A DNA stretch of 64,000 bases from an uncultured virus (IMG/VR IMGVR_UViG_3300027687_000007) (Duplodnaviria; Heunggongvirae; Uroviricota; Caudoviricetes; Crassvirales), in the IMG/VR virus record IMGVR_UViG_3300027687_000007. One strand, written 5' to 3'. Both the position numbers and the translations under genes were made by a program. The notes below the pieces were generated by a model. It was not told where the DNA came from. It was given only the letters and a program-made list of their open reading frames with translations, and ran no database searches. Shown here one piece after another: positions 1 to 64,000 of this stretch (position 1 is the first letter of the stretch; each line of letters opens with the position of its first letter).

Positions 1-657
1 CGTAACTATGGCTGGAAAACAGCTTTCGCATCACCTGAGAATGCTCCTACGTATTTACATGCTCACAAGCTAATGCGTAAAACATGGGAAGGTATGCCAA
101 CAGCTGCAGATATACACGGTGATAAGTGGAATCAAATAGCTGATCATTGTAATAGTAACTATTTTCATATTGACATGGAACGTTATACTCTTGAATCAGT
201 ACTTAGAAAAGGCGCTGAACTAGTTAAACGTAAAGGTATTAAATGTCTAGTCATAGATCCTTTTAATAAGGTTAGAGATGTAGACTGTAAGACTGAAGAC
301 GTTAACAGGTATACAATGGAGTATCTAACAAAGATTGAAGTCTTTGCTAAAAAGTTTGACGTGTTAGTATTTGTAGTAGCTCACCCAACTAAAATGTATA
401 AAGATAAAGATGGTAAAATGGAAGAACCTACAATGTACAACATTAAAGGCGGAGGTGAGTGGTATGATGCTTCTTATCATGGTATACTTGTACATCGTGA
501 TTATGAAGCTAAGACAGTTAAAGCAAAAGTTCTTAAAGTAAAATTTCAGAACTTAGGTGAAAATGGAGCTGAAGCTTATTTTAAATGGGAACCAAGATCT
601 GGTTGCTTTATACCTCATGAACCTGTATCTAACAATGAACCAATGCCGTGGGAGTAA
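1..657 (+). CDS. DnaB/Twinkle-like SF4 replicative helicase, C-terminal part (5' end outside window)
   Basis: Walker B-like CLVIDPFN, VVAHP motif, IKGGGEW and KVKFQNLG motifs typical of phage primase-helicases. Confidence 0.85.
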   Translation, partial: RNYGWKTAFASPENAPTYLHAHKLMRKTWEGMPTAADIHGDKWNQIADHCNSNYFHIDMERYTLESVLRKGAELVKRKGIKCLVIDPFNKVRDVDCKTEDVNRYTMEYLTKIEVFAKKFDVLVFVVAHPTKMYKDKDGKMEEPTMYNIKGGGEWYDASYHGILVHRDYEAKTVKAKVLKVKFQNLGENGAEAYFKWEPRSGCFIPHEPVSNNEPMPWE

Positions 658-890
658 AAAAGACGGTAGTAAGCTATACGTATACTCCTTCTGATTTCAA
701 AGCATATCAATGGTGTATAAACAATGGGATTTATATATCTCCGTTTTGCAAAGAAAACTTTGCTTGGTGGTATATAGATATAGAAATTAATAAAAAAATA
801 AATAGATCACCTCAGGCTTTTAACCCAAGAGAGTTATGGGAGACGATATTTAAATATTACAAATATTATTATGATAAACACAACATTTAA
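648..890 (+). CDS. hypothetical protein
   Basis: 80-aa ORF overlapping both neighbours in the operon. Confidence 0.6.
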   Translation: MGVKKTVVSYTYTPSDFKAYQWCINNGIYISPFCKENFAWWYIDIEINKKINRSPQAFNPRELWETIFKYYKYYYDKHNI

Positions 891-1515
891 AAATGCTAAT
901 GAAGCATACGAGTTTCTGCTAGATCAAGTCATACAACATGGCCAAGATTTTGACGATACTAAAGCTATGTTTAACTGTGGTTTCTATATGGAAAACCCTA
1001 CACAAAATCATATTACTAACAAAGAACGTAACTGGAGCTTAGAATACGCTGAAGCTGAATGGCAATGGTATTTATCAGGTGATCCTAGTATTGATAAGCT
1101 AGGCGAACTATATGGTAAGATACCACCTATATGGGAAAAGATGGCTGATTCAGATAGAAAAGTAAACTCTAACTATGGTTATCAATGGAAACGTAGTTGC
1201 CAAATAGACTATGTATGTGCTAAGTTAAAAACTAATCCTAAAACTAGACATGCAGCTATAAGCATATACGATGGTAAAGAATATGACAAATACAAGAAAG
1301 ATACACCATGTACATACGCAGTTCAGTTTACAATTATAAACGATAAGCTTTGTATGTCTGTCTATATGCGTTCTAACGACATCTGGTACGGTTTCTGCAA
1401 TGATCAATATCAATTTTCATCTTTGCAAAAAATGATTGCTAGACGTCTTAATTTAGAAATAGGTTGGTATTACCACCACGCACACAACATGCATTTGTAT
1501 AACAATAAACTTTAA
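871..1515 (+). CDS. thymidylate synthase-fold enzyme, probably dCMP hydroxymethylase/methylase (T4 gp42-like)
   Basis: EWQWYLSG, IWEKMAD...VNSNYG, catalytic PCT, MRSND, GFCND (Asp at the specificity position), HLY. Confidence 0.8.
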   Translation: MINTTFKNANEAYEFLLDQVIQHGQDFDDTKAMFNCGFYMENPTQNHITNKERNWSLEYAEAEWQWYLSGDPSIDKLGELYGKIPPIWEKMADSDRKVNSNYGYQWKRSCQIDYVCAKLKTNPKTRHAAISIYDGKEYDKYKKDTPCTYAVQFTIINDKLCMSVYMRSNDIWYGFCNDQYQFSSLQKMIARRLNLEIGWYYHHAHNMHLYNNKL

Positions 1516-1520
1516 AAAAT

Positions 1521-2324
1521 ATGTACTATTTATACCACATACCAGGTAAAAAGATTGGCGTAACACGTAATCTTAATCACAGAGTAACCCTTATACAAGG
1601 CTATAAGGAGAATGAGTATGAAGTTCTTGAACAGTCAGACGATATAGATTACATATCAGACCGTGAAATAGAACTTCAAAAGTCTTATGGCTATAAGGTT
1701 GATTTAAAAAAATATAAAAACTTATTTAATAAAATGAAAATAAACGCAACAGAACAAACATCAACATTCGACTGTCCAACAAACAAACTAAAAGGCAGGC
1801 TAATGGATAATATAGGCATGACATGGGAAACATCTCATGGTAAATTTGTAATATCAAATGACTATATACCTTGGATAATAGCAAATGTAAAAACATCTAT
1901 GTTTAATGAAGGTAGATCTTATATTTACAATAAAGCTTTTTATGAAGCATTTTTTAATCCTAAACATAATCCTGATACATCTGATGTTGATATGTTATTA
2001 ATGGCAGCTAACAACGAGGTAACAGATACTTCTGAAAGGTTTGATCTAATTAGAGATTGGGCAGCAACTAGAGGCTTATATGACTCAGGTAATTCACATA
2101 CACAATATGTTAAGTTACAAGAAGAAGCTGGAGAACTAGCTAAAGCTTTACTAACAGATGACAAACCAGAGATTGTAGACGCTATAGGAGATATGGTTGT
2201 TGTATTAACAAACCTAGCTCATTTACAAGGTTATTCAATAGAATATTGTATTGATGAAGCCTACAGTGTTATCGCAGCTAGAACAGGTAAAATGATTAAT
2301 GGAACGTTTGTAAAAGATAAATAA
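1521..2324 (+). CDS. MazG-like NTP pyrophosphohydrolase with N-terminal GIY-YIG-like domain
   Basis: C-terminal KLQEEAGELA...DAIGD...VLTNLA MazG signature; N-terminal YYLYHI..KKIGVT..R..E pattern. Confidence 0.8.
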   Translation: MYYLYHIPGKKIGVTRNLNHRVTLIQGYKENEYEVLEQSDDIDYISDREIELQKSYGYKVDLKKYKNLFNKMKINATEQTSTFDCPTNKLKGRLMDNIGMTWETSHGKFVISNDYIPWIIANVKTSMFNEGRSYIYNKAFYEAFFNPKHNPDTSDVDMLLMAANNEVTDTSERFDLIRDWAATRGLYDSGNSHTQYVKLQEEAGELAKALLTDDKPEIVDAIGDMVVVLTNLAHLQGYSIEYCIDEAYSVIAARTGKMINGTFVKDK

Positions 2325-2587
2325 TGAAAATAAAAACAGAAGATAAAATAGTTCAGCAAGTTCTAAGAAAGATGGACGAGCGTAGCTTAGTAGGTCAGAA
2401 AAAGTACGGAGCAACTATGATGCAAGAAATTGAAGGCCAAGAAAAAGACCTTGATCGTTTCTTAGTTGATGTACAAGAAGAGTTAATGGATGCTTTGTTA
2501 TATATAGAAGCAGCTAGACGTTGTTTAACTGACGAAGTTGAAGAGGTTATGTTAAAAAGAACAGAAGTTTATGAAGAAAACATTTAA
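2324..2587 (+). CDS. small all-alpha phage protein, possible nucleotide pyrophosphohydrolase
   Basis: RS..G.KKYG.T and QEELMDALLY motifs. Confidence 0.5.
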   Translation: MKIKTEDKIVQQVLRKMDERSLVGQKKYGATMMQEIEGQEKDLDRFLVDVQEELMDALLYIEAARRCLTDEVEEVMLKRTEVYEENI

Positions 2588-3023
2588 AAGAAAAAAAGGT
2601 CCTGTACAGTCGAAGAAGATATCATATGATGGTATCAACTTCGCCTCTGGGCTTGAGCGTTATATGTATATGGCTTTGAGAAAAGCTAAGATAACGTCTT
2701 TATATGAAGGTCAAACTTTTGAGTTGTCAGAAGCTTTTGAATTTCCTTTTGAATCATACGAAAGATGTGGTAACGGTAAAGGAGAATACAAAAACAGAGG
2801 CAATAAAAAAATACTTAATATAAAATATACACCAGACTTTGTAGGTAAGGGTTTTATAATTGAAACTAAAGGTAGAGCTAATGAATCATTTCCTCTTAGA
2901 TGGAAGTTGTTTAAAAAGCTTATAACAGAAAGACGATTAGGACCACTTACATTATATAAACCACAAAATCATAAAGAATGCGACGAGACAGTAAGGTTAA
3001 TCCTGGCCAAGCTAAAAGAGTAG
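2571..3023 (+). CDS. PD-(D/E)xK endonuclease, T7 endonuclease I / Holliday junction resolvase-like
   Basis: FASGLE, YTPDF, IIETKG motifs. Confidence 0.8.
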   Translation: MKKTFKRKKGPVQSKKISYDGINFASGLERYMYMALRKAKITSLYEGQTFELSEAFEFPFESYERCGNGKGEYKNRGNKKILNIKYTPDFVGKGFIIETKGRANESFPLRWKLFKKLITERRLGPLTLYKPQNHKECDETVRLILAKLKE

Positions 3024-3160
3024 CTAGGCAGATGTACGGTGAGCGTCAAATTGATAAATGGTGCAAGTGGAGTTGGGATATACGAGGTAAAATTAAATAT
3101 AAAGAATTAGTAGAACAGCAAAATAAATATAAAATAAAAATATATGGAGGAGAAAACTAA
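2978..3160 (+). CDS. hypothetical protein
   Basis: short ORF filling an operon gap; start uncertain. Confidence 0.4.
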   Translation: MRRDSKVNPGQAKRVARQMYGERQIDKWCKWSWDIRGKIKYKELVEQQNKYKIKIYGGEN

Positions 3161-3290
3161 AAACTGGAGCCTTAGCGTAGGTACTTATCCAGGTATATTA
3201 CTAGGTGCTAGAACCTATGATGAATTAGAACAAGTGACGCATGTTTTTTACCTGCCTTTTATTGATATAGCATTAGAAATTTATAAGTAA
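3144..3290 (+). CDS. hypothetical 48-aa protein (not in ORF track)
   Basis: MEEKTKNWSLSVGTYPGILLGAR...YLPFIDIALEIYK; stop overlaps nrdB start (TAATG). Confidence 0.6.
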   Translation: MEEKTKNWSLSVGTYPGILLGARTYDELEQVTHVFYLPFIDIALEIYK

Positions 3291-4258
3291 TGGGATTATT
3301 TGATGAGCGCATAGCGTACAAACCGTTTGAGTACCCTGAATACTACACAGAAGGTTGGTTAAAACAAGCACAGGCATTTTGGTTGCACACAGAAATATCA
3401 ATGCAAAGTGATATTAAAAACTGGAATGAAGAGTTAAATGAAAAAGAAAAAAACTTAGTAGGTAATATATTACTAGGTTTTGCACAAACAGAGTGCGCAG
3501 TAAGTGATTACTGGACACAAAAAGTTGTTGGCTGGTTTCCTAAACATGAGATACAGCAAATGGCCATGATGTTTGGATCACAAGAAACAATACACGCTGT
3601 AGCGTACAGCTATTTAAACGAAACTTTAAAACTAGAAGATTATGAAGCTTTTTTACATGAACCCGCTACTGCTCAGCGGTTTGATAATTTGGTTGCTTAC
3701 AATGGTAAGTCTACTATTGGCATTGCGAAGTCTTTGGCGGTATTTAGCGCGTTCGCAGAAGGTGTTAGTTTATATTCTGCTTTCGCTGTACTTTATTCTT
3801 TTCAGTTACGTAATTTACTTAAAGGTATAGGGCAACAAATGAAATGGTCAGTAAGAGATGAGTCTCTTCACAGTAAAATGGGTTGTCAATTATTTAGACA
3901 CATGTGTGAAGAAGATAAAACTCTATTGTCTCAATGTAGAGAAGATATAATCAAAGCAGCTGAAACAATGGTTGAACTTGAAGAAAAGTATATTGACAAA
4001 ATGTTTGAGATGGGTGATATTGAAGGTATCAAAGCTAATGATTTAAAGCAATTTATAAAAAAGAGAACTAATGAAAAACTTGTGGAACTCGGTTATGTTG
4101 ACCTGGGATCGTATTTTGCGTATGACACTAAAGCAGCAGCTAATCTTGATTGGTTCTATCATCTTACCGGCGGGGTCACTCATACTGATTTTTTCGCAAC
4201 TAGACCGACTGATTATTCGAAAGCAGGCGAAGGAGAAGACTTTGAAGACATATGGTAA
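3290..4258 (+). CDS. nrdB: class I ribonucleotide reductase beta subunit
   Basis: QAFW, ETIHAVAY, FAEG, RDESLH di-metal ligands, C-terminal TDFFA. Confidence 0.95.
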   Translation: MGLFDERIAYKPFEYPEYYTEGWLKQAQAFWLHTEISMQSDIKNWNEELNEKEKNLVGNILLGFAQTECAVSDYWTQKVVGWFPKHEIQQMAMMFGSQETIHAVAYSYLNETLKLEDYEAFLHEPATAQRFDNLVAYNGKSTIGIAKSLAVFSAFAEGVSLYSAFAVLYSFQLRNLLKGIGQQMKWSVRDESLHSKMGCQLFRHMCEEDKTLLSQCREDIIKAAETMVELEEKYIDKMFEMGDIEGIKANDLKQFIKKRTNEKLVELGYVDLGSYFAYDTKAAANLDWFYHLTGGVTHTDFFATRPTDYSKAGEGEDFEDIW

Positions 4259-4509
4259 CAAAGAATAAATTACTTAAGCTATTAGCTTATACGAATAAAT
4301 TAACATCGTATCAAAAGTTTGCATCGCGTATTGGTTACTTCGGTGCAGGTTTTTTGATAGCAGGACAATGGACGTTAGAGCCTAAATTATTTATAATAGG
4401 TTTTATGTGTGTAATAGTTCAAACGTCCTCAAGAAAACAATGGAATCTTGTAGCTTTAAATCTTAACGGTTTAGTTGCTTGGTTAACACATTTAACAAAA
4501 ATAATATAA
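4252..4509 (+). CDS. small membrane protein
   Basis: about three hydrophobic segments. Confidence 0.6.
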   Translation: MVTKNKLLKLLAYTNKLTSYQKFASRIGYFGAGFLIAGQWTLEPKLFIIGFMCVIVQTSSRKQWNLVALNLNGLVAWLTHLTKII

Positions 4510-4513
4510 AAAT

Positions 4514-4924
4514 ATGAAAAAACTAATAATCATTGCATTAACATTAATGTTTGCATCTTGTAGTAGCACGTATGATATTTCAACAGACTATAGGATTAAG
4601 AGTATATTAACAATAACAGAGGCTGGAGATACTCTTGCTGTACCAGTTAGAGATTTTAAGTTTAGAATACTTGATAGAAGAATACAAGAGATAATAGATC
4701 GTGATCCGTTTAGATATCAATATAGAAGAAACTGGCAAAACTGGAACTATAACTCGTATCCTATACCAAGTTACAATCAAGGATACAACTACAATAGACC
4801 TAAACCTAATGTAAAACCAAACATTAAACCGTTTAATCCACCAGCAATTATTAAACCATTAAACATACCAAGCATTAAACCTATTGTGAAACCAACTCAA
4901 AACAAAAAAAATGAAAGGAAATAA
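4514..4924 (+). CDS. putative lipoprotein
   Basis: MKK, hydrophobic stretch, FASC lipobox; Pro/Lys-rich C-terminus. Confidence 0.65.
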   Translation: MKKLIIIALTLMFASCSSTYDISTDYRIKSILTITEAGDTLAVPVRDFKFRILDRRIQEIIDRDPFRYQYRRNWQNWNYNSYPIPSYNQGYNYNRPKPNVKPNIKPFNPPAIIKPLNIPSIKPIVKPTQNKKNERK

Positions 4925-5156
4925 GCAAAGTACTACAGATTTATTAAAGAAAAAAGTTAAAGCACTAACAAATGTTGTACAGCAATTAATTAAAGAAGTT
5001 CAAATGAATGCTAGTTTAGCTCAAGGAGTTTTAACAGCTTTTCAATTACATATTGGAGAAGAAGAATGGGATAAAATTGTAAGCGAGTTAAAAAAAGTAG
5101 AAGAAAGAAAACACGCAGCTGCTGCTGGTATAAACGAAAAAAAACTAGAACTATAA
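4911..5156 (+). CDS. hypothetical protein
   Basis: 81-aa helical ORF abutting nrdA. Confidence 0.6.
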   Translation: MKGNKQSTTDLLKKKVKALTNVVQQLIKEVQMNASLAQGVLTAFQLHIGEEEWDKIVSELKKVEERKHAAAAGINEKKLEL

Positions 5157-6875
5157 ATGTGGAATAATGAATGGAAAAAAGGTGAAGACTATCCAAAATG
5201 GGGAGACACAGAGGTATACAAAAAAACTATCTCTGGGGGATATTTATTTAACGGCGAGTCTCCTAAGGAAGCATATCAAAGAGTCGCCAAAACAGTTGCA
5301 AGAAGGTTATATAAACCTGAAATGGCAGAAACTTTTTTTGAGTATATTTGGAACGGCTGGCTTTGTCTCGCTAGCCCTGTACTTTCCAATACTGGTACCG
5401 ATCGCGGTCTTCCTATTAGTTGTTTTGGCATTGATGTAGCTGATAGCATACAAGATATAGGAGGTAAAAATTTAGAGATGATGCTACTCGCTAAGCACGG
5501 CGGTGGAGTTGGTATCGGTATAAATCAAATAAGACCCGCTGGCGCTAGAATAACAGGAAATGGAACATCAGATGGAGTCGTCCCTTTTTGCAAAATATAC
5601 GATTCAACAATTCTTGCCACTAATCAAGGATCAGTTAGACGAGGAGCTGCTTCAGTTAATATTAACATTGAGCACGACGATTTCGAAGAGTGGCTTGAAA
5701 TCAGAGAACCTAAAGGAGATGTTAACAGACAGTCGCTTAACCTACATCAGTGCGCAGTTGTTGGTGATAAATTTATGCGTAGGCTTGAACAAGGAGATCC
5801 AAAAGCTAGAAATAGATGGAGTAAATTACTTAGAAAGCGAAAAGCAACTGGAGAGCCGTATATTATGTTTAAAGGCAACGTTAACAAGAAGAATCCTAAA
5901 GCTTATAAAGAAAATGGATTAAAGGTACATATGACTAACATATGCAGCGAAATAACATTACATACTGATGAAAACCATAGTTTTGTTTGTTGTTTATCAT
6001 CGTTAAATTTAGCAAAATATGAAGAATGGAAAGGTACTAATCTTATTTACGACAGTATATGGTTCCTTGATGGAGTCATGGAAGAGTTTATACAAAGAGC
6101 TAAAGGCTTACGAGGATTTGAAAACGCGGTTAGGTCGGCTACGAAAGGAAGAGCTCTTGGCTTGGGAGTTTTGGGCTGGCACACATACCTACAGGAAAAA
6201 GGTATCTCGTTCGAAGGTCTACTTGCTCAGTTTGAAACTAGGAAAATATTTAGTCAAATTAAAATTGAAAGCGAAAGGGCTAGTATGGCACTTGCAGAAA
6301 CTTATGGAGAACCTTTATGGTGTTCTGGAACTGGCATGCGTAATACTCATCTTCGCGCTGTTGCTCCCACTGTTAGCAATAGTAAGCTCAGTGGCAATGT
6401 CTCGGCGGGCATAGAACCTTGGGCAGCAAATGTATTTACAGAGCAATCCGCTAAAGGTACTTTTATACGTAAAAATCCTACATTAGTAAAATTATTAAGA
6501 AAGCACAAACTAAATAATGAAGAAATATGGAATAAAATCTTGGTTGACGGTGGTAGCGTCCAAGACATTGATGAGCTTAATGATGTTATTATGGCCCATG
6601 AAACACCCGCAAAGGAGGTATTTAAAACTTTTAAGGAGATTAATCAGCTAGAGTTAGTTAATCAAGCTGGATTAAGACAACAATATGTAGATCAGTCAGT
6701 AAGTTTAAATTTAGCTTTCCCTAGTGTTGCTACACCAAAATGGCTTAATAAAGTGCATTTTGAAGCTTGGAAAAAAGGAGTTAAGACTTTATACTATACA
6801 AGAACAGAAAGCGTCTTACGGGGCGATATTGCAGCCACAGCAATGAATGAAGATTGCTTGGCGTGTGATGGTTAA
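5157..6875 (+). CDS. nrdA: class I ribonucleotide reductase alpha subunit (no evident ATP cone)
   Basis: ISCF, QGSVRRGA, TNICSEI, VCCLSS, APT, KTLYY, C-terminal CLAC. Confidence 0.95.
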   Translation: MWNNEWKKGEDYPKWGDTEVYKKTISGGYLFNGESPKEAYQRVAKTVARRLYKPEMAETFFEYIWNGWLCLASPVLSNTGTDRGLPISCFGIDVADSIQDIGGKNLEMMLLAKHGGGVGIGINQIRPAGARITGNGTSDGVVPFCKIYDSTILATNQGSVRRGAASVNINIEHDDFEEWLEIREPKGDVNRQSLNLHQCAVVGDKFMRRLEQGDPKARNRWSKLLRKRKATGEPYIMFKGNVNKKNPKAYKENGLKVHMTNICSEITLHTDENHSFVCCLSSLNLAKYEEWKGTNLIYDSIWFLDGVMEEFIQRAKGLRGFENAVRSATKGRALGLGVLGWHTYLQEKGISFEGLLAQFETRKIFSQIKIESERASMALAETYGEPLWCSGTGMRNTHLRAVAPTVSNSKLSGNVSAGIEPWAANVFTEQSAKGTFIRKNPTLVKLLRKHKLNNEEIWNKILVDGGSVQDIDELNDVIMAHETPAKEVFKTFKEINQLELVNQAGLRQQYVDQSVSLNLAFPSVATPKWLNKVHFEAWKKGVKTLYYTRTESVLRGDIAATAMNEDCLACDG

Positions 6876-6878
6876 AAT

Positions 6879-6911
6879 CAAAAAAGGGCTCTCGTTATGA
6901 GGGCCCTTTTT
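6879..6911. terminator. bidirectional intrinsic terminator between convergent blocks
   Basis: AAAAAAGGGCTCTC-gttat-GAGGGCCCTTTTT. Confidence 0.85.
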
Positions 6912-6956
6912 CGGTTACAGGAACTTTAGGTATGGTACGCCTATTTATCTTGTTCC

Positions 6957-7544
6957 TTATTTTTTAGGATTATAAAACTTTCTACCAACTGCTGGTCTTA
7001 ATGTATCTCTAACTGTTTCTCTACCATCAATACTAATATTTGAGTTTGGTCCGCTTTGAATAGCTTCGTCATCACCTAATGAAACCATAAACTGACCGTC
7101 TTCGTCTTCTTGAATTTCGCTAATATCTTGTACATCATACGTGTTTGGAAAAGGCCCAACCTTTCCAAAATTAGTGCTTTTGTAAATACTTTCATCGTTA
7201 ACGGTTTCGTCTATTAAATCTCCAGTTTTAGCATCTTCGTATGCGCCTCTGTTTCCTAATTGTCTTTGATCTAAAGGAGATTCTTTTTCTGAATATATTT
7301 GGCTTTTAAAATCAGGATGCTTAGGGTTTCTCATGTTTGTTAATACTCCATCTTCTGGATCAACAGATACATCAAATTCTTTACTATAAAATCCTTTATC
7401 GTTTTTCATAGCTACTCCATGTAAGCTGTCTCTTTGTCTTTCGGTTAATTCGTCTGATTTAGGGTTGTATACAAATCTTTCTATTGCTTTTTTTTGTGCT
7501 AAAGGAGATTTATCGCTAAATTTTTGTTTAAATGGTGAATTCAT
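6957..7544 (-). CDS. SP-motif family protein (putative internal virion protein), paralogue of 40238..40792
   Basis: MNSPFKQKFSDKSPLAQ N-terminus; shared C-terminal domain (GQFMVSL...SGP...RDTLRP...RKF.NPK). Confidence 0.7.
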   Translation of the reverse strand: MNSPFKQKFSDKSPLAQKKAIERFVYNPKSDELTERQRDSLHGVAMKNDKGFYSKEFDVSVDPEDGVLTNMRNPKHPDFKSQIYSEKESPLDQRQLGNRGAYEDAKTGDLIDETVNDESIYKSTNFGKVGPFPNTYDVQDISEIQEDEDGQFMVSLGDDEAIQSGPNSNISIDGRETVRDTLRPAVGRKFYNPKK

Positions 7545-7588
7545 TTTGTTTTTTTTAGTTGTTATAATTTTTTATTTATATTTTGTTC

Positions 7589-7948
7589 TTAACATTTCCA
7601 TCGTGCTCTAGCAGCTTTACCTCTTTCGCCTGTCCAACCTTTAGATCTAGCACAAAATGACTTTCTTCTACCTGCTGCTTTACTACCAGGTTTTACATCT
7701 CCTGTTACTGCAGTTTGTAATTTACTACCTGGATTCTCTTTTTTATAATCTTTTACACCTTTCTCAGTCATACCAGCACCTTCTTCTTCTGTTCTAAAAG
7801 TTCTGCCTTCTCCTTTGGTAGTTTTTCTCATTTTAGCTGGGCTTTCCATGTCTTCAATATGCTTTTGAATCTTTTCAGATTGCTTTAAGTGCATTTTAGA
7901 AGCCCCTTGTAGTTCTTTAACTATTTTTGCTAATCCTCCTTTTTCCAT
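7589..7948 (-). CDS. small basic phage protein with RRKSFCAR module
   Basis: NPGSKLQTAVT...RRKSFCARSKG...RWKC. Confidence 0.7.
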   Translation of the reverse strand: MEKGGLAKIVKELQGASKMHLKQSEKIQKHIEDMESPAKMRKTTKGEGRTFRTEEEGAGMTEKGVKDYKKENPGSKLQTAVTGDVKPGSKAAGRRKSFCARSKGWTGERGKAARARWKC

Positions 7949-7958
7949 TGTTTTTTAT

Positions 7959-8384
7959 TTATATATTGCAATATTCTTTATAAGCATCAAAGCACGGACA
8001 AGATTTTGCTGCAAACTCATTATGGCCATGTATTGTAGCATCTGTATGCATTTTTTTTAATGTTTTTAACAACAGTAGCAAGCTTTCTTTTTGTTCTGAT
8101 GTTCTAGTATCTTTAGCTATCCATTTACCATTAGAACCACGTTCTGATTCAACGCCCCCAATATAACAAATTCCTATAGAACCTTTATTGTGGTTTTTAA
8201 CATGAGCTCCTTGCTTATATATGCTACGACCGTATTCTATAGTACCATCCAATAAAACTACATAGTGATAACCTATACCGTTCCAGCCTCTTTTTAAATG
8301 CCACCGATTTATTTCTGCAGCATCTAAATCTCTACCTTCTTGTGTAGCGGAACAATGAACTATTATTTTATTTATTTTTCGCAT
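7959..8384 (-). CDS. endolysin, N-acetylmuramoyl-L-alanine amidase (T7 lysozyme-like)
   Basis: IIVHCSAT, IGYHY, GAHV, SIGICYIGG, GHNE, KSCPCF. Confidence 0.95.
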   Translation of the reverse strand: MRKINKIIVHCSATQEGRDLDAAEINRWHLKRGWNGIGYHYVVLLDGTIEYGRSIYKQGAHVKNHNKGSIGICYIGGVESERGSNGKWIAKDTRTSEQKESLLLLLKTLKKMHTDATIHGHNEFAAKSCPCFDAYKEYCNI

Positions 8385-8532
8385 TTTCTTTTTTAAGATT
8401 CACCCATTTTGTTATGGTATATCCTATAGTTACAGCTAATAAAAATATTTTTAAACCCATCTCTAAAGTAGTAAAAGTTGTAACTCCTAAAGTAGAGGCA
8501 TTTATAACGTATAATTTTAATTGCTCTGTCAT
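8368..8532 (-). CDS. putative holin, 54 aa (not in ORF track)
   Basis: MTEQLKLYVINASTLGVTTFTTLEMGLKIFLLAVTIGYTITKWVNLKKENAKNK: hydrophobic core, basic tail, overlaps endolysin start. Confidence 0.65.
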   Translation of the reverse strand: MTEQLKLYVINASTLGVTTFTTLEMGLKIFLLAVTIGYTITKWVNLKKENAKNK

Positions 8533-8672
8533 TATTTTTTACATTTACATAATTTGTATGGACACGATTCCACATCAAACATTAATTTTGATACTAACAT
8601 ATTCCAATAGCATTGAAATAAACACCACCAAGCTTGTATCTTTAATCCTAATTTTACTAAAAATTTTCCCAT
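8532..8672 (-). CDS. small Cys-rich protein, 46 aa (not in ORF track)
   Basis: MGKFLVKLGLKIQAWWCLFQCYWN...CPYKLCKCKK; TAATG coupling to the next gene. Confidence 0.6.
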   Translation of the reverse strand: MGKFLVKLGLKIQAWWCLFQCYWNMLVSKLMFDVESCPYKLCKCKK

Positions 8673-8691
8673 AATTATTTTTTTTGTTTTA

Positions 8692-9375
8692 TTATTCTTT
8701 TACGCAATCATTAACAGTTTCTCCAGTTCCGCTGGGTGATTTTTTAGTACCTACTTTTTTATAGCCATCCCAACATTTTGAGTTTTTAGAATTAGCTCCT
8801 TTAAAATTTAATGGACTTTTGTTTACACCCCTGATTGAGTCTGTGCTTTTCACTCGCTGCAAATTAGCTTTATCGTAAGCGCTCATTTTCATTTTAGAAT
8901 CACCACTTAAAGAGTCTATCAAAGCATTATTTCTTCTAATTGTTGAGTTAGCTAACATAGCTTTTTTCTGAGCTTCACTATTAACTCTACTTATAACATC
9001 TCTTTGTGATTCTCCATCACTATTGCTAGCGCTTGGATGATCGTCTACCTCTGTACCTTCCGCGGCTACTTGATTAGCTGGTGAACCACCACCAAGTATA
9101 TCGTATTTCATCTTGTAAGGTGAGCCACATTTCAACTTATCTAAAGGACTTCCATCGTCAGGTGTTGAAACTATTTTTTTACCTTTTTCAGATATAACAT
9201 CACCTTTTACGTAATAACCGTTTTCTCTTCTTCTAGATTCCTCGTCCATGATATCATCTAACTTAGGTATGTTAAGATTTTTTGTACCAACCAAGCTATC
9301 AACAAATTTCTTTGCTTCACGTCCTTCGGATCTAGCGAAGTCTTGGTATTTTTCCATTGCGGTTTCTTTACTCAT
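8692..9375 (-). CDS. SP-motif family modular protein with C-terminal CWDGY module
   Basis: likely start MSKETAM; SPLDK, SPYKM, SPANQ, SPLNF; KCWDGYKKVGTKK...VNDCVKE. Confidence 0.7.
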   Translation of the reverse strand: MSKETAMEKYQDFARSEGREAKKFVDSLVGTKNLNIPKLDDIMDEESRRRENGYYVKGDVISEKGKKIVSTPDDGSPLDKLKCGSPYKMKYDILGGGSPANQVAAEGTEVDDHPSASNSDGESQRDVISRVNSEAQKKAMLANSTIRRNNALIDSLSGDSKMKMSAYDKANLQRVKSTDSIRGVNKSPLNFKGANSKNSKCWDGYKKVGTKKSPSGTGETVNDCVKE

Positions 9376-12300
9376 CTTGTTTCTTTTTGTTTTGTAATTC
9401 AATTATTTTTTTAACTCTATTTTCTTCAATTCTTAAGGTTTTTATTTGTTTTTTTGTTAACCCTAAATCTAATAACATTATAGTTTGCTCTTTAGTAGTA
9501 GTTTGACTTTTCATATCGTCTATTTCAGCTCTAACTTTCATTTCAGGTGTTTCAATAACTTTGTCATCAACACCGTAATAAGGTAAACCTACATCCCAAG
9601 TTGACCAACCTAATGCCACGGCAACTTTTTGCCATTTTTCAGATGAATCACTATATATAGTTCTTAATGCGTTTATTTTAATAACAGCTTCATCTACTGG
9701 TATATTACTTAAAGCTGCTATTGTTTGAGCGGTTGCAAGATAAGCTGGATTGTTTAAATTAAAACCTGCATCTTCCATTTCTTTTTTGTTCCATGAAAAA
9801 GTATTAGCTGCACTTTTTAGTTTTCTTAACTTAGCTTGTAAAGGAGGTGATATAGAAAATAAATCATCAATAGCTTCTGCGTAATCAGGACTTTTATTGT
9901 CCATTTCTTCTGCTATAGTCATTAATGTGTTTTTAAGAGTAACTGCTAAAGCTCCTTGGATTCCTAAACCTCTAATTTGAGAATCAAATGCGCCGTTTAA
10001 AGTTCTTGCTACTCTTCGTTCTCTATCAGCTTGACTTCCTGGAAGTACATTACCATCTTCGTCTTCATCGTTAAACAATAAAAACTGCATACCTTGAGTT
10101 AAACCGTTAAACAAGAGATTTTGAACAGTAGAATAATATATTAACTTAGATATGTTTTCTTTATCATTTCCTCTTCTAGCTATTAAATCTTCTATAGCTC
10201 TTTTCTGTATTCTAGCGTACTGCATTTGAGTGTTACCAAATGAAAGTATTAATCTACCAGCAGCAGATCTTTGTTGATCACTTATCTTAGCTGGATTACT
10301 AGATTGCTGCGCTGTTTCTGATATAGCGTAAAAATCTTCAAAAGCTTTTTGCTCTGCCAATTTAGGATCCATGCCAGTAGCTAATAAAGCTTTTAATCTA
10401 TTTCTATAATAAGTAGCTCCACCAGTTGCTATTGCAAAACTGTCAGCATACCTTGTAAACACAAAACCTTTATTCAAAGCTAATGCTATAAAGTCTTTGG
10501 TTTTATTACCGCTGCTTGCTGCTAAATCTGCTATTTCTGATTCACTAATATTTATTTTTAAACCATCTCTTCTTTCTACTAAATACGGAGAGTTAAACAA
10601 GAACATTACATCTTTCCAATATTGAGGTTGATTAGCAAAAGCTTGCGCAGCCTTTAAAGGGTTATTATCACTCCAGTTTATAAAGTTTACATTAGATATC
10701 ATTTGCATCAATGCTGATCTAGTGTTTAAAAACATCACAACACCTACTGAGTTGTTAATCCAATCGTACCACCTTGTTGTTATTGAATCACTACCAGTAC
10801 TTCTGTTGCTACCACTTTTTTGAGATTTTATTGAATTTTTAAGGGCATTGACATAAGCTGTTCCAAAAGCAGCTTCTAACTTATTTAATACAGTTGGTGA
10901 AAATATAATATCTATATTCTCCTGCCATTCTTGTAAATACTCAGCTCTATTAACTTTGTTTATACCGTTTATAACATCACTTGTTATAGTTCCAGTTGTC
11001 CAGTTTTTGCCTGGTTTAGGATATGGTTTACCTTTTTGTATAACTATTAATTCATCACTAAAAACTTTTAAATCTGGATCATTTTTAATAAAATCAACTA
11101 AATTTTTTACGTCTTTTTGAGACAAACCAGGTATTGTCATACCTTGAGAATTCCATACATAAGCTCTAATAGCGTGCTCATAAGTAAATCTACCTATTCC
11201 AGTTTGTTTTAGTAAACTCTTAGGTAAGTTAGGAAATTTCTTTTTTAAAGTTGTAAAATCAGCACCAGCAGAAACCTTAGCTTTTGATATTTCTATCTCA
11301 GCTTTATTATATGGGTCAAGTAAGTTATCTTTAAAGAAAGCCATTTGAGCATCTCCTACAGCTCCTTTTCCTAATAACTTATATAGTAACCCTGTAAAAT
11401 CCTCGGCCGATGGAGGTATGTAGAAATTAAATTTACCTTTACTAGCTCCTATTGTTTGAGCTTTAGCCGCGGAATATTGTTTATAAGCTTCAATGCCAGT
11501 TTTTTGTTCTATAATGTCGTTTATTATAGAGGTGAAAACAATTGACTTGCTTTGCTTAGCTACTTGAACTTCAGACTTTATATCTAATACATCTAAAACA
11601 GCTTTAACCGCTTGTGCGTTTTTAATAGCGTCATCAGCAAAATAAAAATCATTATAACCTTCAGCTGCTTTACCAACTATCCAATTAGCTTTGGCTTGTG
11701 GAGCTCCATTCGCCAAACCTACTATGTTTCCTTCTATTAAAGTTACGCCTTCTGATTTTAACCAAGCGTATATTGCTGGCGCAGCTTCAGCAGGTCTAGC
11801 TGTTAATATGAATACATTTTTATTTCCATATTTTTCTACAGCTCTTTTTAACTTACCAAATAATGGTCCTCGTTTTCCTCCTATAACTTTGTTAAATTCT
11901 GAAAAATCAAACGTAGCACCTATGTCTTCTAAATTAGTATGTTCTAAAGCAAACTCAGTAGCGTCTATCTTTTTAAAAGTTCCATCAGGCATTGTAACAC
12001 CTATCTTACTATTTGTTATACCTACAGTGTCATCAAAATCTAATACAGATATACCCATAACCGGAGGATTTATTCTCCTAGACATTTGTAAAGCTGTATC
12101 ATAGTTATTTAATATTTCTATTTGACCTGATATGCTTTGACTTAGTTTATTTGATGCTTTAGAACCAAAATTAACGCTATTGCTGTTAAAAGAAGCTACT
12201 TTATCTTTTAATAATCTTTGATAAACTTTAAACTCTGCTTTAGCAGCTTGCACTGTCATGTCACCTGTAAGAACTCTAGTTATTAAACCATTAGCTTTCA

Positions 12301-15300
12301 TGCCTGCCATGTCAATTCCAACTTGGAAATCAGCTCCTTTCAACCCATCTAATCCTGTTAGTTTACCAACAAATAACTCACCTATCGTTATATTAGGCTT
12401 AATAAGATTATATTCAAAAGGATTAGCTACATTGTTTTCACTGTATCTTATCCAAGACGCCATACCAGCAGGTAAAAAATCTAATTTTCCAGCTTCTAAA
12501 AGCGGAAGAACTAAATCATAATAACTTTTAGGTAATTTATCTAATAGCCCAAATTGCTTTAATGCCAAATCGTTTGCTAATTTAAGAGCTCCTTGGCCAT
12601 AAGATTTAGATATTATATTATCAAACTCGCTTTCAACTTTACCTTTTATGGCTGCGTCTAATAGTGATTTTCCAGCTTGAACATTAGGCATCATGTGCTC
12701 CTCTGTTACTTCAGAATACAAATCTACTCTTCCTGTATAAGGATCTATAGCATAAAACACAGTTGGCGCTAAAAACCTTATTGCGTGACTTTGATCTTTG
12801 CTAGATTCACTTTGCCATAGCGAAAAAGTTGAAGCAGATTCTTTATTATTTTTAATATAATCCTGTATGTTTAAAAACAATTTTTTTAACAGGTCTTGTT
12901 TCTTTTTTATTAAACCAGGGTTTTCTATTAACTTTGTTATTGCTGCTTTATTTAATTTTCTTCCTTTTCGAGTATACTTATTTCTAATTAAAGGACCTGT
13001 AGTGTCATACCCAGGAAATATTTTATCAAAAGTATCTGTATCTGTGAATGTAAAACCAAACCCACCTGTCATACCTGATCTAAATAAATAAGCTTGCTTA
13101 GGGTGTAGTTTAAAGAAACCTTCTAAATCATTTATTATTTTTATACCAGCTGGAGTTGTTAAGTCTACTGTCCTAGCGTTAACTGTTTCTCCTTTACTGT
13201 TTACTCTTTGAGTTACAATTGTTGTTAGATCAGGAAGAGGAACTACAAATACTCCTTTCTTAAAGTCTCTTTCTACTTTTATGCCTTCAGATCTTTTTAC
13301 TTGAGCTTTTTGCTTAGCACCTTCTGATTCAGTTGTTGAACCCTCTTGCACCTTAGCATCTATAGCTAGTTCTATTGCGCTTAAAGTTTGTAGTCTAGCT
13401 ATTAGTTCTAAAAGACCTTTAGATGCATTAGCTGATGTTCCTCTAGAATCTTTAATATTACCTTTAGGATCTAAACCAAAAACAGAATAAAAATAAGTTA
13501 AGTTTAATTTACTAGGATCTAGCTTGTATTGGAAATTATTATTTATTTTAGGTCCTTGAATAAAAAATGCATCAATAATTGTTTGAGCTAGTCTTCTACC
13601 TTCACCACCTATTTTTTTAGGTTTGAACTTTCCTTCAACAGTTTGTAACGGCGCGTTTCCTTTTATTTGCTTTAATAAAGCTAATAAAGTTGGTCCATTA
13701 GACTTTATCCACATTTGAACAGGTGTAACTTCACCTTTTCTTAAATTGTCGTTTGGTTCTAATATACGTGAAACTGGTATACCTAATTGATCTGCTAATT
13801 GTTGAGCTGCGATTTTAGAAAAAGGCTTTAAATCTTTTAAAGTCATTTTATCTAAATCTATCTTACCTGATTCAATTTGTTCTTTAACAAAATCAATTAT
13901 AGGGTTTGCGTTAGCAAGCTTTGTTACTTTAAAAGGATCTATAGTAACTTGTTCAGAGGCTTCTACATTTACTGGATCTGTCATTTCAACTGTTCCAGCT
14001 GATGAATCATTTAATTCATTAGTGTTAAATATAATGTTACCAAGCGCTTTAGCTCTTTCATATATTTTATCTTTTCTATCACCTAGTCTTCGTATGTAAG
14101 TTGTTACAGCGAAATCAGTATTATAACCTTCCCCTTCTTCAAATAACGGCGTGGTTTTACCACTCCACTTAGCAACTTCTCCACCAATAATAAGTTCTAT
14201 TATAGCTTTTTTTACATCGTTTTCATCTATGCCTTTTTCACCTCTTCTTTGGTAACCTATTATTGGTTTTATAACTCCAAAATTTGCTTCAACAAAAGCT
14301 TCAGCCGCTGGGTATTTATCTTTTGCAGCTCCTTGTCTAATCATTAACACTAGATCTTTATTGGTGAACAAACCTTTTCTCCACTCAGATAAAAAATTAG
14401 CTCCTTCAGGTGATATTGATTCTGATTTTTTAGAACTTGTAAGTAAAACCTCATCTAAGCCTACGCTACCGTCATCCAATTGACCTTCAATATCTCCTTG
14501 CCAAACATCACTATTTATTATATCAGTTATAGACTGCTCTGTTAAAGTTTGATTTTTATATCCTTCAGCTACTTGTCTCAATAACTCTACTACACCTTTA
14601 GCTCCTTTAAAGTCATAATCAAAATCTTTACCAACAGCTTCAGATGTTGCTTTATTAAATCCAATACCTAAAGTTGACCAAAAACCTTGCTCTTTACCTT
14701 TTTCAAAATTAATTCTATCTAATTCTTCTAAGAAAACAGTTAACACTTCGTCAAAACCTTGGCCCTCGGTTTTACGTGCTATTCTAATATATGCATCATA
14801 ATCAAACTCAGCAAGATAAGTTAATATGGTCCCAGCTAAAGATTTAAAAGCCTCTGGATTAGTACCTAAAGCTTCTGTAAAAATAACATGACCCGTTATT
14901 TCATGTAAACCTACTCCACCATTATTATTTAATATAGCGTTTTCAATAGTAACTACAGAGTCGTAAACTGGTTTACCTGTTTTTACATTAATAGATATAA
15001 AATTAATACCATTTACAGTACCATCTTTTAATCCGGCTTTAAAATCTTCTATTGCTTTTCTACCTGCTTCTTCTTTACTTATAGGATCTATTTTAGAACC
15101 TCTAAACTGTATATTTGGATCTGCTATTCTAGCATTAACCATGTCTGTGAAAGCTGCTAAAGCATCTGCATTAGTATCTAAGATGCTATAATTTACATCT
15201 ATTCCTTTTCCACGTAAAAGAGATATCATTGCAAAATCATTTTCTGCATTGCCTCTTATAGTATCTTCAGTGTATAGCTGTTCAGCTATATTAAGTAGTT

Positions 15301-18202
15301 GAGCATCAGAAGGACTGTTATTACCTTTTGATTTTAGTTTTGCTTTAGCTCTATCTTTTAAATCGTTTTGAACAGAAACAGAAAGCAACCCAAACTTTTT
15401 AGTGAAAGCTACTAAGTAAGCATCTAGGTTTGATTTAGTTATAGAAAACTCAAGTTCTAGCGCCGCTATTTGTTTTGATACATCAATCGCTATTCCAGGT
15501 TTTTTAGCTTCTGCTCTAAGTGATATAGCTTGTTCTTTAAGATAAGTAAGTCTGTTTATAGAGTTGACATAAAGCTTCCAACCAGTGGCGTCTAGGTTTA
15601 AATCTATTAATTCACTTCTTTCTTTTAGTATAGCATCGTTTCTTTTTAATTTATCATCTATAAGACCTTTGTAGTAAATTTTTGTATTAATATCAAGATC
15701 TGGTCCACCTTCGTTCTTAGCTATGATTTCTTGATATTCAGCTATGTCTCTAACGTTTTGATCAAACTCCGCGTTTGTAGTAGGATCAGTTAAAGCTCTC
15801 ATTGAAGCTCCTGCTATTATTGGAACTCCTGTAAAACTTGTTGAGAATATTAAAGACGTAAAACCAGCTTCACCAAAACCTTCGTACATAGGTCTTCCGG
15901 ATATAACATTTTGCCACAATTGAGTAATTAAAACTTCACCACCAACATCTGCTGCGGTTAATTTTAAGAAATCTGGAGTTGCTTTTCTTACATCTCTAAA
16001 AAAAGCTTGTACTCCTGATTCAAGAGTTTGCTTGTCAAGTTTTAAGTTTTGAATATACTTGAATTGCATTTTCATAGGCAAAGCACTACCTAAACCTTCA
16101 ACTAACGCAAAGCCAAAAGCTTTTGCTAAAGTGCTTTCTCTATCAAACTCAATACCTTGAGCTTTTGCTCTATTAAATTCATCAACATAATAATCACCAC
16201 CAGCAGACAACGCAGCTAAATAAAGGCCAATATGTGGTATAGCAACAGTAGCAAAAAACGGTAGTTGTTCTATAGCTGTTTGACTAAGAAAATATAAAAA
16301 ATTAGGAAATGAGTAAAAAGATCCATTTGGTCCTTTACCAAACTCAACATCTTTTACATAGTCAAGTTTTCTTAATTCAATTAAATCTTTAAAACCTGCT
16401 TGAGCTTCTAAAAAATCATCGCCTAATGCTTGAGCAATTATTTTAGACATAAACAAACCTGGCGCAAAAATTCCTGCATTAGCTATAGCTTTATCAGGAA
16501 CATCCGCCATGCTTTGCAATATTATTTGCATCCAACTCATACTGGTATTGGAAAATCCCATACCAAGCTCACTGTTTGTAAAAAACCCTACGGCATTAGG
16601 AAGTGTAACAGGCGCCAACCCACCACCGCCAAATGAAATTCCAGTCATAGATGGTTTTCCAAAGTATTTTTCTGATAGACTATAACTTCTTCTTAAGTAA
16701 TCTAAGTTTTCTTCAGCAGTGTCTTTAACTTCGTTAGTAGCAATAAACTCTGCGTAATCATAATTAATTAAGTCAAATTGCTGTTGTATTGTTTTTCTTT
16801 CAGTGCTTAATATATTAGACCTTTTATTGAAACTAGCCGCTAAAGCATTGTATGTATTTTGATCCTCTAAAGAATTAATACCAATTTTTTGTTTTGCTTT
16901 TATTCCTGCACTTAAAGTATTTATTTCTCCATAAACCCTTTCTAACTCAACGCTCATCAAGTTTACAGTTTTAACTATATCACTATTTTTTAAAGATTCA
17001 TATTCTTCTACTAGTCTAATAGACTCAATTTCTGGATTAAAAGTACTTTCAATACCAAGAGCGTAATCATGGTTTTGTTTTCTTTCTTCGTCACTTATAT
17101 CACTTAAGTAATCTCTATTTTTTTGATCTTTTAAAGCTGTGTATTTATTTCTTGCAATTTGAAGTTTTGTTACACCTCTTATTTCAGCTTCAGTTATAGG
17201 CTCCTCACTAGATGTTTCTTCTCTTTGGCTTTGTAAAAATGAAATAGCCATATTTCTTTCTTCTTCGTAAGGAACCGTAGTGATGGTTACATTTTCAGTT
17301 GTACCCTCTGATCGATAAGACATCTTCAAGTCCATTCCGCTAAGGCCAGCGTTTGGAATAGCTCTTACTGTTTCTGTTACCTGAGTGTCTAAGTTAATTA
17401 AACCTACTTCATTTTGAATAGCTAAATACTCTTTAAGAGTAACGTCACTTGCTTCTTGATATTTTTCGTACTGTAATCTTATTTTTTTCTCTACATCTGT
17501 TTCATCTTTTTTAAACGCGTAAACAGTTACCTCGTCTAAATCTCCAACATTACCAGTACCATCATCCATAACAAAACCATCCTCAAGTTTGTCAAGTTCA
17601 CTTTGTGGTTTTTGTTCTTGTATTTTTTTTTCAGCTTCTATATAAACATCAATATCAAAATCATCAATAAAACCTAGTCTTGATGCAACTAACCTGGTAG
17701 CTAAACCGTCTCCAGTGGTATCAATCCAATCATCCGAACCTAACGCTTTAGCGTAAAAAATTGGTTGTGAAGTTATTGGATCTACTGTGTATTTATAAGC
17801 ACCGTCACCATAGTCAAAAACTTCACCAGGTGGAGCTGTGTATGTTTGGTTAAATTCAAAAGGCGCAGCGTCTTCATTTGCAAAAGGGAATATTGGTTCC
17901 GGTGGAATAGGATCAATAGGTAATCCCGATAAAGCAACTTCCGAGCTGGATCCCGTATCTTTTTCTGTCTCCACAGTTGGATCCGCACTTGTAGAGACAT
18001 TTGTCTTTGCTGGTTTAACAGGGTCTATATCTTTATTAATTTCTTCAGATATTTCAGTTTCAACTTTTAAGTCTATTGGTTTTTCCTCTTTAACATCTAA
18101 AGGTTTGTTGGATATTTTCCACTCTTTTATTCTCTCTATTCTTTGTTCTTTAGTTAAACCTAAGTCTTTAAGAGAAGCTGTGAATGATTCTAATTCTGTC
18201 AT
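9368..18202 (-). CDS. giant multidomain virion cargo/ejection (polyvalent) protein
   Basis: 2944 aa after tail genes; HExxxH (HEITGH), HAD motifs (DFDDT, ILTAR, FADD), sigma-like segment, hydrophobic helices. Confidence 0.75.
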   Translation of the reverse strand: MTELESFTASLKDLGLTKEQRIERIKEWKISNKPLDVKEEKPIDLKVETEISEEINKDIDPVKPAKTNVSTSADPTVETEKDTGSSSEVALSGLPIDPIPPEPIFPFANEDAAPFEFNQTYTAPPGEVFDYGDGAYKYTVDPITSQPIFYAKALGSDDWIDTTGDGLATRLVASRLGFIDDFDIDVYIEAEKKIQEQKPQSELDKLEDGFVMDDGTGNVGDLDEVTVYAFKKDETDVEKKIRLQYEKYQEASDVTLKEYLAIQNEVGLINLDTQVTETVRAIPNAGLSGMDLKMSYRSEGTTENVTITTVPYEEERNMAISFLQSQREETSSEEPITEAEIRGVTKLQIARNKYTALKDQKNRDYLSDISDEERKQNHDYALGIESTFNPEIESIRLVEEYESLKNSDIVKTVNLMSVELERVYGEINTLSAGIKAKQKIGINSLEDQNTYNALAASFNKRSNILSTERKTIQQQFDLINYDYAEFIATNEVKDTAEENLDYLRRSYSLSEKYFGKPSMTGISFGGGGLAPVTLPNAVGFFTNSELGMGFSNTSMSWMQIILQSMADVPDKAIANAGIFAPGLFMSKIIAQALGDDFLEAQAGFKDLIELRKLDYVKDVEFGKGPNGSFYSFPNFLYFLSQTAIEQLPFFATVAIPHIGLYLAALSAGGDYYVDEFNRAKAQGIEFDRESTLAKAFGFALVEGLGSALPMKMQFKYIQNLKLDKQTLESGVQAFFRDVRKATPDFLKLTAADVGGEVLITQLWQNVISGRPMYEGFGEAGFTSLIFSTSFTGVPIIAGASMRALTDPTTNAEFDQNVRDIAEYQEIIAKNEGGPDLDINTKIYYKGLIDDKLKRNDAILKERSELIDLNLDATGWKLYVNSINRLTYLKEQAISLRAEAKKPGIAIDVSKQIAALELEFSITKSNLDAYLVAFTKKFGLLSVSVQNDLKDRAKAKLKSKGNNSPSDAQLLNIAEQLYTEDTIRGNAENDFAMISLLRGKGIDVNYSILDTNADALAAFTDMVNARIADPNIQFRGSKIDPISKEEAGRKAIEDFKAGLKDGTVNGINFISINVKTGKPVYDSVVTIENAILNNNGGVGLHEITGHVIFTEALGTNPEAFKSLAGTILTYLAEFDYDAYIRIARKTEGQGFDEVLTVFLEELDRINFEKGKEQGFWSTLGIGFNKATSEAVGKDFDYDFKGAKGVVELLRQVAEGYKNQTLTEQSITDIINSDVWQGDIEGQLDDGSVGLDEVLLTSSKKSESISPEGANFLSEWRKGLFTNKDLVLMIRQGAAKDKYPAAEAFVEANFGVIKPIIGYQRRGEKGIDENDVKKAIIELIIGGEVAKWSGKTTPLFEEGEGYNTDFAVTTYIRRLGDRKDKIYERAKALGNIIFNTNELNDSSAGTVEMTDPVNVEASEQVTIDPFKVTKLANANPIIDFVKEQIESGKIDLDKMTLKDLKPFSKIAAQQLADQLGIPVSRILEPNDNLRKGEVTPVQMWIKSNGPTLLALLKQIKGNAPLQTVEGKFKPKKIGGEGRRLAQTIIDAFFIQGPKINNNFQYKLDPSKLNLTYFYSVFGLDPKGNIKDSRGTSANASKGLLELIARLQTLSAIELAIDAKVQEGSTTESEGAKQKAQVKRSEGIKVERDFKKGVFVVPLPDLTTIVTQRVNSKGETVNARTVDLTTPAGIKIINDLEGFFKLHPKQAYLFRSGMTGGFGFTFTDTDTFDKIFPGYDTTGPLIRNKYTRKGRKLNKAAITKLIENPGLIKKKQDLLKKLFLNIQDYIKNNKESASTFSLWQSESSKDQSHAIRFLAPTVFYAIDPYTGRVDLYSEVTEEHMMPNVQAGKSLLDAAIKGKVESEFDNIISKSYGQGALKLANDLALKQFGLLDKLPKSYYDLVLPLLEAGKLDFLPAGMASWIRYSENNVANPFEYNLIKPNITIGELFVGKLTGLDGLKGADFQVGIDMAGMKANGLITRVLTGDMTVQAAKAEFKVYQRLLKDKVASFNSNSVNFGSKASNKLSQSISGQIEILNNYDTALQMSRRINPPVMGISVLDFDDTVGITNSKIGVTMPDGTFKKIDATEFALEHTNLEDIGATFDFSEFNKVIGGKRGPLFGKLKRAVEKYGNKNVFILTARPAEAAPAIYAWLKSEGVTLIEGNIVGLANGAPQAKANWIVGKAAEGYNDFYFADDAIKNAQAVKAVLDVLDIKSEVQVAKQSKSIVFTSIINDIIEQKTGIEAYKQYSAAKAQTIGASKGKFNFYIPPSAEDFTGLLYKLLGKGAVGDAQMAFFKDNLLDPYNKAEIEISKAKVSAGADFTTLKKKFPNLPKSLLKQTGIGRFTYEHAIRAYVWNSQGMTIPGLSQKDVKNLVDFIKNDPDLKVFSDELIVIQKGKPYPKPGKNWTTGTITSDVINGINKVNRAEYLQEWQENIDIIFSPTVLNKLEAAFGTAYVNALKNSIKSQKSGSNRSTGSDSITTRWYDWINNSVGVVMFLNTRSALMQMISNVNFINWSDNNPLKAAQAFANQPQYWKDVMFLFNSPYLVERRDGLKINISESEIADLAASSGNKTKDFIALALNKGFVFTRYADSFAIATGGATYYRNRLKALLATGMDPKLAEQKAFEDFYAISETAQQSSNPAKISDQQRSAAGRLILSFGNTQMQYARIQKRAIEDLIARRGNDKENISKLIYYSTVQNLLFNGLTQGMQFLLFNDEDEDGNVLPGSQADRERRVARTLNGAFDSQIRGLGIQGALAVTLKNTLMTIAEEMDNKSPDYAEAIDDLFSISPPLQAKLRKLKSAANTFSWNKKEMEDAGFNLNNPAYLATAQTIAALSNIPVDEAVIKINALRTIYSDSSEKWQKVAVALGWSTWDVGLPYYGVDDKVIETPEMKVRAEIDDMKSQTTTKEQTIMLLDLGLTKKQIKTLRIEENRVKKIIELQNKKKQDE

Positions 18203-18207
18203 TTAAT

Positions 18208-19308
18208 TTAATTTAAGTCGTTATCAGCTAAAAATTTCTGAGCTTCTTGTTTTTTTGATTCTTCAAGATCAAACACAGCGGCGTCTGCCTGTACCGATGG
18301 TAGTTGGTTAGTTGTAAATTGTTTTAAATAGTTTTTCATAAAATACTCTTTATATTTTTTTGTAAATAAAACTTTGTTACTTTGTAATAATGGTAGATCT
18401 TTTTCATATGACCAACTACTGTGCCCAGCGTTTGCGTTTTGAGCCATTTGATCGTCTTCTTCTTGACTAGTTCCTTGAGCTATATAAACATTCCAAGCCG
18501 CTACTGCATTTTGTTCAGAGCTTAATAAACCTGCAACCTCTGCGTTTATAAAAGGTGATGTCTTTTTATCAATTTTATCCATGTCATATTGCAATACATT
18601 TCTACCTTTGTTGTCTCCTAAATCTATTACTTCATATATAGGATTTCCTTCTGCATCTGTTAAAACAAATTCTTCGCTTATCTTGGCTGTAGGTAATAAA
18701 TTACCATCTTCATCAATCATGTCTTCGCTAAATATTTTTACATCTTTTAATAACTCTAACATGTTTTTACCTATATCTGGAGTAGATGTAACTAAAGAAG
18801 TTCCTGACTCCAATAGCGATGTTAAAGCAGTACTGTTTAAAATAAATTCACCTGGAATACCTGGTCCACTAAAAACTAATTGCTGAGAACCATCGTGTAG
18901 TAAATGTAAACTAGCATTATATCCATCTGTTTTACTAAAACCAGGTTTTGAACTTAATAAGGAATATATTACAGTATATACAAAATTATTATTAGGATCA
19001 TAGTTAGGTTCATCTACAGCGGATACTTGAGATATTAGGTCTGATAAAAAATCTAATGACTTTTGAGGCGCTGCTTCAAGTTCAAGAAGCTTTTTAGTTT
19101 CTAATTCACAATTTTCACTAACACACGTGTTATTTTGTATGGAAAGCTTCATTTTAGCATATATCTTACCAGTAAATTCGTAAGCCTTATTTAATAAATT
19201 AAAGTCATTATTAGTTGGACTTGCTAAATAATCTAAATTATAAGCTATAGCATCACTTTGATTAAGTTGCTTTATTAAAAGATTATTTGTAATATTAGTA
19301 TTTTCCAT
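18208..19308 (-). CDS. hypothetical protein, probable cargo/ejection protein
   Basis: 366 aa, acidic, between ejection-type genes. Confidence 0.55.
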   Translation of the reverse strand: MENTNITNNLLIKQLNQSDAIAYNLDYLASPTNNDFNLLNKAYEFTGKIYAKMKLSIQNNTCVSENCELETKKLLELEAAPQKSLDFLSDLISQVSAVDEPNYDPNNNFVYTVIYSLLSSKPGFSKTDGYNASLHLLHDGSQQLVFSGPGIPGEFILNSTALTSLLESGTSLVTSTPDIGKNMLELLKDVKIFSEDMIDEDGNLLPTAKISEEFVLTDAEGNPIYEVIDLGDNKGRNVLQYDMDKIDKKTSPFINAEVAGLLSSEQNAVAAWNVYIAQGTSQEEDDQMAQNANAGHSSWSYEKDLPLLQSNKVLFTKKYKEYFMKNYLKQFTTNQLPSVQADAAVFDLEESKKQEAQKFLADNDLN

Positions 19309-19321
19309 TTTTTATATTTTA

Positions 19322-19984
19322 TTAAGCTCCCATGCTTATTTGCTCTCCAGCTATCCCTGCCAAAGATCCAAACATACCTGTTACGGCAGAAGTTTCATCT
19401 CTAAAGGCTTCGTTTTCTCTATTTTGAGCTCCAGATAATAAATCAGCAGTTCTATCAAGTTCTTGCAGTTGTCTTGTTTCTCTCGTTCCAAACATAAATT
19501 TTTCTCCCATAACATCAGCTTGTTGTATTCTTTGAGCTTCTGACATTTGTTGAGCTTGAAGTCTTTGTTCTCCTTGAGCTCTTAATTTATCGTTTTGAGC
19601 TTCTTGTTGTTCTATACTAGCTGAAACACCTTTTTTAGATCTTAAAGCAGCTTGAGCTAAAGCGGTTGCTCCACCAGCACTTGCTCCAGTTGCTCTCATT
19701 GTATCTAAAGTATTAGCTAAAGATATATCAGCTTCTTCTATTTGCATTTCTGCGGCTTGAGTTGCCACTGATAAAGTATCCATAGGATTACTTAATAAAC
19801 TACTTAAGCTAGTAATACCAGCATAAGGATTTATTATTTCTTGTCTATTGTTTTCCAAGTCTGCTAACTTAGCTTCAAGCTTTTTTCTTTGATCTCTTGC
19901 TGCGGTAGCTGCTTTTTTTGCTGACGCTGCACCCATGATTCCGCCTGCTATTGAAAAAGCGCCTCCTATTATTGCTGGTAACAT
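19322..19984 (-). CDS. putative ejection/pilot protein
   Basis: Gly/Ala-rich hydrophobic N-terminus and Ala/Gln-rich coiled coils; follows tail genes. Confidence 0.65.
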   Translation of the reverse strand: MLPAIIGGAFSIAGGIMGAASAKKAATAARDQRKKLEAKLADLENNRQEIINPYAGITSLSSLLSNPMDTLSVATQAAEMQIEEADISLANTLDTMRATGASAGGATALAQAALRSKKGVSASIEQQEAQNDKLRAQGEQRLQAQQMSEAQRIQQADVMGEKFMFGTRETRQLQELDRTADLLSGAQNRENEAFRDETSAVTGMFGSLAGIAGEQISMGA

Positions 19985-19996
19985 ATTTTTATATTT

Positions 19997-21904
19997 TTAA
20001 TATCCATTATTTATTATGTAAGAACTTTCTACTGAAAACAATTGTTTATTTCCACCTGGATCTGTTGTTGTATCTGTAGAAAATTGTGCTATAGAATAGA
20101 AACCTTTTACGCCACTTATTGATTCACCCCAAATAACCTCACTATCGTTTGCTGTACTAAAGTTTCTTAAGTTTCCAACGTATTTATTTTCTTTTCTATT
20201 AAAACCAGCGTGACTCACTGGGTATGGTGGATTACCTGTTCCAAATACGGTTTCGTAATCAACTCTATTTACAATGCTAACAAATGTTAAAATAGAATTA
20301 ATAACAAAATTAGCTGAAGCACTAACGGTTAATATTCCTATATTTACAAAATTAACAAAAGAAGATTGATTAATAGCTAAAGTATTACTAGCGACTAAAA
20401 CTCCTGTTCCAGAATCATAAGATACGACCGTGGTTCCAGCAACGATGCCATCACCTGATATTGTAGTTCCCACAGGAATATCTACACTAACACCTGTCAA
20501 TGTAACTGAAGTACCAGCACTGTCTGAAGAAGCTTGACCTTGTATTCCAGCGTAAGAAACAACTGTAACACCCAAACCAACACCAATTCCAGATACTATA
20601 GCTCCATCTATAACAGGTATGGTGTTTGCTATAACAACGCTTGTTCCAACCACTGTCTGTGTAACTGTTCCTGTTGAGCTAGTTTCTATATACTCACCTT
20701 CGTAATAACTATAAAGAGAAGGATAAGTGGTACTAGGCGTTACCTGCATAGTGCTATCTTCACTTGACGCCCAATTAACTTTTGGTTGAGTATCTAAACC
20801 AGTGGGATCAGATACTAAAGACGTTAAAGACCAACCGTTGTTTCCTTCGTAACTAACAGTGTTAAATGTTTTTGAATTAGCAGGAGCTGCATTGAAAACC
20901 ACTGTTACACTACTAGGTCTATCAACGCTATAAAAATTACCTCTTTTAGCTGATGGAAAATTTATAGTTTCAGCATAGTGCTCCCAAACACCACCGTCTT
21001 TTATAGTATAAAAATTATTTTTAAGACTAAATATTTGTTCTGGATTAAAAGTAAAAAAACTTACCCAACCTCTTGCTTGCTCGTCAAAAGATAAAGTACC
21101 AGGTACTTCTGTTGAAGTTGTGCTGCGAATTGGGTTTAATTGAGATGAAACAACATATTGATTATTATGTAAGTCATAACCACCTAAAATAATACCTTCA
21201 CCTTGAACAGTGTCTATATCATTTATTCTATCTCTAAAGTAATCTCTCATGCCATATCTTGATATTTCTTCAATACCATTTTGACTTAACCTTAGTATAG
21301 CGTTATTATTTTTATCAGAAAAATATTTACTATATCCATATATAGCAAAACTTTCAGGGTTTTTACTTATACCATATTCACCAGAATAAGGTTGTATAAC
21401 ACCTATGACTAAATTACTAGAAGTTACGGATCCACCACCTTCGGCTGAGTATATAGCGTCTTTATCTATTAATGCTCTAGATACTTTATTTTCTTGAAAA
21501 ATAATTAAATTAGTATCTTCAGCGTATAGTTTTTGTATAGAAGCATTTGCTGGATCTGCTGTTTTAGTTATGTCTTCTCCAACTGAAAAAACGTTTGTTT
21601 GATTTATACCTGTTCTAGAATTAAATATTCCAGAATATATAAGAGAACTTTTTCTATAAGAACCAAGTCTTTCATCTTCTACTATATAAGCTTTAACACC
21701 AAAATCAACAGTAGTATTATTATACCCTCCTCTTATTCTAGACTCTTCTATAGCCCAATTATAAGGAGAACTAGACACTACTCTAGAGTAACCACCTAGT
21801 TCAGATGGTATACCATAAGACCCGTTCCATACTGGTACGTTATCTTCTGTTGTCTTTTTTAATATAAAAGTGTTAAAATATTTAACCTCTACTACTGCTC
21901 CCAT
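19997..21904 (-). CDS. tail muzzle/stabilisation protein, C-terminal-type part
   Basis: EESRIRGGYN, YSGIFNSRTGIN, EYGISKNPESFA, GWVSF, RKENKY motifs of crAss-like tail proteins. Confidence 0.7.
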   Translation of the reverse strand: MGAVVEVKYFNTFILKKTTEDNVPVWNGSYGIPSELGGYSRVVSSSPYNWAIEESRIRGGYNNTTVDFGVKAYIVEDERLGSYRKSSLIYSGIFNSRTGINQTNVFSVGEDITKTADPANASIQKLYAEDTNLIIFQENKVSRALIDKDAIYSAEGGGSVTSSNLVIGVIQPYSGEYGISKNPESFAIYGYSKYFSDKNNNAILRLSQNGIEEISRYGMRDYFRDRINDIDTVQGEGIILGGYDLHNNQYVVSSQLNPIRSTTSTEVPGTLSFDEQARGWVSFFTFNPEQIFSLKNNFYTIKDGGVWEHYAETINFPSAKRGNFYSVDRPSSVTVVFNAAPANSKTFNTVSYEGNNGWSLTSLVSDPTGLDTQPKVNWASSEDSTMQVTPSTTYPSLYSYYEGEYIETSSTGTVTQTVVGTSVVIANTIPVIDGAIVSGIGVGLGVTVVSYAGIQGQASSDSAGTSVTLTGVSVDIPVGTTISGDGIVAGTTVVSYDSGTGVLVASNTLAINQSSFVNFVNIGILTVSASANFVINSILTFVSIVNRVDYETVFGTGNPPYPVSHAGFNRKENKYVGNLRNFSTANDSEVIWGESISGVKGFYSIAQFSTDTTTDPGGNKQLFSVESSYIINNGY

Positions 21905-21910
21905 AATTAA

Positions 21911-21925
21911 TTATTACTTATTTTT
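21911..21925 (-). promoter_or_regulatory. putative late promoter motif
   Basis: AAAAATAAGTAATAA; same motif in three other late intergenic gaps. Confidence 0.45.
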
Positions 21926-21941
21926 ATGTTAAATTACTTTA

Positions 21942-24900
21942 TTACGTAGGTTCGTTTATTGAAAAAACGTAATTAGAAGGCGCAGGATTTATAGGAGTTG
22001 CTGTTCCGCTTCCTGCTGTTTGAGTCCAACTCCATGCTGAAGCACCACTATACACTAAGCAATTACCTATGCAATCTCCAGTAGCTAGCCCTGTTAATAG
22101 TCCTGGTAAAACAAACGTGTTGCCTATAGTTCCAATAGCTACATCTTGAATATTTGTAAAAGGACCTGACCAAGCGCCTGTACAATATTGATCATAAGCA
22201 TTACCACTTAGACCTAGTAACTGAGACCTACTTTGTCCCTGAGCGTTAAGACCATTTGTAGGTACAATGCTTATATTAGAACCTCCACCTTGTGAAGCTA
22301 GCATATTATCCCAGTTAGGAAAATCTCCAGAATTTTGTGATCCACCTTGCCACACGTACCATCCAGTTTGACCATTGCCAAAAGGATACGCATAACCGTT
22401 TTCAGGACATAAAAACACTAAAGTGAATTTAGCCTCAAAAGGATCTATAGGTATGTTAGCGTTGCAGCTTCTAGTAAACCCTGTTAACTTCCACTGTTGT
22501 ATTAAACAAACTTTAGCTCCAGTGTTTATTATAGCAGAACAAGAAACAGAAGCACCTGGATCTCCTAAAGTCATGTTTACAGTGTATATATCAGAAGGCA
22601 TACTAGAATCTTCATAACCTTTGTTTAATAATGTTATTTCTCCTTTAGCAGCAAGTCCAGTACCGTTTTTAGTAGCAACACCGCTGTTTCCAAACTCAAA
22701 ATAATCAACTAATTCATTTTGAGAATTAAATTGATCACCCATCGTAAAGGTTAAATCTTTCCAAGCATTTGCATTACCTTGAGGCGCTAAGTCTGTAATA
22801 TCAAATCCAGCTCCGTTAACTCCGTATATAGTAGCTATTATTTCAGTGGTTGTATTACCTGGATAATATGGACCCATAGGGCAATTATCCCAAACCGGAT
22901 CTTCGTATACAGATATACTGTCTCCATCGCTAACAGCTACTTGTTGATTAACCTCTAACGTTGGAGTTGGTCTCCATTGTATTTTAGCATTTGCAGGTAA
23001 CGTAACCGCTTGACTAACTACGATACTTCCAGGAGTACCACTGCTTATAGATACTATATAAGTGCCTTCCGGAACAGTTCCAACAGAGTCTACATCACGT
23101 ATTAAATAACCTACAGTACTACCTAGCGGGGTAAAGGTTAAAGGAATTGTTGTTGCGTTGCTTACGCCGGTTGTTTGTGGTTGTATAAACTCAGGTGCCC
23201 AAGGTACATCATTAGGTGTATAACCATTTCCGCTTACAACTAAGTTAGCTGGATATCCAGGCCCATCAACATTGTCTCCAATATCTATATCATCTACGTT
23301 ACCTACAACGTTATAAACGTTTATAATATTAGAAGGTGTAGGAAATCCTAAGGCATTCATTGTTACTGGTTGATAATAATAAAAATGAGGAGAAACGTTT
23401 TCTAAGTTTAGTTCTTTTTCAAAAGAAGACGTTAAACCATTTACAGTAGCTGAAAACAAGCATGTGAAACTAAATCTTTCTGGTTCAGTTCCAAACCATA
23501 TATGATTAACAAAACCAGTACTTATTTTTAAATTATATAAATTACTACCAGATCCTGTTTCTTCAAAGCTAAATACTGGTTGAATTACATTGTTGTCATC
23601 TGTATAAGCGGTTTGTACATTTGTTCCAAAACCATCTGTTATTGAATCTAAAGTTAACGGCGAAGCTATAACAGTACCAAAGTTAGTTACTAGTCCAAAA
23701 GGAGTAGTTGTTATGTTTGGCCATTCACTAGTCACAGGGTCTTGTCTTAAGCTTTCTAAAAAATTATTTAAATTAAAAGGAGAAACTCCTCCAGCTGCTT
23801 CGCCACCGGTGTTTTCGTTTAGTATAATATTATTTACGTCTTCTATAACACCTGTTGTAGATGATTCCCAAAATATATCTAATAAACTGTTTACTGGTTC
23901 TGTTTCATAAACCGCTAGATATTGTATACCTGGCTTTGTTTCGCTTGTTATATCTATTCTATCACCTGCGTTTACGGCTACTTGTTCATTTATAATTAAA
24001 GTACCAGGTGTTGTAAAGTCAATAGATTCACCAGAAGAAACTGGAGATATATTATTAAGTATAACGTTTGGTTCGCCTGCTACTGAAGGATTAATTATTT
24101 CTAAAACAACAGTACCTTCTGGTACACCTGCTCCAGAAACTATTTGGCCAACAGACATCAAGCCGGTTCCAGCAAAAAACAAACCAGCTACATTACTAGA
24201 TTCTGATGTGTTTACTGTTACCGCAAGAGTTGGCGGATTATAACCAGCTCCTGAAACAACAACTGTGTCTGGAAAATTTGGACCAGTAACTGTCATGCCT
24301 ACTTCAATGGAACCAACAGCACCTACTTCACCGTATAACTGTAAAGTATTAGTAGTGTTGCTTACTGCTATAAAAGCGCTAACAGACGTATAATTAATAT
24401 TAGCTAATTGACCTATTTTTGAAGCTGTGCTAATTCTAGCTACATAAGGATTTGATTCTAGCGTATAAAATTGCGGAAAAAGATTTGGCTCAGGTGGAGT
24501 TAATGGATCGTAATCAAACAAATCATTTACCGTAGAAATAGTTATAGCTATATCGTTTGATCTACCAGGATAATATTGTAAATTACTTTGACCCACGTTA
24601 TCATTCGCTGTTGTTATAGATATAACAGAGTTTTCAACCCTACCGTATAATTTTACGGAACTTCTAAACTGATTTTGTGTTGGACCCACTTCAGTTAAAT
24701 CTCTAGGTACTTTATTAATGTTATCACTTATTAATACTATATGAGAAGTAACTCCAACCTCTAAGGTTATGTCATTAGGATAAGAAGCCATTATACCAGG
24801 CAGGTAGACATTATAGTACTCTTGCTCTGTTTGTTTTACTACAATTTTGTAAGAATACCAACCTAAAGGATTATAAGATAAACTCGTAGCGTCACCATTA

Positions 24901-27227
24901 TAAACACCAGGTTCGAAAGTTTCAAAATTTCTAACAGTAGCTATTTCATTGTTAAAAATTAATTTTATAGAATCTCCAGGCCAAGTGTCTGGATCAACAT
25001 TAATGTCATTGTATGGTGAATATATAGTAGAACCTTTAAAAGTGTTACTACCTATTGTTATTAACTCCTTATTATTTGAAAGTATAACACCAGATTGTCT
25101 TCCGTACCTATCCGAAAGCACAACACCAACTTGGTAATTTCTGTTTGTTTTTACGCTTGAGTTTGGGTATTCTATTTTGCTAGTACTGTTTTGAGTATCA
25201 CCTCCTGGTTCTAAAATAACTAATTGTAAGTTTACTAGTATTCCTATAGTAGGAGTGTCTAATGTTATAGTGTTTCCATTTATGTTAGTTATTAAAGTAC
25301 CAATAGCTACTCCATCAGAAACAACCACCATGCCTACAAAAATATCTCCTTTTGGGTTAGTTATATTTATAACTGTAGATCCAATTGGAAAACTACCACT
25401 TACCGCAGCTGTTCCTCCGTTTAAATCAAAGTCTGACTTAGGTGATATAGCTACGTTATAGTCTATGTATTCAGGTGCAGTATGTTTGTTTTGATAGTTT
25501 CCATATATAACTCTATTACCTGAAATTTCTTGAGCTAGAGCTCTAACAGGTGTTTTGTCGTAAACTCTTATTAAATCTTTTTCCGGTAAAGTTTTAAACG
25601 GTTTTTTAGATTGGTAATTGTAAACGTGGTAATTAGGTTCCCCTATTGTTAGTTTAACGCCAGCTATTAAAGTTTGTACCGAGCTAAGTTCAATCCTACC
25701 TGAAGTGCTAGGTAAGACACTTGGATTGTCTGGCGTGTAACTTACCACTGTCACGTTTGTTGTAATTCCAAAACCAGTCACATAACTACCAACTTGTATT
25801 CCACCCAGTATGCCATCAACATTTACGTTAACACTCGCGCTTGTTGTTGTTTTTACATTTGCTATACCAGAAGAATTATATAGAGTTGTAGAATCTACAG
25901 TGTCCACAACCTTAATAGGTAGTTGATCTGATTCTTTGTAAAGTATATCTATAGCAGTAACCTTTAAAGAGTTTAGCATGCTATAATTAGCGTATGGAAG
26001 TGGTATTCTTAACTTGATGTCGTCTACTTTGTTCTCAACAAAACTAACTATAGTACTTCTTAATGTCTCAGATTCATTGTTTACTTCTTTTAAATTAGGA
26101 GTATTAACGTACATAAAATAACCATCTTGCTTAGGTATAAAAGCAGCTTGAGTAAAGGTAGAAAATAAAGAATATTGACTGTCTTCAAATTTAAATCTAT
26201 ATCCAAATCTAACAAACTTATCATCTAAATAAGTTGGATCACCTGCAAATTCAGGATTATAATAAGGATTCACATTAAGTATTATAACAGTATTGCTAGG
26301 TAAGTTTTCGGTAAACGTTAGACCACTAGCAAAAGTTAACTCCCAAGTAGGTGTAGCTCCTGTATCATCATATGTTGCTGTTTCTACCAATAGACTAGGT
26401 ATAGTTTGAACTACACCAAGAGCATCAACGTATGAAACACTAGAGCCAGTGTTATACGGATTTTGTATGTTTCCGTCTAAAAGTATGTCTCCAATAAAGT
26501 TTTTTACAAATATACTTGTGGCGCCAGTTGTTACAGACGCGTTCAAAGATCCATTACCACCGTTGGGTAAATTTTTACTTGTAACATCCTTCATGGTTGT
26601 TTCGTATTGAGGAGTTGCTGAAGTTGTTAATTTGCTTTCAGCATAAAGCTCTATACATTTGTAGGGATTATATTTTGCAACAGATATTTGATCTTCGTTA
26701 GTGTAATGCGTAGGTGTTGCGAGTCTATTTGGATTTGCTAAACTAATATTTATGCACCTAGGTTGGTTTCTATTATCTGTCCAAAACAATAAGTTTTCAA
26801 CTATGCTTAAACCATGCACTGGACGTGTTTGAGAAAAATTAAGAAAACCACCTTGAACCAATATAGTCAATGGATTTCCGGTTGTGTCTTGTGAATTAAA
26901 AGCAAGTATATAGTTTTTAGCCGAAGGACTGTAGCTGTTAGGTTTTTGACCTTGAACATCACTCCAGTTTGTAAAAAACAAATAAGCAATACCAGAAGCT
27001 TCATCTTCAATAGAACCAATACAATAAAGATTAGCGGATCCAGTTAAAACTTGAGCATCTGCAACCTTAGAATTTCCTAAAACATTTTCTAAAGAACCAA
27101 CATTAGCTCCTTCTGATTTGTTTACCTGCACGTTTATAGCATCCCTGTATTCGTTATTAGGAAGTATGCGAGCGTCCAAGTCTTTATTCATCTTGGACTT
27201 TAAGAAAGTATTTTTAGACTTGTTCAT
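21942..27227 (-). CDS. tail muzzle/stabilisation protein, N-terminal-type part with inserted beta modules
   Basis: KMNKDLDARILP..EYRDAINV, LFWTDNRNQPRCIN, FVRFGYRFKF, GNRVIYGNY, LSDRYGRQS. Confidence 0.7.
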   Translation of the reverse strand: MNKSKNTFLKSKMNKDLDARILPNNEYRDAINVQVNKSEGANVGSLENVLGNSKVADAQVLTGSANLYCIGSIEDEASGIAYLFFTNWSDVQGQKPNSYSPSAKNYILAFNSQDTTGNPLTILVQGGFLNFSQTRPVHGLSIVENLLFWTDNRNQPRCINISLANPNRLATPTHYTNEDQISVAKYNPYKCIELYAESKLTTSATPQYETTMKDVTSKNLPNGGNGSLNASVTTGATSIFVKNFIGDILLDGNIQNPYNTGSSVSYVDALGVVQTIPSLLVETATYDDTGATPTWELTFASGLTFTENLPSNTVIILNVNPYYNPEFAGDPTYLDDKFVRFGYRFKFEDSQYSLFSTFTQAAFIPKQDGYFMYVNTPNLKEVNNESETLRSTIVSFVENKVDDIKLRIPLPYANYSMLNSLKVTAIDILYKESDQLPIKVVDTVDSTTLYNSSGIANVKTTTSASVNVNVDGILGGIQVGSYVTGFGITTNVTVVSYTPDNPSVLPSTSGRIELSSVQTLIAGVKLTIGEPNYHVYNYQSKKPFKTLPEKDLIRVYDKTPVRALAQEISGNRVIYGNYQNKHTAPEYIDYNVAISPKSDFDLNGGTAAVSGSFPIGSTVINITNPKGDIFVGMVVVSDGVAIGTLITNINGNTITLDTPTIGILVNLQLVILEPGGDTQNSTSKIEYPNSSVKTNRNYQVGVVLSDRYGRQSGVILSNNKELITIGSNTFKGSTIYSPYNDINVDPDTWPGDSIKLIFNNEIATVRNFETFEPGVYNGDATSLSYNPLGWYSYKIVVKQTEQEYYNVYLPGIMASYPNDITLEVGVTSHIVLISDNINKVPRDLTEVGPTQNQFRSSVKLYGRVENSVISITTANDNVGQSNLQYYPGRSNDIAITISTVNDLFDYDPLTPPEPNLFPQFYTLESNPYVARISTASKIGQLANINYTSVSAFIAVSNTTNTLQLYGEVGAVGSIEVGMTVTGPNFPDTVVVSGAGYNPPTLAVTVNTSESSNVAGLFFAGTGLMSVGQIVSGAGVPEGTVVLEIINPSVAGEPNVILNNISPVSSGESIDFTTPGTLIINEQVAVNAGDRIDITSETKPGIQYLAVYETEPVNSLLDIFWESSTTGVIEDVNNIILNENTGGEAAGGVSPFNLNNFLESLRQDPVTSEWPNITTTPFGLVTNFGTVIASPLTLDSITDGFGTNVQTAYTDDNNVIQPVFSFEETGSGSNLYNLKISTGFVNHIWFGTEPERFSFTCLFSATVNGLTSSFEKELNLENVSPHFYYYQPVTMNALGFPTPSNIINVYNVVGNVDDIDIGDNVDGPGYPANLVVSGNGYTPNDVPWAPEFIQPQTTGVSNATTIPLTFTPLGSTVGYLIRDVDSVGTVPEGTYIVSISSGTPGSIVVSQAVTLPANAKIQWRPTPTLEVNQQVAVSDGDSISVYEDPVWDNCPMGPYYPGNTTTEIIATIYGVNGAGFDITDLAPQGNANAWKDLTFTMGDQFNSQNELVDYFEFGNSGVATKNGTGLAAKGEITLLNKGYEDSSMPSDIYTVNMTLGDPGASVSCSAIINTGAKVCLIQQWKLTGFTRSCNANIPIDPFEAKFTLVFLCPENGYAYPFGNGQTGWYVWQGGSQNSGDFPNWDNMLASQGGGSNISIVPTNGLNAQGQSRSQLLGLSGNAYDQYCTGAWSGPFTNIQDVAIGTIGNTFVLPGLLTGLATGDCIGNCLVYSGASAWSWTQTAGSGTATPINPAPSNYVFSINEPT

Positions 27228-27233
27228 TTGATT

Positions 27234-28469
27234 TTAGTGTTTTATCCATTTAGATTTACCTCTCATAACTTGAGTGATCTCTTCTATTTTTATATTAGAT
27301 AATCTTATTTTAGCATTTCTTAAAGCAGCGTATCTTTCTTTTTTAAATCTCTGAACTACGTACTCTTGTTGTCCAGCTCTGTTAGCTATTAAATTGTAAG
27401 ATATGCTTTTGTACATAGCATCTTCTGCTAACTTAGGAACTTTAGTATCTAAATCATACGCTAATCCGTCTGAAATATATTCTAAAACTATTAGTCTACC
27501 TATTAAGTTACTAGAAAAAGTAAATTTACCTTCTCTTTCATCTATGCCAAACCAACCATTTGATTGAGAATATTGTGGATCAAGACCATATTGTCTTCCC
27601 CAACCAAGAGCACCGCTAGCGTTTCCAAAATATCCATCTCCATTAATAAAACCATCATTAAAAAACTGACCATTTATTAATCTATCGTTAGCTTGTCCCC
27701 ATCTTTCTTCTGTAATAGACGTGCCTTCTAAGTTTTCAGCCAAACTGTCTTGCACAGGTGAACCTACTTTATCTTGTAAAAAAGTATTGTAAGGGTTTAT
27801 AGTTAAATTATTTGCTGGGTATATAATTCTTTTAACACCTAGCTGATCTATATAAGACATTCTAACATAGTTAACGTAATCTTGAGGCATTGCCAAAGAC
27901 AGTGATTCAGGTATTGTTAATTCACTAGAGTGTATACTTTTTAAAGTATCATAGCTAAATTCTTGCAATGATCTTTTAGCAAAGAATAACACGTCGGATT
28001 TTTTAGCTGTTTGAATTATTTTACCATCACCAACGTAACCAACCATGTAATTGTCTATAACATCACCTAGTCTTATGTAAGAGTATTCGCCGTAGTTATT
28101 TTCAACAACTTGTCCAAATGCTTTTTCTATATCTGTGCTACCATACTGACCACCGGTAAGTGACTTTAGTTGCACAACAACATAAACACTAGCTCCTGGA
28201 GCAGCCACAAGCTCTATAGTATTACCAACAACTTTCATATCAGTAATCCACTCACTCCATGTTCCAGCTAGTCCACTAGCGCTAATATATAATTTAAAAT
28301 TATTTGTTACATAATTTACATCTGAAGGATCCCAACTATTGATTGATCCTAGTATTAAGTCCGTATCAAAAGTTGTTATAAAAGTTTGATTAGGATCATT
28401 TGCTACATTGCCTCTAAAATTTTGAGAACCTGCGTAATATTGTTGATTTGTTTCTGTTATTAATCCCAT
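27234..28469 (-). CDS. tail ring/tubular protein
   Basis: PQDYVNYVRMSY, LEYISDG, RNAKIRLS motifs; position. Confidence 0.65.
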   Translation of the reverse strand: MGLITETNQQYYAGSQNFRGNVANDPNQTFITTFDTDLILGSINSWDPSDVNYVTNNFKLYISASGLAGTWSEWITDMKVVGNTIELVAAPGASVYVVVQLKSLTGGQYGSTDIEKAFGQVVENNYGEYSYIRLGDVIDNYMVGYVGDGKIIQTAKKSDVLFFAKRSLQEFSYDTLKSIHSSELTIPESLSLAMPQDYVNYVRMSYIDQLGVKRIIYPANNLTINPYNTFLQDKVGSPVQDSLAENLEGTSITEERWGQANDRLINGQFFNDGFINGDGYFGNASGALGWGRQYGLDPQYSQSNGWFGIDEREGKFTFSSNLIGRLIVLEYISDGLAYDLDTKVPKLAEDAMYKSISYNLIANRAGQQEYVVQRFKKERYAALRNAKIRLSNIKIEEITQVMRGKSKWIKH

Positions 28470-28472
28470 TTT

Positions 28473-29246
28473 TTAAGCTTTTTCATTATTTGAAGCTTTT
28501 TGAGCTTCTTGTTCAGCAACTTGAATTATAGTGGGATCGTTTATTATTATACCACAATATTTTAAAATATTTATTACTAAATTATTTTTCTCTGATACAT
28601 CTAATTCAAAATCTACACTAGTAGAAGCTGTTCCTCCAACTGGATTAAATAAGTATTGACCAAGATTACCAATAGTAAAATCCCATCTTGGAGTAGAGGG
28701 TTTAAATAAACAATTTATTGTTAATACGTTTGGAGTAGGAGATACTTTTACTAACAACTGACTAGTTACGCTTGGAGATATTACAGCGTTTGTTGTGAAG
28801 CAAATTGGATAACGATTAGTGGGAGTGGTTAGTTTAGATCTAGTTATTTCTGAATAATCACTTTTACTGGCTAATTCTGTTATAGAATTGTATATTGGAT
28901 TAGTAGTGCTATAAGTAGATATTATTTGACCTAGTTTAAACACTTCACCAGGACCTGTGTACACAAATCCATCATTAGTAGTGTCGTAAGAAAACACTGC
29001 GTCTTTTTCAAAAGGATATAACTTATAAGCAATGTCTTTAAACATGTTAAAGAACTCTGTATCGTTTTGAGTATTTCTTTGATTTTGACGGTTTACTTGA
29101 TTTCCGTCTGGAAAATAAGATATAAATATTTCATCTTGAACTTGAGTTGCTAAGCTAGCAAATTCTGATGGAGTTACGTAACCTCTTTGTTCTTTGTTTA
29201 TTATATACAAGACTGTTTGATATACTGTATTTACACTTACTGCCAT
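28473..29246 (-). CDS. tail ring/adaptor protein
   Basis: INKEQRGYVTPSEF, PRW, VDFEL..ILKYCGI motifs; position. Confidence 0.65.
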   Translation of the reverse strand: MAVSVNTVYQTVLYIINKEQRGYVTPSEFASLATQVQDEIFISYFPDGNQVNRQNQRNTQNDTEFFNMFKDIAYKLYPFEKDAVFSYDTTNDGFVYTGPGEVFKLGQIISTYSTTNPIYNSITELASKSDYSEITRSKLTTPTNRYPICFTTNAVISPSVTSQLLVKVSPTPNVLTINCLFKPSTPRWDFTIGNLGQYLFNPVGGTASTSVDFELDVSEKNNLVINILKYCGIIINDPTIIQVAEQEAQKASNNEKA

Positions 29247-29267
29247 TTTTTTTTATTTTTAATATAC

Positions 29268-29290
29268 TAAAAAGGCGGCCGTAACCGCCC
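29268..29290 (-). terminator. intrinsic terminator or 5' hairpin
   Basis: GGCGG-ttacgg-CCGCC-TTTTT on the minus strand. Confidence 0.7.
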
Positions 29291-29295
29291 TATAT

Positions 29296-29312
29296 TAGTA
29301 TCACTTGTTTTT
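29296..29312 (-). promoter_or_regulatory. putative late promoter motif
   Basis: AAAAACAAGTGATACTA. Confidence 0.45.
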
Positions 29313-30132
29313 ATAGTTTTTTATCTATAGATCTATAAACTTCTACTCCTTCATCGGTTTTCAACCAAGCAGCAAATGCTGAATAAGGATTTTCATCAAA
29401 AGGAACATTCATTAATTTTCTACCGTTTGATCCCCATGTAAAAGATCTTTGATCAGAAGATAATTTTATTATTCCTAATTCACTAGCTCTAATTCCAACA
29501 TTTCTAAGTTGTACGTTTTCATCATTAGCTAAAGATAAAAATAAACTAGGATTATTTCTAGCAAATAATAGTAAATCTCTTCTAAGTTCTTTAGAACTCA
29601 TTTCATTTACTTTTGATCCTAATTCTACTCTTAAAATTGCTTCGGCGTGATCTACTTCCATACTAATAGCAGCATTTAACGCTGTAACCTGATGAGTTAA
29701 AATATCTAATTGATCAACAGCTTCTTCAACAGCGCTGTATTCTTGATATGCTTTATCTTTTAAAGGGTGGTATAAAGATAATAATTTTTGTAAATTTTGC
29801 TGAGATTTATCTACCTCAAGCATTCCTTTATCAAATCTGATATGACCCATAGTACATTCACCTTTTTGTTCATCTACAAGAGGCGAATCTTGATTTGTTG
29901 CATATCTTATTTCTCTCTGCTTACCAGACTCTTCGTCAAAATAAAGTAAAGCATGTTTTCTAGTATGCTTTCCTGGAATTGTATACGTCAAAGGTGTTTT
30001 AGTTCCTTTTAAATAATAAGTTCTATTTTTTATTTCCCAACTAGGTTTTGTTGGTTCTTTTGGTGCAGCTACTTTTGTAACTACTTCTTGAGTTGCAACC
30101 TCAACAGTTTCTGCTTTAGCTTGTTTAGCCAT
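29311..30132 (-). CDS. conserved head-module protein downstream of the capsid gene
   Basis: 273 aa, REIRYATNQ.S..VDEQ motif, position. Confidence 0.6.
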   Translation of the reverse strand: MAKQAKAETVEVATQEVVTKVAAPKEPTKPSWEIKNRTYYLKGTKTPLTYTIPGKHTRKHALLYFDEESGKQREIRYATNQDSPLVDEQKGECTMGHIRFDKGMLEVDKSQQNLQKLLSLYHPLKDKAYQEYSAVEEAVDQLDILTHQVTALNAAISMEVDHAEAILRVELGSKVNEMSSKELRRDLLLFARNNPSLFLSLANDENVQLRNVGIRASELGIIKLSSDQRSFTWGSNGRKLMNVPFDENPYSAFAAWLKTDEGVEVYRSIDKKL

Positions 30133-30159
30133 AATATAATATAATTAAATAGTTTATAA

Positions 30160-30200
30160 AAGTAATAATTACCCCCGTAAATACAACGAGGGTAAGAATT
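30160..30200 (-). terminator. hairpin/terminator after the major capsid gene
   Basis: TTACCCcCGT...ACGaGGGTAA stem followed by a T-rich run on the minus strand. Confidence 0.55.
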
Positions 30201-30216
30201 ACATTATTGTTGATTA

Positions 30217-31701
30217 TTAGATTCCTCTGAATATAACAAAGTTATTAGCAGCTTGAGTTACTAAACATCTTTCAGATAGGAAGTTTACTTCCATAGCATC
30301 AAGAGTTGAAGTAAATGCTCCACCTGCAGAACCAGTTAACCAAGACTTCATACGTCTGTCATCAGCTTGTGAAGCTCTATAACGTACGTGTAAGAAAGGT
30401 CTACGGATATTAGTTCCTAAGATTTGATCATAAACTGTAGAAGTTCCAGCTGGAATTAATACACCTTCAACTGAGTTAATACCATTGATTCCTCCACGAG
30501 TAGAAGCGTCATTTAAGTATTTCCAATCAGTTTTATAGAAGTCATAAGAACCTCTTCTAAATCCTGAAAATCCAAGATTTAAAGCCATTTCTTCTGAGTT
30601 TTCAAATAAACCAAAAGCAGTACCACCAGCAAATCCGCCAGAGATAGAAGCTAACATATCGTCAAAATCAAGAGATGTTTGTCTCTGTAAGAATAGCATG
30701 TTTTCTTCAATTGCTCCTTGTGTATCTAAATTCTTAAGGATAGCATCAAATTCATCAAGACCTGCAGCAGCAGTAAATCCTGTTTGTACATTACCTCTAG
30801 ACTGGATAGCAGCGAATAAACCTTCTGATCCTGGACTAGCAGCAATACCTGCAGCAACCTGATTAAACTCAGCTTCAATCATACTCATTTCTAAGTAATC
30901 TTCGAAACGTAATCTAGTTTCAGATTCAGCTTTCAAGTACCATAAGTACCCAGAAGTTCCATCTTCAGTTGCAACTTCAACCCAACCGATTTGTGCCATA
31001 TCAGAACCATTAACTACGTATTGAGTTCTTAATATGATTGGTGAGTTAGAGTATTGAGTTAATACTGGATCAACAGATAGTCTTGGTGCATTTTGAGCAG
31101 GTGCAACACCTCCTACAAACGCTCCAGCCATATCTTGTCCTTTTTGATAATCAGAGCCGTATACAAATACTTTAACACCTGCGGCAGCAGCTGCTACTGG
31201 GAAAGCTACGTTATCAAAAGCAGTGAATACAACATCACCTGGATTTAATCCAGATCCAGCGTAAGCTCCAGAATCACTAACAATACCTTTTGTTTCTGCG
31301 CCTGTAACAGGGTTTAAAACAACTATAGTATCATTAATAGATATTAAATTCTGCACTACTGGTGCAACAGCTGAAATATTCTGAATAGTTAAAAGCGTGT
31401 CGTTTCCAGCACCTGGACCAGCAGCTATAACAACTCCAGAATAAGAGATGTGTAATCTATTTTGTTCAGACCAAATTACTTGATCAGACGTCATTGGCAT
31501 TTCAGCGCCAACCATTCTTAAGAATCCAGATAGAGTACGGTTTCCGTATCTTTCTACTTCTTGTTCGTAAATTTCAGGTAAATATTGTTGTGCAAAATCA
31601 TTTACACCTGCACCACCCGTGTTAAATTGTAGGTAGTTACTGTTCAATATCTCCTGAGTTCCTGAAGGGACTAACCCTCCAAACTGTGGATTTAAAGCCA
31701 T
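30217..31701 (-). CDS. major capsid protein
   Basis: QYLPEIYE.EVERYGNR, WSEQNRLH, LRFEDYLEM, LNLGFSGF, FLSERCL; portal-scaffold-capsid order. Confidence 0.85.
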   Translation of the reverse strand: MALNPQFGGLVPSGTQEILNSNYLQFNTGGAGVNDFAQQYLPEIYEQEVERYGNRTLSGFLRMVGAEMPMTSDQVIWSEQNRLHISYSGVVIAAGPGAGNDTLLTIQNISAVAPVVQNLISINDTIVVLNPVTGAETKGIVSDSGAYAGSGLNPGDVVFTAFDNVAFPVAAAAAGVKVFVYGSDYQKGQDMAGAFVGGVAPAQNAPRLSVDPVLTQYSNSPIILRTQYVVNGSDMAQIGWVEVATEDGTSGYLWYLKAESETRLRFEDYLEMSMIEAEFNQVAAGIAASPGSEGLFAAIQSRGNVQTGFTAAAGLDEFDAILKNLDTQGAIEENMLFLQRQTSLDFDDMLASISGGFAGGTAFGLFENSEEMALNLGFSGFRRGSYDFYKTDWKYLNDASTRGGINGINSVEGVLIPAGTSTVYDQILGTNIRRPFLHVRYRASQADDRRMKSWLTGSAGGAFTSTLDAMEVNFLSERCLVTQAANNFVIFRGI

Positions 31702-31715
31702 TTTGTTTTGTTTTT

Positions 31716-32912
31716 TTAGTTAAACTTTTTTGTTTTAATTCTTAATTTTGTAGAATCGGTGCCACTAATTGCTTTCACTTTAAAACCATTAACAAAAACA
31801 TCACCTTGAGATTTTCTAGCTAGAGAATCACTTGGGTTTTTTGATTTGTTAACAACGTCTTTAATAGCGTCAGCTTTACCTTGTTCATAGAAATGAGAGG
31901 CAATCCTATCTACATTGTCAGCAGCGTACATAGCTTTGTGATAACCTTTCGAGTCACTAACATTACCATCTGCGTCTAGGAACTTCCCGACAAGGTTGTT
32001 AATACTTGATTGGCTTTCTGCAACTTTTTCACGGTTTTGAATATTGTACTTATAATTTTTTTCACCAACTTTAATATCGAAACCTTCGAAACTGTCATTG
32101 AAAAGTTCTTTAGTACTTTCTTTAAACTGTGCGTGTTGTTGCTCTGCTCTTTCTTGCTGCTTATTGTATCGATTGAAAAAATCTGTAGCTTTTTTTTGGT
32201 CCTGTGTTACGCCGGGTCTCAACTTGATTTCGTCGTAATATTTCTTTTTCGTTTCCTCTAAAAAGCCTTTAGCTTTTGCAATCTCTTCTTTTTTAGCGAG
32301 TTTCTTTTTACGGACTTCTCGTTCTTCGTCTAAGTCTACATCAAATGAAAAATTATCTTCCATGATAAAACTTATTTCTTCCTCATCTAAATGAGGTTTA
32401 GCTTTTTTATAATATTCTTTTAATAACGTATTTTCATCTACTGATGAATAATCCGCGTTTAATCTTGTGTAGTCTTCAATAGTTCCTCCAGTGTCTTCCA
32501 TGAAAGAAACTAGTTTCTCTATATTTTCAGGTAAAGCTTTACCAAGAATTTTTTCATCTTGAATTGCTTTTACAACCTCATCTTCTACTTTTTTAACTTC
32601 AGATTCTGTTACTTCTTTGATTGGATAAAACCCTTCAACATCCTTGTTGGACTCTTGTAAAGGTTCTCCCATCGCTGGGCTATCTCCGGTTTGTTCGCCC
32701 ACAACCACTTCTTTTGTTTCTCCGATTTGAATGGCATCTTCTTTAGGTATTGACACTTTAGTAACTTCTGGTGGTAGTTCAATCAAAGGTTCTTTAATAT
32801 TCACCTTGGTTGGTTCGTTACTTTGTGGGGTTAATAATTTTTTAGGAGTTTTCTTTTTAAGTTTAAACTCACCTTCCTGTTTAACAGGTTCATTTGTTTT
32901 TTGTTCTGACAT
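31716..32912 (-). CDS. capsid scaffolding protein
   Basis: acidic/coiled, TGGTIEDY..LN.DY, HFYEQGKADA; between portal and capsid. Confidence 0.7.
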   Translation of the reverse strand: MSEQKTNEPVKQEGEFKLKKKTPKKLLTPQSNEPTKVNIKEPLIELPPEVTKVSIPKEDAIQIGETKEVVVGEQTGDSPAMGEPLQESNKDVEGFYPIKEVTESEVKKVEDEVVKAIQDEKILGKALPENIEKLVSFMEDTGGTIEDYTRLNADYSSVDENTLLKEYYKKAKPHLDEEEISFIMEDNFSFDVDLDEEREVRKKKLAKKEEIAKAKGFLEETKKKYYDEIKLRPGVTQDQKKATDFFNRYNKQQERAEQQHAQFKESTKELFNDSFEGFDIKVGEKNYKYNIQNREKVAESQSSINNLVGKFLDADGNVSDSKGYHKAMYAADNVDRIASHFYEQGKADAIKDVVNKSKNPSDSLARKSQGDVFVNGFKVKAISGTDSTKLRIKTKKFN

Positions 32913-32943
32913 AATATAATATAATTAAATAATTAATAAACAG

Positions 32944-35334
32944 TTATAATACTGTTGGAAACTGCTGAGCAGCGTTTTGATTTTCAAAATCTATAGGAGC
33001 TGTTTCGTTTTTCCTTTGACTTATCATTTCACTTTGTTGAGTTGCTTGGATCTTTGTTCTTTGATCTTTGCGGTTTTCAATTTTATCTTCTTTTTGTTGC
33101 ATCTGTTGCACGTCCATCTGCTTGAGTTCCATGTTGTATTGATGCTGTATCTGCATTTCTTGTTGCTTTATTTGAGCAGCTGCTTGCATTCTTTGCATCT
33201 CAAATTGAGACTTGGCTTGTTCGTATTGCACATTAGAACCTGATATAGCTTCTTGCTTTTGAACTTCAGCCATTGCTGTTTTTTCTGCAGTCTCTGCTTG
33301 AGCATCAGCTTGGGCTTTTATATTAGCTTGTTGATTAGCTTGTTCTTGTTTACCTTTTTGCTTACGTTTTATTTTAAGCATTTGATTCGCTAACTTAAGA
33401 TTTTTAATCTGCCTTAAGTCTATAGCATCTTCAAGATCAATACCTCCTTGTTGTAAAGCAACTTGTATGTTTTCTTCTAGTTTAGCTTGCTCTTCTTCGT
33501 CTGGTTCTAGTTCTAAGAATATACCAAAGTCGTGAAGATTTAAATCAGCAATTCCTTCTAATGTTTTTACGCTATATGTAGATATAGAGTTTTGCAAAGC
33601 GTTTTTAGTTAACGGAAACTCTAATGCGTCCGCTAGTTTTAACGCTATGTTTTCAGCTATTCTAAGGGTTAAATACAAACTTGATTGCTTTATATGTCTA
33701 GTAGCTACGTTAGATGCGTTAGCTGCCATCTTCTGTAGTCCTACTAAAGTACCTTTATCTGGCGTAGTGCCATCTCTAGCTTCGTTAAGTCCTGTTACAT
33801 CACGTATCATTTGTAGATAATATTGATACGTTTGTATAAGAGCTGCGATCTTAGCTTGGCCACTAGAGCTATTAAGTTCTTGTATTGGAACTTTACCTTG
33901 ATTTAGATCACCTTCTTGTGTCAAAGATCTACCAACTATAGAACCTGTTTGGAAATACATGTTTAGTGCTTCTGCTGGGTTATAGTTTGTACCATTGCCT
34001 AAATCAACTTCTGCTAAACCGTCCATGTCTAAATAGACGCCATCTGGAACCATCCTAGAAAGTACTTGTTGTAATTTTAAATGTGTAAGCTGTATCATAT
34101 CAGCAAAACCAATACACTTGCTTACAAGAGATTCTATTCTACCTTTATATATTCTTGGCGCACATAAAGCATAATTCATTTCCACCTTAGTAGTGTCAGC
34201 ATAAGGTCTTGTCATGTTTTCTGCTAACCTCCAGTCGAGCATTGTATCAGTTCCTAAAACCTTAGCTCCTGTATATAAAACCTCTATAGATCTTGATACT
34301 CTTTCAAAGTTATCACTTTCTGGTGGATTAAATGTATCAGGTTTCTCTAAAGCTTTCATTAAACCTTGATCTGTTTGTTTTATTTTAAAAACTTGATTGT
34401 GATATGTTTTGTATTCAAAATACAACACTTGAACAGTGTTTTCGTCATAATCACCCCAACCAGTTACATATGATCTATTACCTGGCATTTTTTGAATTCT
34501 ATCTAATTCTTCTTTTGAAATATTAGGAAACTCTTTTTTAAGCTCGGGTATTGTTATAGATTTTAATTCACCTACGTAATATATATCTTCAAAATTAGGA
34601 TCTTCAGTATACGAATAAACCATATAAGCAGGATCTACATAATCAACTGTAACTCCTTCGGCTAGATTAAAATTTGTTTTAGTTGCTCCAATACCTATTG
34701 TAGTCAAGTCCATGTTTATCCTACGTCTTATTAAGTCGTATTTATTCTGGGCCAACACAGTTGATATAGCTTCTTCTTCTGCTATTTCTATGGATTGCTT
34801 ATAACTAAGTTGCATGTGCAATTCTAGTTCCTCTGGACTTTCAGGTATTGTTTCTGGATTTGGACTTTGATATAGATTTATACCTAAAGTAGATTTTAAT
34901 GATTCTAAATACTCTTTAGCAACCATGTCCTCTTGTAGTTTAGAGGCATATTCTGTTCTTTTCTTTACAGAAGAAGGATCTTGAGCATAAGCTTTTATGT
35001 CGTAACTTTTACTAGATATACCATTAACAACTATATCTACAAACTTAGATAATATTGGTACTGGTTTCCAGTCTAAATTAAGATAAGACAAATCGCCATT
35101 AATAGACAATTCATCTTTGTATTTTTGTATGCTTTGTTCTCCACGAGCGTATAGTCGTAAGTCGTGAAAATTATTCCAATTAGTTAAGTATCTATTACCA
35201 GCAGTTCTTCCTGAACGAAACCATTCGTATTCAATAGCCATTGCTACTTGACTACCGTATTCAATACTTGCTTTTTCTGCATCACTCACTACTTGACTAG
35301 GGAAAGCGCTATTGGTGTTAGTATATATATTCAT
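32944..35334 (-). CDS. portal protein
   Basis: LRLYARGEQ, PILSKFVDIVVNG, RDVTGLNEARDG, Gln-rich crown; follows terminase. Confidence 0.9.
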   Translation of the reverse strand: MNIYTNTNSAFPSQVVSDAEKASIEYGSQVAMAIEYEWFRSGRTAGNRYLTNWNNFHDLRLYARGEQSIQKYKDELSINGDLSYLNLDWKPVPILSKFVDIVVNGISSKSYDIKAYAQDPSSVKKRTEYASKLQEDMVAKEYLESLKSTLGINLYQSPNPETIPESPEELELHMQLSYKQSIEIAEEEAISTVLAQNKYDLIRRRINMDLTTIGIGATKTNFNLAEGVTVDYVDPAYMVYSYTEDPNFEDIYYVGELKSITIPELKKEFPNISKEELDRIQKMPGNRSYVTGWGDYDENTVQVLYFEYKTYHNQVFKIKQTDQGLMKALEKPDTFNPPESDNFERVSRSIEVLYTGAKVLGTDTMLDWRLAENMTRPYADTTKVEMNYALCAPRIYKGRIESLVSKCIGFADMIQLTHLKLQQVLSRMVPDGVYLDMDGLAEVDLGNGTNYNPAEALNMYFQTGSIVGRSLTQEGDLNQGKVPIQELNSSSGQAKIAALIQTYQYYLQMIRDVTGLNEARDGTTPDKGTLVGLQKMAANASNVATRHIKQSSLYLTLRIAENIALKLADALEFPLTKNALQNSISTYSVKTLEGIADLNLHDFGIFLELEPDEEEQAKLEENIQVALQQGGIDLEDAIDLRQIKNLKLANQMLKIKRKQKGKQEQANQQANIKAQADAQAETAEKTAMAEVQKQEAISGSNVQYEQAKSQFEMQRMQAAAQIKQQEMQIQHQYNMELKQMDVQQMQQKEDKIENRKDQRTKIQATQQSEMISQRKNETAPIDFENQNAAQQFPTVL

Positions 35335-37565
35335 TAACTTATAATTTTTGATGTAGTTCCTTTGTTATCATATTTCTTTATACCAAGATCAATCGCCGGT
35401 AATTCTATCTTATTTACTGGAGAGTATATGTGTTTGTTACAAGCCATTAAAGCTAGACCTGAACTAATAGAAGCATCATGCGTTGTTCTATTATTTATAT
35501 TAAAATGTGCCCAGTCTTCTAACGTTCTTTGAAAGTAAACATCTCCATAACCATTTTCTTTTAATCCAACAAAGTGTTCTATATATGTTTCTATAGCAGA
35601 AGCGTGTGATTGTTTTATATCTTCACTAGAGTTAGGTATTCCACCTATTTCTCTTTCTGTAATTGATAATTTATTTCTTTTTTTATCTGGTCTGTTCATT
35701 GCAAACCCTCTATAACCTCTACGTTTAAAATGATACAAGAGTCTAGGTTTATTATTTTCTGCTAATATTGGCATGCCGTAAAATACACAGGCCATTAATA
35801 CATCTTCAAAAAAGATCTCAGCAGTTTGAGGTCTAGCTATGTATTCTAAAAAGAAATGATTAGGTGGAACTTCTTCCATACTAAACTTAGTTAAACCATG
35901 TAAAGATCCATTAGAACCTTTACCATCTACTGTTCCTGATATATCATATGGATCACAACCAAAAGCACCGCAATGCTCATTGCCTGGATAGTTAACACCA
36001 TTTTTTATAAACCTTTTGTTTTGTAAATTAAAAGGCGGTACCCAAGTTACTAAAAATCTACCATTTTTATTTGGCATAAATATAACTTTAGAATCTTTTT
36101 TATTGTTCTCCCATTGAAAACTTCCTTTAGTTACATTTAAGCTGTTTCTTTCATCTTCGTTATAATCTATTTGTTGGTATATTTTAGTAAGATTAAATAA
36201 AGACATTTTAGACTCGTCTCTAAATGCGTGTTTTGTAGTACGCGGAAACTGTCTGTAAAATTCATTTAAACCATCTTGATCATCTTTAAGGCCATCTACT
36301 TCATTATTCCAATATTCAATAACACCTATGCCTATGCGTAAGCCATCGGGTCCTACTGTTTCTTTAGATGGTTTTTCGAATACAGGAAAGCCATAAGAAT
36401 CAATGTATCCTTCGTAGTTCCATTCCATAGGTATGAACAGAGAATATAATCCTGAGCGAGTCTGTCCATTGGCGTTTCTTTTTGTAACGTCTGAATCATC
36501 GTATAGTTTCTTAAAATTTCTACCTCCTTTATCTAAAGCATTTGAGGTACTACCCATCATACACTTTCCAATAACTCTACTACCTAATCTAAGGGTTGTT
36601 TTTGTAACACGCCAGTTGTTAAGAATGTTATTTGGCCTTTCCCATTTACCTGATTCATCATGAACAAGGAGCCTAAGCTTTTCTCCATCGTAAGCATTAT
36701 CACCGGTGTTTTTCCAGTCAATAGTGGTGTCCAAACCGGTAATCTCTTTGATGGCTTGATTTGCATCAAGTTTTCTACGGGTAAATTTAGAGGCAGGTAC
36801 TCTATAAGCAAGTTCGGTTTTTGGTCTGTCCATACCGTCTTGAATCGGTTTGAAAAAGAAGGGATAATTAACGGATATTGGTACGACTTTATCGGTGAAC
36901 ATCTTCTTAGCATCGGCACCAGATTTAGACAATATTCCGTATCGTGAATCTGTTGATATTGTGGCAAGATTAACTGATTCAGCTGAGGACATAAATGAGA
37001 AACCTGACCTACGGTTTTTAAGATAACACATCCCGTAAGACCTGATATCGGCTTTGCTAGCTTCCCAGAAAATGTAGAATAATCTATTTGATTCCCTAAA
37101 GTCTGGTTGCCCAACATCAATCTTGGACCACTGCAAGTACATGTAATTAGTACCAGTAATATAAGTAGGAATACCTTTGTTAATGAACCAAAAACCTTCT
37201 TCACGTCTTGTAAATTCTTTATCAATATAGTCATACCATTTTTCTTTAAATTCTGATGGGTATTCTTCCCAGTCAAAAACAGATTTAATTCTACTTAATT
37301 GCTTTGGGTATTGTGTATAAGTCCATTTGTCTTCTTCAAACTCAACAACATCTTTTGGTTTAGGTAAAGCAATTTTAAGGTTTTGTATTTCATAAACCTC
37401 ACCTATTTCACCTGTTTTACTTATAACTATTAAATCATGTTCTTTGTTATAACCATAATCCCATTTTTTATACCTATTCATTCTACTAAGAACTTTAGGT
37501 TTTACGTAGTCTTTTAAGACTTTATATAAAGTTTGCTTATACATTTTTAGATCTTCCTTCAGCAA
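35334..37565 (-). CDS. terminase large subunit
   Basis: LKNRRSGFS Walker A-like, LLVHDESGK Walker B, GST, GCDPYD nuclease motif; true start probably MYKQ at 37544. Confidence 0.92.
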   Translation of the reverse strand: MLKEDLKMYKQTLYKVLKDYVKPKVLSRMNRYKKWDYGYNKEHDLIVISKTGEIGEVYEIQNLKIALPKPKDVVEFEEDKWTYTQYPKQLSRIKSVFDWEEYPSEFKEKWYDYIDKEFTRREEGFWFINKGIPTYITGTNYMYLQWSKIDVGQPDFRESNRLFYIFWEASKADIRSYGMCYLKNRRSGFSFMSSAESVNLATISTDSRYGILSKSGADAKKMFTDKVVPISVNYPFFFKPIQDGMDRPKTELAYRVPASKFTRRKLDANQAIKEITGLDTTIDWKNTGDNAYDGEKLRLLVHDESGKWERPNNILNNWRVTKTTLRLGSRVIGKCMMGSTSNALDKGGRNFKKLYDDSDVTKRNANGQTRSGLYSLFIPMEWNYEGYIDSYGFPVFEKPSKETVGPDGLRIGIGVIEYWNNEVDGLKDDQDGLNEFYRQFPRTTKHAFRDESKMSLFNLTKIYQQIDYNEDERNSLNVTKGSFQWENNKKDSKVIFMPNKNGRFLVTWVPPFNLQNKRFIKNGVNYPGNEHCGAFGCDPYDISGTVDGKGSNGSLHGLTKFSMEEVPPNHFFLEYIARPQTAEIFFEDVLMACVFYGMPILAENNKPRLLYHFKRRGYRGFAMNRPDKKRNKLSITEREIGGIPNSSEDIKQSHASAIETYIEHFVGLKENGYGDVYFQRTLEDWAHFNINNRTTHDASISSGLALMACNKHIYSPVNKIELPAIDLGIKKYDNKGTTSKIIS

Positions 37566-37818
37566 AACCTTTAAAAGATTTTTCTTCTTTAACTTCCTTA
37601 GGTTTATCCTCTAACATATCTTCTTCTTCTTTAATTCTATTCAGAATTTCAAAAGCATCGAATATAGCAAGTTTTTTTGTAGCAGCGGCATTTTTTAATC
37701 TATCAGCTGATATGTCATCTTTTGAATCTATAATAGCCTCTTTAGCAACTTTAATTAACTCTTCAACCGCTATGTGCCCAGCTAGGATTATACTCTTCTT
37801 CGTCTCCTTTATATTCAT
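37537..37818 (-). CDS. putative terminase small subunit
   Basis: small helical ORF directly upstream of the large terminase. Confidence 0.5.
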   Translation of the reverse strand: MNIKETKKSIILAGHIAVEELIKVAKEAIIDSKDDISADRLKNAAATKKLAIFDAFEILNRIKEEEDMLEDKPKEVKEEKSFKGFAEGRSKNV

Positions 37819-38368
37819 ACTTAATTACAATATCATTAGATTTCATACAATAAAGTCTTTCTTTTTCAATTAAAAATTCCCATTCACCGTTAGGTGTATA
37901 ACCTACTAAGTCACCTGGGTTGATTTCTAAATCATTTAAAGAGCTATTGCCATACTTAAGTATACCAATAAGACTGCGTTCTTTATCAACCGTTAGAGAT
38001 TGATTACTTTTTATAGGTTTTATAAAACACCTGTCACCTACGGTATTCCAACCTTCACTATTTCTATATAAATATATTTGATCTATAGAACAAAAATGTA
38101 AATCATCTATAAAAAAAGATCTACTTTTTCTTTTCTTTCCTTTCATATCATAGAAAACTCTAAACACGTTTTGGTGAACTACTACTATGTCCCCAATTTT
38201 AATATCTAAATTAAAAGCTAAAGGTGTTTTTATAACTTTAGCTAATCTATTTACAAATTTAAAATCTTCTATTTTGGTATTGACTACTAATTCTTTGCCA
38301 TCCACCATAATTGTATTGCTGTATTTATCACCTAAAGGTTCAACAATAAAATCATATAAACTATTCAT
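37763..38368 (-). CDS. tandem GroES-like fold protein
   Basis: FIVEP...IKIGDIVV and GDRCFIKP...PGDLVGY...YCMKSNDIV repeat the GroES pattern. Confidence 0.6.
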   Translation of the reverse strand: MNSLYDFIVEPLGDKYSNTIMVDGKELVVNTKIEDFKFVNRLAKVIKTPLAFNLDIKIGDIVVVHQNVFRVFYDMKGKKRKSRSFFIDDLHFCSIDQIYLYRNSEGWNTVGDRCFIKPIKSNQSLTVDKERSLIGILKYGNSSLNDLEINPGDLVGYTPNGEWEFLIEKERLYCMKSNDIVIKYEYKGDEEEYNPSWAHSG

Positions 38369-38607
38369 TAATATTCTAAATCATATTCAACGGATATAGC
38401 CATGTTAGAATTAAATTTCTTCCATGGCAATACCTCATTGTTTTTTTTAATATGTATATTATAGGATTTGTCTGAGTCTTCAAATATTATATGTGATATT
38501 TCGTGACCACCATAAACTTGCTGTCCTACAGAATAATGCATAGCATCGTTTTTGTAGTCAGACCCAATACTTATCTTTCTAATATTATTTATCATCTTCT
38601 TTTTCAA
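38368..38607 (-). CDS. hypothetical protein
   Basis: IRKISIGSDYKNDAMHYSVGQ; coupled to neighbours. Confidence 0.65.
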   Translation of the reverse strand: MKKKMINNIRKISIGSDYKNDAMHYSVGQQVYGGHEISHIIFEDSDKSYNIHIKKNNEVLPWKKFNSNMAISVEYDLEY

Positions 38608-38848
38608 TCTCCGCGTAAGATCCGTCTGTTAAGTCTATATTTACTTGACCATATTCATCTTCTAATTCTTTTTTAGTTGCTTCAATTTCTTTAGAAATTT
38701 CCTTAACTTTGTCATGAACATTCATTTTTTGAACATCTAAAACACCTAAAGTTCTTAGTAGTTCGCTTAATTTACTTTGTTGGTCGTTAACAGTTTTTAA
38801 CTGTTCTTTGGTAATCATTGGTTTTTCCATTTTTTTTACTTTACTCAT
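38585..38848 (-). CDS. hypothetical coiled-coil protein
   Basis: 87 aa, LEDEYGQVNIDLTDG. Confidence 0.65.
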   Translation of the reverse strand: MSKVKKMEKPMITKEQLKTVNDQQSKLSELLRTLGVLDVQKMNVHDKVKEISKEIEATKKELEDEYGQVNIDLTDGSYAEIEKEDDK

Positions 38849-38886
38849 AATTTGATTTTATTTAATTGTTAATATTTACTTATTTA

Positions 38887-38903
38887 TATAGTTACTTGTT
38901 TTT
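38887..38903 (-). promoter_or_regulatory. putative late promoter motif
   Basis: AAAAACAAGTAACTATA. Confidence 0.5.
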
Positions 38904-38906
38904 ACA

Positions 38907-39827
38907 CTATTTACCTGCAATACACACAAGGTTAGCTGTTGAGCCAGTTGCCATAAGGTAATCTACAGATACTGGTAGTATAGTTCCCATTGGCACGTTT
39001 TTAAATATCACAGCGTCACCTATTGTTGGAGCTGAGTCAACGACTCTTAGTATAGCTCTTGTACCTCCGCTAGCTCCAGCCTGTGTTACTGTTATAATAT
39101 CTCCTGGAGAATAATTTGATCCAGCAGCATTTACAGCTATAGTTGTTATTGCTCCGTTAAGCGCGCCTGTTATAGTAAACTCAGCTGCATTATTACTACC
39201 AGCAGAAGTAATTGTAATTACATCACCTGTAGAATAACCTGAGCCACTTCTCGTTATAATAAGAGTTGCAGCAGGACCTGTTCCAAGTCCTCCGCTAATT
39301 GTATCAATTGTACCTTCTAAACCTGTTCCTCCAACTGGAGCAGCAGTGCTTGTAAAAGTATTACCTACAGTATAATCAGTTCCACCTTGGCCAACTACAA
39401 GAGCAGACGTTGGTACAGCTACTGTTATATCTACAGTCAAACCACTTGGTTGTTTAGCTGGTGATTTAGGTACTGAACTAGTTACTGATGTTAATAATCC
39501 GGTAGCTGTAAAATAACCAGCACCATTTGAAAAAGCATTATAACTAGGGCTTGATGTGTAAGGATCAAAAGATTTAAATCCTCCTGCAGCTACAGCTCCT
39601 ATAACACCTTGAACTCCAGAGAGTATAACGGCAATATCAGCCTTTGTAGCGGCTGGCGTGCCAGTTATTTCACTAACATAAAGCACAGAGCTATTTAAAT
39701 TTGTACCTAATGTTCCAGATTGGTTTTCAAATAACCAAGCTGATCTAGGATCTATCGCGGTATCTAGGATAGGCAATACTTGTAACGCTTTACCTATAAT
39801 ACTGTCACTTGTTGGAAATTGTCCCAT
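38907..39827 (-). CDS. Gly/Thr-rich structural (decoration) protein
   Basis: repeated GxxYxxGDxITI beta modules; GTILPVSVD C-terminus. Confidence 0.6.
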   Translation of the reverse strand: MGQFPTSDSIIGKALQVLPILDTAIDPRSAWLFENQSGTLGTNLNSSVLYVSEITGTPAATKADIAVILSGVQGVIGAVAAGGFKSFDPYTSSPSYNAFSNGAGYFTATGLLTSVTSSVPKSPAKQPSGLTVDITVAVPTSALVVGQGGTDYTVGNTFTSTAAPVGGTGLEGTIDTISGGLGTGPAATLIITRSGSGYSTGDVITITSAGSNNAAEFTITGALNGAITTIAVNAAGSNYSPGDIITVTQAGASGGTRAILRVVDSAPTIGDAVIFKNVPMGTILPVSVDYLMATGSTANLVCIAGK

Positions 39828-39838
39828 TTTTTATTTTT

Positions 39839-40237
39839 TTATTTATTACTTATTGATTTATATTTTTCTACTCCACGTGAACCAAAATAAGCTATGTACA
39901 CAGTTGTTAATAACTGTTTTAATAATCCTATCCACTCTTGCTCTACAGTGAAAGATATCTCATGATGACTATCAACCCATATGAAAGCTATAGCCATAAA
40001 CGATAAGAATATAAGAGCCATAGGGCGCGTGTTTTTACTAAGCCATGAGTCAGAAGTCATATCGCTCTCCCAGCGTTTTGTTACCTGGTCTTCTGCGCTA
40101 GCAGCCGCTTCCTGAACTATGACTTGAATCTCCTTTTTTATTTGAAGTTTTTCTTCCTCAGTAGTTGTTAGTTTATCAATAACATCACCAACATCTTTGA
40201 TGACATTACCACTTAACCATTCCCAAATTTTTTTCAA
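39839..40237 (-). CDS. 3TM-type holin-like membrane protein
   Basis: RWESDM.SDSWLSKNTRP, two TM helices, YFGSRGVEK. Confidence 0.8.
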   Translation of the reverse strand: MKKIWEWLSGNVIKDVGDVIDKLTTTEEEKLQIKKEIQVIVQEAAASAEDQVTKRWESDMTSDSWLSKNTRPMALIFLSFMAIAFIWVDSHHEISFTVEQEWIGLLKQLLTTVYIAYFGSRGVEKYKSISNK

Positions 40238-40792
40238 TTACTTTTTAGTTTTAGGATGAGTAAACTTTCTTGAATAAGTTGGTCTTATTGTATCTCTCAA
40301 AGCGTTCTTACCTTGATTGTAGTTTGTAACTATTTGGCTTGGACCAGATTCGCCATCGTATTCATCTTCAGATAAACTAACCACATATTGTCCTTTATCG
40401 TCTTTTTTAACTTTACTAATATTTTCTATGTTATATCCTTTTTTGCTTGCCTGCTCTTCAAAACTCATCTCGTCAAGAAAGTCTCCTACATTAGCATTTG
40501 ACTGTTCTAATGGGGATGGGCTTTCGCGTTTTTCACCTGCATCAGAAGCATCAGTAGTATCAAATCCAACATTGCTTCCTAAGCTATTAGCTTTAGTAAC
40601 TCTATCTTTTAATACCCTTAACTTTCTATCAAAAGCTTCGTCTACGTTTTTAGTGCCAAAAGTTGCTCTTGAAGCATCTACATCAGCTTGGGATTCTTTA
40701 ACTAAAGCGTTAGCTCTTTCTAGTTGTGATTTTTTTTCTCTTTGAAGCAAAGGTGATTTTGCACTGAATTGTCTTTGAAATGGTGAACTCAT
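40238..40792 (-). CDS. SP-motif family protein, paralogue of 6957..7544
   Basis: MSSPFQRQFSAKSPLLQ; SPLEQ; shared C-terminal domain. Confidence 0.7.
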   Translation of the reverse strand: MSSPFQRQFSAKSPLLQREKKSQLERANALVKESQADVDASRATFGTKNVDEAFDRKLRVLKDRVTKANSLGSNVGFDTTDASDAGEKRESPSPLEQSNANVGDFLDEMSFEEQASKKGYNIENISKVKKDDKGQYVVSLSEDEYDGESGPSQIVTNYNQGKNALRDTIRPTYSRKFTHPKTKK

Positions 40793-40801
40793 AATTATTT
40801 T

Positions 40802-41008
40802 TTAAATTTTTGTTTCTATTACGTACTTAGCTCCAGGAAACGTATAATCATAACCTGGATACATTACCTTGGTATAACCTCTATCGTCTGTTCCTAGTAC
40901 TTTAAAATTAACGCCTTTCATCGTTATTTTGTTTCCTTGTATTATATTTTGATGTTCATTTACATCAGGACTATCACTTAGATAACCTTTTTCTGAAAAA
41001 CCTTTCAT
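40802..41008 (-). CDS. hypothetical protein
   Basis: ITMKGV...MYPG.DYTFPG. Confidence 0.65.
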   Translation of the reverse strand: MKGFSEKGYLSDSPDVNEHQNIIQGNKITMKGVNFKVLGTDDRGYTKVMYPGYDYTFPGAKYVIETKI

Positions 41009-41313
41009 GATCTTTTATAAGCTTCAGCTTCCCAAGGCAAATCCTTCGCACCTTCTTCCATATCAGATCTTGAGTATTTTTTACCTTTCCAATAAACATT
41101 GTCATTGTCATAATCTAAATCACCTCTTTCCATTTGTTCTAGGTGAATTTTTTCATGCTCAACAACTCCTTCAACTTCACTTGGATCTAGGTCTTTATTT
41201 ATAACTATAGAACCATTGTTATTAGCTTTACCCATAACACCTTCTTCCATGTCTATTTTATAAATAGGAGTACTATCTACCATGTAAGGTGGATTTGTTA
41301 ATTTAAAAGCCAT
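41005..41313 (-). CDS. small zincin-like metallopeptidase
   Basis: HEKIHLEQ (HExxH) with downstream PWEAEAY third-ligand motif. Confidence 0.7.
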   Translation of the reverse strand: MAFKLTNPPYMVDSTPIYKIDMEEGVMGKANNNGSIVINKDLDPSEVEGVVEHEKIHLEQMERGDLDYDNDNVYWKGKKYSRSDMEEGAKDLPWEAEAYKRS

Positions 41314-41314
41314 A

Positions 41315-41470
41315 TTATTGTTTGTAAGGAAATATTTTATTGAGTGCTCCTTTTCTAGCAGCGCAGCCGCAAGGGATATTTAATCCGCTTGCGACGTTGT
41401 CTACTAATTTTTTGATACCAGTAGCTTTAGTAAACTTCTCTATGTCGTCTCCTAAACCTGTTGATTTCAT
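41315..41470 (-). CDS. small CGC-motif phage protein, 51 aa (not in ORF track)
   Basis: MKSTGLGDDIEKFTKATGIKK...PCGCAARKGALNKIFPYKQ. Confidence 0.75.
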   Translation of the reverse strand: MKSTGLGDDIEKFTKATGIKKLVDNVASGLNIPCGCAARKGALNKIFPYKQ

Positions 41471-41472
41471 AG

Positions 41473-41844
41473 TTAAGCTATTGCTACACTTGCGTATTGT
41501 ACAAATACTGGAGCAGATGTAACAACCATACGACCAACTTGACCAGATTGTGGTGCTGGTACTTGTTGAGTTGCAATTGGCTTACCTAGTGTAGATATTA
41601 TTCCACCTGGATTAGCAGCTATAGCAGCATTAAATGCTTCTAATACAGTCTGCCCACCTACTAGTGCTGCCGTGTGTGTAAAAGTGTAAGTTTGCGCTCC
41701 AGCAATACCATCAGTTATAATAGTTGTTGTTGTAGTTAGATTTCCAATTGGAGCTGCAACGTCTCCAGCGCGTACGTTAACGATGTTACTAATTCCGAAT
41801 AATTCATCCCCTGTTGCTAGAGGTACTTTTAAAAATTTTGCCAT
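41473..41844 (-). CDS. putative capsid decoration/structural protein
   Basis: Ala/Thr/Gly-rich 123 aa, composition like the capsid gene. Confidence 0.5.
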   Translation of the reverse strand: MAKFLKVPLATGDELFGISNIVNVRAGDVAAPIGNLTTTTTIITDGIAGAQTYTFTHTAALVGGQTVLEAFNAAIAANPGGIISTLGKPIATQQVPAPQSGQVGRMVVTSAPVFVQYASVAIA

Positions 41845-41911
41845 TTTGTTTTGTTTAAGTTTATGTTAGTGTTTATGTTTGGCTGAGGTTTGTACAGTCC
41901 TCTCTGTTTTA

Positions 41912-42319
41912 TTATTTTGGTTTTTTAAATTCAAATTCTTCGCCTTTCATTACTCTATCTATTCTTTTATTTACAGCGCCAATAGAATCTTTAGAAACAT
42001 TGAATCTGTCAGCTGACTCTTCATACGCGTTGTATGTTCCAGTTCCATCTTTATAAGCTCCAATCGCCGCCTCGGTATCGTCAAATCTTAATTTCATCAA
42101 ATCAGTTTGACTTACTCCGTCTTTATTTGTTCTATCATCATAAGTGGAAAAGCCCCCTTCTTCTTGATGAGCTGGTGATCCTTTATATGATCCTCCTTTG
42201 TGTGCTGGTGATCCAGCTGACATTGAGTGTTTTGACATCCAAGATCCACCGCCTCCGGCGATTCTATCTATTGGCATGTCTTGCATTAAATTCTTTTTTT
42301 CTTGTGAGTTTGATTCCAT
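41912..42319 (-). CDS. SP-motif family protein
   Basis: GSPAHK, GSPAHQ; DSIGAVNK resembles DSIRGVNK of 8692. Confidence 0.65.
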   Translation of the reverse strand: MESNSQEKKNLMQDMPIDRIAGGGGSWMSKHSMSAGSPAHKGGSYKGSPAHQEEGGFSTYDDRTNKDGVSQTDLMKLRFDDTEAAIGAYKDGTGTYNAYEESADRFNVSKDSIGAVNKRIDRVMKGEEFEFKKPK

Positions 42320-42345
42320 GGTTATTATTTATTTTTATTATTTAT

Positions 42346-42920
42346 TTATGGGCATATTGTTGTTGATCCGTCTTTATTTGTTATTGTTGAGCCACTGTTT
42401 CCAGAGCAAGGAGAAGAACCTCTTGATCCTTTATGTGACTTTCCTGACATCTGTAAATCATCATTTTTGTTTTTCTTATTGATTTTAGCTCTTGTTTTAT
42501 CCATAGCTAAATCAGTTCCACCAACTATATCATCTTGCAGTTGTTGAAAATCTGCTGCATTAGAAAAATACTTTACTGAATCAGGATTTGAATAACTATT
42601 TAGCGGACTTGAGTTTTTTTTTCTTCCTGCCCTTTTTCTTCTTTTTTATCGTGACTAGCGTTTTTAGCATTACCTTTATCAACTAAGCTCATCACTTCTT
42701 TGTTTTCGTAATCATAATCACCGTCTTCACCACCTTTTAAAGATAGTTTTTTAGCTTTTTTCAAATGCTTATCTCCATGATTGTATAGTGGAGATTCATT
42801 CATTTCAGCTGGTGAAGCTTTAATAGCTTCTTGTAAATGTTCTGGTAGGTTTACTTGACCTCCTTTTAGGGTTTTAGCTAAAGCTGAACCCATAAATTTT
42901 TTTGCAAATGGTGAACTCAT
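42346..42920 (-). CDS. SP-motif family protein, about 191 aa via a -1 shift at an A9 run (106 aa, ending 42600, without the shift)
   Basis: MSSPFAKKF start at 42920; -1 frame open 42615-42346 beginning NSSPLNSY. Confidence 0.6.
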
Positions 42921-42936
42921 TTTTTTTATTTTTAGT

Positions 42937-43134
42937 TTAGTTTTTACAACCGAAGTTGTTTGCGTAGTTTGCCATCTTGACAACTTCCTCGCTATATTTA
43001 TCTTTACTTGACATAACTGATGATGCAGCTGAGCAAGCGTCTTTAAAGCCGTTCTTTTTAGCCCAAGCCGTAAACTTACCTTTGTTCTCTGGTTTTATTT
43101 CAGGAAATCCTTTTTTATAAAACGGAGAATTCAT
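42937..43134 (-). CDS. SP-motif family small basic protein
   Basis: MNSPFYKK, KGKFTAWAKK...ANYANN. Confidence 0.7.
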   Translation of the reverse strand: MNSPFYKKGFPEIKPENKGKFTAWAKKNGFKDACSAASSVMSSKDKYSEEVVKMANYANNFGCKN

Positions 43135-43352
43135 TATTTATATACTTTAGCGCATTGCGTTATTGGCATACCTTTATAATAAGTTGGCGCTTTTAGTATT
43201 TGCATACCCGTTGCTCCGTTGCTAGCTCCTTTACCATGAGGTCTACCTTCTTGATCTAAAGGACCATCCCATATATGAGATTCACCTACTACACCTACTT
43301 GGCTACCTGGCTTTAATTTTTCCATTGCTGGATCGTATTTGTTACTATGCAT
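43134..43352 (-). CDS. hypothetical protein
   Basis: 72 aa, WDGPLDQ. Confidence 0.6.
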   Translation of the reverse strand: MHSNKYDPAMEKLKPGSQVGVVGESHIWDGPLDQEGRPHGKGASNGATGMQILKAPTYYKGMPITQCAKVYK

Positions 43353-43367
43353 AATTTTTATTTTATA

Positions 43368-44225
43368 TTAATCTTCTGATAATTCTGTTCTATCTGATAA
43401 TTCTGTTTGCTCCATTATACCTCTACGCTCGTCTTCTTGTCTTTGTAACATGTTACTCATACCTTCGTCTTCAGTTTTTACAACGGAAGCTTCCTCTTGC
43501 AATTGGTTTTGCTTCATTTCTGCATAACCTGGCTTGTTAGCTAAGTTGTGTTGACGCGTGTAGTTTGAATTAGCATCCGTCATTTCTTTTGTATACTTGC
43601 CACCATACTTTCCAAACCCATCAGTTCCCTTATACATCTTGTCACCAGGAAAAGGTAAACCAAAAGCTTTATCTTTATAATCTGATTTAACAGTACCTAG
43701 ATCAACAGCTGGTAATTTTTGAACTTGAAACAAAGGTGTTGCACCTACAGAGTTTTGCATAGACTGAGTACTGCCAAACATACCTTGAGCTACTTGTTGA
43801 GTTTGTGGGCTAAAAACTGGTTGTGCTTGACCCATCGTGTTAGCTTGTTGAGGTGGCACGTTAGACATTAAACTTTGTGGTTGCTGTGCCAATGACGGAT
43901 CCATAACTTGTTTGACTGGAGAATGTTTGCCACCTTCTAGTTTTTTAACACCCTGATTATCTCTTCTTTCTGGGTATAATTCTGCGTCTGTTGGAGGAAG
44001 TGTCTTCTCAATTGTATTTTTTATAACACCACCACCTCTATTAATGTCAGTTTCAACTGGTGGTCGTTTTTTAGGCTTCATATCTTTAGGATCTTCACTT
44101 GGTATAACTCCTTGATTAAATGGTGAATCAGTATCATGTCTAGCGTTTTCTAAATAATGTAAACGCGCACTAGGTTTTAATTTAGTGTTATAAGCTTCCT
44201 TATAATCATATTTTTTACCTTTCAT
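43368..44225 (-). CDS. SP-motif family low-complexity protein
   Basis: SPFNQ, SPVKQ and TPLFQ separate segments; Gln/Pro-rich. Confidence 0.65.
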   Translation of the reverse strand: MKGKKYDYKEAYNTKLKPSARLHYLENARHDTDSPFNQGVIPSEDPKDMKPKKRPPVETDINRGGGVIKNTIEKTLPPTDAELYPERRDNQGVKKLEGGKHSPVKQVMDPSLAQQPQSLMSNVPPQQANTMGQAQPVFSPQTQQVAQGMFGSTQSMQNSVGATPLFQVQKLPAVDLGTVKSDYKDKAFGLPFPGDKMYKGTDGFGKYGGKYTKEMTDANSNYTRQHNLANKPGYAEMKQNQLQEEASVVKTEDEGMSNMLQRQEDERRGIMEQTELSDRTELSED

Positions 44226-44227
44226 TT

Positions 44228-44671
44228 TTATCTATTTTTATCTTTATTTACATTATATATAGCTTTTGTCATTACTTTATCTGTATAACTACTACCAGCT
44301 ATTAATTTGTTTCTTCTTTTACTTATTGGTAGATCTTCTTCACCTAGCATTATTCTGTATATTCTACTTATTAATTGCTTGCATTTAAAAGATACTTCGT
44401 ATATATTAAACATTTGTGTAGATCTATTTCTTTTTCTCCACACAACTATCCAACCTTCTTTAAGTAATCTATTCCATCTTCTGTTATCCCAACTGTAAGA
44501 ATAACTACCCATTTTAAAATCTTTTTTATTAAAAAAACCTATACAATCTAAATAAATTAATAGTTCTAAATCAGCATCGTTTAAGTCATTGTTTTTACAT
44601 GCCCACTTACGTATTATTCTGTAATGTTTTATTAAGTTTAAGTCCTTAATGTCACGTGCACTTATTCTCAT
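44228..44671 (-). CDS. hypothetical protein, possible winged-helix regulator
   Basis: LNDADLELLIYL...RLLKEGWIVVW...Y. Confidence 0.5.
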   Translation of the reverse strand: MRISARDIKDLNLIKHYRIIRKWACKNNDLNDADLELLIYLDCIGFFNKKDFKMGSYSYSWDNRRWNRLLKEGWIVVWRKRNRSTQMFNIYEVSFKCKQLISRIYRIMLGEEDLPISKRRNKLIAGSSYTDKVMTKAIYNVNKDKNR

Positions 44672-44928
44672 AAAACAACAACTACATCCTGAGCTTTAAT
44701 CACATGATACGTTTGTTTTTCTAATTCTATTTTATGACCAGCATGTCTATCAAAAAAGATCTTATCGTTCTCTTTCATTCCAACTATATCAGATCCTACC
44801 GAAACAACCGTTGCTTCTACGTATCTAATGTCTTCTCTCTGGTTTTCTGCAAGAAGTAAACCACCTTTTGTTTTAGTGGTTCCTTCTTTTGTTTTTTGTA
44901 TAATTAAATTTCTACCTATTGCTTTCAT
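44668..44928 (-). CDS. groS: co-chaperonin GroES
   Basis: KAIGRNLII, KTKGGLLL mobile loop, VVSVG, DVVVVL. Confidence 0.9.
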   Translation of the reverse strand: MKAIGRNLIIQKTKEGTTKTKGGLLLAENQREDIRYVEATVVSVGSDIVGMKENDKIFFDRHAGHKIELEKQTYHVIKAQDVVVVL

Positions 44929-46468
44929 CGATTCTTAAATTATTGATTACACAATCGGTTGACAATATCGTTGTAGCTACTGAAGCTGCGTTTTGAAGAG
45001 CACTTTTTGTAACGAGTAAAGGATCTATAATACCTGACTTAATCATATTTACCATTTTTCCTGTAACCACGTTTAGACCTTTACCTTTCATAATAGGTAG
45101 ATCATACTCTACAATGCCCGCGTTTTCTAATATTGTTCTAAAAGGTGATTTAATTGCTTCTAATAATACTTGCTCACCTATTGATTTAGATTTAATATGT
45201 TGCGCGGCATTTAATAAAGCGATTCCACCTCCTGATACTATACCTTCTTTAACAGCAGCTTTCGTAGCGCAAATAGCGTCTTCAACCCTATCTGTTTTTT
45301 CTTTTAATTCAATATCAGAATTAGCACCTACTTTTACTATGGCTATTCTAGCCGCGAGCATTGCTAATCTTTTTTCTAATTTTATTACCTCATAAGCAGG
45401 TAAATCTTTAGATAGTTTTTCTTTTATATCTTCTATAATTAAATTAACATCTTTTGATGTTTCTTTTATTTGAATAACTGTATCTTGGTGAGTTGTTACG
45501 CTTTTTAAACAAGATCCTAAATGTTCTATTTGAATCATATCTAAGTCATCGCCTAAATCTTCATTTATAATAGTAGCACCTGTTAACAAAGAAAGATCAT
45601 CAAGTATTTGTTTTTTATTAACACCATATGTTGGTGCGTTTATAACATTTACCTTGATATTGCCTTTCTTTTTATTCATTGCTAAAGCTGATAAAACACC
45701 TTGTTCTAAGTCGCCTATAATAAGCAAAGGTTTGTTGTTTTTTATTACATACTCTAGCACTGATTGTATTTGTCTAATTGTATCAACTGGTGATTCAATT
45801 AACAGCACTAGTGGATTTTCTAGTTCTGCTGTTTTTGATTGTTGATTAGTTACGAAATGAGAATTAGTAATTCCTTTATCATATTGAACTCCATCAACTA
45901 CTTCAAACACTGTTTTACCTGAAGCAGATGTCTCCATCATGACAACACCCGTGTTATCTACAGATCTAAAAGCGTCTGCAATGATACAACCAAGTTCTTT
46001 GTCGTTGTTGGTAGATATAGTGGCAATTTGATTTATCATTTGCCCTTTAGCTTCTATTGATGTAGATTCTAAATATTTTATAACTTTTTTAACTGCAGAA
46101 TTAATACCATCTTTTAATTCTCTTGAATTTGTTTTATTAGAAACTTTATAAGCTTCTTCTAATATAGCATGAGCTAATACGGTTGCGGTAGTTGTACCGT
46201 CACCTGCTTCTCTCACCGTTTTTCTTGCTGCTTCTTTTAATAGAGTAGCACCCATGTTTTCAACTGGGTCTAGTAATACTATTGAGTCTGCAACTGTAAC
46301 TCCATCTTTTGTTATAACTGGTCTTCCGCTAGCATCTTCTAGCATTACACATTTACCGCTAGCTCCTAATGTGGAGCTAACAGCAGTTGTGAGTTTAGTT
46401 ATACCTTTAAATACATTTTTCCTAGCTTCGTCACCGAAGTTAAGATTTTTGACTATTGAGTCTGACAT
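44912..46468 (-). CDS. groL: chaperonin GroEL
   Basis: ITKDGVTVA, GDGTTTATVLA, GIVSGGG, GIIDP; no GGM tail. Confidence 0.97.
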   Translation of the reverse strand: MSDSIVKNLNFGDEARKNVFKGITKLTTAVSSTLGASGKCVMLEDASGRPVITKDGVTVADSIVLLDPVENMGATLLKEAARKTVREAGDGTTTATVLAHAILEEAYKVSNKTNSRELKDGINSAVKKVIKYLESTSIEAKGQMINQIATISTNNDKELGCIIADAFRSVDNTGVVMMETSASGKTVFEVVDGVQYDKGITNSHFVTNQQSKTAELENPLVLLIESPVDTIRQIQSVLEYVIKNNKPLLIIGDLEQGVLSALAMNKKKGNIKVNVINAPTYGVNKKQILDDLSLLTGATIINEDLGDDLDMIQIEHLGSCLKSVTTHQDTVIQIKETSKDVNLIIEDIKEKLSKDLPAYEVIKLEKRLAMLAARIAIVKVGANSDIELKEKTDRVEDAICATKAAVKEGIVSGGGIALLNAAQHIKSKSIGEQVLLEAIKSPFRTILENAGIVEYDLPIMKGKGLNVVTGKMVNMIKSGIIDPLLVTKSALQNAASVATTILSTDCVINNLRIDESNR

Positions 46469-46496
46469 AATTTAATTTGATTAGATTTAATTGATT

Positions 46497-46787
46497 TTAC
46501 TTAAAGGTTTTTACGACTTTTGGTCCATTAGCGAATTCTAGTTTTTTAACATAGTGAGCAACTGATGAATCAATCGCTTGCTCTGCTCCTTCTAAAGTTT
46601 CACGTCTTGTGACGTCGTGCCAAGTATCTTTTTCATTTGGATCTTGGTGTTCGGTTTGATAGAAACCGTTTGGTAATTGCACAATACGCCAATTTGACTT
46701 ATCAGCAACATGCTTCCAAAGGTCTAAGGTTTCTTGTGTGATTTGTGGTTGACTACTCCACGAACTAGTCTGGTAAAAAATTGTCAT
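46497..46787 (-). CDS. hypothetical protein
   Basis: NWRIVQLPNGFYQTE, W.DVTRRET. Confidence 0.65.
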   Translation of the reverse strand: MTIFYQTSSWSSQPQITQETLDLWKHVADKSNWRIVQLPNGFYQTEHQDPNEKDTWHDVTRRETLEGAEQAIDSSVAHYVKKLEFANGPKVVKTFK

Positions 46788-46843
46788 TGGTTTTGGTTTT
46801 AATTATTATCTGGTTGTTGCTCTTCCCGAGCCGGGTATATTGC

Positions 46844-46860
46844 TATTATTACTTGTTTTG
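46844..46860 (-). promoter_or_regulatory. putative late promoter motif
   Basis: CAAAACAAGTAATAATA. Confidence 0.5.
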
Positions 46861-46879
46861 AGTAATTTTTACTATAATA

Positions 46880-49800
46880 CTATTTTTCTAACTGCTCTAC
46901 TCTTGTTTTTAAATCCTCTATAATTTCTTGTTGTTCTTTTATTGCATTTATCAATACAGCTGTTAACTCTGAGTAAGCTACGGATTTAAGCCCATCATCT
47001 TCATTTTCTAATATAAGTTCTGGTAAAACAGCTTCAACTTCTTGAGCTATAACACCAACTTTAGTAGGTCCTGTATTAAAATCAGTTCTGTTATAATAAA
47101 CACCTCTCATGGCTTGAACCTTTCCAATACAGTCGTCAATTTCAACTATATTTTCTTTTATTCTTATATCAGAATTTTGAGTTAACGTACCATTAATAGT
47201 CATGTTAGCAGTTGAAGGGAAGAATCTATATCTAATTGATCCTCCATCTCTCCAGTATACGTTACCACAATTCATGTCAAAGTAAGTATCTGAATTATTT
47301 GTGTGAAATCTAAAGTGATTTGCTGTTGCATTATTACCTAGAAAAAAATCACCTACTCCAGTAGAGCTTCTTACTATCGAAACTCCATTTACATGAAATT
47401 TTGCTAATGGAGTAACTCCTATACCACAGTCTTGATTTATGATAGTAGCGTAATTGTTAGTAGACCATCTATAAGCACCGCCTGTACTAAACTGCAATGT
47501 ATCGGCAGCAGGATTAAACATACCAGTGTTTGTGTCACTATTAAAAGAGTGTGCTGGTTGGTATGCGCTTCCACCTGTAGATCTCACATATCCCGCTACA
47601 ATATTACCAACCGCTTCAAGGTTTCCTGAAGCTCTTACATTTCCACTTATAAGTAATTCTGTACCATTAGCATCCATCCTTACATCGTAATCAGAAGTAC
47701 CTGTGTTGCTTGTATGGAAATCAATATATCTACCCACTTCTGTTACAGCTCCTACAATTGCTACTCCGCCGTTATGCCAAGCTCCACTCACTGGAACCTT
47801 CAAGCTAAGTGTACCAGTGCTTGTAATTGTTCCTCCTAATATAGGCGATGTTGTAGCTATAGATGTTACGGCACTTGACTTGAACCCTGCATCATTATCA
47901 AAAATACTTAAAGGTAGATCTACAAATTGAGTTTTTAAAGAAGAACCATCACTAGAAGAATCAGATCCGTAAATCATATAATCATCTCCGTCAGGAGTAG
48001 ATCCACCTGGAGCAGCCATAACAATAGAATCAGAACCTGCGTAATCTACATTTAATGTTACAGATCCAGATGATCCTCCTCCTGTCAATCCACTACCCGC
48101 AGATACGTTAGTTATATCTCCAACACTAGTTGTATAACCAGCACCGTTTGCTAATTGATTGTTGTTTGTAATATAATTAGCATTAGTTGCGCCTGTATAA
48201 CCCAAGTTAGCTAATGTCATTGTTCTAGTAGCAAATGAAGTTATAACACCTTGCGTTAAATTCACACTGCTTAAAACCGCTCCACCTGCACTGATACCAA
48301 TATTAGTTGATGTTCCTATAGTAGTATTGCCTGAGCTAGTTACATAACCTGCACCATTAGTAAGTTGATTGTTATTTGTTACATTAGTTGCACCATTCGC
48401 TACATTTAATAGTGTTCTTGCTGCTGCTGCTGTATAAGATCTTCCGTAAGTATCTGTACCGTTTGTTCCAGTAAATAGACCCATTCCTGAACTAGCTCCA
48501 GTTGTAGAAAATGTCCCTGAGCCATTAAAGTACGATGCAAATAAATAACCACTTGAGTTTCTTTGTGCTATCGTGTTGATGCTTTCGCTTGCTGATACTG
48601 TACCTGTAACGGTACCTGTATTTGTTGTATACCCAGCGCCATTGGAAAGTTGATTATTATTAGTAATGTAATTTGCATTTGTAGCACCTGTAAATCCTAA
48701 ACCACCAAGAGTAGTTGTAGAAGATACTAGTCCTGTAACATGACCAAAAGTATCTAATGTTACATCTTGTATGTACGTATTACCTGAGTTATTTACAGTA
48801 GCTTGACTTGACGTGTCTGCGTGAGATATTGTAACTGTACCACTTGTACCTCCACCTGTAATTCCTGTTCCTGCGGTTACACCTGTAATATCACCTACAT
48901 TTCCAGTGTATCCAGCACCGTTTGTTATTGCGTTATTATTTAAACTTATATTTGCTGAACCATTAAAGGACACGCCTGCAATTGTTCTAGCTGTTTGAAG
49001 TACTGTTGCTGAGTAAGCGTTACCCGATATTGTAGTCTGTACAATATTTGGTGCAGAGTTAGTTATTGTAACTGTACCACTAGTGCCTCCACCTGAAATA
49101 CCTGAACCTGCTGTTACTCCTGTTATGTCTCCTGAGTTAGAAGTCCATCCTGCATTATTGCTAAAAATACTAAGTGGAATAGATGATATTAATTGTCTAT
49201 TGTCAACCCCACCATTTTCCGCTATTAAATAGTCAGTAGCTATTAACGTACCTCCAACTGCTAATTCACCTAAGTCTAGAGTAAGTGTTACTGCGCCTGA
49301 ACTACCACCACCACTTAAGCCTGTGCCTGCGGTTACCGCGGTTATATCACCTACGTTAGTAGTATAACCAGAATCATTAGTCCATTGAGATATGTTGTTA
49401 CTTGCAAGACCTAAAGTTACAGTACCACTTGTGCCGCCTCCAGTTAATTTGTTTCCTGCAGTAACGCCTGTAATGTCTCCAACATTTGAAGTATAGCCTT
49501 GATTTTTTACAAACGCAGTTGTAGCTAAATAGGTAGAACTATCTGCTGTTGACCTTGTTACAGATATAGGTGTTGTTGTAAATGTTTTTGCTCCACCAAT
49601 ACTTTGTGTACCTATAGTATATACTCCATTTGTAACTGATCCAGCATTACCTGATACAGTTGTTTGAACAATGTTGGGTGATGTGTTTGTTATAGTTAAT
49701 GTTCCTCCACTAGAAGTAGAAGTAAGTTCTGATTGTATACCAGTACCTTGAGCAAAAGTTATTGTTTCACCATTTGTAACAGTGCTTGTTTCAGTGCCAT

Positions 49801-51802
49801 TACCTTCTTTAATAATAAAAGATGACATGCTCCCTACAGCTGTATTATCTACTTTTGTCCACGTTGTGTTCCCAAATACAGCCCAATCACCTACTGCCCA
49901 ATCCGTAATACCATTTAAGTTTGTACTACCTGCAACCGATACTATATAATAATCTCCTGATGTACCTACGTTGCTTGCAAGTGTCGGTGTGTTTGTACTA
50001 GCGTTCCATGTACCTTCAAATTGCAACACGCCAGTTAAAGCCGTATTGATAGCTGTTTGTATCTGTGCTCCAGTTGCTAAATTAGCAGAAGACAAATTTA
50101 CTGTACCTGTTACTGGTGTTAATGTTTTTGCTGTTGTTCCGCTAGAAGTTAAAGTAGAACTATTTCCAGTTGCAACAGTATTTACTTGACCGGTTGCTCC
50201 TGTAGATACAGCGGTTACTCTACCATATGCATCTAAAGTTATTTGATCAATTTTAATACTATTAGATGTAGATCCATAAAATCCAGCCCCTGCACCAGCA
50301 GTTGCTAAACTTAAAGTTCCTGTGGAAGTAATTGTCCCACCAGTTAATCCAGTGCCAGTTGCAACTGATGTTACTCCCGCACTAGAACTTGTACCTGCAC
50401 CTATTAAGCTTCTAACCTCAGCTGCTGATATACCTGAATTTAAGCTTGGTGTTGAACCATTAGATAAAATTGCAGGTGTACCTGTGTCATTGACAACCCC
50501 TAGGTTAGTCCTTGCCCCAGACGCAGTACTTGATCCAGTGCCCCCATTTGCTACAGATAAGTCTGTACCTGACCAGTTTCCGTTGTTAATACTAACTGAT
50601 CCACCTAAAGTAATAGTGCCTGTAGAAGTTATTGTTCCTCCAGTTAATGTTATTCCATTTACACTGCCACTTGTTGCGACAGATGTTACTCCTGCACTAC
50701 TTGATGTTCCTGCACCAATTAAACTTCTAACTTCTGCTGCACTAATACCACTATTTAAACTTGGCGTTGAACCATTGCTTAATATAGCTGGAACACCAGT
50801 ATCACCGGTTACTGTACAATTTAATGTTACTGAACCTGAAGCTCCACCACCACTCATGCCTGTACCTGCAACCACTGCTGTTATATCTCCAACATTTGAT
50901 GTAAAACCAGAATCATTGTTCATGATGCTTAGAGGTAAATCCACAAACTGGCCGCTTACTGATTCTCCACTTCCCGAAGAATCGGCGCCGTAAATAAACA
51001 TGTCATCAGCATCAGGAACGTTTCCAGTTGGAGCAGCCATAACAATAGAATCAGCACCTGTGTAATCTACAGATACAGTTCCTGAACCGGTTATAGTTCC
51101 GCCTGTTAATCCTGATCCTGTAGCCACAGAAGTTACTCCTGCAGATGAACTAGTTCCTGCTCCAATTAAAGATCTTACTTCAGCCGCTGATATACCTGAG
51201 TTTAATGAAGGCGTACTGCCATTACTTAACATTGCTGGCGTACCAGTATCATTAACAACTCCTAAGTTAGTTCTAGCAGCAGATGCTGAGCTTGCACCTG
51301 TTCCTCCGTTAACAACTGATAAATCTGTGCCTGACCAATCACTATTGCTGATAGCAAGAGTTCCACCCAATACTATAGTTCCTGAAGAGGTAATAGTGCC
51401 TCCAGTTAGTGTTAGTCCGTTTTTTGTGCCTGATGTAGCTACAGAAGTTACACCTGAAGACGTAACGTATCTACCATCTAAATCTACTGTTAAAGTACTT
51501 AAACCATTTCTAGTAGCACTTAAAATTCCATTAGTAGTATTAAAACCTAGGCCAGTTAAATAATTATTACTTCCTGAATCGTCCGCCCAAGAAGCTGTAA
51601 TAGTCCCACCGTCTTGTTGAGTAGCTGTTAATGTTTTTGTATTAGTTCCTGATACAGCTAAACCTACTATAGAGTTGTCATACGAAGTATTCCACTGAGT
51701 AGATGTACCGCCAGGCGCCGTCATTATACCACCAGAGGTTATAATTCCTCCGGTGGTTAACGAGCCTTTTACATCTTGATCTGCATAATATATTATAGCC
51801 AT
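46880..51802 (-). CDS. long tail fibre with C-terminal intramolecular chaperone (peptidase S74-like)
   Basis: Gly/Thr/Ser repeats; SDIRIKENI...GVIAQEVE...LINAIKEQQ. Confidence 0.9.
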   Translation of the reverse strand: MAIIYYADQDVKGSLTTGGIITSGGIMTAPGGTSTQWNTSYDNSIVGLAVSGTNTKTLTATQQDGGTITASWADDSGSNNYLTGLGFNTTNGILSATRNGLSTLTVDLDGRYVTSSGVTSVATSGTKNGLTLTGGTITSSGTIVLGGTLAISNSDWSGTDLSVVNGGTGASSASAARTNLGVVNDTGTPAMLSNGSTPSLNSGISAAEVRSLIGAGTSSSAGVTSVATGSGLTGGTITGSGTVSVDYTGADSIVMAAPTGNVPDADDMFIYGADSSGSGESVSGQFVDLPLSIMNNDSGFTSNVGDITAVVAGTGMSGGGASGSVTLNCTVTGDTGVPAILSNGSTPSLNSGISAAEVRSLIGAGTSSSAGVTSVATSGSVNGITLTGGTITSTGTITLGGSVSINNGNWSGTDLSVANGGTGSSTASGARTNLGVVNDTGTPAILSNGSTPSLNSGISAAEVRSLIGAGTSSSAGVTSVATGTGLTGGTITSTGTLSLATAGAGAGFYGSTSNSIKIDQITLDAYGRVTAVSTGATGQVNTVATGNSSTLTSSGTTAKTLTPVTGTVNLSSANLATGAQIQTAINTALTGVLQFEGTWNASTNTPTLASNVGTSGDYYIVSVAGSTNLNGITDWAVGDWAVFGNTTWTKVDNTAVGSMSSFIIKEGNGTETSTVTNGETITFAQGTGIQSELTSTSSGGTLTITNTSPNIVQTTVSGNAGSVTNGVYTIGTQSIGGAKTFTTTPISVTRSTADSSTYLATTAFVKNQGYTSNVGDITGVTAGNKLTGGGTSGTVTLGLASNNISQWTNDSGYTTNVGDITAVTAGTGLSGGGSSGAVTLTLDLGELAVGGTLIATDYLIAENGGVDNRQLISSIPLSIFSNNAGWTSNSGDITGVTAGSGISGGGTSGTVTITNSAPNIVQTTISGNAYSATVLQTARTIAGVSFNGSANISLNNNAITNGAGYTGNVGDITGVTAGTGITGGGTSGTVTISHADTSSQATVNNSGNTYIQDVTLDTFGHVTGLVSSTTTLGGLGFTGATNANYITNNNQLSNGAGYTTNTGTVTGTVSASESINTIAQRNSSGYLFASYFNGSGTFSTTGASSGMGLFTGTNGTDTYGRSYTAAAARTLLNVANGATNVTNNNQLTNGAGYVTSSGNTTIGTSTNIGISAGGAVLSSVNLTQGVITSFATRTMTLANLGYTGATNANYITNNNQLANGAGYTTSVGDITNVSAGSGLTGGGSSGSVTLNVDYAGSDSIVMAAPGGSTPDGDDYMIYGSDSSSDGSSLKTQFVDLPLSIFDNDAGFKSSAVTSIATTSPILGGTITSTGTLSLKVPVSGAWHNGGVAIVGAVTEVGRYIDFHTSNTGTSDYDVRMDANGTELLISGNVRASGNLEAVGNIVAGYVRSTGGSAYQPAHSFNSDTNTGMFNPAADTLQFSTGGAYRWSTNNYATIINQDCGIGVTPLAKFHVNGVSIVRSSTGVGDFFLGNNATANHFRFHTNNSDTYFDMNCGNVYWRDGGSIRYRFFPSTANMTINGTLTQNSDIRIKENIVEIDDCIGKVQAMRGVYYNRTDFNTGPTKVGVIAQEVEAVLPELILENEDDGLKSVAYSELTAVLINAIKEQQEIIEDLKTRVEQLEK
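50355..51250 (-). repeat. three copies of a ~45-aa module within the tail fibre
   Basis: DTG[TV]PA[MI]LSNGSTPSLNSGISAAEVRSLIGAGTSSSAGVTSVAT at about 51250, 50803 and 50489. Confidence 0.9.
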
Positions 51803-51844
51803 TTACATTTAGTTTATTTATTAATTAAATTTAATTGAATTTTA

Positions 51845-54193
51845 TTATCCTATTCTACTTACTAACACTATAACTCCACCTGAAGGGAAAGTACCAGTAC
51901 CGCTAATAGTAACTTGATTTACTGAATTTCTTTCTACCTCCATGTGTATTGTGTCTTTTGTAGTTTCATCATAAATCTGAACCATTACATCAAAAGTACC
52001 TAAACTATGGGTTATAGCTCCATAAGCTGTTACTGTTCCAGACTTAAAAGTATGTAACTGAAGAAGATCTTGAATAAGTGTTTTTACATTTCCAGCATCA
52101 TCTGTTCTAACAGCAACATAAGATTCATCTGCAATTGGCGCTGATTCAACAGTAAGACTATCTATGTCTAGTCCAACAACAACAGCTCCTGTTGTAGGTG
52201 TAACTGACATACCATCTAAGTCAGCGTTTGTAGCTGCTGTAACTGAATCAACCGGTGTTGAATCTGTAGGAGTAACCCACGTACCATCACCACGTAAGAA
52301 TGTAGTATTAGTACCGCCAGAAGGAACATAACCAACTCTAGTTGTGCCTGCGTAAGATTTTGAAGTTAAATTTAATGCTCTTCCAACTATAGCGGCATCT
52401 AAAGGTACGCCTGTTGAAGCTCCTAAAGCTAAAGTAACACTTGTTACACCAGTGTCTGAACCAGCTGTCCAAGGCACGTTAACTACTAACTGATCACTTG
52501 AATCAACTTGCAATTCATACGTTCTATCAGCTGTAGCGGAAACTCCCGCTTTTGCTACTGTTTGAACTGTTGCGTTTACATTAGCATCAATAGTATTAGT
52601 ATTTAAACTTAAACCTGTTCCCGCAGCTCTTTGAGTGTTTGTATCTGTTGGAACAACCCAAGTACCATCACCTCTTAAAAACGTAGTACCACCACCACCA
52701 GAAGGTACAACACCTAATGTTGAAGCTCCGCCGTATATATCAGAAGTAACAAATCCATTTGCTGTTACACTAAATGTAGCAGAATCAAAACCTGCAATAC
52801 CTTTTGTAGTAGCGCCATCAGTTGCTCCTTCGCCCGCTACTTCTTGTCCAGACTGAACAACTGTCCAGTTACCAAATGTAGCACCTGGATTATCTTGATT
52901 TGCAAATATTAAATCACCTGGCTGTACTGTTTCAGCAAAGAATGTTCCAGCTTCTGTTACTGCCCAGAAATAACCTTGTTGTATTGAAGTTGCAGGGCTT
53001 GTATCTAAATCAGGTGTGTTAGTTGCTGCGTTGTATCCGCCTTGAAATGCTGAAGTACCAGCAATAAGTGTTTCAACTTGACCTAAATTAACAGCGTCTC
53101 CACTAAGAGTACCAGAGGCTAAGCTTCGTATCTTAGATGCGTTCATGTCTATAACGCCAGTCATATCTAAATCACCACCAACTGAAAGATCTGCTCCAAT
53201 AGCAGCGGAAGCAGTTATATCAAGCGATCCTGCAGTAAACAATCCGCCTATTGTAACAGCGTTTGGTAAACCAACAGTAACACTACCATTATTTCCAACA
53301 GATTCTGAAATAGCTATTTGACTAGTTGTACCGTTTATTGTTACGGCAGACTTGACACCAGTACCAGTACCTCCAGCTGTTAAATTAAGAACAGCAGAAT
53401 TAGCGCCTCCAGCGGCAACTGGTAACGTATATGTTTCGTTTGTATTGGATGGGGTTGTGTATGTTACTCTTTTGTTAGTACTATCAAAAGCAATACTTGC
53501 ACCTCCTCCAGCAGCAAATTGTAAATCTACAGTGTCAGTTACAGCAAATTGTTCTGTACCACCATCATCAGCAATACCTAATGAAGTTGTATTTGCTGTA
53601 CCGTTTACAGTTACAGCACCTGTTGCGCCACTTACCGTTATATTAGTACCAGCTACAATGCTTGTTACACCTGTATTGGTAATTGTTAATAGATTAGGTG
53701 TAGCGGTTGAAACTGCTGTGCTTATACCTGTTCCACCTGTGAAATCTACTCTTAAGCCATCCGTTATATTTACAGCTGTACCAGTATCTCCTTCTAAACT
53801 CCAAGACGTATATGATCCTGCTGGTGTTGCCCAAACATTATCACCTCTTAAGAAAGTAGTGCCTCCTGGTGTTCCAGTTGCAGAAAGATCTATAACACCT
53901 GTTGATACAAGTCCTTTTGCGTTTGTATTTACTACAGCCGCTGAAACAAACGTTCCATTTGCATTTGTAAAGCCTGATACACCAGATCCAGATCCATCCA
54001 TTGAAACCCATGAGGTTCCATTGTAGAATTTCATAATTTTGGATGTGACATCCATGTACATCTGACCTATTACTTCATTTCCTGTTGCAGGAGCGGAGGT
54101 CTCATTATCTACTACTGGTAGTAATAGTTCATTGTAGTTGAATTCAATATCAGAACCTATTAGTCCAATATTAGCGTAATAATTAATTGCCAT
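51845..54193 (-). CDS. tail fibre protein
   Basis: three TTFLRGD..W motifs, DAVNLGQ, YNAATNTP; N-terminus MAINYYA resembles MAIIYYA of 46880. Confidence 0.8.
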   Translation of the reverse strand: MAINYYANIGLIGSDIEFNYNELLLPVVDNETSAPATGNEVIGQMYMDVTSKIMKFYNGTSWVSMDGSGSGVSGFTNANGTFVSAAVVNTNAKGLVSTGVIDLSATGTPGGTTFLRGDNVWATPAGSYTSWSLEGDTGTAVNITDGLRVDFTGGTGISTAVSTATPNLLTITNTGVTSIVAGTNITVSGATGAVTVNGTANTTSLGIADDGGTEQFAVTDTVDLQFAAGGGASIAFDSTNKRVTYTTPSNTNETYTLPVAAGGANSAVLNLTAGGTGTGVKSAVTINGTTSQIAISESVGNNGSVTVGLPNAVTIGGLFTAGSLDITASAAIGADLSVGGDLDMTGVIDMNASKIRSLASGTLSGDAVNLGQVETLIAGTSAFQGGYNAATNTPDLDTSPATSIQQGYFWAVTEAGTFFAETVQPGDLIFANQDNPGATFGNWTVVQSGQEVAGEGATDGATTKGIAGFDSATFSVTANGFVTSDIYGGASTLGVVPSGGGGTTFLRGDGTWVVPTDTNTQRAAGTGLSLNTNTIDANVNATVQTVAKAGVSATADRTYELQVDSSDQLVVNVPWTAGSDTGVTSVTLALGASTGVPLDAAIVGRALNLTSKSYAGTTRVGYVPSGGTNTTFLRGDGTWVTPTDSTPVDSVTAATNADLDGMSVTPTTGAVVVGLDIDSLTVESAPIADESYVAVRTDDAGNVKTLIQDLLQLHTFKSGTVTAYGAITHSLGTFDVMVQIYDETTKDTIHMEVERNSVNQVTISGTGTFPSGGVIVLVSRIG

Positions 54194-54209
54194 AGTTTTT
54201 TTTGTTAGT

Positions 54210-54914
54210 TTAGTTTAAAATTGATGACCCCGCTATATTGCTGTTAAAGTCGACTGTTATTGTTGTTGCGTTAGTATATTCAACTGCTCCGTATATTTCA
54301 TCTCCACCGTTATCAATTAACGTTACAGATGGTTCTGCTTTGCCTGTTGTATTATTAATCACCCATTGATTGGACGCATTAAAGTTTTGTTTTAAGTTTA
54401 CATCTCCACCACCCGATATATTAAAATCTATAACAGTGTACTGAGTACCTTGCTGTGCTATAGTACCGTTTCCTCCGATGTATGTTATTGTTGCTATGTA
54501 GTAACTAGCTGTTGCCGGATCTACTGTATACGTATCTAATTTATAATGGCCAAATTGACTTATCTGATCTCCTTGGCCAATCAATATATCTGTTCCTACT
54601 AAGTAGTCAAGAAATGCCACTACATTTTGTTTGTTTGCTTCTGTAATAGAAAATCTTAATTCAGTTAAAGTATTAAAAGCAGTCCCAGATCCACCGCCGC
54701 CGGTTTTAGATACTGTACCTACCCCGCCGTTTTGTGTGTCGGACCATGTGAATATCATTTGCCCGCCAACACTTACCTTACCACTTAAGTTTAAGTAATT
54801 AGCTACCGCTGATGCTGTGAATTGCTTCGTGCTACGGTTACCCGCGTTTGTGCCTATCCAAGCATCGTTGTCAGTAACAACTGGTTTATATGGATACGAA
54901 CTTATTCTTGCCAT
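54210..54914 (-). CDS. tail/fibre-associated structural protein
   Basis: MARISSYP N-terminus, beta-rich. Confidence 0.6.
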   Translation of the reverse strand: MARISSYPYKPVVTDNDAWIGTNAGNRSTKQFTASAVANYLNLSGKVSVGGQMIFTWSDTQNGGVGTVSKTGGGGSGTAFNTLTELRFSITEANKQNVVAFLDYLVGTDILIGQGDQISQFGHYKLDTYTVDPATASYYIATITYIGGNGTIAQQGTQYTVIDFNISGGGDVNLKQNFNASNQWVINNTTGKAEPSVTLIDNGGDEIYGAVEYTNATTITVDFNSNIAGSSILN

Positions 54915-54925
54915 GTTTTATTTTT

Positions 54926-55393
54926 TTATGCGTAGACTCTTATTTCTATCGATGCTCCTGTTAGAAGTGAATCGAAACTAGTGTCTATGGTTACGGTAGT
55001 TGTGGTAGGACTTGCCCACTCTATGTTAGCAGTTGCTGTTGCAGAACCTCCATTTATAAATACCATTGTTTTGTTTAAGGTAAAGAAAGAATCTGCTATA
55101 GTAGCAGTATATGCGCCTGCTCCTGTTCTTGTCCATGCTATTGTTCCACCTGTAGTGTTTTGCATTATTGTAGCAACTGGTGGATTAACAACTCCTGCTT
55201 GCGTGAGTAAAGCTGTATATACTTTATAACCTCCAGCGAAACCTGTGTTTATAAGTGAAGCTACATTAGATAGTGTAAAGTTTCTAGTTAAATTGGCTTC
55301 TCCACCATCTAGTTGCTGCACGTTCATCTGTGTTCCTACGAGTAGTGTGTCTGCAGCCGGTGTACCCAGTGGGTATGATATTATATCTGCCAT
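54926..55393 (-). CDS. tail/fibre-associated structural protein
   Basis: MADIISYP; YKVYTALLTQ...WTRTGAGAY...IEIRVY. Confidence 0.6.
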   Translation of the reverse strand: MADIISYPLGTPAADTLLVGTQMNVQQLDGGEANLTRNFTLSNVASLINTGFAGGYKVYTALLTQAGVVNPPVATIMQNTTGGTIAWTRTGAGAYTATIADSFFTLNKTMVFINGGSATATANIEWASPTTTTVTIDTSFDSLLTGASIEIRVYA

Positions 55394-55450
55394 TTATTTT
55401 GTGTTTGTTATATCCTATATACTTACATATTTAAAGAAGTTTTTACAAGT

Positions 55451-55495
55451 GTGACAATAGGTAGTTACTTATATAACTTATAAGGCTTATGTCAC
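55451..55495 (-). promoter_or_regulatory. 45-bp GTGACA-N33-TGTCAC element, copy 1
   Basis: reverse complement aligns without gaps to 62226..62270. Confidence 0.65.
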
Positions 55496-55697
55496 TAAAA
55501 TAAAAAAGTATTACAAATACAGGGCAGTAGCACCCCTCCTCTCCTTTTCACTCTTCACTTTCTCAGTAAAACGCTTATTTTTACGCCGTCCCCAGCCACT
55601 TTTCACTCGTTTCACATGTTTTATTAGACATTTTCCTCCACATTCCACATAACCTATTCACATTACAATTCACATTCACTCAAAACAATTCACATAT

Positions 55698-55740
55698 TTA
55701 CATACAAAATACTTTCGGTAACAGATAATATAAATGTAAC
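55698..55740 (+). promoter_or_regulatory. early promoter-like repeat 1
   Basis: TTACAtACAAAATA-N10-CAGATAATATAAATGTAAC. Confidence 0.75.
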
Positions 55741-55757
55741 AAACAAACATTAATACT

Positions 55758-55856
55758 ATGTCAAAAGAAAAAATCAGTAACATTATCGGTCTCACTATCA
55801 CATTTGGTTTCATCATTCCATCACTAATAATAGTAACAATCCACATAATGAGTTAG
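55758..55856 (+). CDS. 32-aa single-TM protein (not in ORF track)
   Basis: MSKEKISNIIGLTITFGFIIPSLIIVTIHIMS directly after repeat 1. Confidence 0.55.
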   Translation: MSKEKISNIIGLTITFGFIIPSLIIVTIHIMS

Positions 55857-55952
55857 TTATAGTAAGTATGACATTGTGTCATAAGTCAGACATATTGACA
55901 TGTCGACTAAGTACTTAACCACTTTTACAACTACTAAATAAATATACACTCT

Positions 55953-55995
55953 TTACAAACAAAATACTATATCAAACAGATAATATAAATGTAAC
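55953..55995 (+). promoter_or_regulatory. early promoter-like repeat 2
   Basis: TTACAAACAAAATA-N10-CAGATAATATAAATGTAAC. Confidence 0.75.
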
Positions 55996-56209
55996 CAATT
56001 AAAACTATATATTATTAAACTATCAATCAACAAATATCAAATCAAAAAAACTATTAATATTCTAACAAATAATCATTACAATATTAAATCTTTAAATAAT
56101 AAAATAATTATATTATCTCAATATCAAACTAATAATATAACTAAATTACTAAATACTAATTATATAATATATAAAATAAATAAATAATAATAACTTAAAT
56201 AAATAAACT

Positions 56210-56437
56210 ATGTCAAAATTAAATTCAAAAAGATTCGTCATCAGACAATCACTAATCGGAAAAAATCAAATCATTGAAGTAACATTCAAAAATGGAAAAT
56301 CAGTAACTTATAATCACGATAAAGTGTATGAAGTTATGAAGTCTAAACTTCAAACTATGAATTGTTTCTTAAAGTATAAATCTTATACATCTTCTACTTC
56401 AGTTCCAGTACTCGTCAGAGATTTAATGGAAGTGTAA
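56210..56437 (+). CDS. hypothetical early protein
   Basis: 75 aa, A-rich leader (AATAAACTATG). Confidence 0.7.
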   Translation: MSKLNSKRFVIRQSLIGKNQIIEVTFKNGKSVTYNHDKVYEVMKSKLQTMNCFLKYKSYTSSTSVPVLVRDLMEV

Positions 56438-56539
56438 TGACAATCTGTCATGACAAGGTGACTCACCGAACCAGAATGATACACAAACTGGTGAGATCTT
56501 AAGACATAATGGTTAGTAGTGGTTCGATTCCACTCATGT

Positions 56540-56582
56540 CTACAAACAAAATATTATTACTAACAGATAATATATACGAAAT
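56540..56582 (+). promoter_or_regulatory. early promoter-like repeat 3
   Basis: cTACAAACAAAATA-N10-CAGATAATATA. Confidence 0.7.
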
Positions 56583-56601
56583 CAATAAATAAATAATAAA
56601 T

Positions 56602-56724
56602 ATGAAAAAATTAATCAATCAAATCCAATCTCAATTTCCATTCAATCCATTGACCGACTGTCGAGAAAAATATAATGAAATGATTCAAGATTATTTATAT
56701 GAAGAAATAATAATAAATCTATAA
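56602..56724 (+). CDS. 40-aa hypothetical protein (not in ORF track)
   Basis: MKKLINQIQSQFPFNP...; tight packing. Confidence 0.5.
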   Translation: MKKLINQIQSQFPFNPLTDCREKYNEMIQDYLYEEIIINL

Positions 56725-56725
56725 T

Positions 56726-56866
56726 ATGAATTATATTAAAAACCAAATACTAAGAGACGAGATGTATAGTGATCTGATTCAAGATTACGATACTTCTAAC
56801 ATGAGTGAACAAGAACTATCTAACACTCACGATAAAATAATAACTATAATAAATAATAAACTATGA
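56726..56866 (+). CDS. 46-aa hypothetical protein (not in ORF track)
   Basis: MNYIKNQILRDEMYSDLIQDY...; ATGA overlap with the next ORF. Confidence 0.55.
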   Translation: MNYIKNQILRDEMYSDLIQDYDTSNMSEQELSNTHDKIITIINNKL

Positions 56867-56997
56867 AATATACACTAACTTGTAATAACGGTAAAGAAAT
56901 CGACATGACTTCTTACATAATCCAACAATCAGAAAACAAAATAACTAGACAAGATGTTCTTAACAGAATAGAGTTCTATAAATCAACTAATCAATAA
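56863..56997 (+). CDS. 44-aa hypothetical protein (not in ORF track)
   Basis: MKYTLTCNNGKEIDMTSYI... Confidence 0.55.
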   Translation: MKYTLTCNNGKEIDMTSYIIQQSENKITRQDVLNRIEFYKSTNQ

Positions 56998-57001
56998 TAC
57001 T

Positions 57002-57121
57002 ATGGGACATATGAACACCTACTTACTTAAAATAAGTTACAGAAAATACAATAAATGTTACAGTGAATTAACTAGTGACGAAAGATCAACCGTTTTAAAT
57101 ATATACTATGACTTCTACTAA
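57002..57121 (+). CDS. 39-aa hypothetical protein (not in ORF track)
   Basis: MGHMNTYLLKISYRKYNKCYSELTSDER... Confidence 0.5.
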   Translation: MGHMNTYLLKISYRKYNKCYSELTSDERSTVLNIYYDFY

Positions 57122-57314
57122 ATTCAATGATTACCCTCAAGAACAGATCGACGCAAAACTTAAACAAGTCGAAGAGTTCGAATTAAAGTTCGGTGAAAAA
57201 TCCGTAAGTAAATCATGGAGAAAATGGTGTACTGACGCGAGATATAGACAAAACGAGTGGCAATTCAGACAGAACATAGCGAATTCAATAACAAAATCTA
57301 ATACAATAATATGA
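57108..57314 (+). CDS. hypothetical early protein
   Basis: ORF track, coupled overlaps. Confidence 0.6.
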   Translation: MTSTKFNDYPQEQIDAKLKQVEEFELKFGEKSVSKSWRKWCTDARYRQNEWQFRQNIANSITKSNTII

Positions 57315-57508
57315 ATAAAAAGAAAGCGATCACACTAGTGTGTGTAACATTAATGACAACAGGTGGATATCTACTAGGTGTCGACAACGGTAAACAACAG
57401 AAAGTAGATCAAATACTAACTACTATGTCAGATCTTCAAATGGAATGGTATATGTGGCAAGATGTTGAGAAGATAGTAGAATCTAAAAGTATTCATCACT
57501 TTGAATAG
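57311..57508 (+). CDS. hypothetical membrane-anchored early protein
   Basis: basic N-terminus followed by a hydrophobic helix. Confidence 0.55.
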   Translation: MNKKKAITLVCVTLMTTGGYLLGVDNGKQQKVDQILTTMSDLQMEWYMWQDVEKIVESKSIHHFE

Positions 57509-57800
57509 TTTAATGATCGCGATAGCGATATCCTTAACAGGACAAGTAGAAACTAAACTATGTAACTTAAAATGTACTAATCATACTAAAGAAGTCATAA
57601 GAGAAACCTCTCCAGATATCATGGAAGATCCTAGATATTATGATGGTATTGAAAGCGGTTATATATTATTATGTAACGGTGAAGCTGAAGGATTTACTAA
57701 CCACAATACAGGTGAAATCTTCTGTGACGGAACTAATCACGAGTGTAGCGTAAACAATACGTGTAAAGACGGTGAAGGTGAGTGTTTTGTATGTTATTAA
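57501..57800 (+). CDS. Cys-rich hypothetical protein
   Basis: eight Cys, C-terminal ECFVCY; start uncertain. Confidence 0.5.
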   Translation: MNSLMIAIAISLTGQVETKLCNLKCTNHTKEVIRETSPDIMEDPRYYDGIESGYILLCNGEAEGFTNHNTGEIFCDGTNHECSVNNTCKDGEGECFVCY

Positions 57801-57843
57801 TTACAAACAAAATATCGTGTCATACAGATAATATAAATGTAAC
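57801..57843 (+). promoter_or_regulatory. early promoter-like repeat 4
   Basis: full consensus match. Confidence 0.75.
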
Positions 57844-57859
57844 AAATAATAAATAAACT

Positions 57860-58060
57860 ATGCAAAAAATTAAATTCATTAATTCATCAACAATTAAATT
57901 ATCCAATAAAACCTACAAAGGTTATCCTATTGGCGAATTACCTAAAAGATTTGCTTTCATTTACAATGAAGACAACGATCAAGAAGGCATCACAGAATGG
58001 TTCAATTACAAAGGTCTTACCTATGTAGAACATAATCCTTCAATCTGGTCTTATGTCTAG
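57860..58060 (+). CDS. hypothetical early protein
   Basis: ORF after repeat 4. Confidence 0.65.
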   Translation: MQKIKFINSSTIKLSNKTYKGYPIGELPKRFAFIYNEDNDQEGITEWFNYKGLTYVEHNPSIWSYV

Positions 58061-58310
58061 TCCAAGTAATATGAAAGAGCTTCTAATCTATGTCGAAGCA
58101 CAGAAAAAAATCAGAGCAGACGGGCATAGACGTCTAACTCTCCTCAACGGAACGTGTAGTGGACTAACTGACGCAGAGTACAACAGAGTTGTAACCAGAC
58201 AGAAATCTAGTTTCTCAAAAGCTAGAAAGTTCACTCACAACCGTATGTGGCAAGAAACACACAAGAAATTTGACATCAAAGAATTAAAATTAATAAAACA
58301 AACACTATGA
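58053..58310 (+). CDS. hypothetical early protein
   Basis: ORF track, coupled. Confidence 0.6.
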   Translation: MSSPSNMKELLIYVEAQKKIRADGHRRLTLLNGTCSGLTDAEYNRVVTRQKSSFSKARKFTHNRMWQETHKKFDIKELKLIKQTL

Positions 58311-58501
58311 ATCAAGAAAAACTATATTGGAATCCAGAAACTATTGAATACTTTGTATCAATGTTTGAACTTAATGACTTCGCGTCTATATCTAAATCTA
58401 TACTAGCATTTGTAATAGATGATTGTGATCAAACTCACAACTCAGTTCAATTTATATTCAATGATTTAATAACAGAAGTAGAATCTAAAATAAAATACTA
58501 A
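58307..58501 (+). CDS. hypothetical early protein
   Basis: ORF track, coupled. Confidence 0.6.
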   Translation: MNQEKLYWNPETIEYFVSMFELNDFASISKSILAFVIDDCDQTHNSVQFIFNDLITEVESKIKY

Positions 58502-58502
58502 T

Positions 58503-58766
58503 ATGAAATTAATAAAAATTACAAAAGGTGGAGCTCTACATTTTAAATTGAGCGACGGTAGAATAGGCGCTTGTTACGAAAGCGGATACGTAAGAGTTAG
58601 CTCAAAAGGTATTAACAGTAGATTATATCAAATTAATAAAATGATCAAAGTACCAGCTCCTAGTGAGTGGAATAGAGATGACTATTGGCACAGAAGAGTA
58701 TTAATAACTAATTGTGTTGACAGAGTACAATGTTTACTTAACTTTGATAACAATAACTGTAAATAA
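58503..58766 (+). CDS. hypothetical early protein
   Basis: ORF track. Confidence 0.6.
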   Translation: MKLIKITKGGALHFKLSDGRIGACYESGYVRVSSKGINSRLYQINKMIKVPAPSEWNRDDYWHRRVLITNCVDRVQCLLNFDNNNCK

Positions 58767-58767
58767 T

Positions 58768-58905
58768 ATGCCTAACATTAAACTAACAAAAAGCGATTGT
58801 ACTTTTGTACACTATGTACTAAGAATGTACGCACAACAGACACCTGGAATGGACGCAGAAGATAAAGCAGAAATAAGAGATGTCGCAAATAAATTTAAAC
58901 TATGA
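58768..58905 (+). CDS. hypothetical early protein
   Basis: likely start MPNIKLTK inside track ORF 58714. Confidence 0.55.
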   Translation: MPNIKLTKSDCTFVHYVLRMYAQQTPGMDAEDKAEIRDVANKFKL

Positions 58906-59126
58906 GTAAAATGAGTGAACTAGATCAAATAGCGCAAGGCGTAGCAGATCACATGAAAGAATTAACGTATGATAGCGTTACATGGCAAATATCAGATCAA
59001 CCTGTAGACGGTGATAACTTTAACGATCTACATAGTATGGTAATGAAGAAAGCCGTAGAATATCTATATATAGATGTAGTAATTGGTGGTAAGCAAAATG
59101 TTGCAGGTCCATTACAAACAAAATAA
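58902..59126 (+). CDS. hypothetical early protein
   Basis: ORF track, ATGA overlap. Confidence 0.6.
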   Translation: MSKMSELDQIAQGVADHMKELTYDSVTWQISDQPVDGDNFNDLHSMVMKKAVEYLYIDVVIGGKQNVAGPLQTK

Positions 59127-59154
59127 TATCATAATCAGATAATATAAATGTAAC
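59112..59154 (+). promoter_or_regulatory. early promoter-like repeat 5
   Basis: full consensus match. Confidence 0.75.
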
Positions 59155-59171
59155 AAATAAAAATAAATAAT

Positions 59172-59360
59172 ATGTATTGTAGATGCGGAAGTAATGTTCA
59201 TCAAGTAAGAATTAATCTAGGTTATAAGACGTGTATGCCTTGTAGTACAACACAGACATACTCTTATGTTCCTATAATAGAACACAAAACCGGCAACACA
59301 ATACAAATTGTCAGCCAAGAAGTCAGTGCATCCGTGCACCGTGCTTGGCGACGTAAGTAG
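59172..59360 (+). CDS. C4 zinc-finger protein, DksA/TraR-finger-like
   Basis: CRCG..V...R...GYKTCMPCS. Confidence 0.6.
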   Translation: MYCRCGSNVHQVRINLGYKTCMPCSTTQTYSYVPIIEHKTGNTIQIVSQEVSASVHRAWRRK

Positions 59361-59564
59361 CTAGACGAGTAGCTTAATTAGGATTTAGGTGGGCGAATGC
59401 TGTAAAGATACCACGACAAATGGTACCTAAATTACATAAGTGAATTGCTAGTTACAAATGTGCAGCGAATAAATAACGTGTGTGATATGGAGGTACAAAG
59501 TATAGACAAATGTCGAACTCCCATCGGATGGATAACCGTAACACTAGCAAATGACTGCACACAC

Positions 59565-59642
59565 GGGGGTGACTTGGTATTGACGTGATAGAAAGCCTAT
59601 ATGGAACTATTGCGGAAGACAGTTCGAATCTGTCCACCTCCA
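59565..59642 (+). ncRNA. tmRNA-like RNA consisting only of the tRNA-like domain
   Basis: acceptor GGGGGTG/CACCTCC+A with G3:U70, stemless D region ending TTGAC, 7-bp helix, T arm GACAG-TTCGAAT-CTGTC. Confidence 0.75.
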
Positions 59643-59645
59643 CTT

Positions 59646-59718
59646 CGCGCTGTAGAGCAGTGGCCAGCTCGTCGGGCTCATAACCCGAAGGTCGTCGGTT
59701 CGAATCCGGCCAGCGCAA
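59646..59718 (+). tRNA. initiator tRNA-fMet (CAT)
   Basis: cloverleaf, C1:A72 mismatch, GGG/CCC anticodon stem around CTCATAA, TTCGAAT loop; no encoded CCA. Confidence 0.95.
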
Positions 59719-59733
59719 CTAAAAAATTAAATT

Positions 59734-60207
59734 ATGAGTACAAGAAACGTAACTATGGTAGTCCATAGATCAGAATCAGAAAAATATGTCAAAGGTTTTG
59801 CAGTTGATCCAAGCGATGTGGCTGACAAAAGCTATGTAAACATGTACTTACATCATGACGGTTACCCTGAATACCAAGGTGTTCAAATAGCTAACTGGAT
59901 AAAGTATATGCAAAATGACAAAGGTTTTACAAACTTTGGTGATGGTTCAAGAATAGCTTCACACTTGGTTAAAGACATGCATTATAACTCACAATACTTA
60001 TATCCTAGCGTAGATTTTATCGACCACAATTACACTTATATTATATGGGTAGGTAAATCTGACGTATGGGTAAGTTGTTGGAACCAACACACTAACACTT
60101 GTGTATTTGTATCAACACCTGATAAGATAATTAAAAAATATTCCCGACTAGATACCATGGAATATACAGACTGGAGTTACAAACAAAATAATATAACTAA
60201 CAGATAA
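59734..60207 (+). CDS. conserved phage protein (Y.H.DGYP motif)
   Basis: MSTR...YLHHDGYPE...YTYII. Confidence 0.7.
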   Translation: MSTRNVTMVVHRSESEKYVKGFAVDPSDVADKSYVNMYLHHDGYPEYQGVQIANWIKYMQNDKGFTNFGDGSRIASHLVKDMHYNSQYLYPSVDFIDHNYTYIIWVGKSDVWVSCWNQHTNTCVFVSTPDKIIKKYSRLDTMEYTDWSYKQNNITNR

Positions 60208-60219
60208 TATAATAAACAA
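60177..60219 (+). promoter_or_regulatory. early promoter-like repeat 6
   Basis: TTACAAACAAAATA-N10-CAGATAATATAA. Confidence 0.7.
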
Positions 60220-60226
60220 ACAAACA

Positions 60227-60448
60227 ATGCAAAAATTAAATCTTTACGACAGGCTAAAGCCTGAGTACAAAACAAGTATTGACAAACAATACAACAAAGA
60301 CAATAGAAAGTTTCAACACGAAGCTTTAATCAGAGCGCTTAGCAGCGAATATTACTTTACTGAAGTAAGATACGGCGACGCATTTGATATTATGAATTCA
60401 TGCAATCTAGATTTTCTAGGTGACGCATTTAACAAACAAGAACTATGA
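60227..60448 (+). CDS. hypothetical protein
   Basis: NLYDRLKPEYK. Confidence 0.65.
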   Translation: MQKLNLYDRLKPEYKTSIDKQYNKDNRKFQHEALIRALSSEYYFTEVRYGDAFDIMNSCNLDFLGDAFNKQEL

Positions 60449-60942
60449 GTGATACAATTAAAAAATGGCATGAAATGCAAGAAGAAAAAGAAATAAAATA
60501 CATTACAGACGAGCTTATAGAAAAAGGCATGATCGAATTAGGTTACGGTGAAATATCGTCTCATTGTGCAGAAACTGTAAAATCAAAAGTGTTAGATCAT
60601 TATGGTGTGAAGTTTACAGATAATATGATGCAAGCAGACTTTAGTGTATACGAAGAGACTACAGCTGATGGTTATTCAGTGTGGATTGCTACGCATGACA
60701 TTAACTCTATAAATATCGGTGATGACGTTCATTATTATGATGGTGATCTTGGTGACAAACTAGCAGATTTTATAGAATATTCTAATGGTGACGTAGAATT
60801 TCCAGAATTAATACACGTTGATGATGAGTATGATGATTGGGTTGTTGAGTGTATAAATGATATGTACTTGCACTTAGCTGAATTAAATGAACAAGACGTG
60901 ATAGATGACTTAATAGACAAAGGTTACATAGAAAAAACATAA
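60445..60942 (+). CDS. highly acidic hypothetical protein
   Basis: 165 aa, Asp/Glu-rich. Confidence 0.65.
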   Translation: MSDTIKKWHEMQEEKEIKYITDELIEKGMIELGYGEISSHCAETVKSKVLDHYGVKFTDNMMQADFSVYEETTADGYSVWIATHDINSINIGDDVHYYDGDLGDKLADFIEYSNGDVEFPELIHVDDEYDDWVVECINDMYLHLAELNEQDVIDDLIDKGYIEKT

Positions 60943-60943
60943 T

Positions 60944-61189
60944 ATGACAGACAAAGAATTAAACAAGCTAGCAGATTTTATATCCGAAAGAATTATAAAA
61001 GAAATGAACAAAATGTTTCAATTTAGCGAGCATGATCCTGAAGAAGCTGAAGAACAAAAGCTTTTAGCAGAACTAGCTACAGCTATGACAGAACTAGATT
61101 ATAATTTAGAAAAAGAAAATTATGCTCAGTGTGAAAGATTAAAAAACAAAATATACGTAATAGAAAATAAACTAAATAAATTTAAATAA
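60944..61189 (+). CDS. small protein with UVR-like coiled coil
   Basis: EKENYAQCERLKNKI resembles the UvrB/C motif. Confidence 0.55.
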   Translation: MTDKELNKLADFISERIIKEMNKMFQFSEHDPEEAEEQKLLAELATAMTELDYNLEKENYAQCERLKNKIYVIENKLNKFK

Positions 61190-61190
61190 T

Positions 61191-62039
61191 ATGATAAAAC
61201 CAATGCTCGCATACAAAGTAGACAAAAAACCTGTCGACTGGTCCGAGAATGTATACATGCAACCTAAGCTTGACGGCGTTCGTTGTGTAATTAAACTCGG
61301 CGACAATAATGAAGTACAAGCTTTTTCACGTACAGGTAAACCGTGGCTTAACATAGCCCACATTACTAATTCATTACATTATTTCTTTACACAACACCCT
61401 GATATTATACTTGACGGTGAGCTGTATAATCATGATCTAAGAGACGATTTTAATAAGATCATATCATTAGTCAGAAAAACTAAACCAACGCCATCTGACA
61501 GAGATGAGGCATCTAAATTAGTACAATTTCATTGCTATGACTACATAGAAACTGTAATGAATCAACCTTATGGTTATAGAGCAGGTCAATTAATAAATTC
61601 TGATATGTACAGTTATTGTGTTTGTTATGTAAATTCAAAATTAGCTACGTCTAGAGAAACTGCTAACATTATACATCAACAAAACTTAAACAATGGCTAT
61701 GAAGGTTCTATACTAAGACTAGACAAGCCTTATGAATGTAAGCGTTCTTACAACTTACAAAAATTCAAAGACTTTCATGACACAGAAGCTCTTATCGTAG
61801 GCTACGAAGCAGGTAAAGGCAAGCGCGAAGGCACTCTAGGTAAGTTCTTAATGCAAGATGACGATGGCAACAAGTTCGGTTGTCCTCCAGGCAAAGGCTT
61901 TACTTACAAAATGCTTGCAGCTATACAAGACAATATTCATGACTACATTGGCAAGCGTGCTACATTTACGTATTTCGAACGTACACCAGCTGGTAGTTAC
62001 AGACATCCATTTTACAAAGCTCTACGTAACTATGAGTAA
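61191..62039 (+). CDS. ATP-dependent DNA ligase
   Basis: PMLA, QPKLDGVR, LDGELY, YEGSILR, KFKDF, OB-fold RHP. Confidence 0.93.
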   Translation: MIKPMLAYKVDKKPVDWSENVYMQPKLDGVRCVIKLGDNNEVQAFSRTGKPWLNIAHITNSLHYFFTQHPDIILDGELYNHDLRDDFNKIISLVRKTKPTPSDRDEASKLVQFHCYDYIETVMNQPYGYRAGQLINSDMYSYCVCYVNSKLATSRETANIIHQQNLNNGYEGSILRLDKPYECKRSYNLQKFKDFHDTEALIVGYEAGKGKREGTLGKFLMQDDDGNKFGCPPGKGFTYKMLAAIQDNIHDYIGKRATFTYFERTPAGSYRHPFYKALRNYE

Positions 62040-62142
62040 GTTAATATATCAATTATATAACGATAACATGATAAGCGAAGAAGTAGTACACTTATTATTA
62101 GATGCACATTACAATAGAGTTAATAAGACTAAATACAGATGA
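62032..62142 (+). CDS. 36-aa hypothetical protein
   Basis: MSKLIYQLYNDNMIS..., internal start of track ORF 61858. Confidence 0.5.
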   Translation: MSKLIYQLYNDNMISEEVVHLLLDAHYNRVNKTKYR

Positions 62143-62264
62143 AAAGAAGAAAATTATACAAACATATGGAAGGCAACGATTCCTTCGGAATTAGAACTAA
62201 AATTAAAAATTTTACTAAACCAAGGGTGACAAAAGCCCCTAATAGTACTAAAGTAAGACCCTAA
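62139..62264 (+). CDS. 41-aa basic hypothetical protein (not in ORF track)
   Basis: MKRRKLYKHMEGNDSFG...; ATGA and TAATG couplings. Confidence 0.4.
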   Translation: MKRRKLYKHMEGNDSFGIRTKIKNFTKPRVTKAPNSTKVRP

Positions 62265-62270
62265 TGTCAC
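62226..62270 (+). promoter_or_regulatory. 45-bp GTGACA-N33-TGTCAC element, copy 2, overlapping the start codon at 62264
   Basis: GTGACAAAAGCC...AAGTAA...CCTAATGTCAC. Confidence 0.65.
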
Positions 62271-62878
62271 AAACTAGAAACATGAAATGGTTGAATGATC
62301 GTAGAATAAGGTATCGACAAGACCCTATCAACGACAAACCAACTGAAGAAACCGCTTTGTATAGATACTATGAAAATGGTACATACGAGTGCTATCACTT
62401 GTTTCGTAGTAAAGCAAAGATTACGACATACAAATCTTTAAAATGGCATTACCTTGTTTTATATTATTTAAATGATACTTTATTAGTTGGAACATTTCGT
62501 TACATTGCAAACAAAGAGAACGGATTTGTTACATTTTTTATTAGTGACAAAAAACTAGATGAAATGATAAACGATGTTATTAAATACGGTGGTGAAGCAC
62601 CAATAAACAAGATACGTAAGATAATATTTAAAGACTATAGCGGATTAACACTTAACGAGAAGATGAGTATCGTAGGTAAACTAGTAGGTAGATCAAGCAG
62701 GGTAGACGAAGAGGCTATTTATCAATGCATGTTAGATTTGAACCATGATGGTAAGAATATAACGTGGTCAAAAATAGCGGGTCTACTTGATTGCTCTACA
62801 AGAACAATTCAACGTAAACTAACAAAACAGTTAAAAGACGAAAAACAAATACTAAATATGAAATATGAAGAAATATAA
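62264..62878 (+). CDS. DNA-binding protein with C-terminal HTH (possible replication initiator)
   Basis: ITWSKIAGLLDCSTRTIQRKL helix-turn-helix. Confidence 0.65.
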   Translation: MSQTRNMKWLNDRRIRYRQDPINDKPTEETALYRYYENGTYECYHLFRSKAKITTYKSLKWHYLVLYYLNDTLLVGTFRYIANKENGFVTFFISDKKLDEMINDVIKYGGEAPINKIRKIIFKDYSGLTLNEKMSIVGKLVGRSSRVDEEAIYQCMLDLNHDGKNITWSKIAGLLDCSTRTIQRKLTKQLKDEKQILNMKYEEI

Positions 62879-63620
62879 CGTGCAAAATTACGTAAGATAC
62901 AAAAAAGATTTAAAAAGATCTATGCCTAACGAAAAAGATTATATCCTCTACACTAGAGATGAACTTATAGTTAAGTTTATGCCATTAGTAGAGAATTTAG
63001 CTAGAAAGTTTTCATCTACGCAACAAGCTTCAGGTGTTTTAAGCATAAATGATTTAATACAAGACGGTAACAAAGGTCTTGTTTTAGCGGTAGACAGATT
63101 AGATTGGAATATGCTAGGCGAATCAGAAGATATTGAAAAAACCTTGAAATCATTTTTTAGCAAAAGAATCAAAGGATCAATACGAAGAGCAATAGATATT
63201 AATAGAGGTGACATACGTATACCAGAGCATAAGTTAAACGAAATACGTAAAAATCCTAAAGACAAAGTAATGGTTGCTATGTTTTTTAATAGTATATTTC
63301 TAAGCATAGACGCTCAGGTTACTAATGATGACGAGGATAACATGATGCATCAAATACCTGATAAATCAGAACCTTACAATATACAGTTATTAAATGTATA
63401 TTTAAAAGGTTTAATGGAAAAATTCTTAGATAATAATGAATACGAAGTATTAAGGTTATCTTATGGATTAGACTGCAATAAGCACTCTGCTTTAGAAATA
63501 GCAAAAAGTTTAAATATCAACGGAATAAGCTCTTATGTAAGAGTATCAGAGCTTAAAAAACAAGCTGTACAAAAATTAATTGACAATGTAGATCACTCGC
63601 AAGTGCTTGACATCGTGTAA
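62865..63620 (+). CDS. phage sigma-70 family RNA polymerase sigma factor
   Basis: LIVKFMPLVENLARKF, DLIQDGNKGLVLAVDR, IRIPEH, region 4 VLRLSYGL...EIAKSL. Confidence 0.88.
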   Translation: MKKYNVQNYVRYKKDLKRSMPNEKDYILYTRDELIVKFMPLVENLARKFSSTQQASGVLSINDLIQDGNKGLVLAVDRLDWNMLGESEDIEKTLKSFFSKRIKGSIRRAIDINRGDIRIPEHKLNEIRKNPKDKVMVAMFFNSIFLSIDAQVTNDDEDNMMHQIPDKSEPYNIQLLNVYLKGLMEKFLDNNEYEVLRLSYGLDCNKHSALEIAKSLNINGISSYVRVSELKKQAVQKLIDNVDHSQVLDIV

Positions 63621-63671
63621 GTTAATATAAATACATGTAATTATAATAATAAGCAATTTAAATAACAACGA

Positions 63672-64000
63672 ATGAACATAAACGAAAAATTAGCGACAAT
63701 CCAAACAAAGTTTAAATCGAAGAAAAGTAGATTTAACTCCTTCGGCAAGTACAACTTCAGATCAGCCGAAGACATCCTTGAAGCAACAAAACCCTTTCTA
63801 TTAGAGTTAGGAGTATCAGTAACAATTAATGAAGACATACAAGAAATTGGCGGACTATTGGTGATGACATCAACAGCAGACTTATATGACGGTAAAGATT
63901 CAATTAGCGCAAGAGCTATGGTTGGTGTAGATTTAAATCAAAAAGGTATGAACGTACCTCAACAATTTGGCTCAGCATCATCTTATGCAAAAAAATATGC
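63672..64000 (+). CDS. ERF-family single-strand annealing protein, partial (runs off window)
   Basis: MNINEKLATIQTKFK...NSFGKYNFRSAEDILEATKP...QQFGSASSYAKKY. Confidence 0.85.
   Translation, partial: MNINEKLATIQTKFKSKKSRFNSFGKYNFRSAEDILEATKPFLLELGVSVTINEDIQEIGGLLVMTSTADLYDGKDSISARAMVGVDLNQKGMNVPQQFGSASSYAKKY

Follow-up and report, generated by a model that had tools for sequence, protein, structure and literature searches.

A probable phage gene for a tag-less tmRNA reduced to its tRNA-like domain, with relatives in many phages

We provide evidence that the 78-nt element at 59565-59642 (+ strand) of the window, that is, the whole 64-kb stretch of DNA analysed here, is a functional phage gene for a tmRNA that consists of the tRNA-like domain only and carries no tag, and that it is a member of a large phage family of such mini-tmRNAs. 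We put the probability of this reading at roughly 0.9. The initial annotation had proposed a tmRNA tRNA-like domain without an mRNA-like domain, and this is upheld by the alignment to the Rfam tmRNA model, by covariation and by a covariance model (R1) that covers both the element and the RNA of Mycobacterium phage DS6A. As to the mode of action, our preferred reading, to which we give even odds, is that the RNA would be an alanine-charged competitor of the host tmRNA for SmpB and stalled ribosomes. The element is a further member of the DS6A-type kind of tmRNA with the tRNA-like domain (TLD) only, of which one phage case is already published. The breadth of the family is unpublished in the literature searched, which held no account of such a phage family beyond mentions of DS6A.

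All parts named in the initial annotation (stems, D region, cap, linker and T arm) are present base for base, each on the + strand. The 78 nt are counted up to the discriminator A. The acceptor stem is formed by the 5' strand GGGGGTG (59565-59571; sequence and MFE fold) and the 3' strand CACCTCC, which is followed by the discriminator (59635-59642). The G3:U70 pair is confirmed at 59567/59639, where the T at 59639 is U70 and lies opposite G3, and the discriminator A at 59642. The stemless D region ACTTGGTATTGAC (59572-59584) aligns without gaps to the D region of the tmRNA consensus and ends 3' in GAC. Helix P2/H2a pairs GTGATAG (59585-59591) with CTATTGC (59607-59613), and in the MFE fold it is capped by 15 nt, AAAGCCTATATGGAA (59592-59606), made up of an A-rich strand AAAG, a mini hairpin CC(TATAT)GG and then AA. 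This cap occupies the site of the pseudoknots and the tag frame in a full tmRNA.

The GGAA linker (59614-59617) takes positions that are paired in the Rfam tmRNA consensus structure: its GGA stands opposite the GAC of the D region, giving the G·A / A·G / C-G closure of tmRNA type. The T arm GACAG-TTCGAAT-CTGTC (59618-59634) precedes the acceptor 3' strand, and a 3-nt spacer CTT (59643-59645) follows the discriminator, the CCA being unencoded. The MFE fold of the element is exactly this structure, at -25.8 kcal/mol (z -2.96), a value equalled by one of 200 shuffles. The defining pattern has a single match within the 64-kb window and none in 100 shuffles. After element position 27 there is no stop triplet in any frame, so the loop holds no hidden tag frame.

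On 901 bases and with laxer filters, the Rfam tmRNA model (RF00023) matches the element end to end at 57.8 bits (E 6.9e-22, cut-off 47). The alignment replaces 304 central model positions with 11 nt, which leaves no space for the pseudoknots PK1-PK4, all absent from the element. An overlapping weaker match from the same Rfam clan (CL00001, which includes tRNA) was dropped in favour of the tmRNA match. Given that true tRNA-Ala genes reach 38-42 bits with the tmRNA model, the margin of the element is about 16-20 bits. Its parts follow the standard order without circular permutation, in agreement with the initial annotation: RF04321 reaches just 13.1 bits (cut-off 47), and RF02544 has no match to the element at E<=10.

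The covariance model R1 was built from IMG/VR pattern hits alone, without DS6A. It scores the window element at 84.1 bits and recovers the DS6A element (JN698994.1, 28478-28557) end to end at 57.6 bits, against 23.6-31.3 bits for true tRNA-Ala genes and 14.9-29.7 bits for the ends of full-length tmRNAs. Scores of 62.5-85.8 bits are obtained for eight of the nine genome_contigs loci (L125 was unmatched at E<=0.01), and of at least 46.2 bits for 74 of the 78 unique sequences found with a looser pattern. A better fit to a canonical tRNA was looked for and none was found: ARAGORN is silent on the element, the clan match is weaker, and R1 sets the element well apart from tRNA-Ala. As a candidate in its own right, canonical tRNA-Ala was rejected on the unpaired D region, the 15-nt loop and the R1 separation.

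Standard tools pass over such genes. The default-filter (gathering) Rfam scan of the whole 64-kb window missed the element, and ARAGORN called the tRNA-Met only. Over the family, ARAGORN overlooked the element in 58 of 60 loci; in the two loci L005 and L064, it placed an unusual tmRNA or tRNA-Val on or next to the element. The DS6A element lies between gp33 and gp34, where the annotation table of the record has no RNA feature. The family thus represents an annotation gap, as regards ARAGORN, default Rfam on the window and the DS6A record.

The family was collected with a strict pattern (GGGG, A8, GG, T, GAC, 20-50 nt, TTCGA.T, CTCCA) in which only tmRNA-type positions are fixed. In IMG/VR it is matched by 116 viral contigs with 82 unique sequences, and those of L095 and L101 are identical to the window element. 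The matches are 63-90 nt long, mostly 75-80, and their size is near-constant over 42 clades. Among 185,579 prokaryotic species genomes (one genome each) the same pattern has nine matches, eight of them on contigs of metagenome bins and one on a Terracoccus scaffold; in the four genomes searched among these nine, a full-length tmRNA is also present every time. The mini-tmRNA element is phage-specific.

When the length of the D-loop is left free, at least 120 matches are obtained, and among those listed the strict pattern fits only 28 of 120, which puts the size of the family at several times 116. Viral contigs supply at least 156 unique sequences, namely the 82 of the strict pattern and 74 more confirmed by R1. 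The pattern fixed G3 and much of the tRNA-like domain, so that the constancy of these positions is uninformative and the set is biased to tmRNA-like sequences. A blastn search of the 78-nt element against 50,697 phage records gave no match, and the surrounding region matched tRNA-Met only. R1 had no match in the five nearest named phage records (MW202828.1, a Flavobacterium elemo phage, Cellulophaga phi19:3 and phi38:1, and Tenacibaculum Gundel_1), and positive controls were found by the same route. The gene is therefore accessory, and dispensable in this phage group.

To describe conservation we used two alignments. Alignment A1 holds the window element and 80 other unique sequences (L095, which equals the window, and the 90-nt outlier L109 were excluded). 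Standard pairs make up 95.2% of its cells, against 63.0% when shuffled and 43-54% when the partners are slid. Both sides change at 15 of the 19 pairs, and the four unvarying pairs are the ones fixed by the pattern. Every pair covaries in helix P2 (7/7) and in the T arm (5/5, with 100% of cells paired), where pairing is unconstrained by the pattern, and acceptor pairs 5-7 covary across the family. Alignment A2 represents the window's own clade (14 sequences: the window and 13 related viral contigs): 60 of 78 positions are invariant in the element against 5 of 418 in the flanks. Close relatives carry a compensatory double change in the T arm, GAGAG/CTCTC against GACAG/CTGTC in the window. Covariation thus supports the proposed fold at both levels, through both-side changes in all helices (A1) and the T-arm change within the clade (A2).

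Conservation extends to positions outside the pattern. The GGA opposite GAC, a feature of the SmpB side of the element, is conserved base by base in 80, 72 and 80 of 81 members, and A28, A29 and A30 in 71, 67 and 53. The best conserved parts of the element are the D-loop, the GAC/GGA closure and the T loop. Nearly all members share an inner layout of a P2 of 7-8 bp, an A-rich 5' strand and a hairpin of 2-5 bp, usually CC...GG; in a few short forms (63-68 nt) P2 is capped by a plain loop. Stop triplets occur at the P2/loop junction in 71 of 81 members, a count that is uncorrected for base composition. Judged from these alignments, the mini-tmRNA family is real and its structure is under purifying selection. 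The conserved inner loop is unremarked in the passages of the literature consulted.

These data bear directly on the view that the element is a functionless relic, be it what remains of a decayed full tmRNA, part of an attachment site, an artefact of assembly or an aberrant tRNA-Ala. Such an origin would agree with the use of tmRNA genes as common integration sites and the occurrence of their fragments in prophages, as described in PMC9004378, and also with the silence of ARAGORN and default Rfam on the element. Nonetheless, both gene ends are present and mutually paired, every helix covaries, and invariance is concentrated inside the element and not in its flanks. The near-constant size over 42 clades and the recurrence of the same form in independent assemblies and runs likewise speak against a relic, and a tRNA-Ala would be expected to have the D stem and 7-nt anticodon loop that are missing here (R1 84.1 bits against 23.6-31.3). 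That an assembly deletion had shortened a full tmRNA, a concern raised in the initial annotation, is contradicted by 13 related viral contigs and by contigs from independent public runs, all of which have the same short form. We consider the relic very improbable; covariation, conservation, constant size and independent assemblies bring it close to refuted.

Contigs from three of four RNA libraries cover the element: 59195-59684 in X16 (4 differences), 59390-59644 in X18 (0 differences) and 59510-59593 together with 59564-59694 in X9 (0 differences). The X19 contig ends at 59570, and parts of 58900-60300 are uncovered in the four runs. Such libraries can contain DNA, and their contigs confirm the short form from independent data, without thereby demonstrating transcription. 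A depth peak at 59652-59745 in these data consists of tRNA-Met-like contigs that continue into unlike sequence.

The window encodes a terminase, portal, tail fibre, GroEL/GroES, ribonucleotide reductase, thymidylate synthase, DNA ligase, sigma factor and ERF recombinase. A related large terminase occurs in 87 phage records, all of them of an uncultured podovirus (63% identity) or of phages of Flavobacterium, Cellulophaga, Tenacibaculum and Maribacter, in agreement with the earlier suggestion of a flavobacterial phage. Public runs with this stretch are mostly marine or aquatic (20 of the 24 listed, 11 studies). From the terminase relatives and these runs, a host in Flavobacteriia is likely. A tmRNA was present in 53 of 61 Bacteroidia genomes searched, of which 30 were read. 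T precedes GAC in 24 of these 30 against 25 of 81 family members, and the window element has this T; CCA is unencoded in 26 of the 30 genes, six of which end in CTT like the window. In 65 queries with window ORFs (20 PHROGs, 45 Pfam) no SmpB or other rescue-factor family was found, the large structural ORFs having been searched with PHROGs only or lying outside the SmpB scan. As no phage SmpB is present in the ORFs scanned, the partner must be a host protein.

The gene and its leader open a series of rightward genes, among them those for the ligase, sigma factor and ERF. The leader (59361-59564, + strand) is non-coding and contains blocks shared by relatives in alignment A2 (14 sequences), for example the 15 nt directly 5' of the gene (59550-59564); it has no Rfam match at E<=10. 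A sigma-70 promoter scan returned five sites against 4.4 expected, Bacteroidota and phage promoters being outside its model, and the terminator scan gave none on the + strand. The T-arm-bearing insert found upstream in relatives has no Rfam match, no ARAGORN call and a fold z of +1.2, no better than shuffles.

As noted earlier, the element lies 3 nt upstream of a gene for an initiator tRNA: the CTT spacer is followed by tRNA-Met(CAT) at 59646-59719 (+ strand), called by ARAGORN and scored at 65.4 bits by the Rfam tRNA model. It has a C1/A72 mismatch (a non-standard 1-72 pair) and a GGG/CCC anticodon stem, which we take to be the marks of an initiator. Going by the 3-nt spacing, the tRNA-Met is probably co-transcribed with the mini-tmRNA. 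In relatives the downstream tRNA is a tRNA-Gln (L025, 3 nt), a tRNA-Met (L015, 6 nt) or absent. Of 60 family loci, 12 have a tRNA no more than 1.5 kb away, and in 6 a same-strand tRNA lies at most 7 nt from the element, an arrangement that would fit release by tRNA-processing enzymes. Among 1,252 ORFs (50 aa or longer) from 81 loci, no conserved partner gene emerged: the commonest neighbour family, an NlpC/P60 hydrolase, occurs in 4 of 42 element clades, and no translation-related neighbour family was found among the ORFs of these loci.

The neighbourhood also bears on a possible role in which the RNA would decoy, or block the triggering of, host factors of defence or RNA decay that recognise tmRNA-like RNA. 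Candidate targets would be RNase R, nucleases that cut tRNA, and defence proteins containing an SmpB-like domain. CoCoNuT restriction systems carry SmpB-like OB folds for which tmRNA binding is predicted (PMC11090510), and a phage anti-CRISPR uses RNase R-binding fragments of tRNA and tmRNA (PMC11662646). The patchy presence of the gene among related phages would be in keeping with this role, as counter-defence genes are often patchy. However, no defence or anti-defence gene is linked to the element in the window or in the 81 loci, and the alanine marks are explained no better in this way than by a charged competitor. Altogether we regard such a decoy as quite improbable.

An indication of how the RNA might work comes from these alanine marks. 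In a re-scan with positions 70 and 73 left free, the same 116 stretches were retrieved, with T70 and A73 in all 116. The G3-C70 variant, which is stabler and one step away, is found in 0 of the 116 matches (82 unique), and a variant other than A73 in none of the 116 with that position free. That both positions are invariant although left free argues for selection on alanine charging. At least 101 of the 116 have C as the first trailer base (C74), and 29 of them encode the CCA.

We propose the following sequence of events. The gene would be transcribed in the rightward early/DNA-metabolism block, jointly with the initiator tRNA gene 3 nt downstream, and the RNA would be excised by host tRNA-processing enzymes: an RNase P cut at the 5' end of the tRNA-Met would leave a 3-nt trailer, which would be trimmed before CCA is added by the host enzyme. 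Host AlaRS would charge the RNA with alanine by way of G3·U70 and A73, and host SmpB would bind at the elbow of D-loop and T-loop. According to PMC8363625, SmpB contacts the elbow of D-loop and variable loop, and aminoacylation allows delivery by EF-Tu. The complex of Ala-mini-tmRNA, SmpB and EF-Tu would then rival the full host tmRNA, both in binding SmpB and in occupying the empty A site where ribosomes have stalled. Having no resume codon, tag frame or stop codon, it would add at most one alanine to the nascent chain and no degradation tag, and the outcome would be that host trans-translation and tagging are blunted during infection.

We prefer a charged competitor to a pure SmpB sponge because no G3-C70 or non-A73 variant is seen in the 116 matches. 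A sponge would titrate SmpB away from the host tmRNA, with neither charging nor ribosome entry needed, and is in line with the charging-independent inhibition reported by Hudson et al. (PMC4131195) and with the D-loop, GAC/GGA closure and T loop being the best conserved parts. On the other hand, a sponge needs no G3·U70 or A73, yet G3-C70 occurs in 0 of 116 while acceptor pairs 5-7 vary freely, and the trailer base C74 is also kept. The conserved alanine marks thus argue against any decoy that needs no charging, and we hold the sponge to be unlikely. Two considerations weigh against the charged competitor itself: the inhibition reported from E. coli, which did not need charging, fits a plain sponge equally well, and the benefit to the phage of blocking ribosome rescue is not evident.

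The main rival to the charged competitor starts from the same marks. Here the RNA would serve productive rescue without a tag: Ala-mini-tmRNA with SmpB would take over the nascent chain and leave as peptidyl-RNA, to be resolved by the host peptidyl-tRNA hydrolase or an ArfB-type factor. Instead of inhibition, the phage would obtain ribosomes that can be reused and proteins without a tag. The invariance of G3·U70 and A73 in 116 of 116 matches when positions 70 and 73 are free implies that charging, hence ribosome entry, matters. Mitochondrial tmRNAs without a CDS are conserved together with SmpB and have been suggested to aid on incomplete mRNAs (PMC11915505), and the presence of full tmRNAs in phages (PMC9004378) makes a phage interest in boosting rescue plausible. 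Against this, the release route for a stop-less peptidyl tRNA-like domain is hypothetical. GCN in the loop followed by an in-frame stop is found in just 11 of 81 members and not in the window element, and the published test, as described in PMC4131195 and PMC11915505, reports inhibition of tmRNA and not rescue. We therefore give tag-free rescue well below even odds.

Broadening the view, mini-tmRNAs could perhaps be a widespread alanine-charged 'anti-tagging' device of phages, leaving proteins with a single-alanine ending and the ribosome freed by drop-off; we offer this tentatively, and think it more doubtful than not. The RNA would enter ribosomes stalled on cleaved or truncated messages, such as those left by host RNA-cutting defences or by phage mRNA turnover. 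If this were true, it would add a third, RNA-only outcome of trans-translation and phage proteins would be shielded from ClpXP-type proteolysis. In that case the A-rich strand with its mini hairpin would serve ribosome passage or release as a functional module, rather than being a deletion scar. Bacteria rescue ribosomes mainly by trans-translation, which is also a drug target (PMC8363625). A compact natural RNA that works against or around it would be a ready probe of SmpB, AlaRS, EF-Tu and the stalled ribosome. If directed against rescue, the mini-tmRNA would also add a new tool of phage take-over.

Among known systems, tRNA-Ala has G3·U70, A73 and the T arm in common with the window element, which differs from it in having no D stem, no anticodon arm or 7-nt loop and no Ala anticodon. 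The likeness to canonical SsrA (RF00023) goes further and comprises the G3·U70 and A73 acceptor, the stemless D loop, the GAC/GGA closure and the T arm; unlike SsrA, the element is without pseudoknots, resume codon, tag reading frame and stop codon. Laboratory tmRNA fragments (the tRNA-like domain plus a capped helix 2) have the same parts as the window element but are engineered. In these fragments, helix 2 is capped by a simple loop. The window element, by contrast, was cut down in nature and has retained a conserved A-rich loop and mini hairpin, which are dispensable for the constructs. A truncated tmRNA has been solved on the ribosome with SmpB and EF-Tu in a pre-accommodation state (PMC8363625), so an RNA of the domain only can reach the A site.

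Mitochondrial tmRNAs (jakobids and oomycetes; RF02544) have likewise kept the tRNA-like part and have no tag frame. They are, however, circularly permuted and organellar, whereas the window RNA has the standard order and is viral. According to PMC11915505, the CDS-less mitochondrial tmRNAs are thought to act with SmpB and make up a 'permuted, no CDS' form; we read its Tables 2 and 3 to mean that the 72 sequences counted there as permuted without a CDS are the mitochondrial ones.

The closest counterpart is the RNA of DS6A, listed by Hudson, Lau and Williams in 2014 as 'Mycobacterium phage DS6A (TLD only)' (PMC4131195) and held in the tmRNA Website as tmID 11587, a 'standard, no CDS' tmRNA in the terms of PMC11915505. 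Inhibition of tmRNA by an RNA of DS6A type in E. coli, with charging not required (PMC4131195), is attributed to Mao et al. 2009 by PMC4131195 and PMC11915505. Like the window element, the DS6A RNA is phage-borne, non-permuted and about 80 nt long, with an intact alanine-type tRNA-like domain and no tag frame, and in both P2 is followed by an A-rich strand and then a small hairpin (of CCGC...GCGG type in DS6A). Both are recognised by one covariance model, R1, apart from tRNA-Ala. They differ in host, which is actinobacterial for DS6A and probably a marine member of the Flavobacteriia for the window phage. Their sequences are only distantly alike (blastn of the window element finds no phage record), and only the window copy is fused to the gene of an initiator tRNA and shows the T of Bacteroidia type in front of GAC. 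According to PMC11915505, the 2025 tmRNA database counts 79 phage tmRNAs and, in all life, 9 'standard, no CDS' forms of 97,179 sequences. Against these nine and the one published phage case of DS6A, the family described here comprises at least 156 unique viral sequences.

In long and short family members alike, the tRNA-like frame of the mini-tmRNA is constant despite variation of the helix 2 arm, which ranges from a bare stem capped by a tetraloop up to an extension of 30-40 nt. The short forms measure 59-64 nt (L395, L019, L016 and L402) and the long forms 85-92 nt (L109, L310, L316, L318, L347 and L348). Three 68-nt matches on viral contigs (L306, L345 and L389) have both the stemless D region of tmRNA type (GG..T.GAC) and a normal anticodon arm that contains TGC in its 7-nt loop. 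ARAGORN calls all three tRNA-Ala(UGC), placing the anticodon at position 30, and the covariance model of the family (R1) scores them at 30.0-31.6 bits, between the mini-tmRNA and tRNA-Ala classes. They look like D-arm-less tRNA-Ala, or like a form that links tRNA-Ala to the tRNA-like domain of tmRNA.

Upstream of the gene, the leader of the window and those of its relatives have short blocks in common, while all of the sequence between these blocks differs. Such blocks are found at 59358-59382, at 59433-59451 and, immediately 5' of the mini-tmRNA gene, at 59550-59564 (15 nt, AATGACTGCACACAC); besides the latter, TAGCTAGACGAGTAGCTTAATTAGG and ACATAAGTGAATTGCTAG are shared. These blocks may be promoter, processing or additional RNA signals. 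One contig from a public RNA library (X9) fuses 59457 to 59564, leaving out 106 nt, and the same part of the leader is skipped in relatives L002 and L049.

In the alignment of the window's own clade (A2), six relatives (L053, L025, L037, L038, L041 and L072) carry approximately 95-100 additional nt between two CTAG words, for example at L053:1658-1756 (minus strand), corresponding to 59447-59459 in the window. The two ends of this insert pair (AACTAG/CTAGTT), and within it lies the T-arm-like GAGGGTTCGATTCCCTC. The insert has no Rfam matches at E<=1 and no ARAGORN call, and it does not fold better than shuffled sequences (z +1.2). At 59451/59452 of the window GCTAG directly abuts TTACAAAT, a junction resembling either a clean deletion or an insertion site that lacks its insert.

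Elsewhere on the minus strand, the phage encodes its own adjacent GroES (Cpn10, 86 aa) and GroEL (518 aa, PHROG chaperonin) at 44668-46468, a pair also encoded side by side in MW202828.1, the uncultured relative closest to it. Three very large ORFs, of 2,944 aa (9368-18202), 1,761 aa (21942-27227) and 1,640 aa (46880-51802, with a tail-fibre C-terminus), are located on this strand as well.

Mini-tmRNA and tRNA-Ala cannot be separated by Rfam alone. Its tmRNA model gives true bacterial tRNA-Ala genes (L250, L251 and L252) 38-42 bits, which falls short of the gathering score by just 5-9 bits. One real mini-tmRNA, that of Terracoccus (L249), reaches 41.4 bits and is thus also below the cut-off. 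The model fits these tRNA-Ala genes 'end to end' by deleting the core. Mini-tmRNAs are an annotation gap. ARAGORN overlooks them in 58 of 60 family loci, and at L005 and L064 the tmRNA calls that it yields are long and implausible and include invented tag peptides. The annotation table of the mycobacteriophage DS6A record holds no RNA feature at JN698994.1 28478-28557 (L282), the site of the published 'TLD only' tmRNA.
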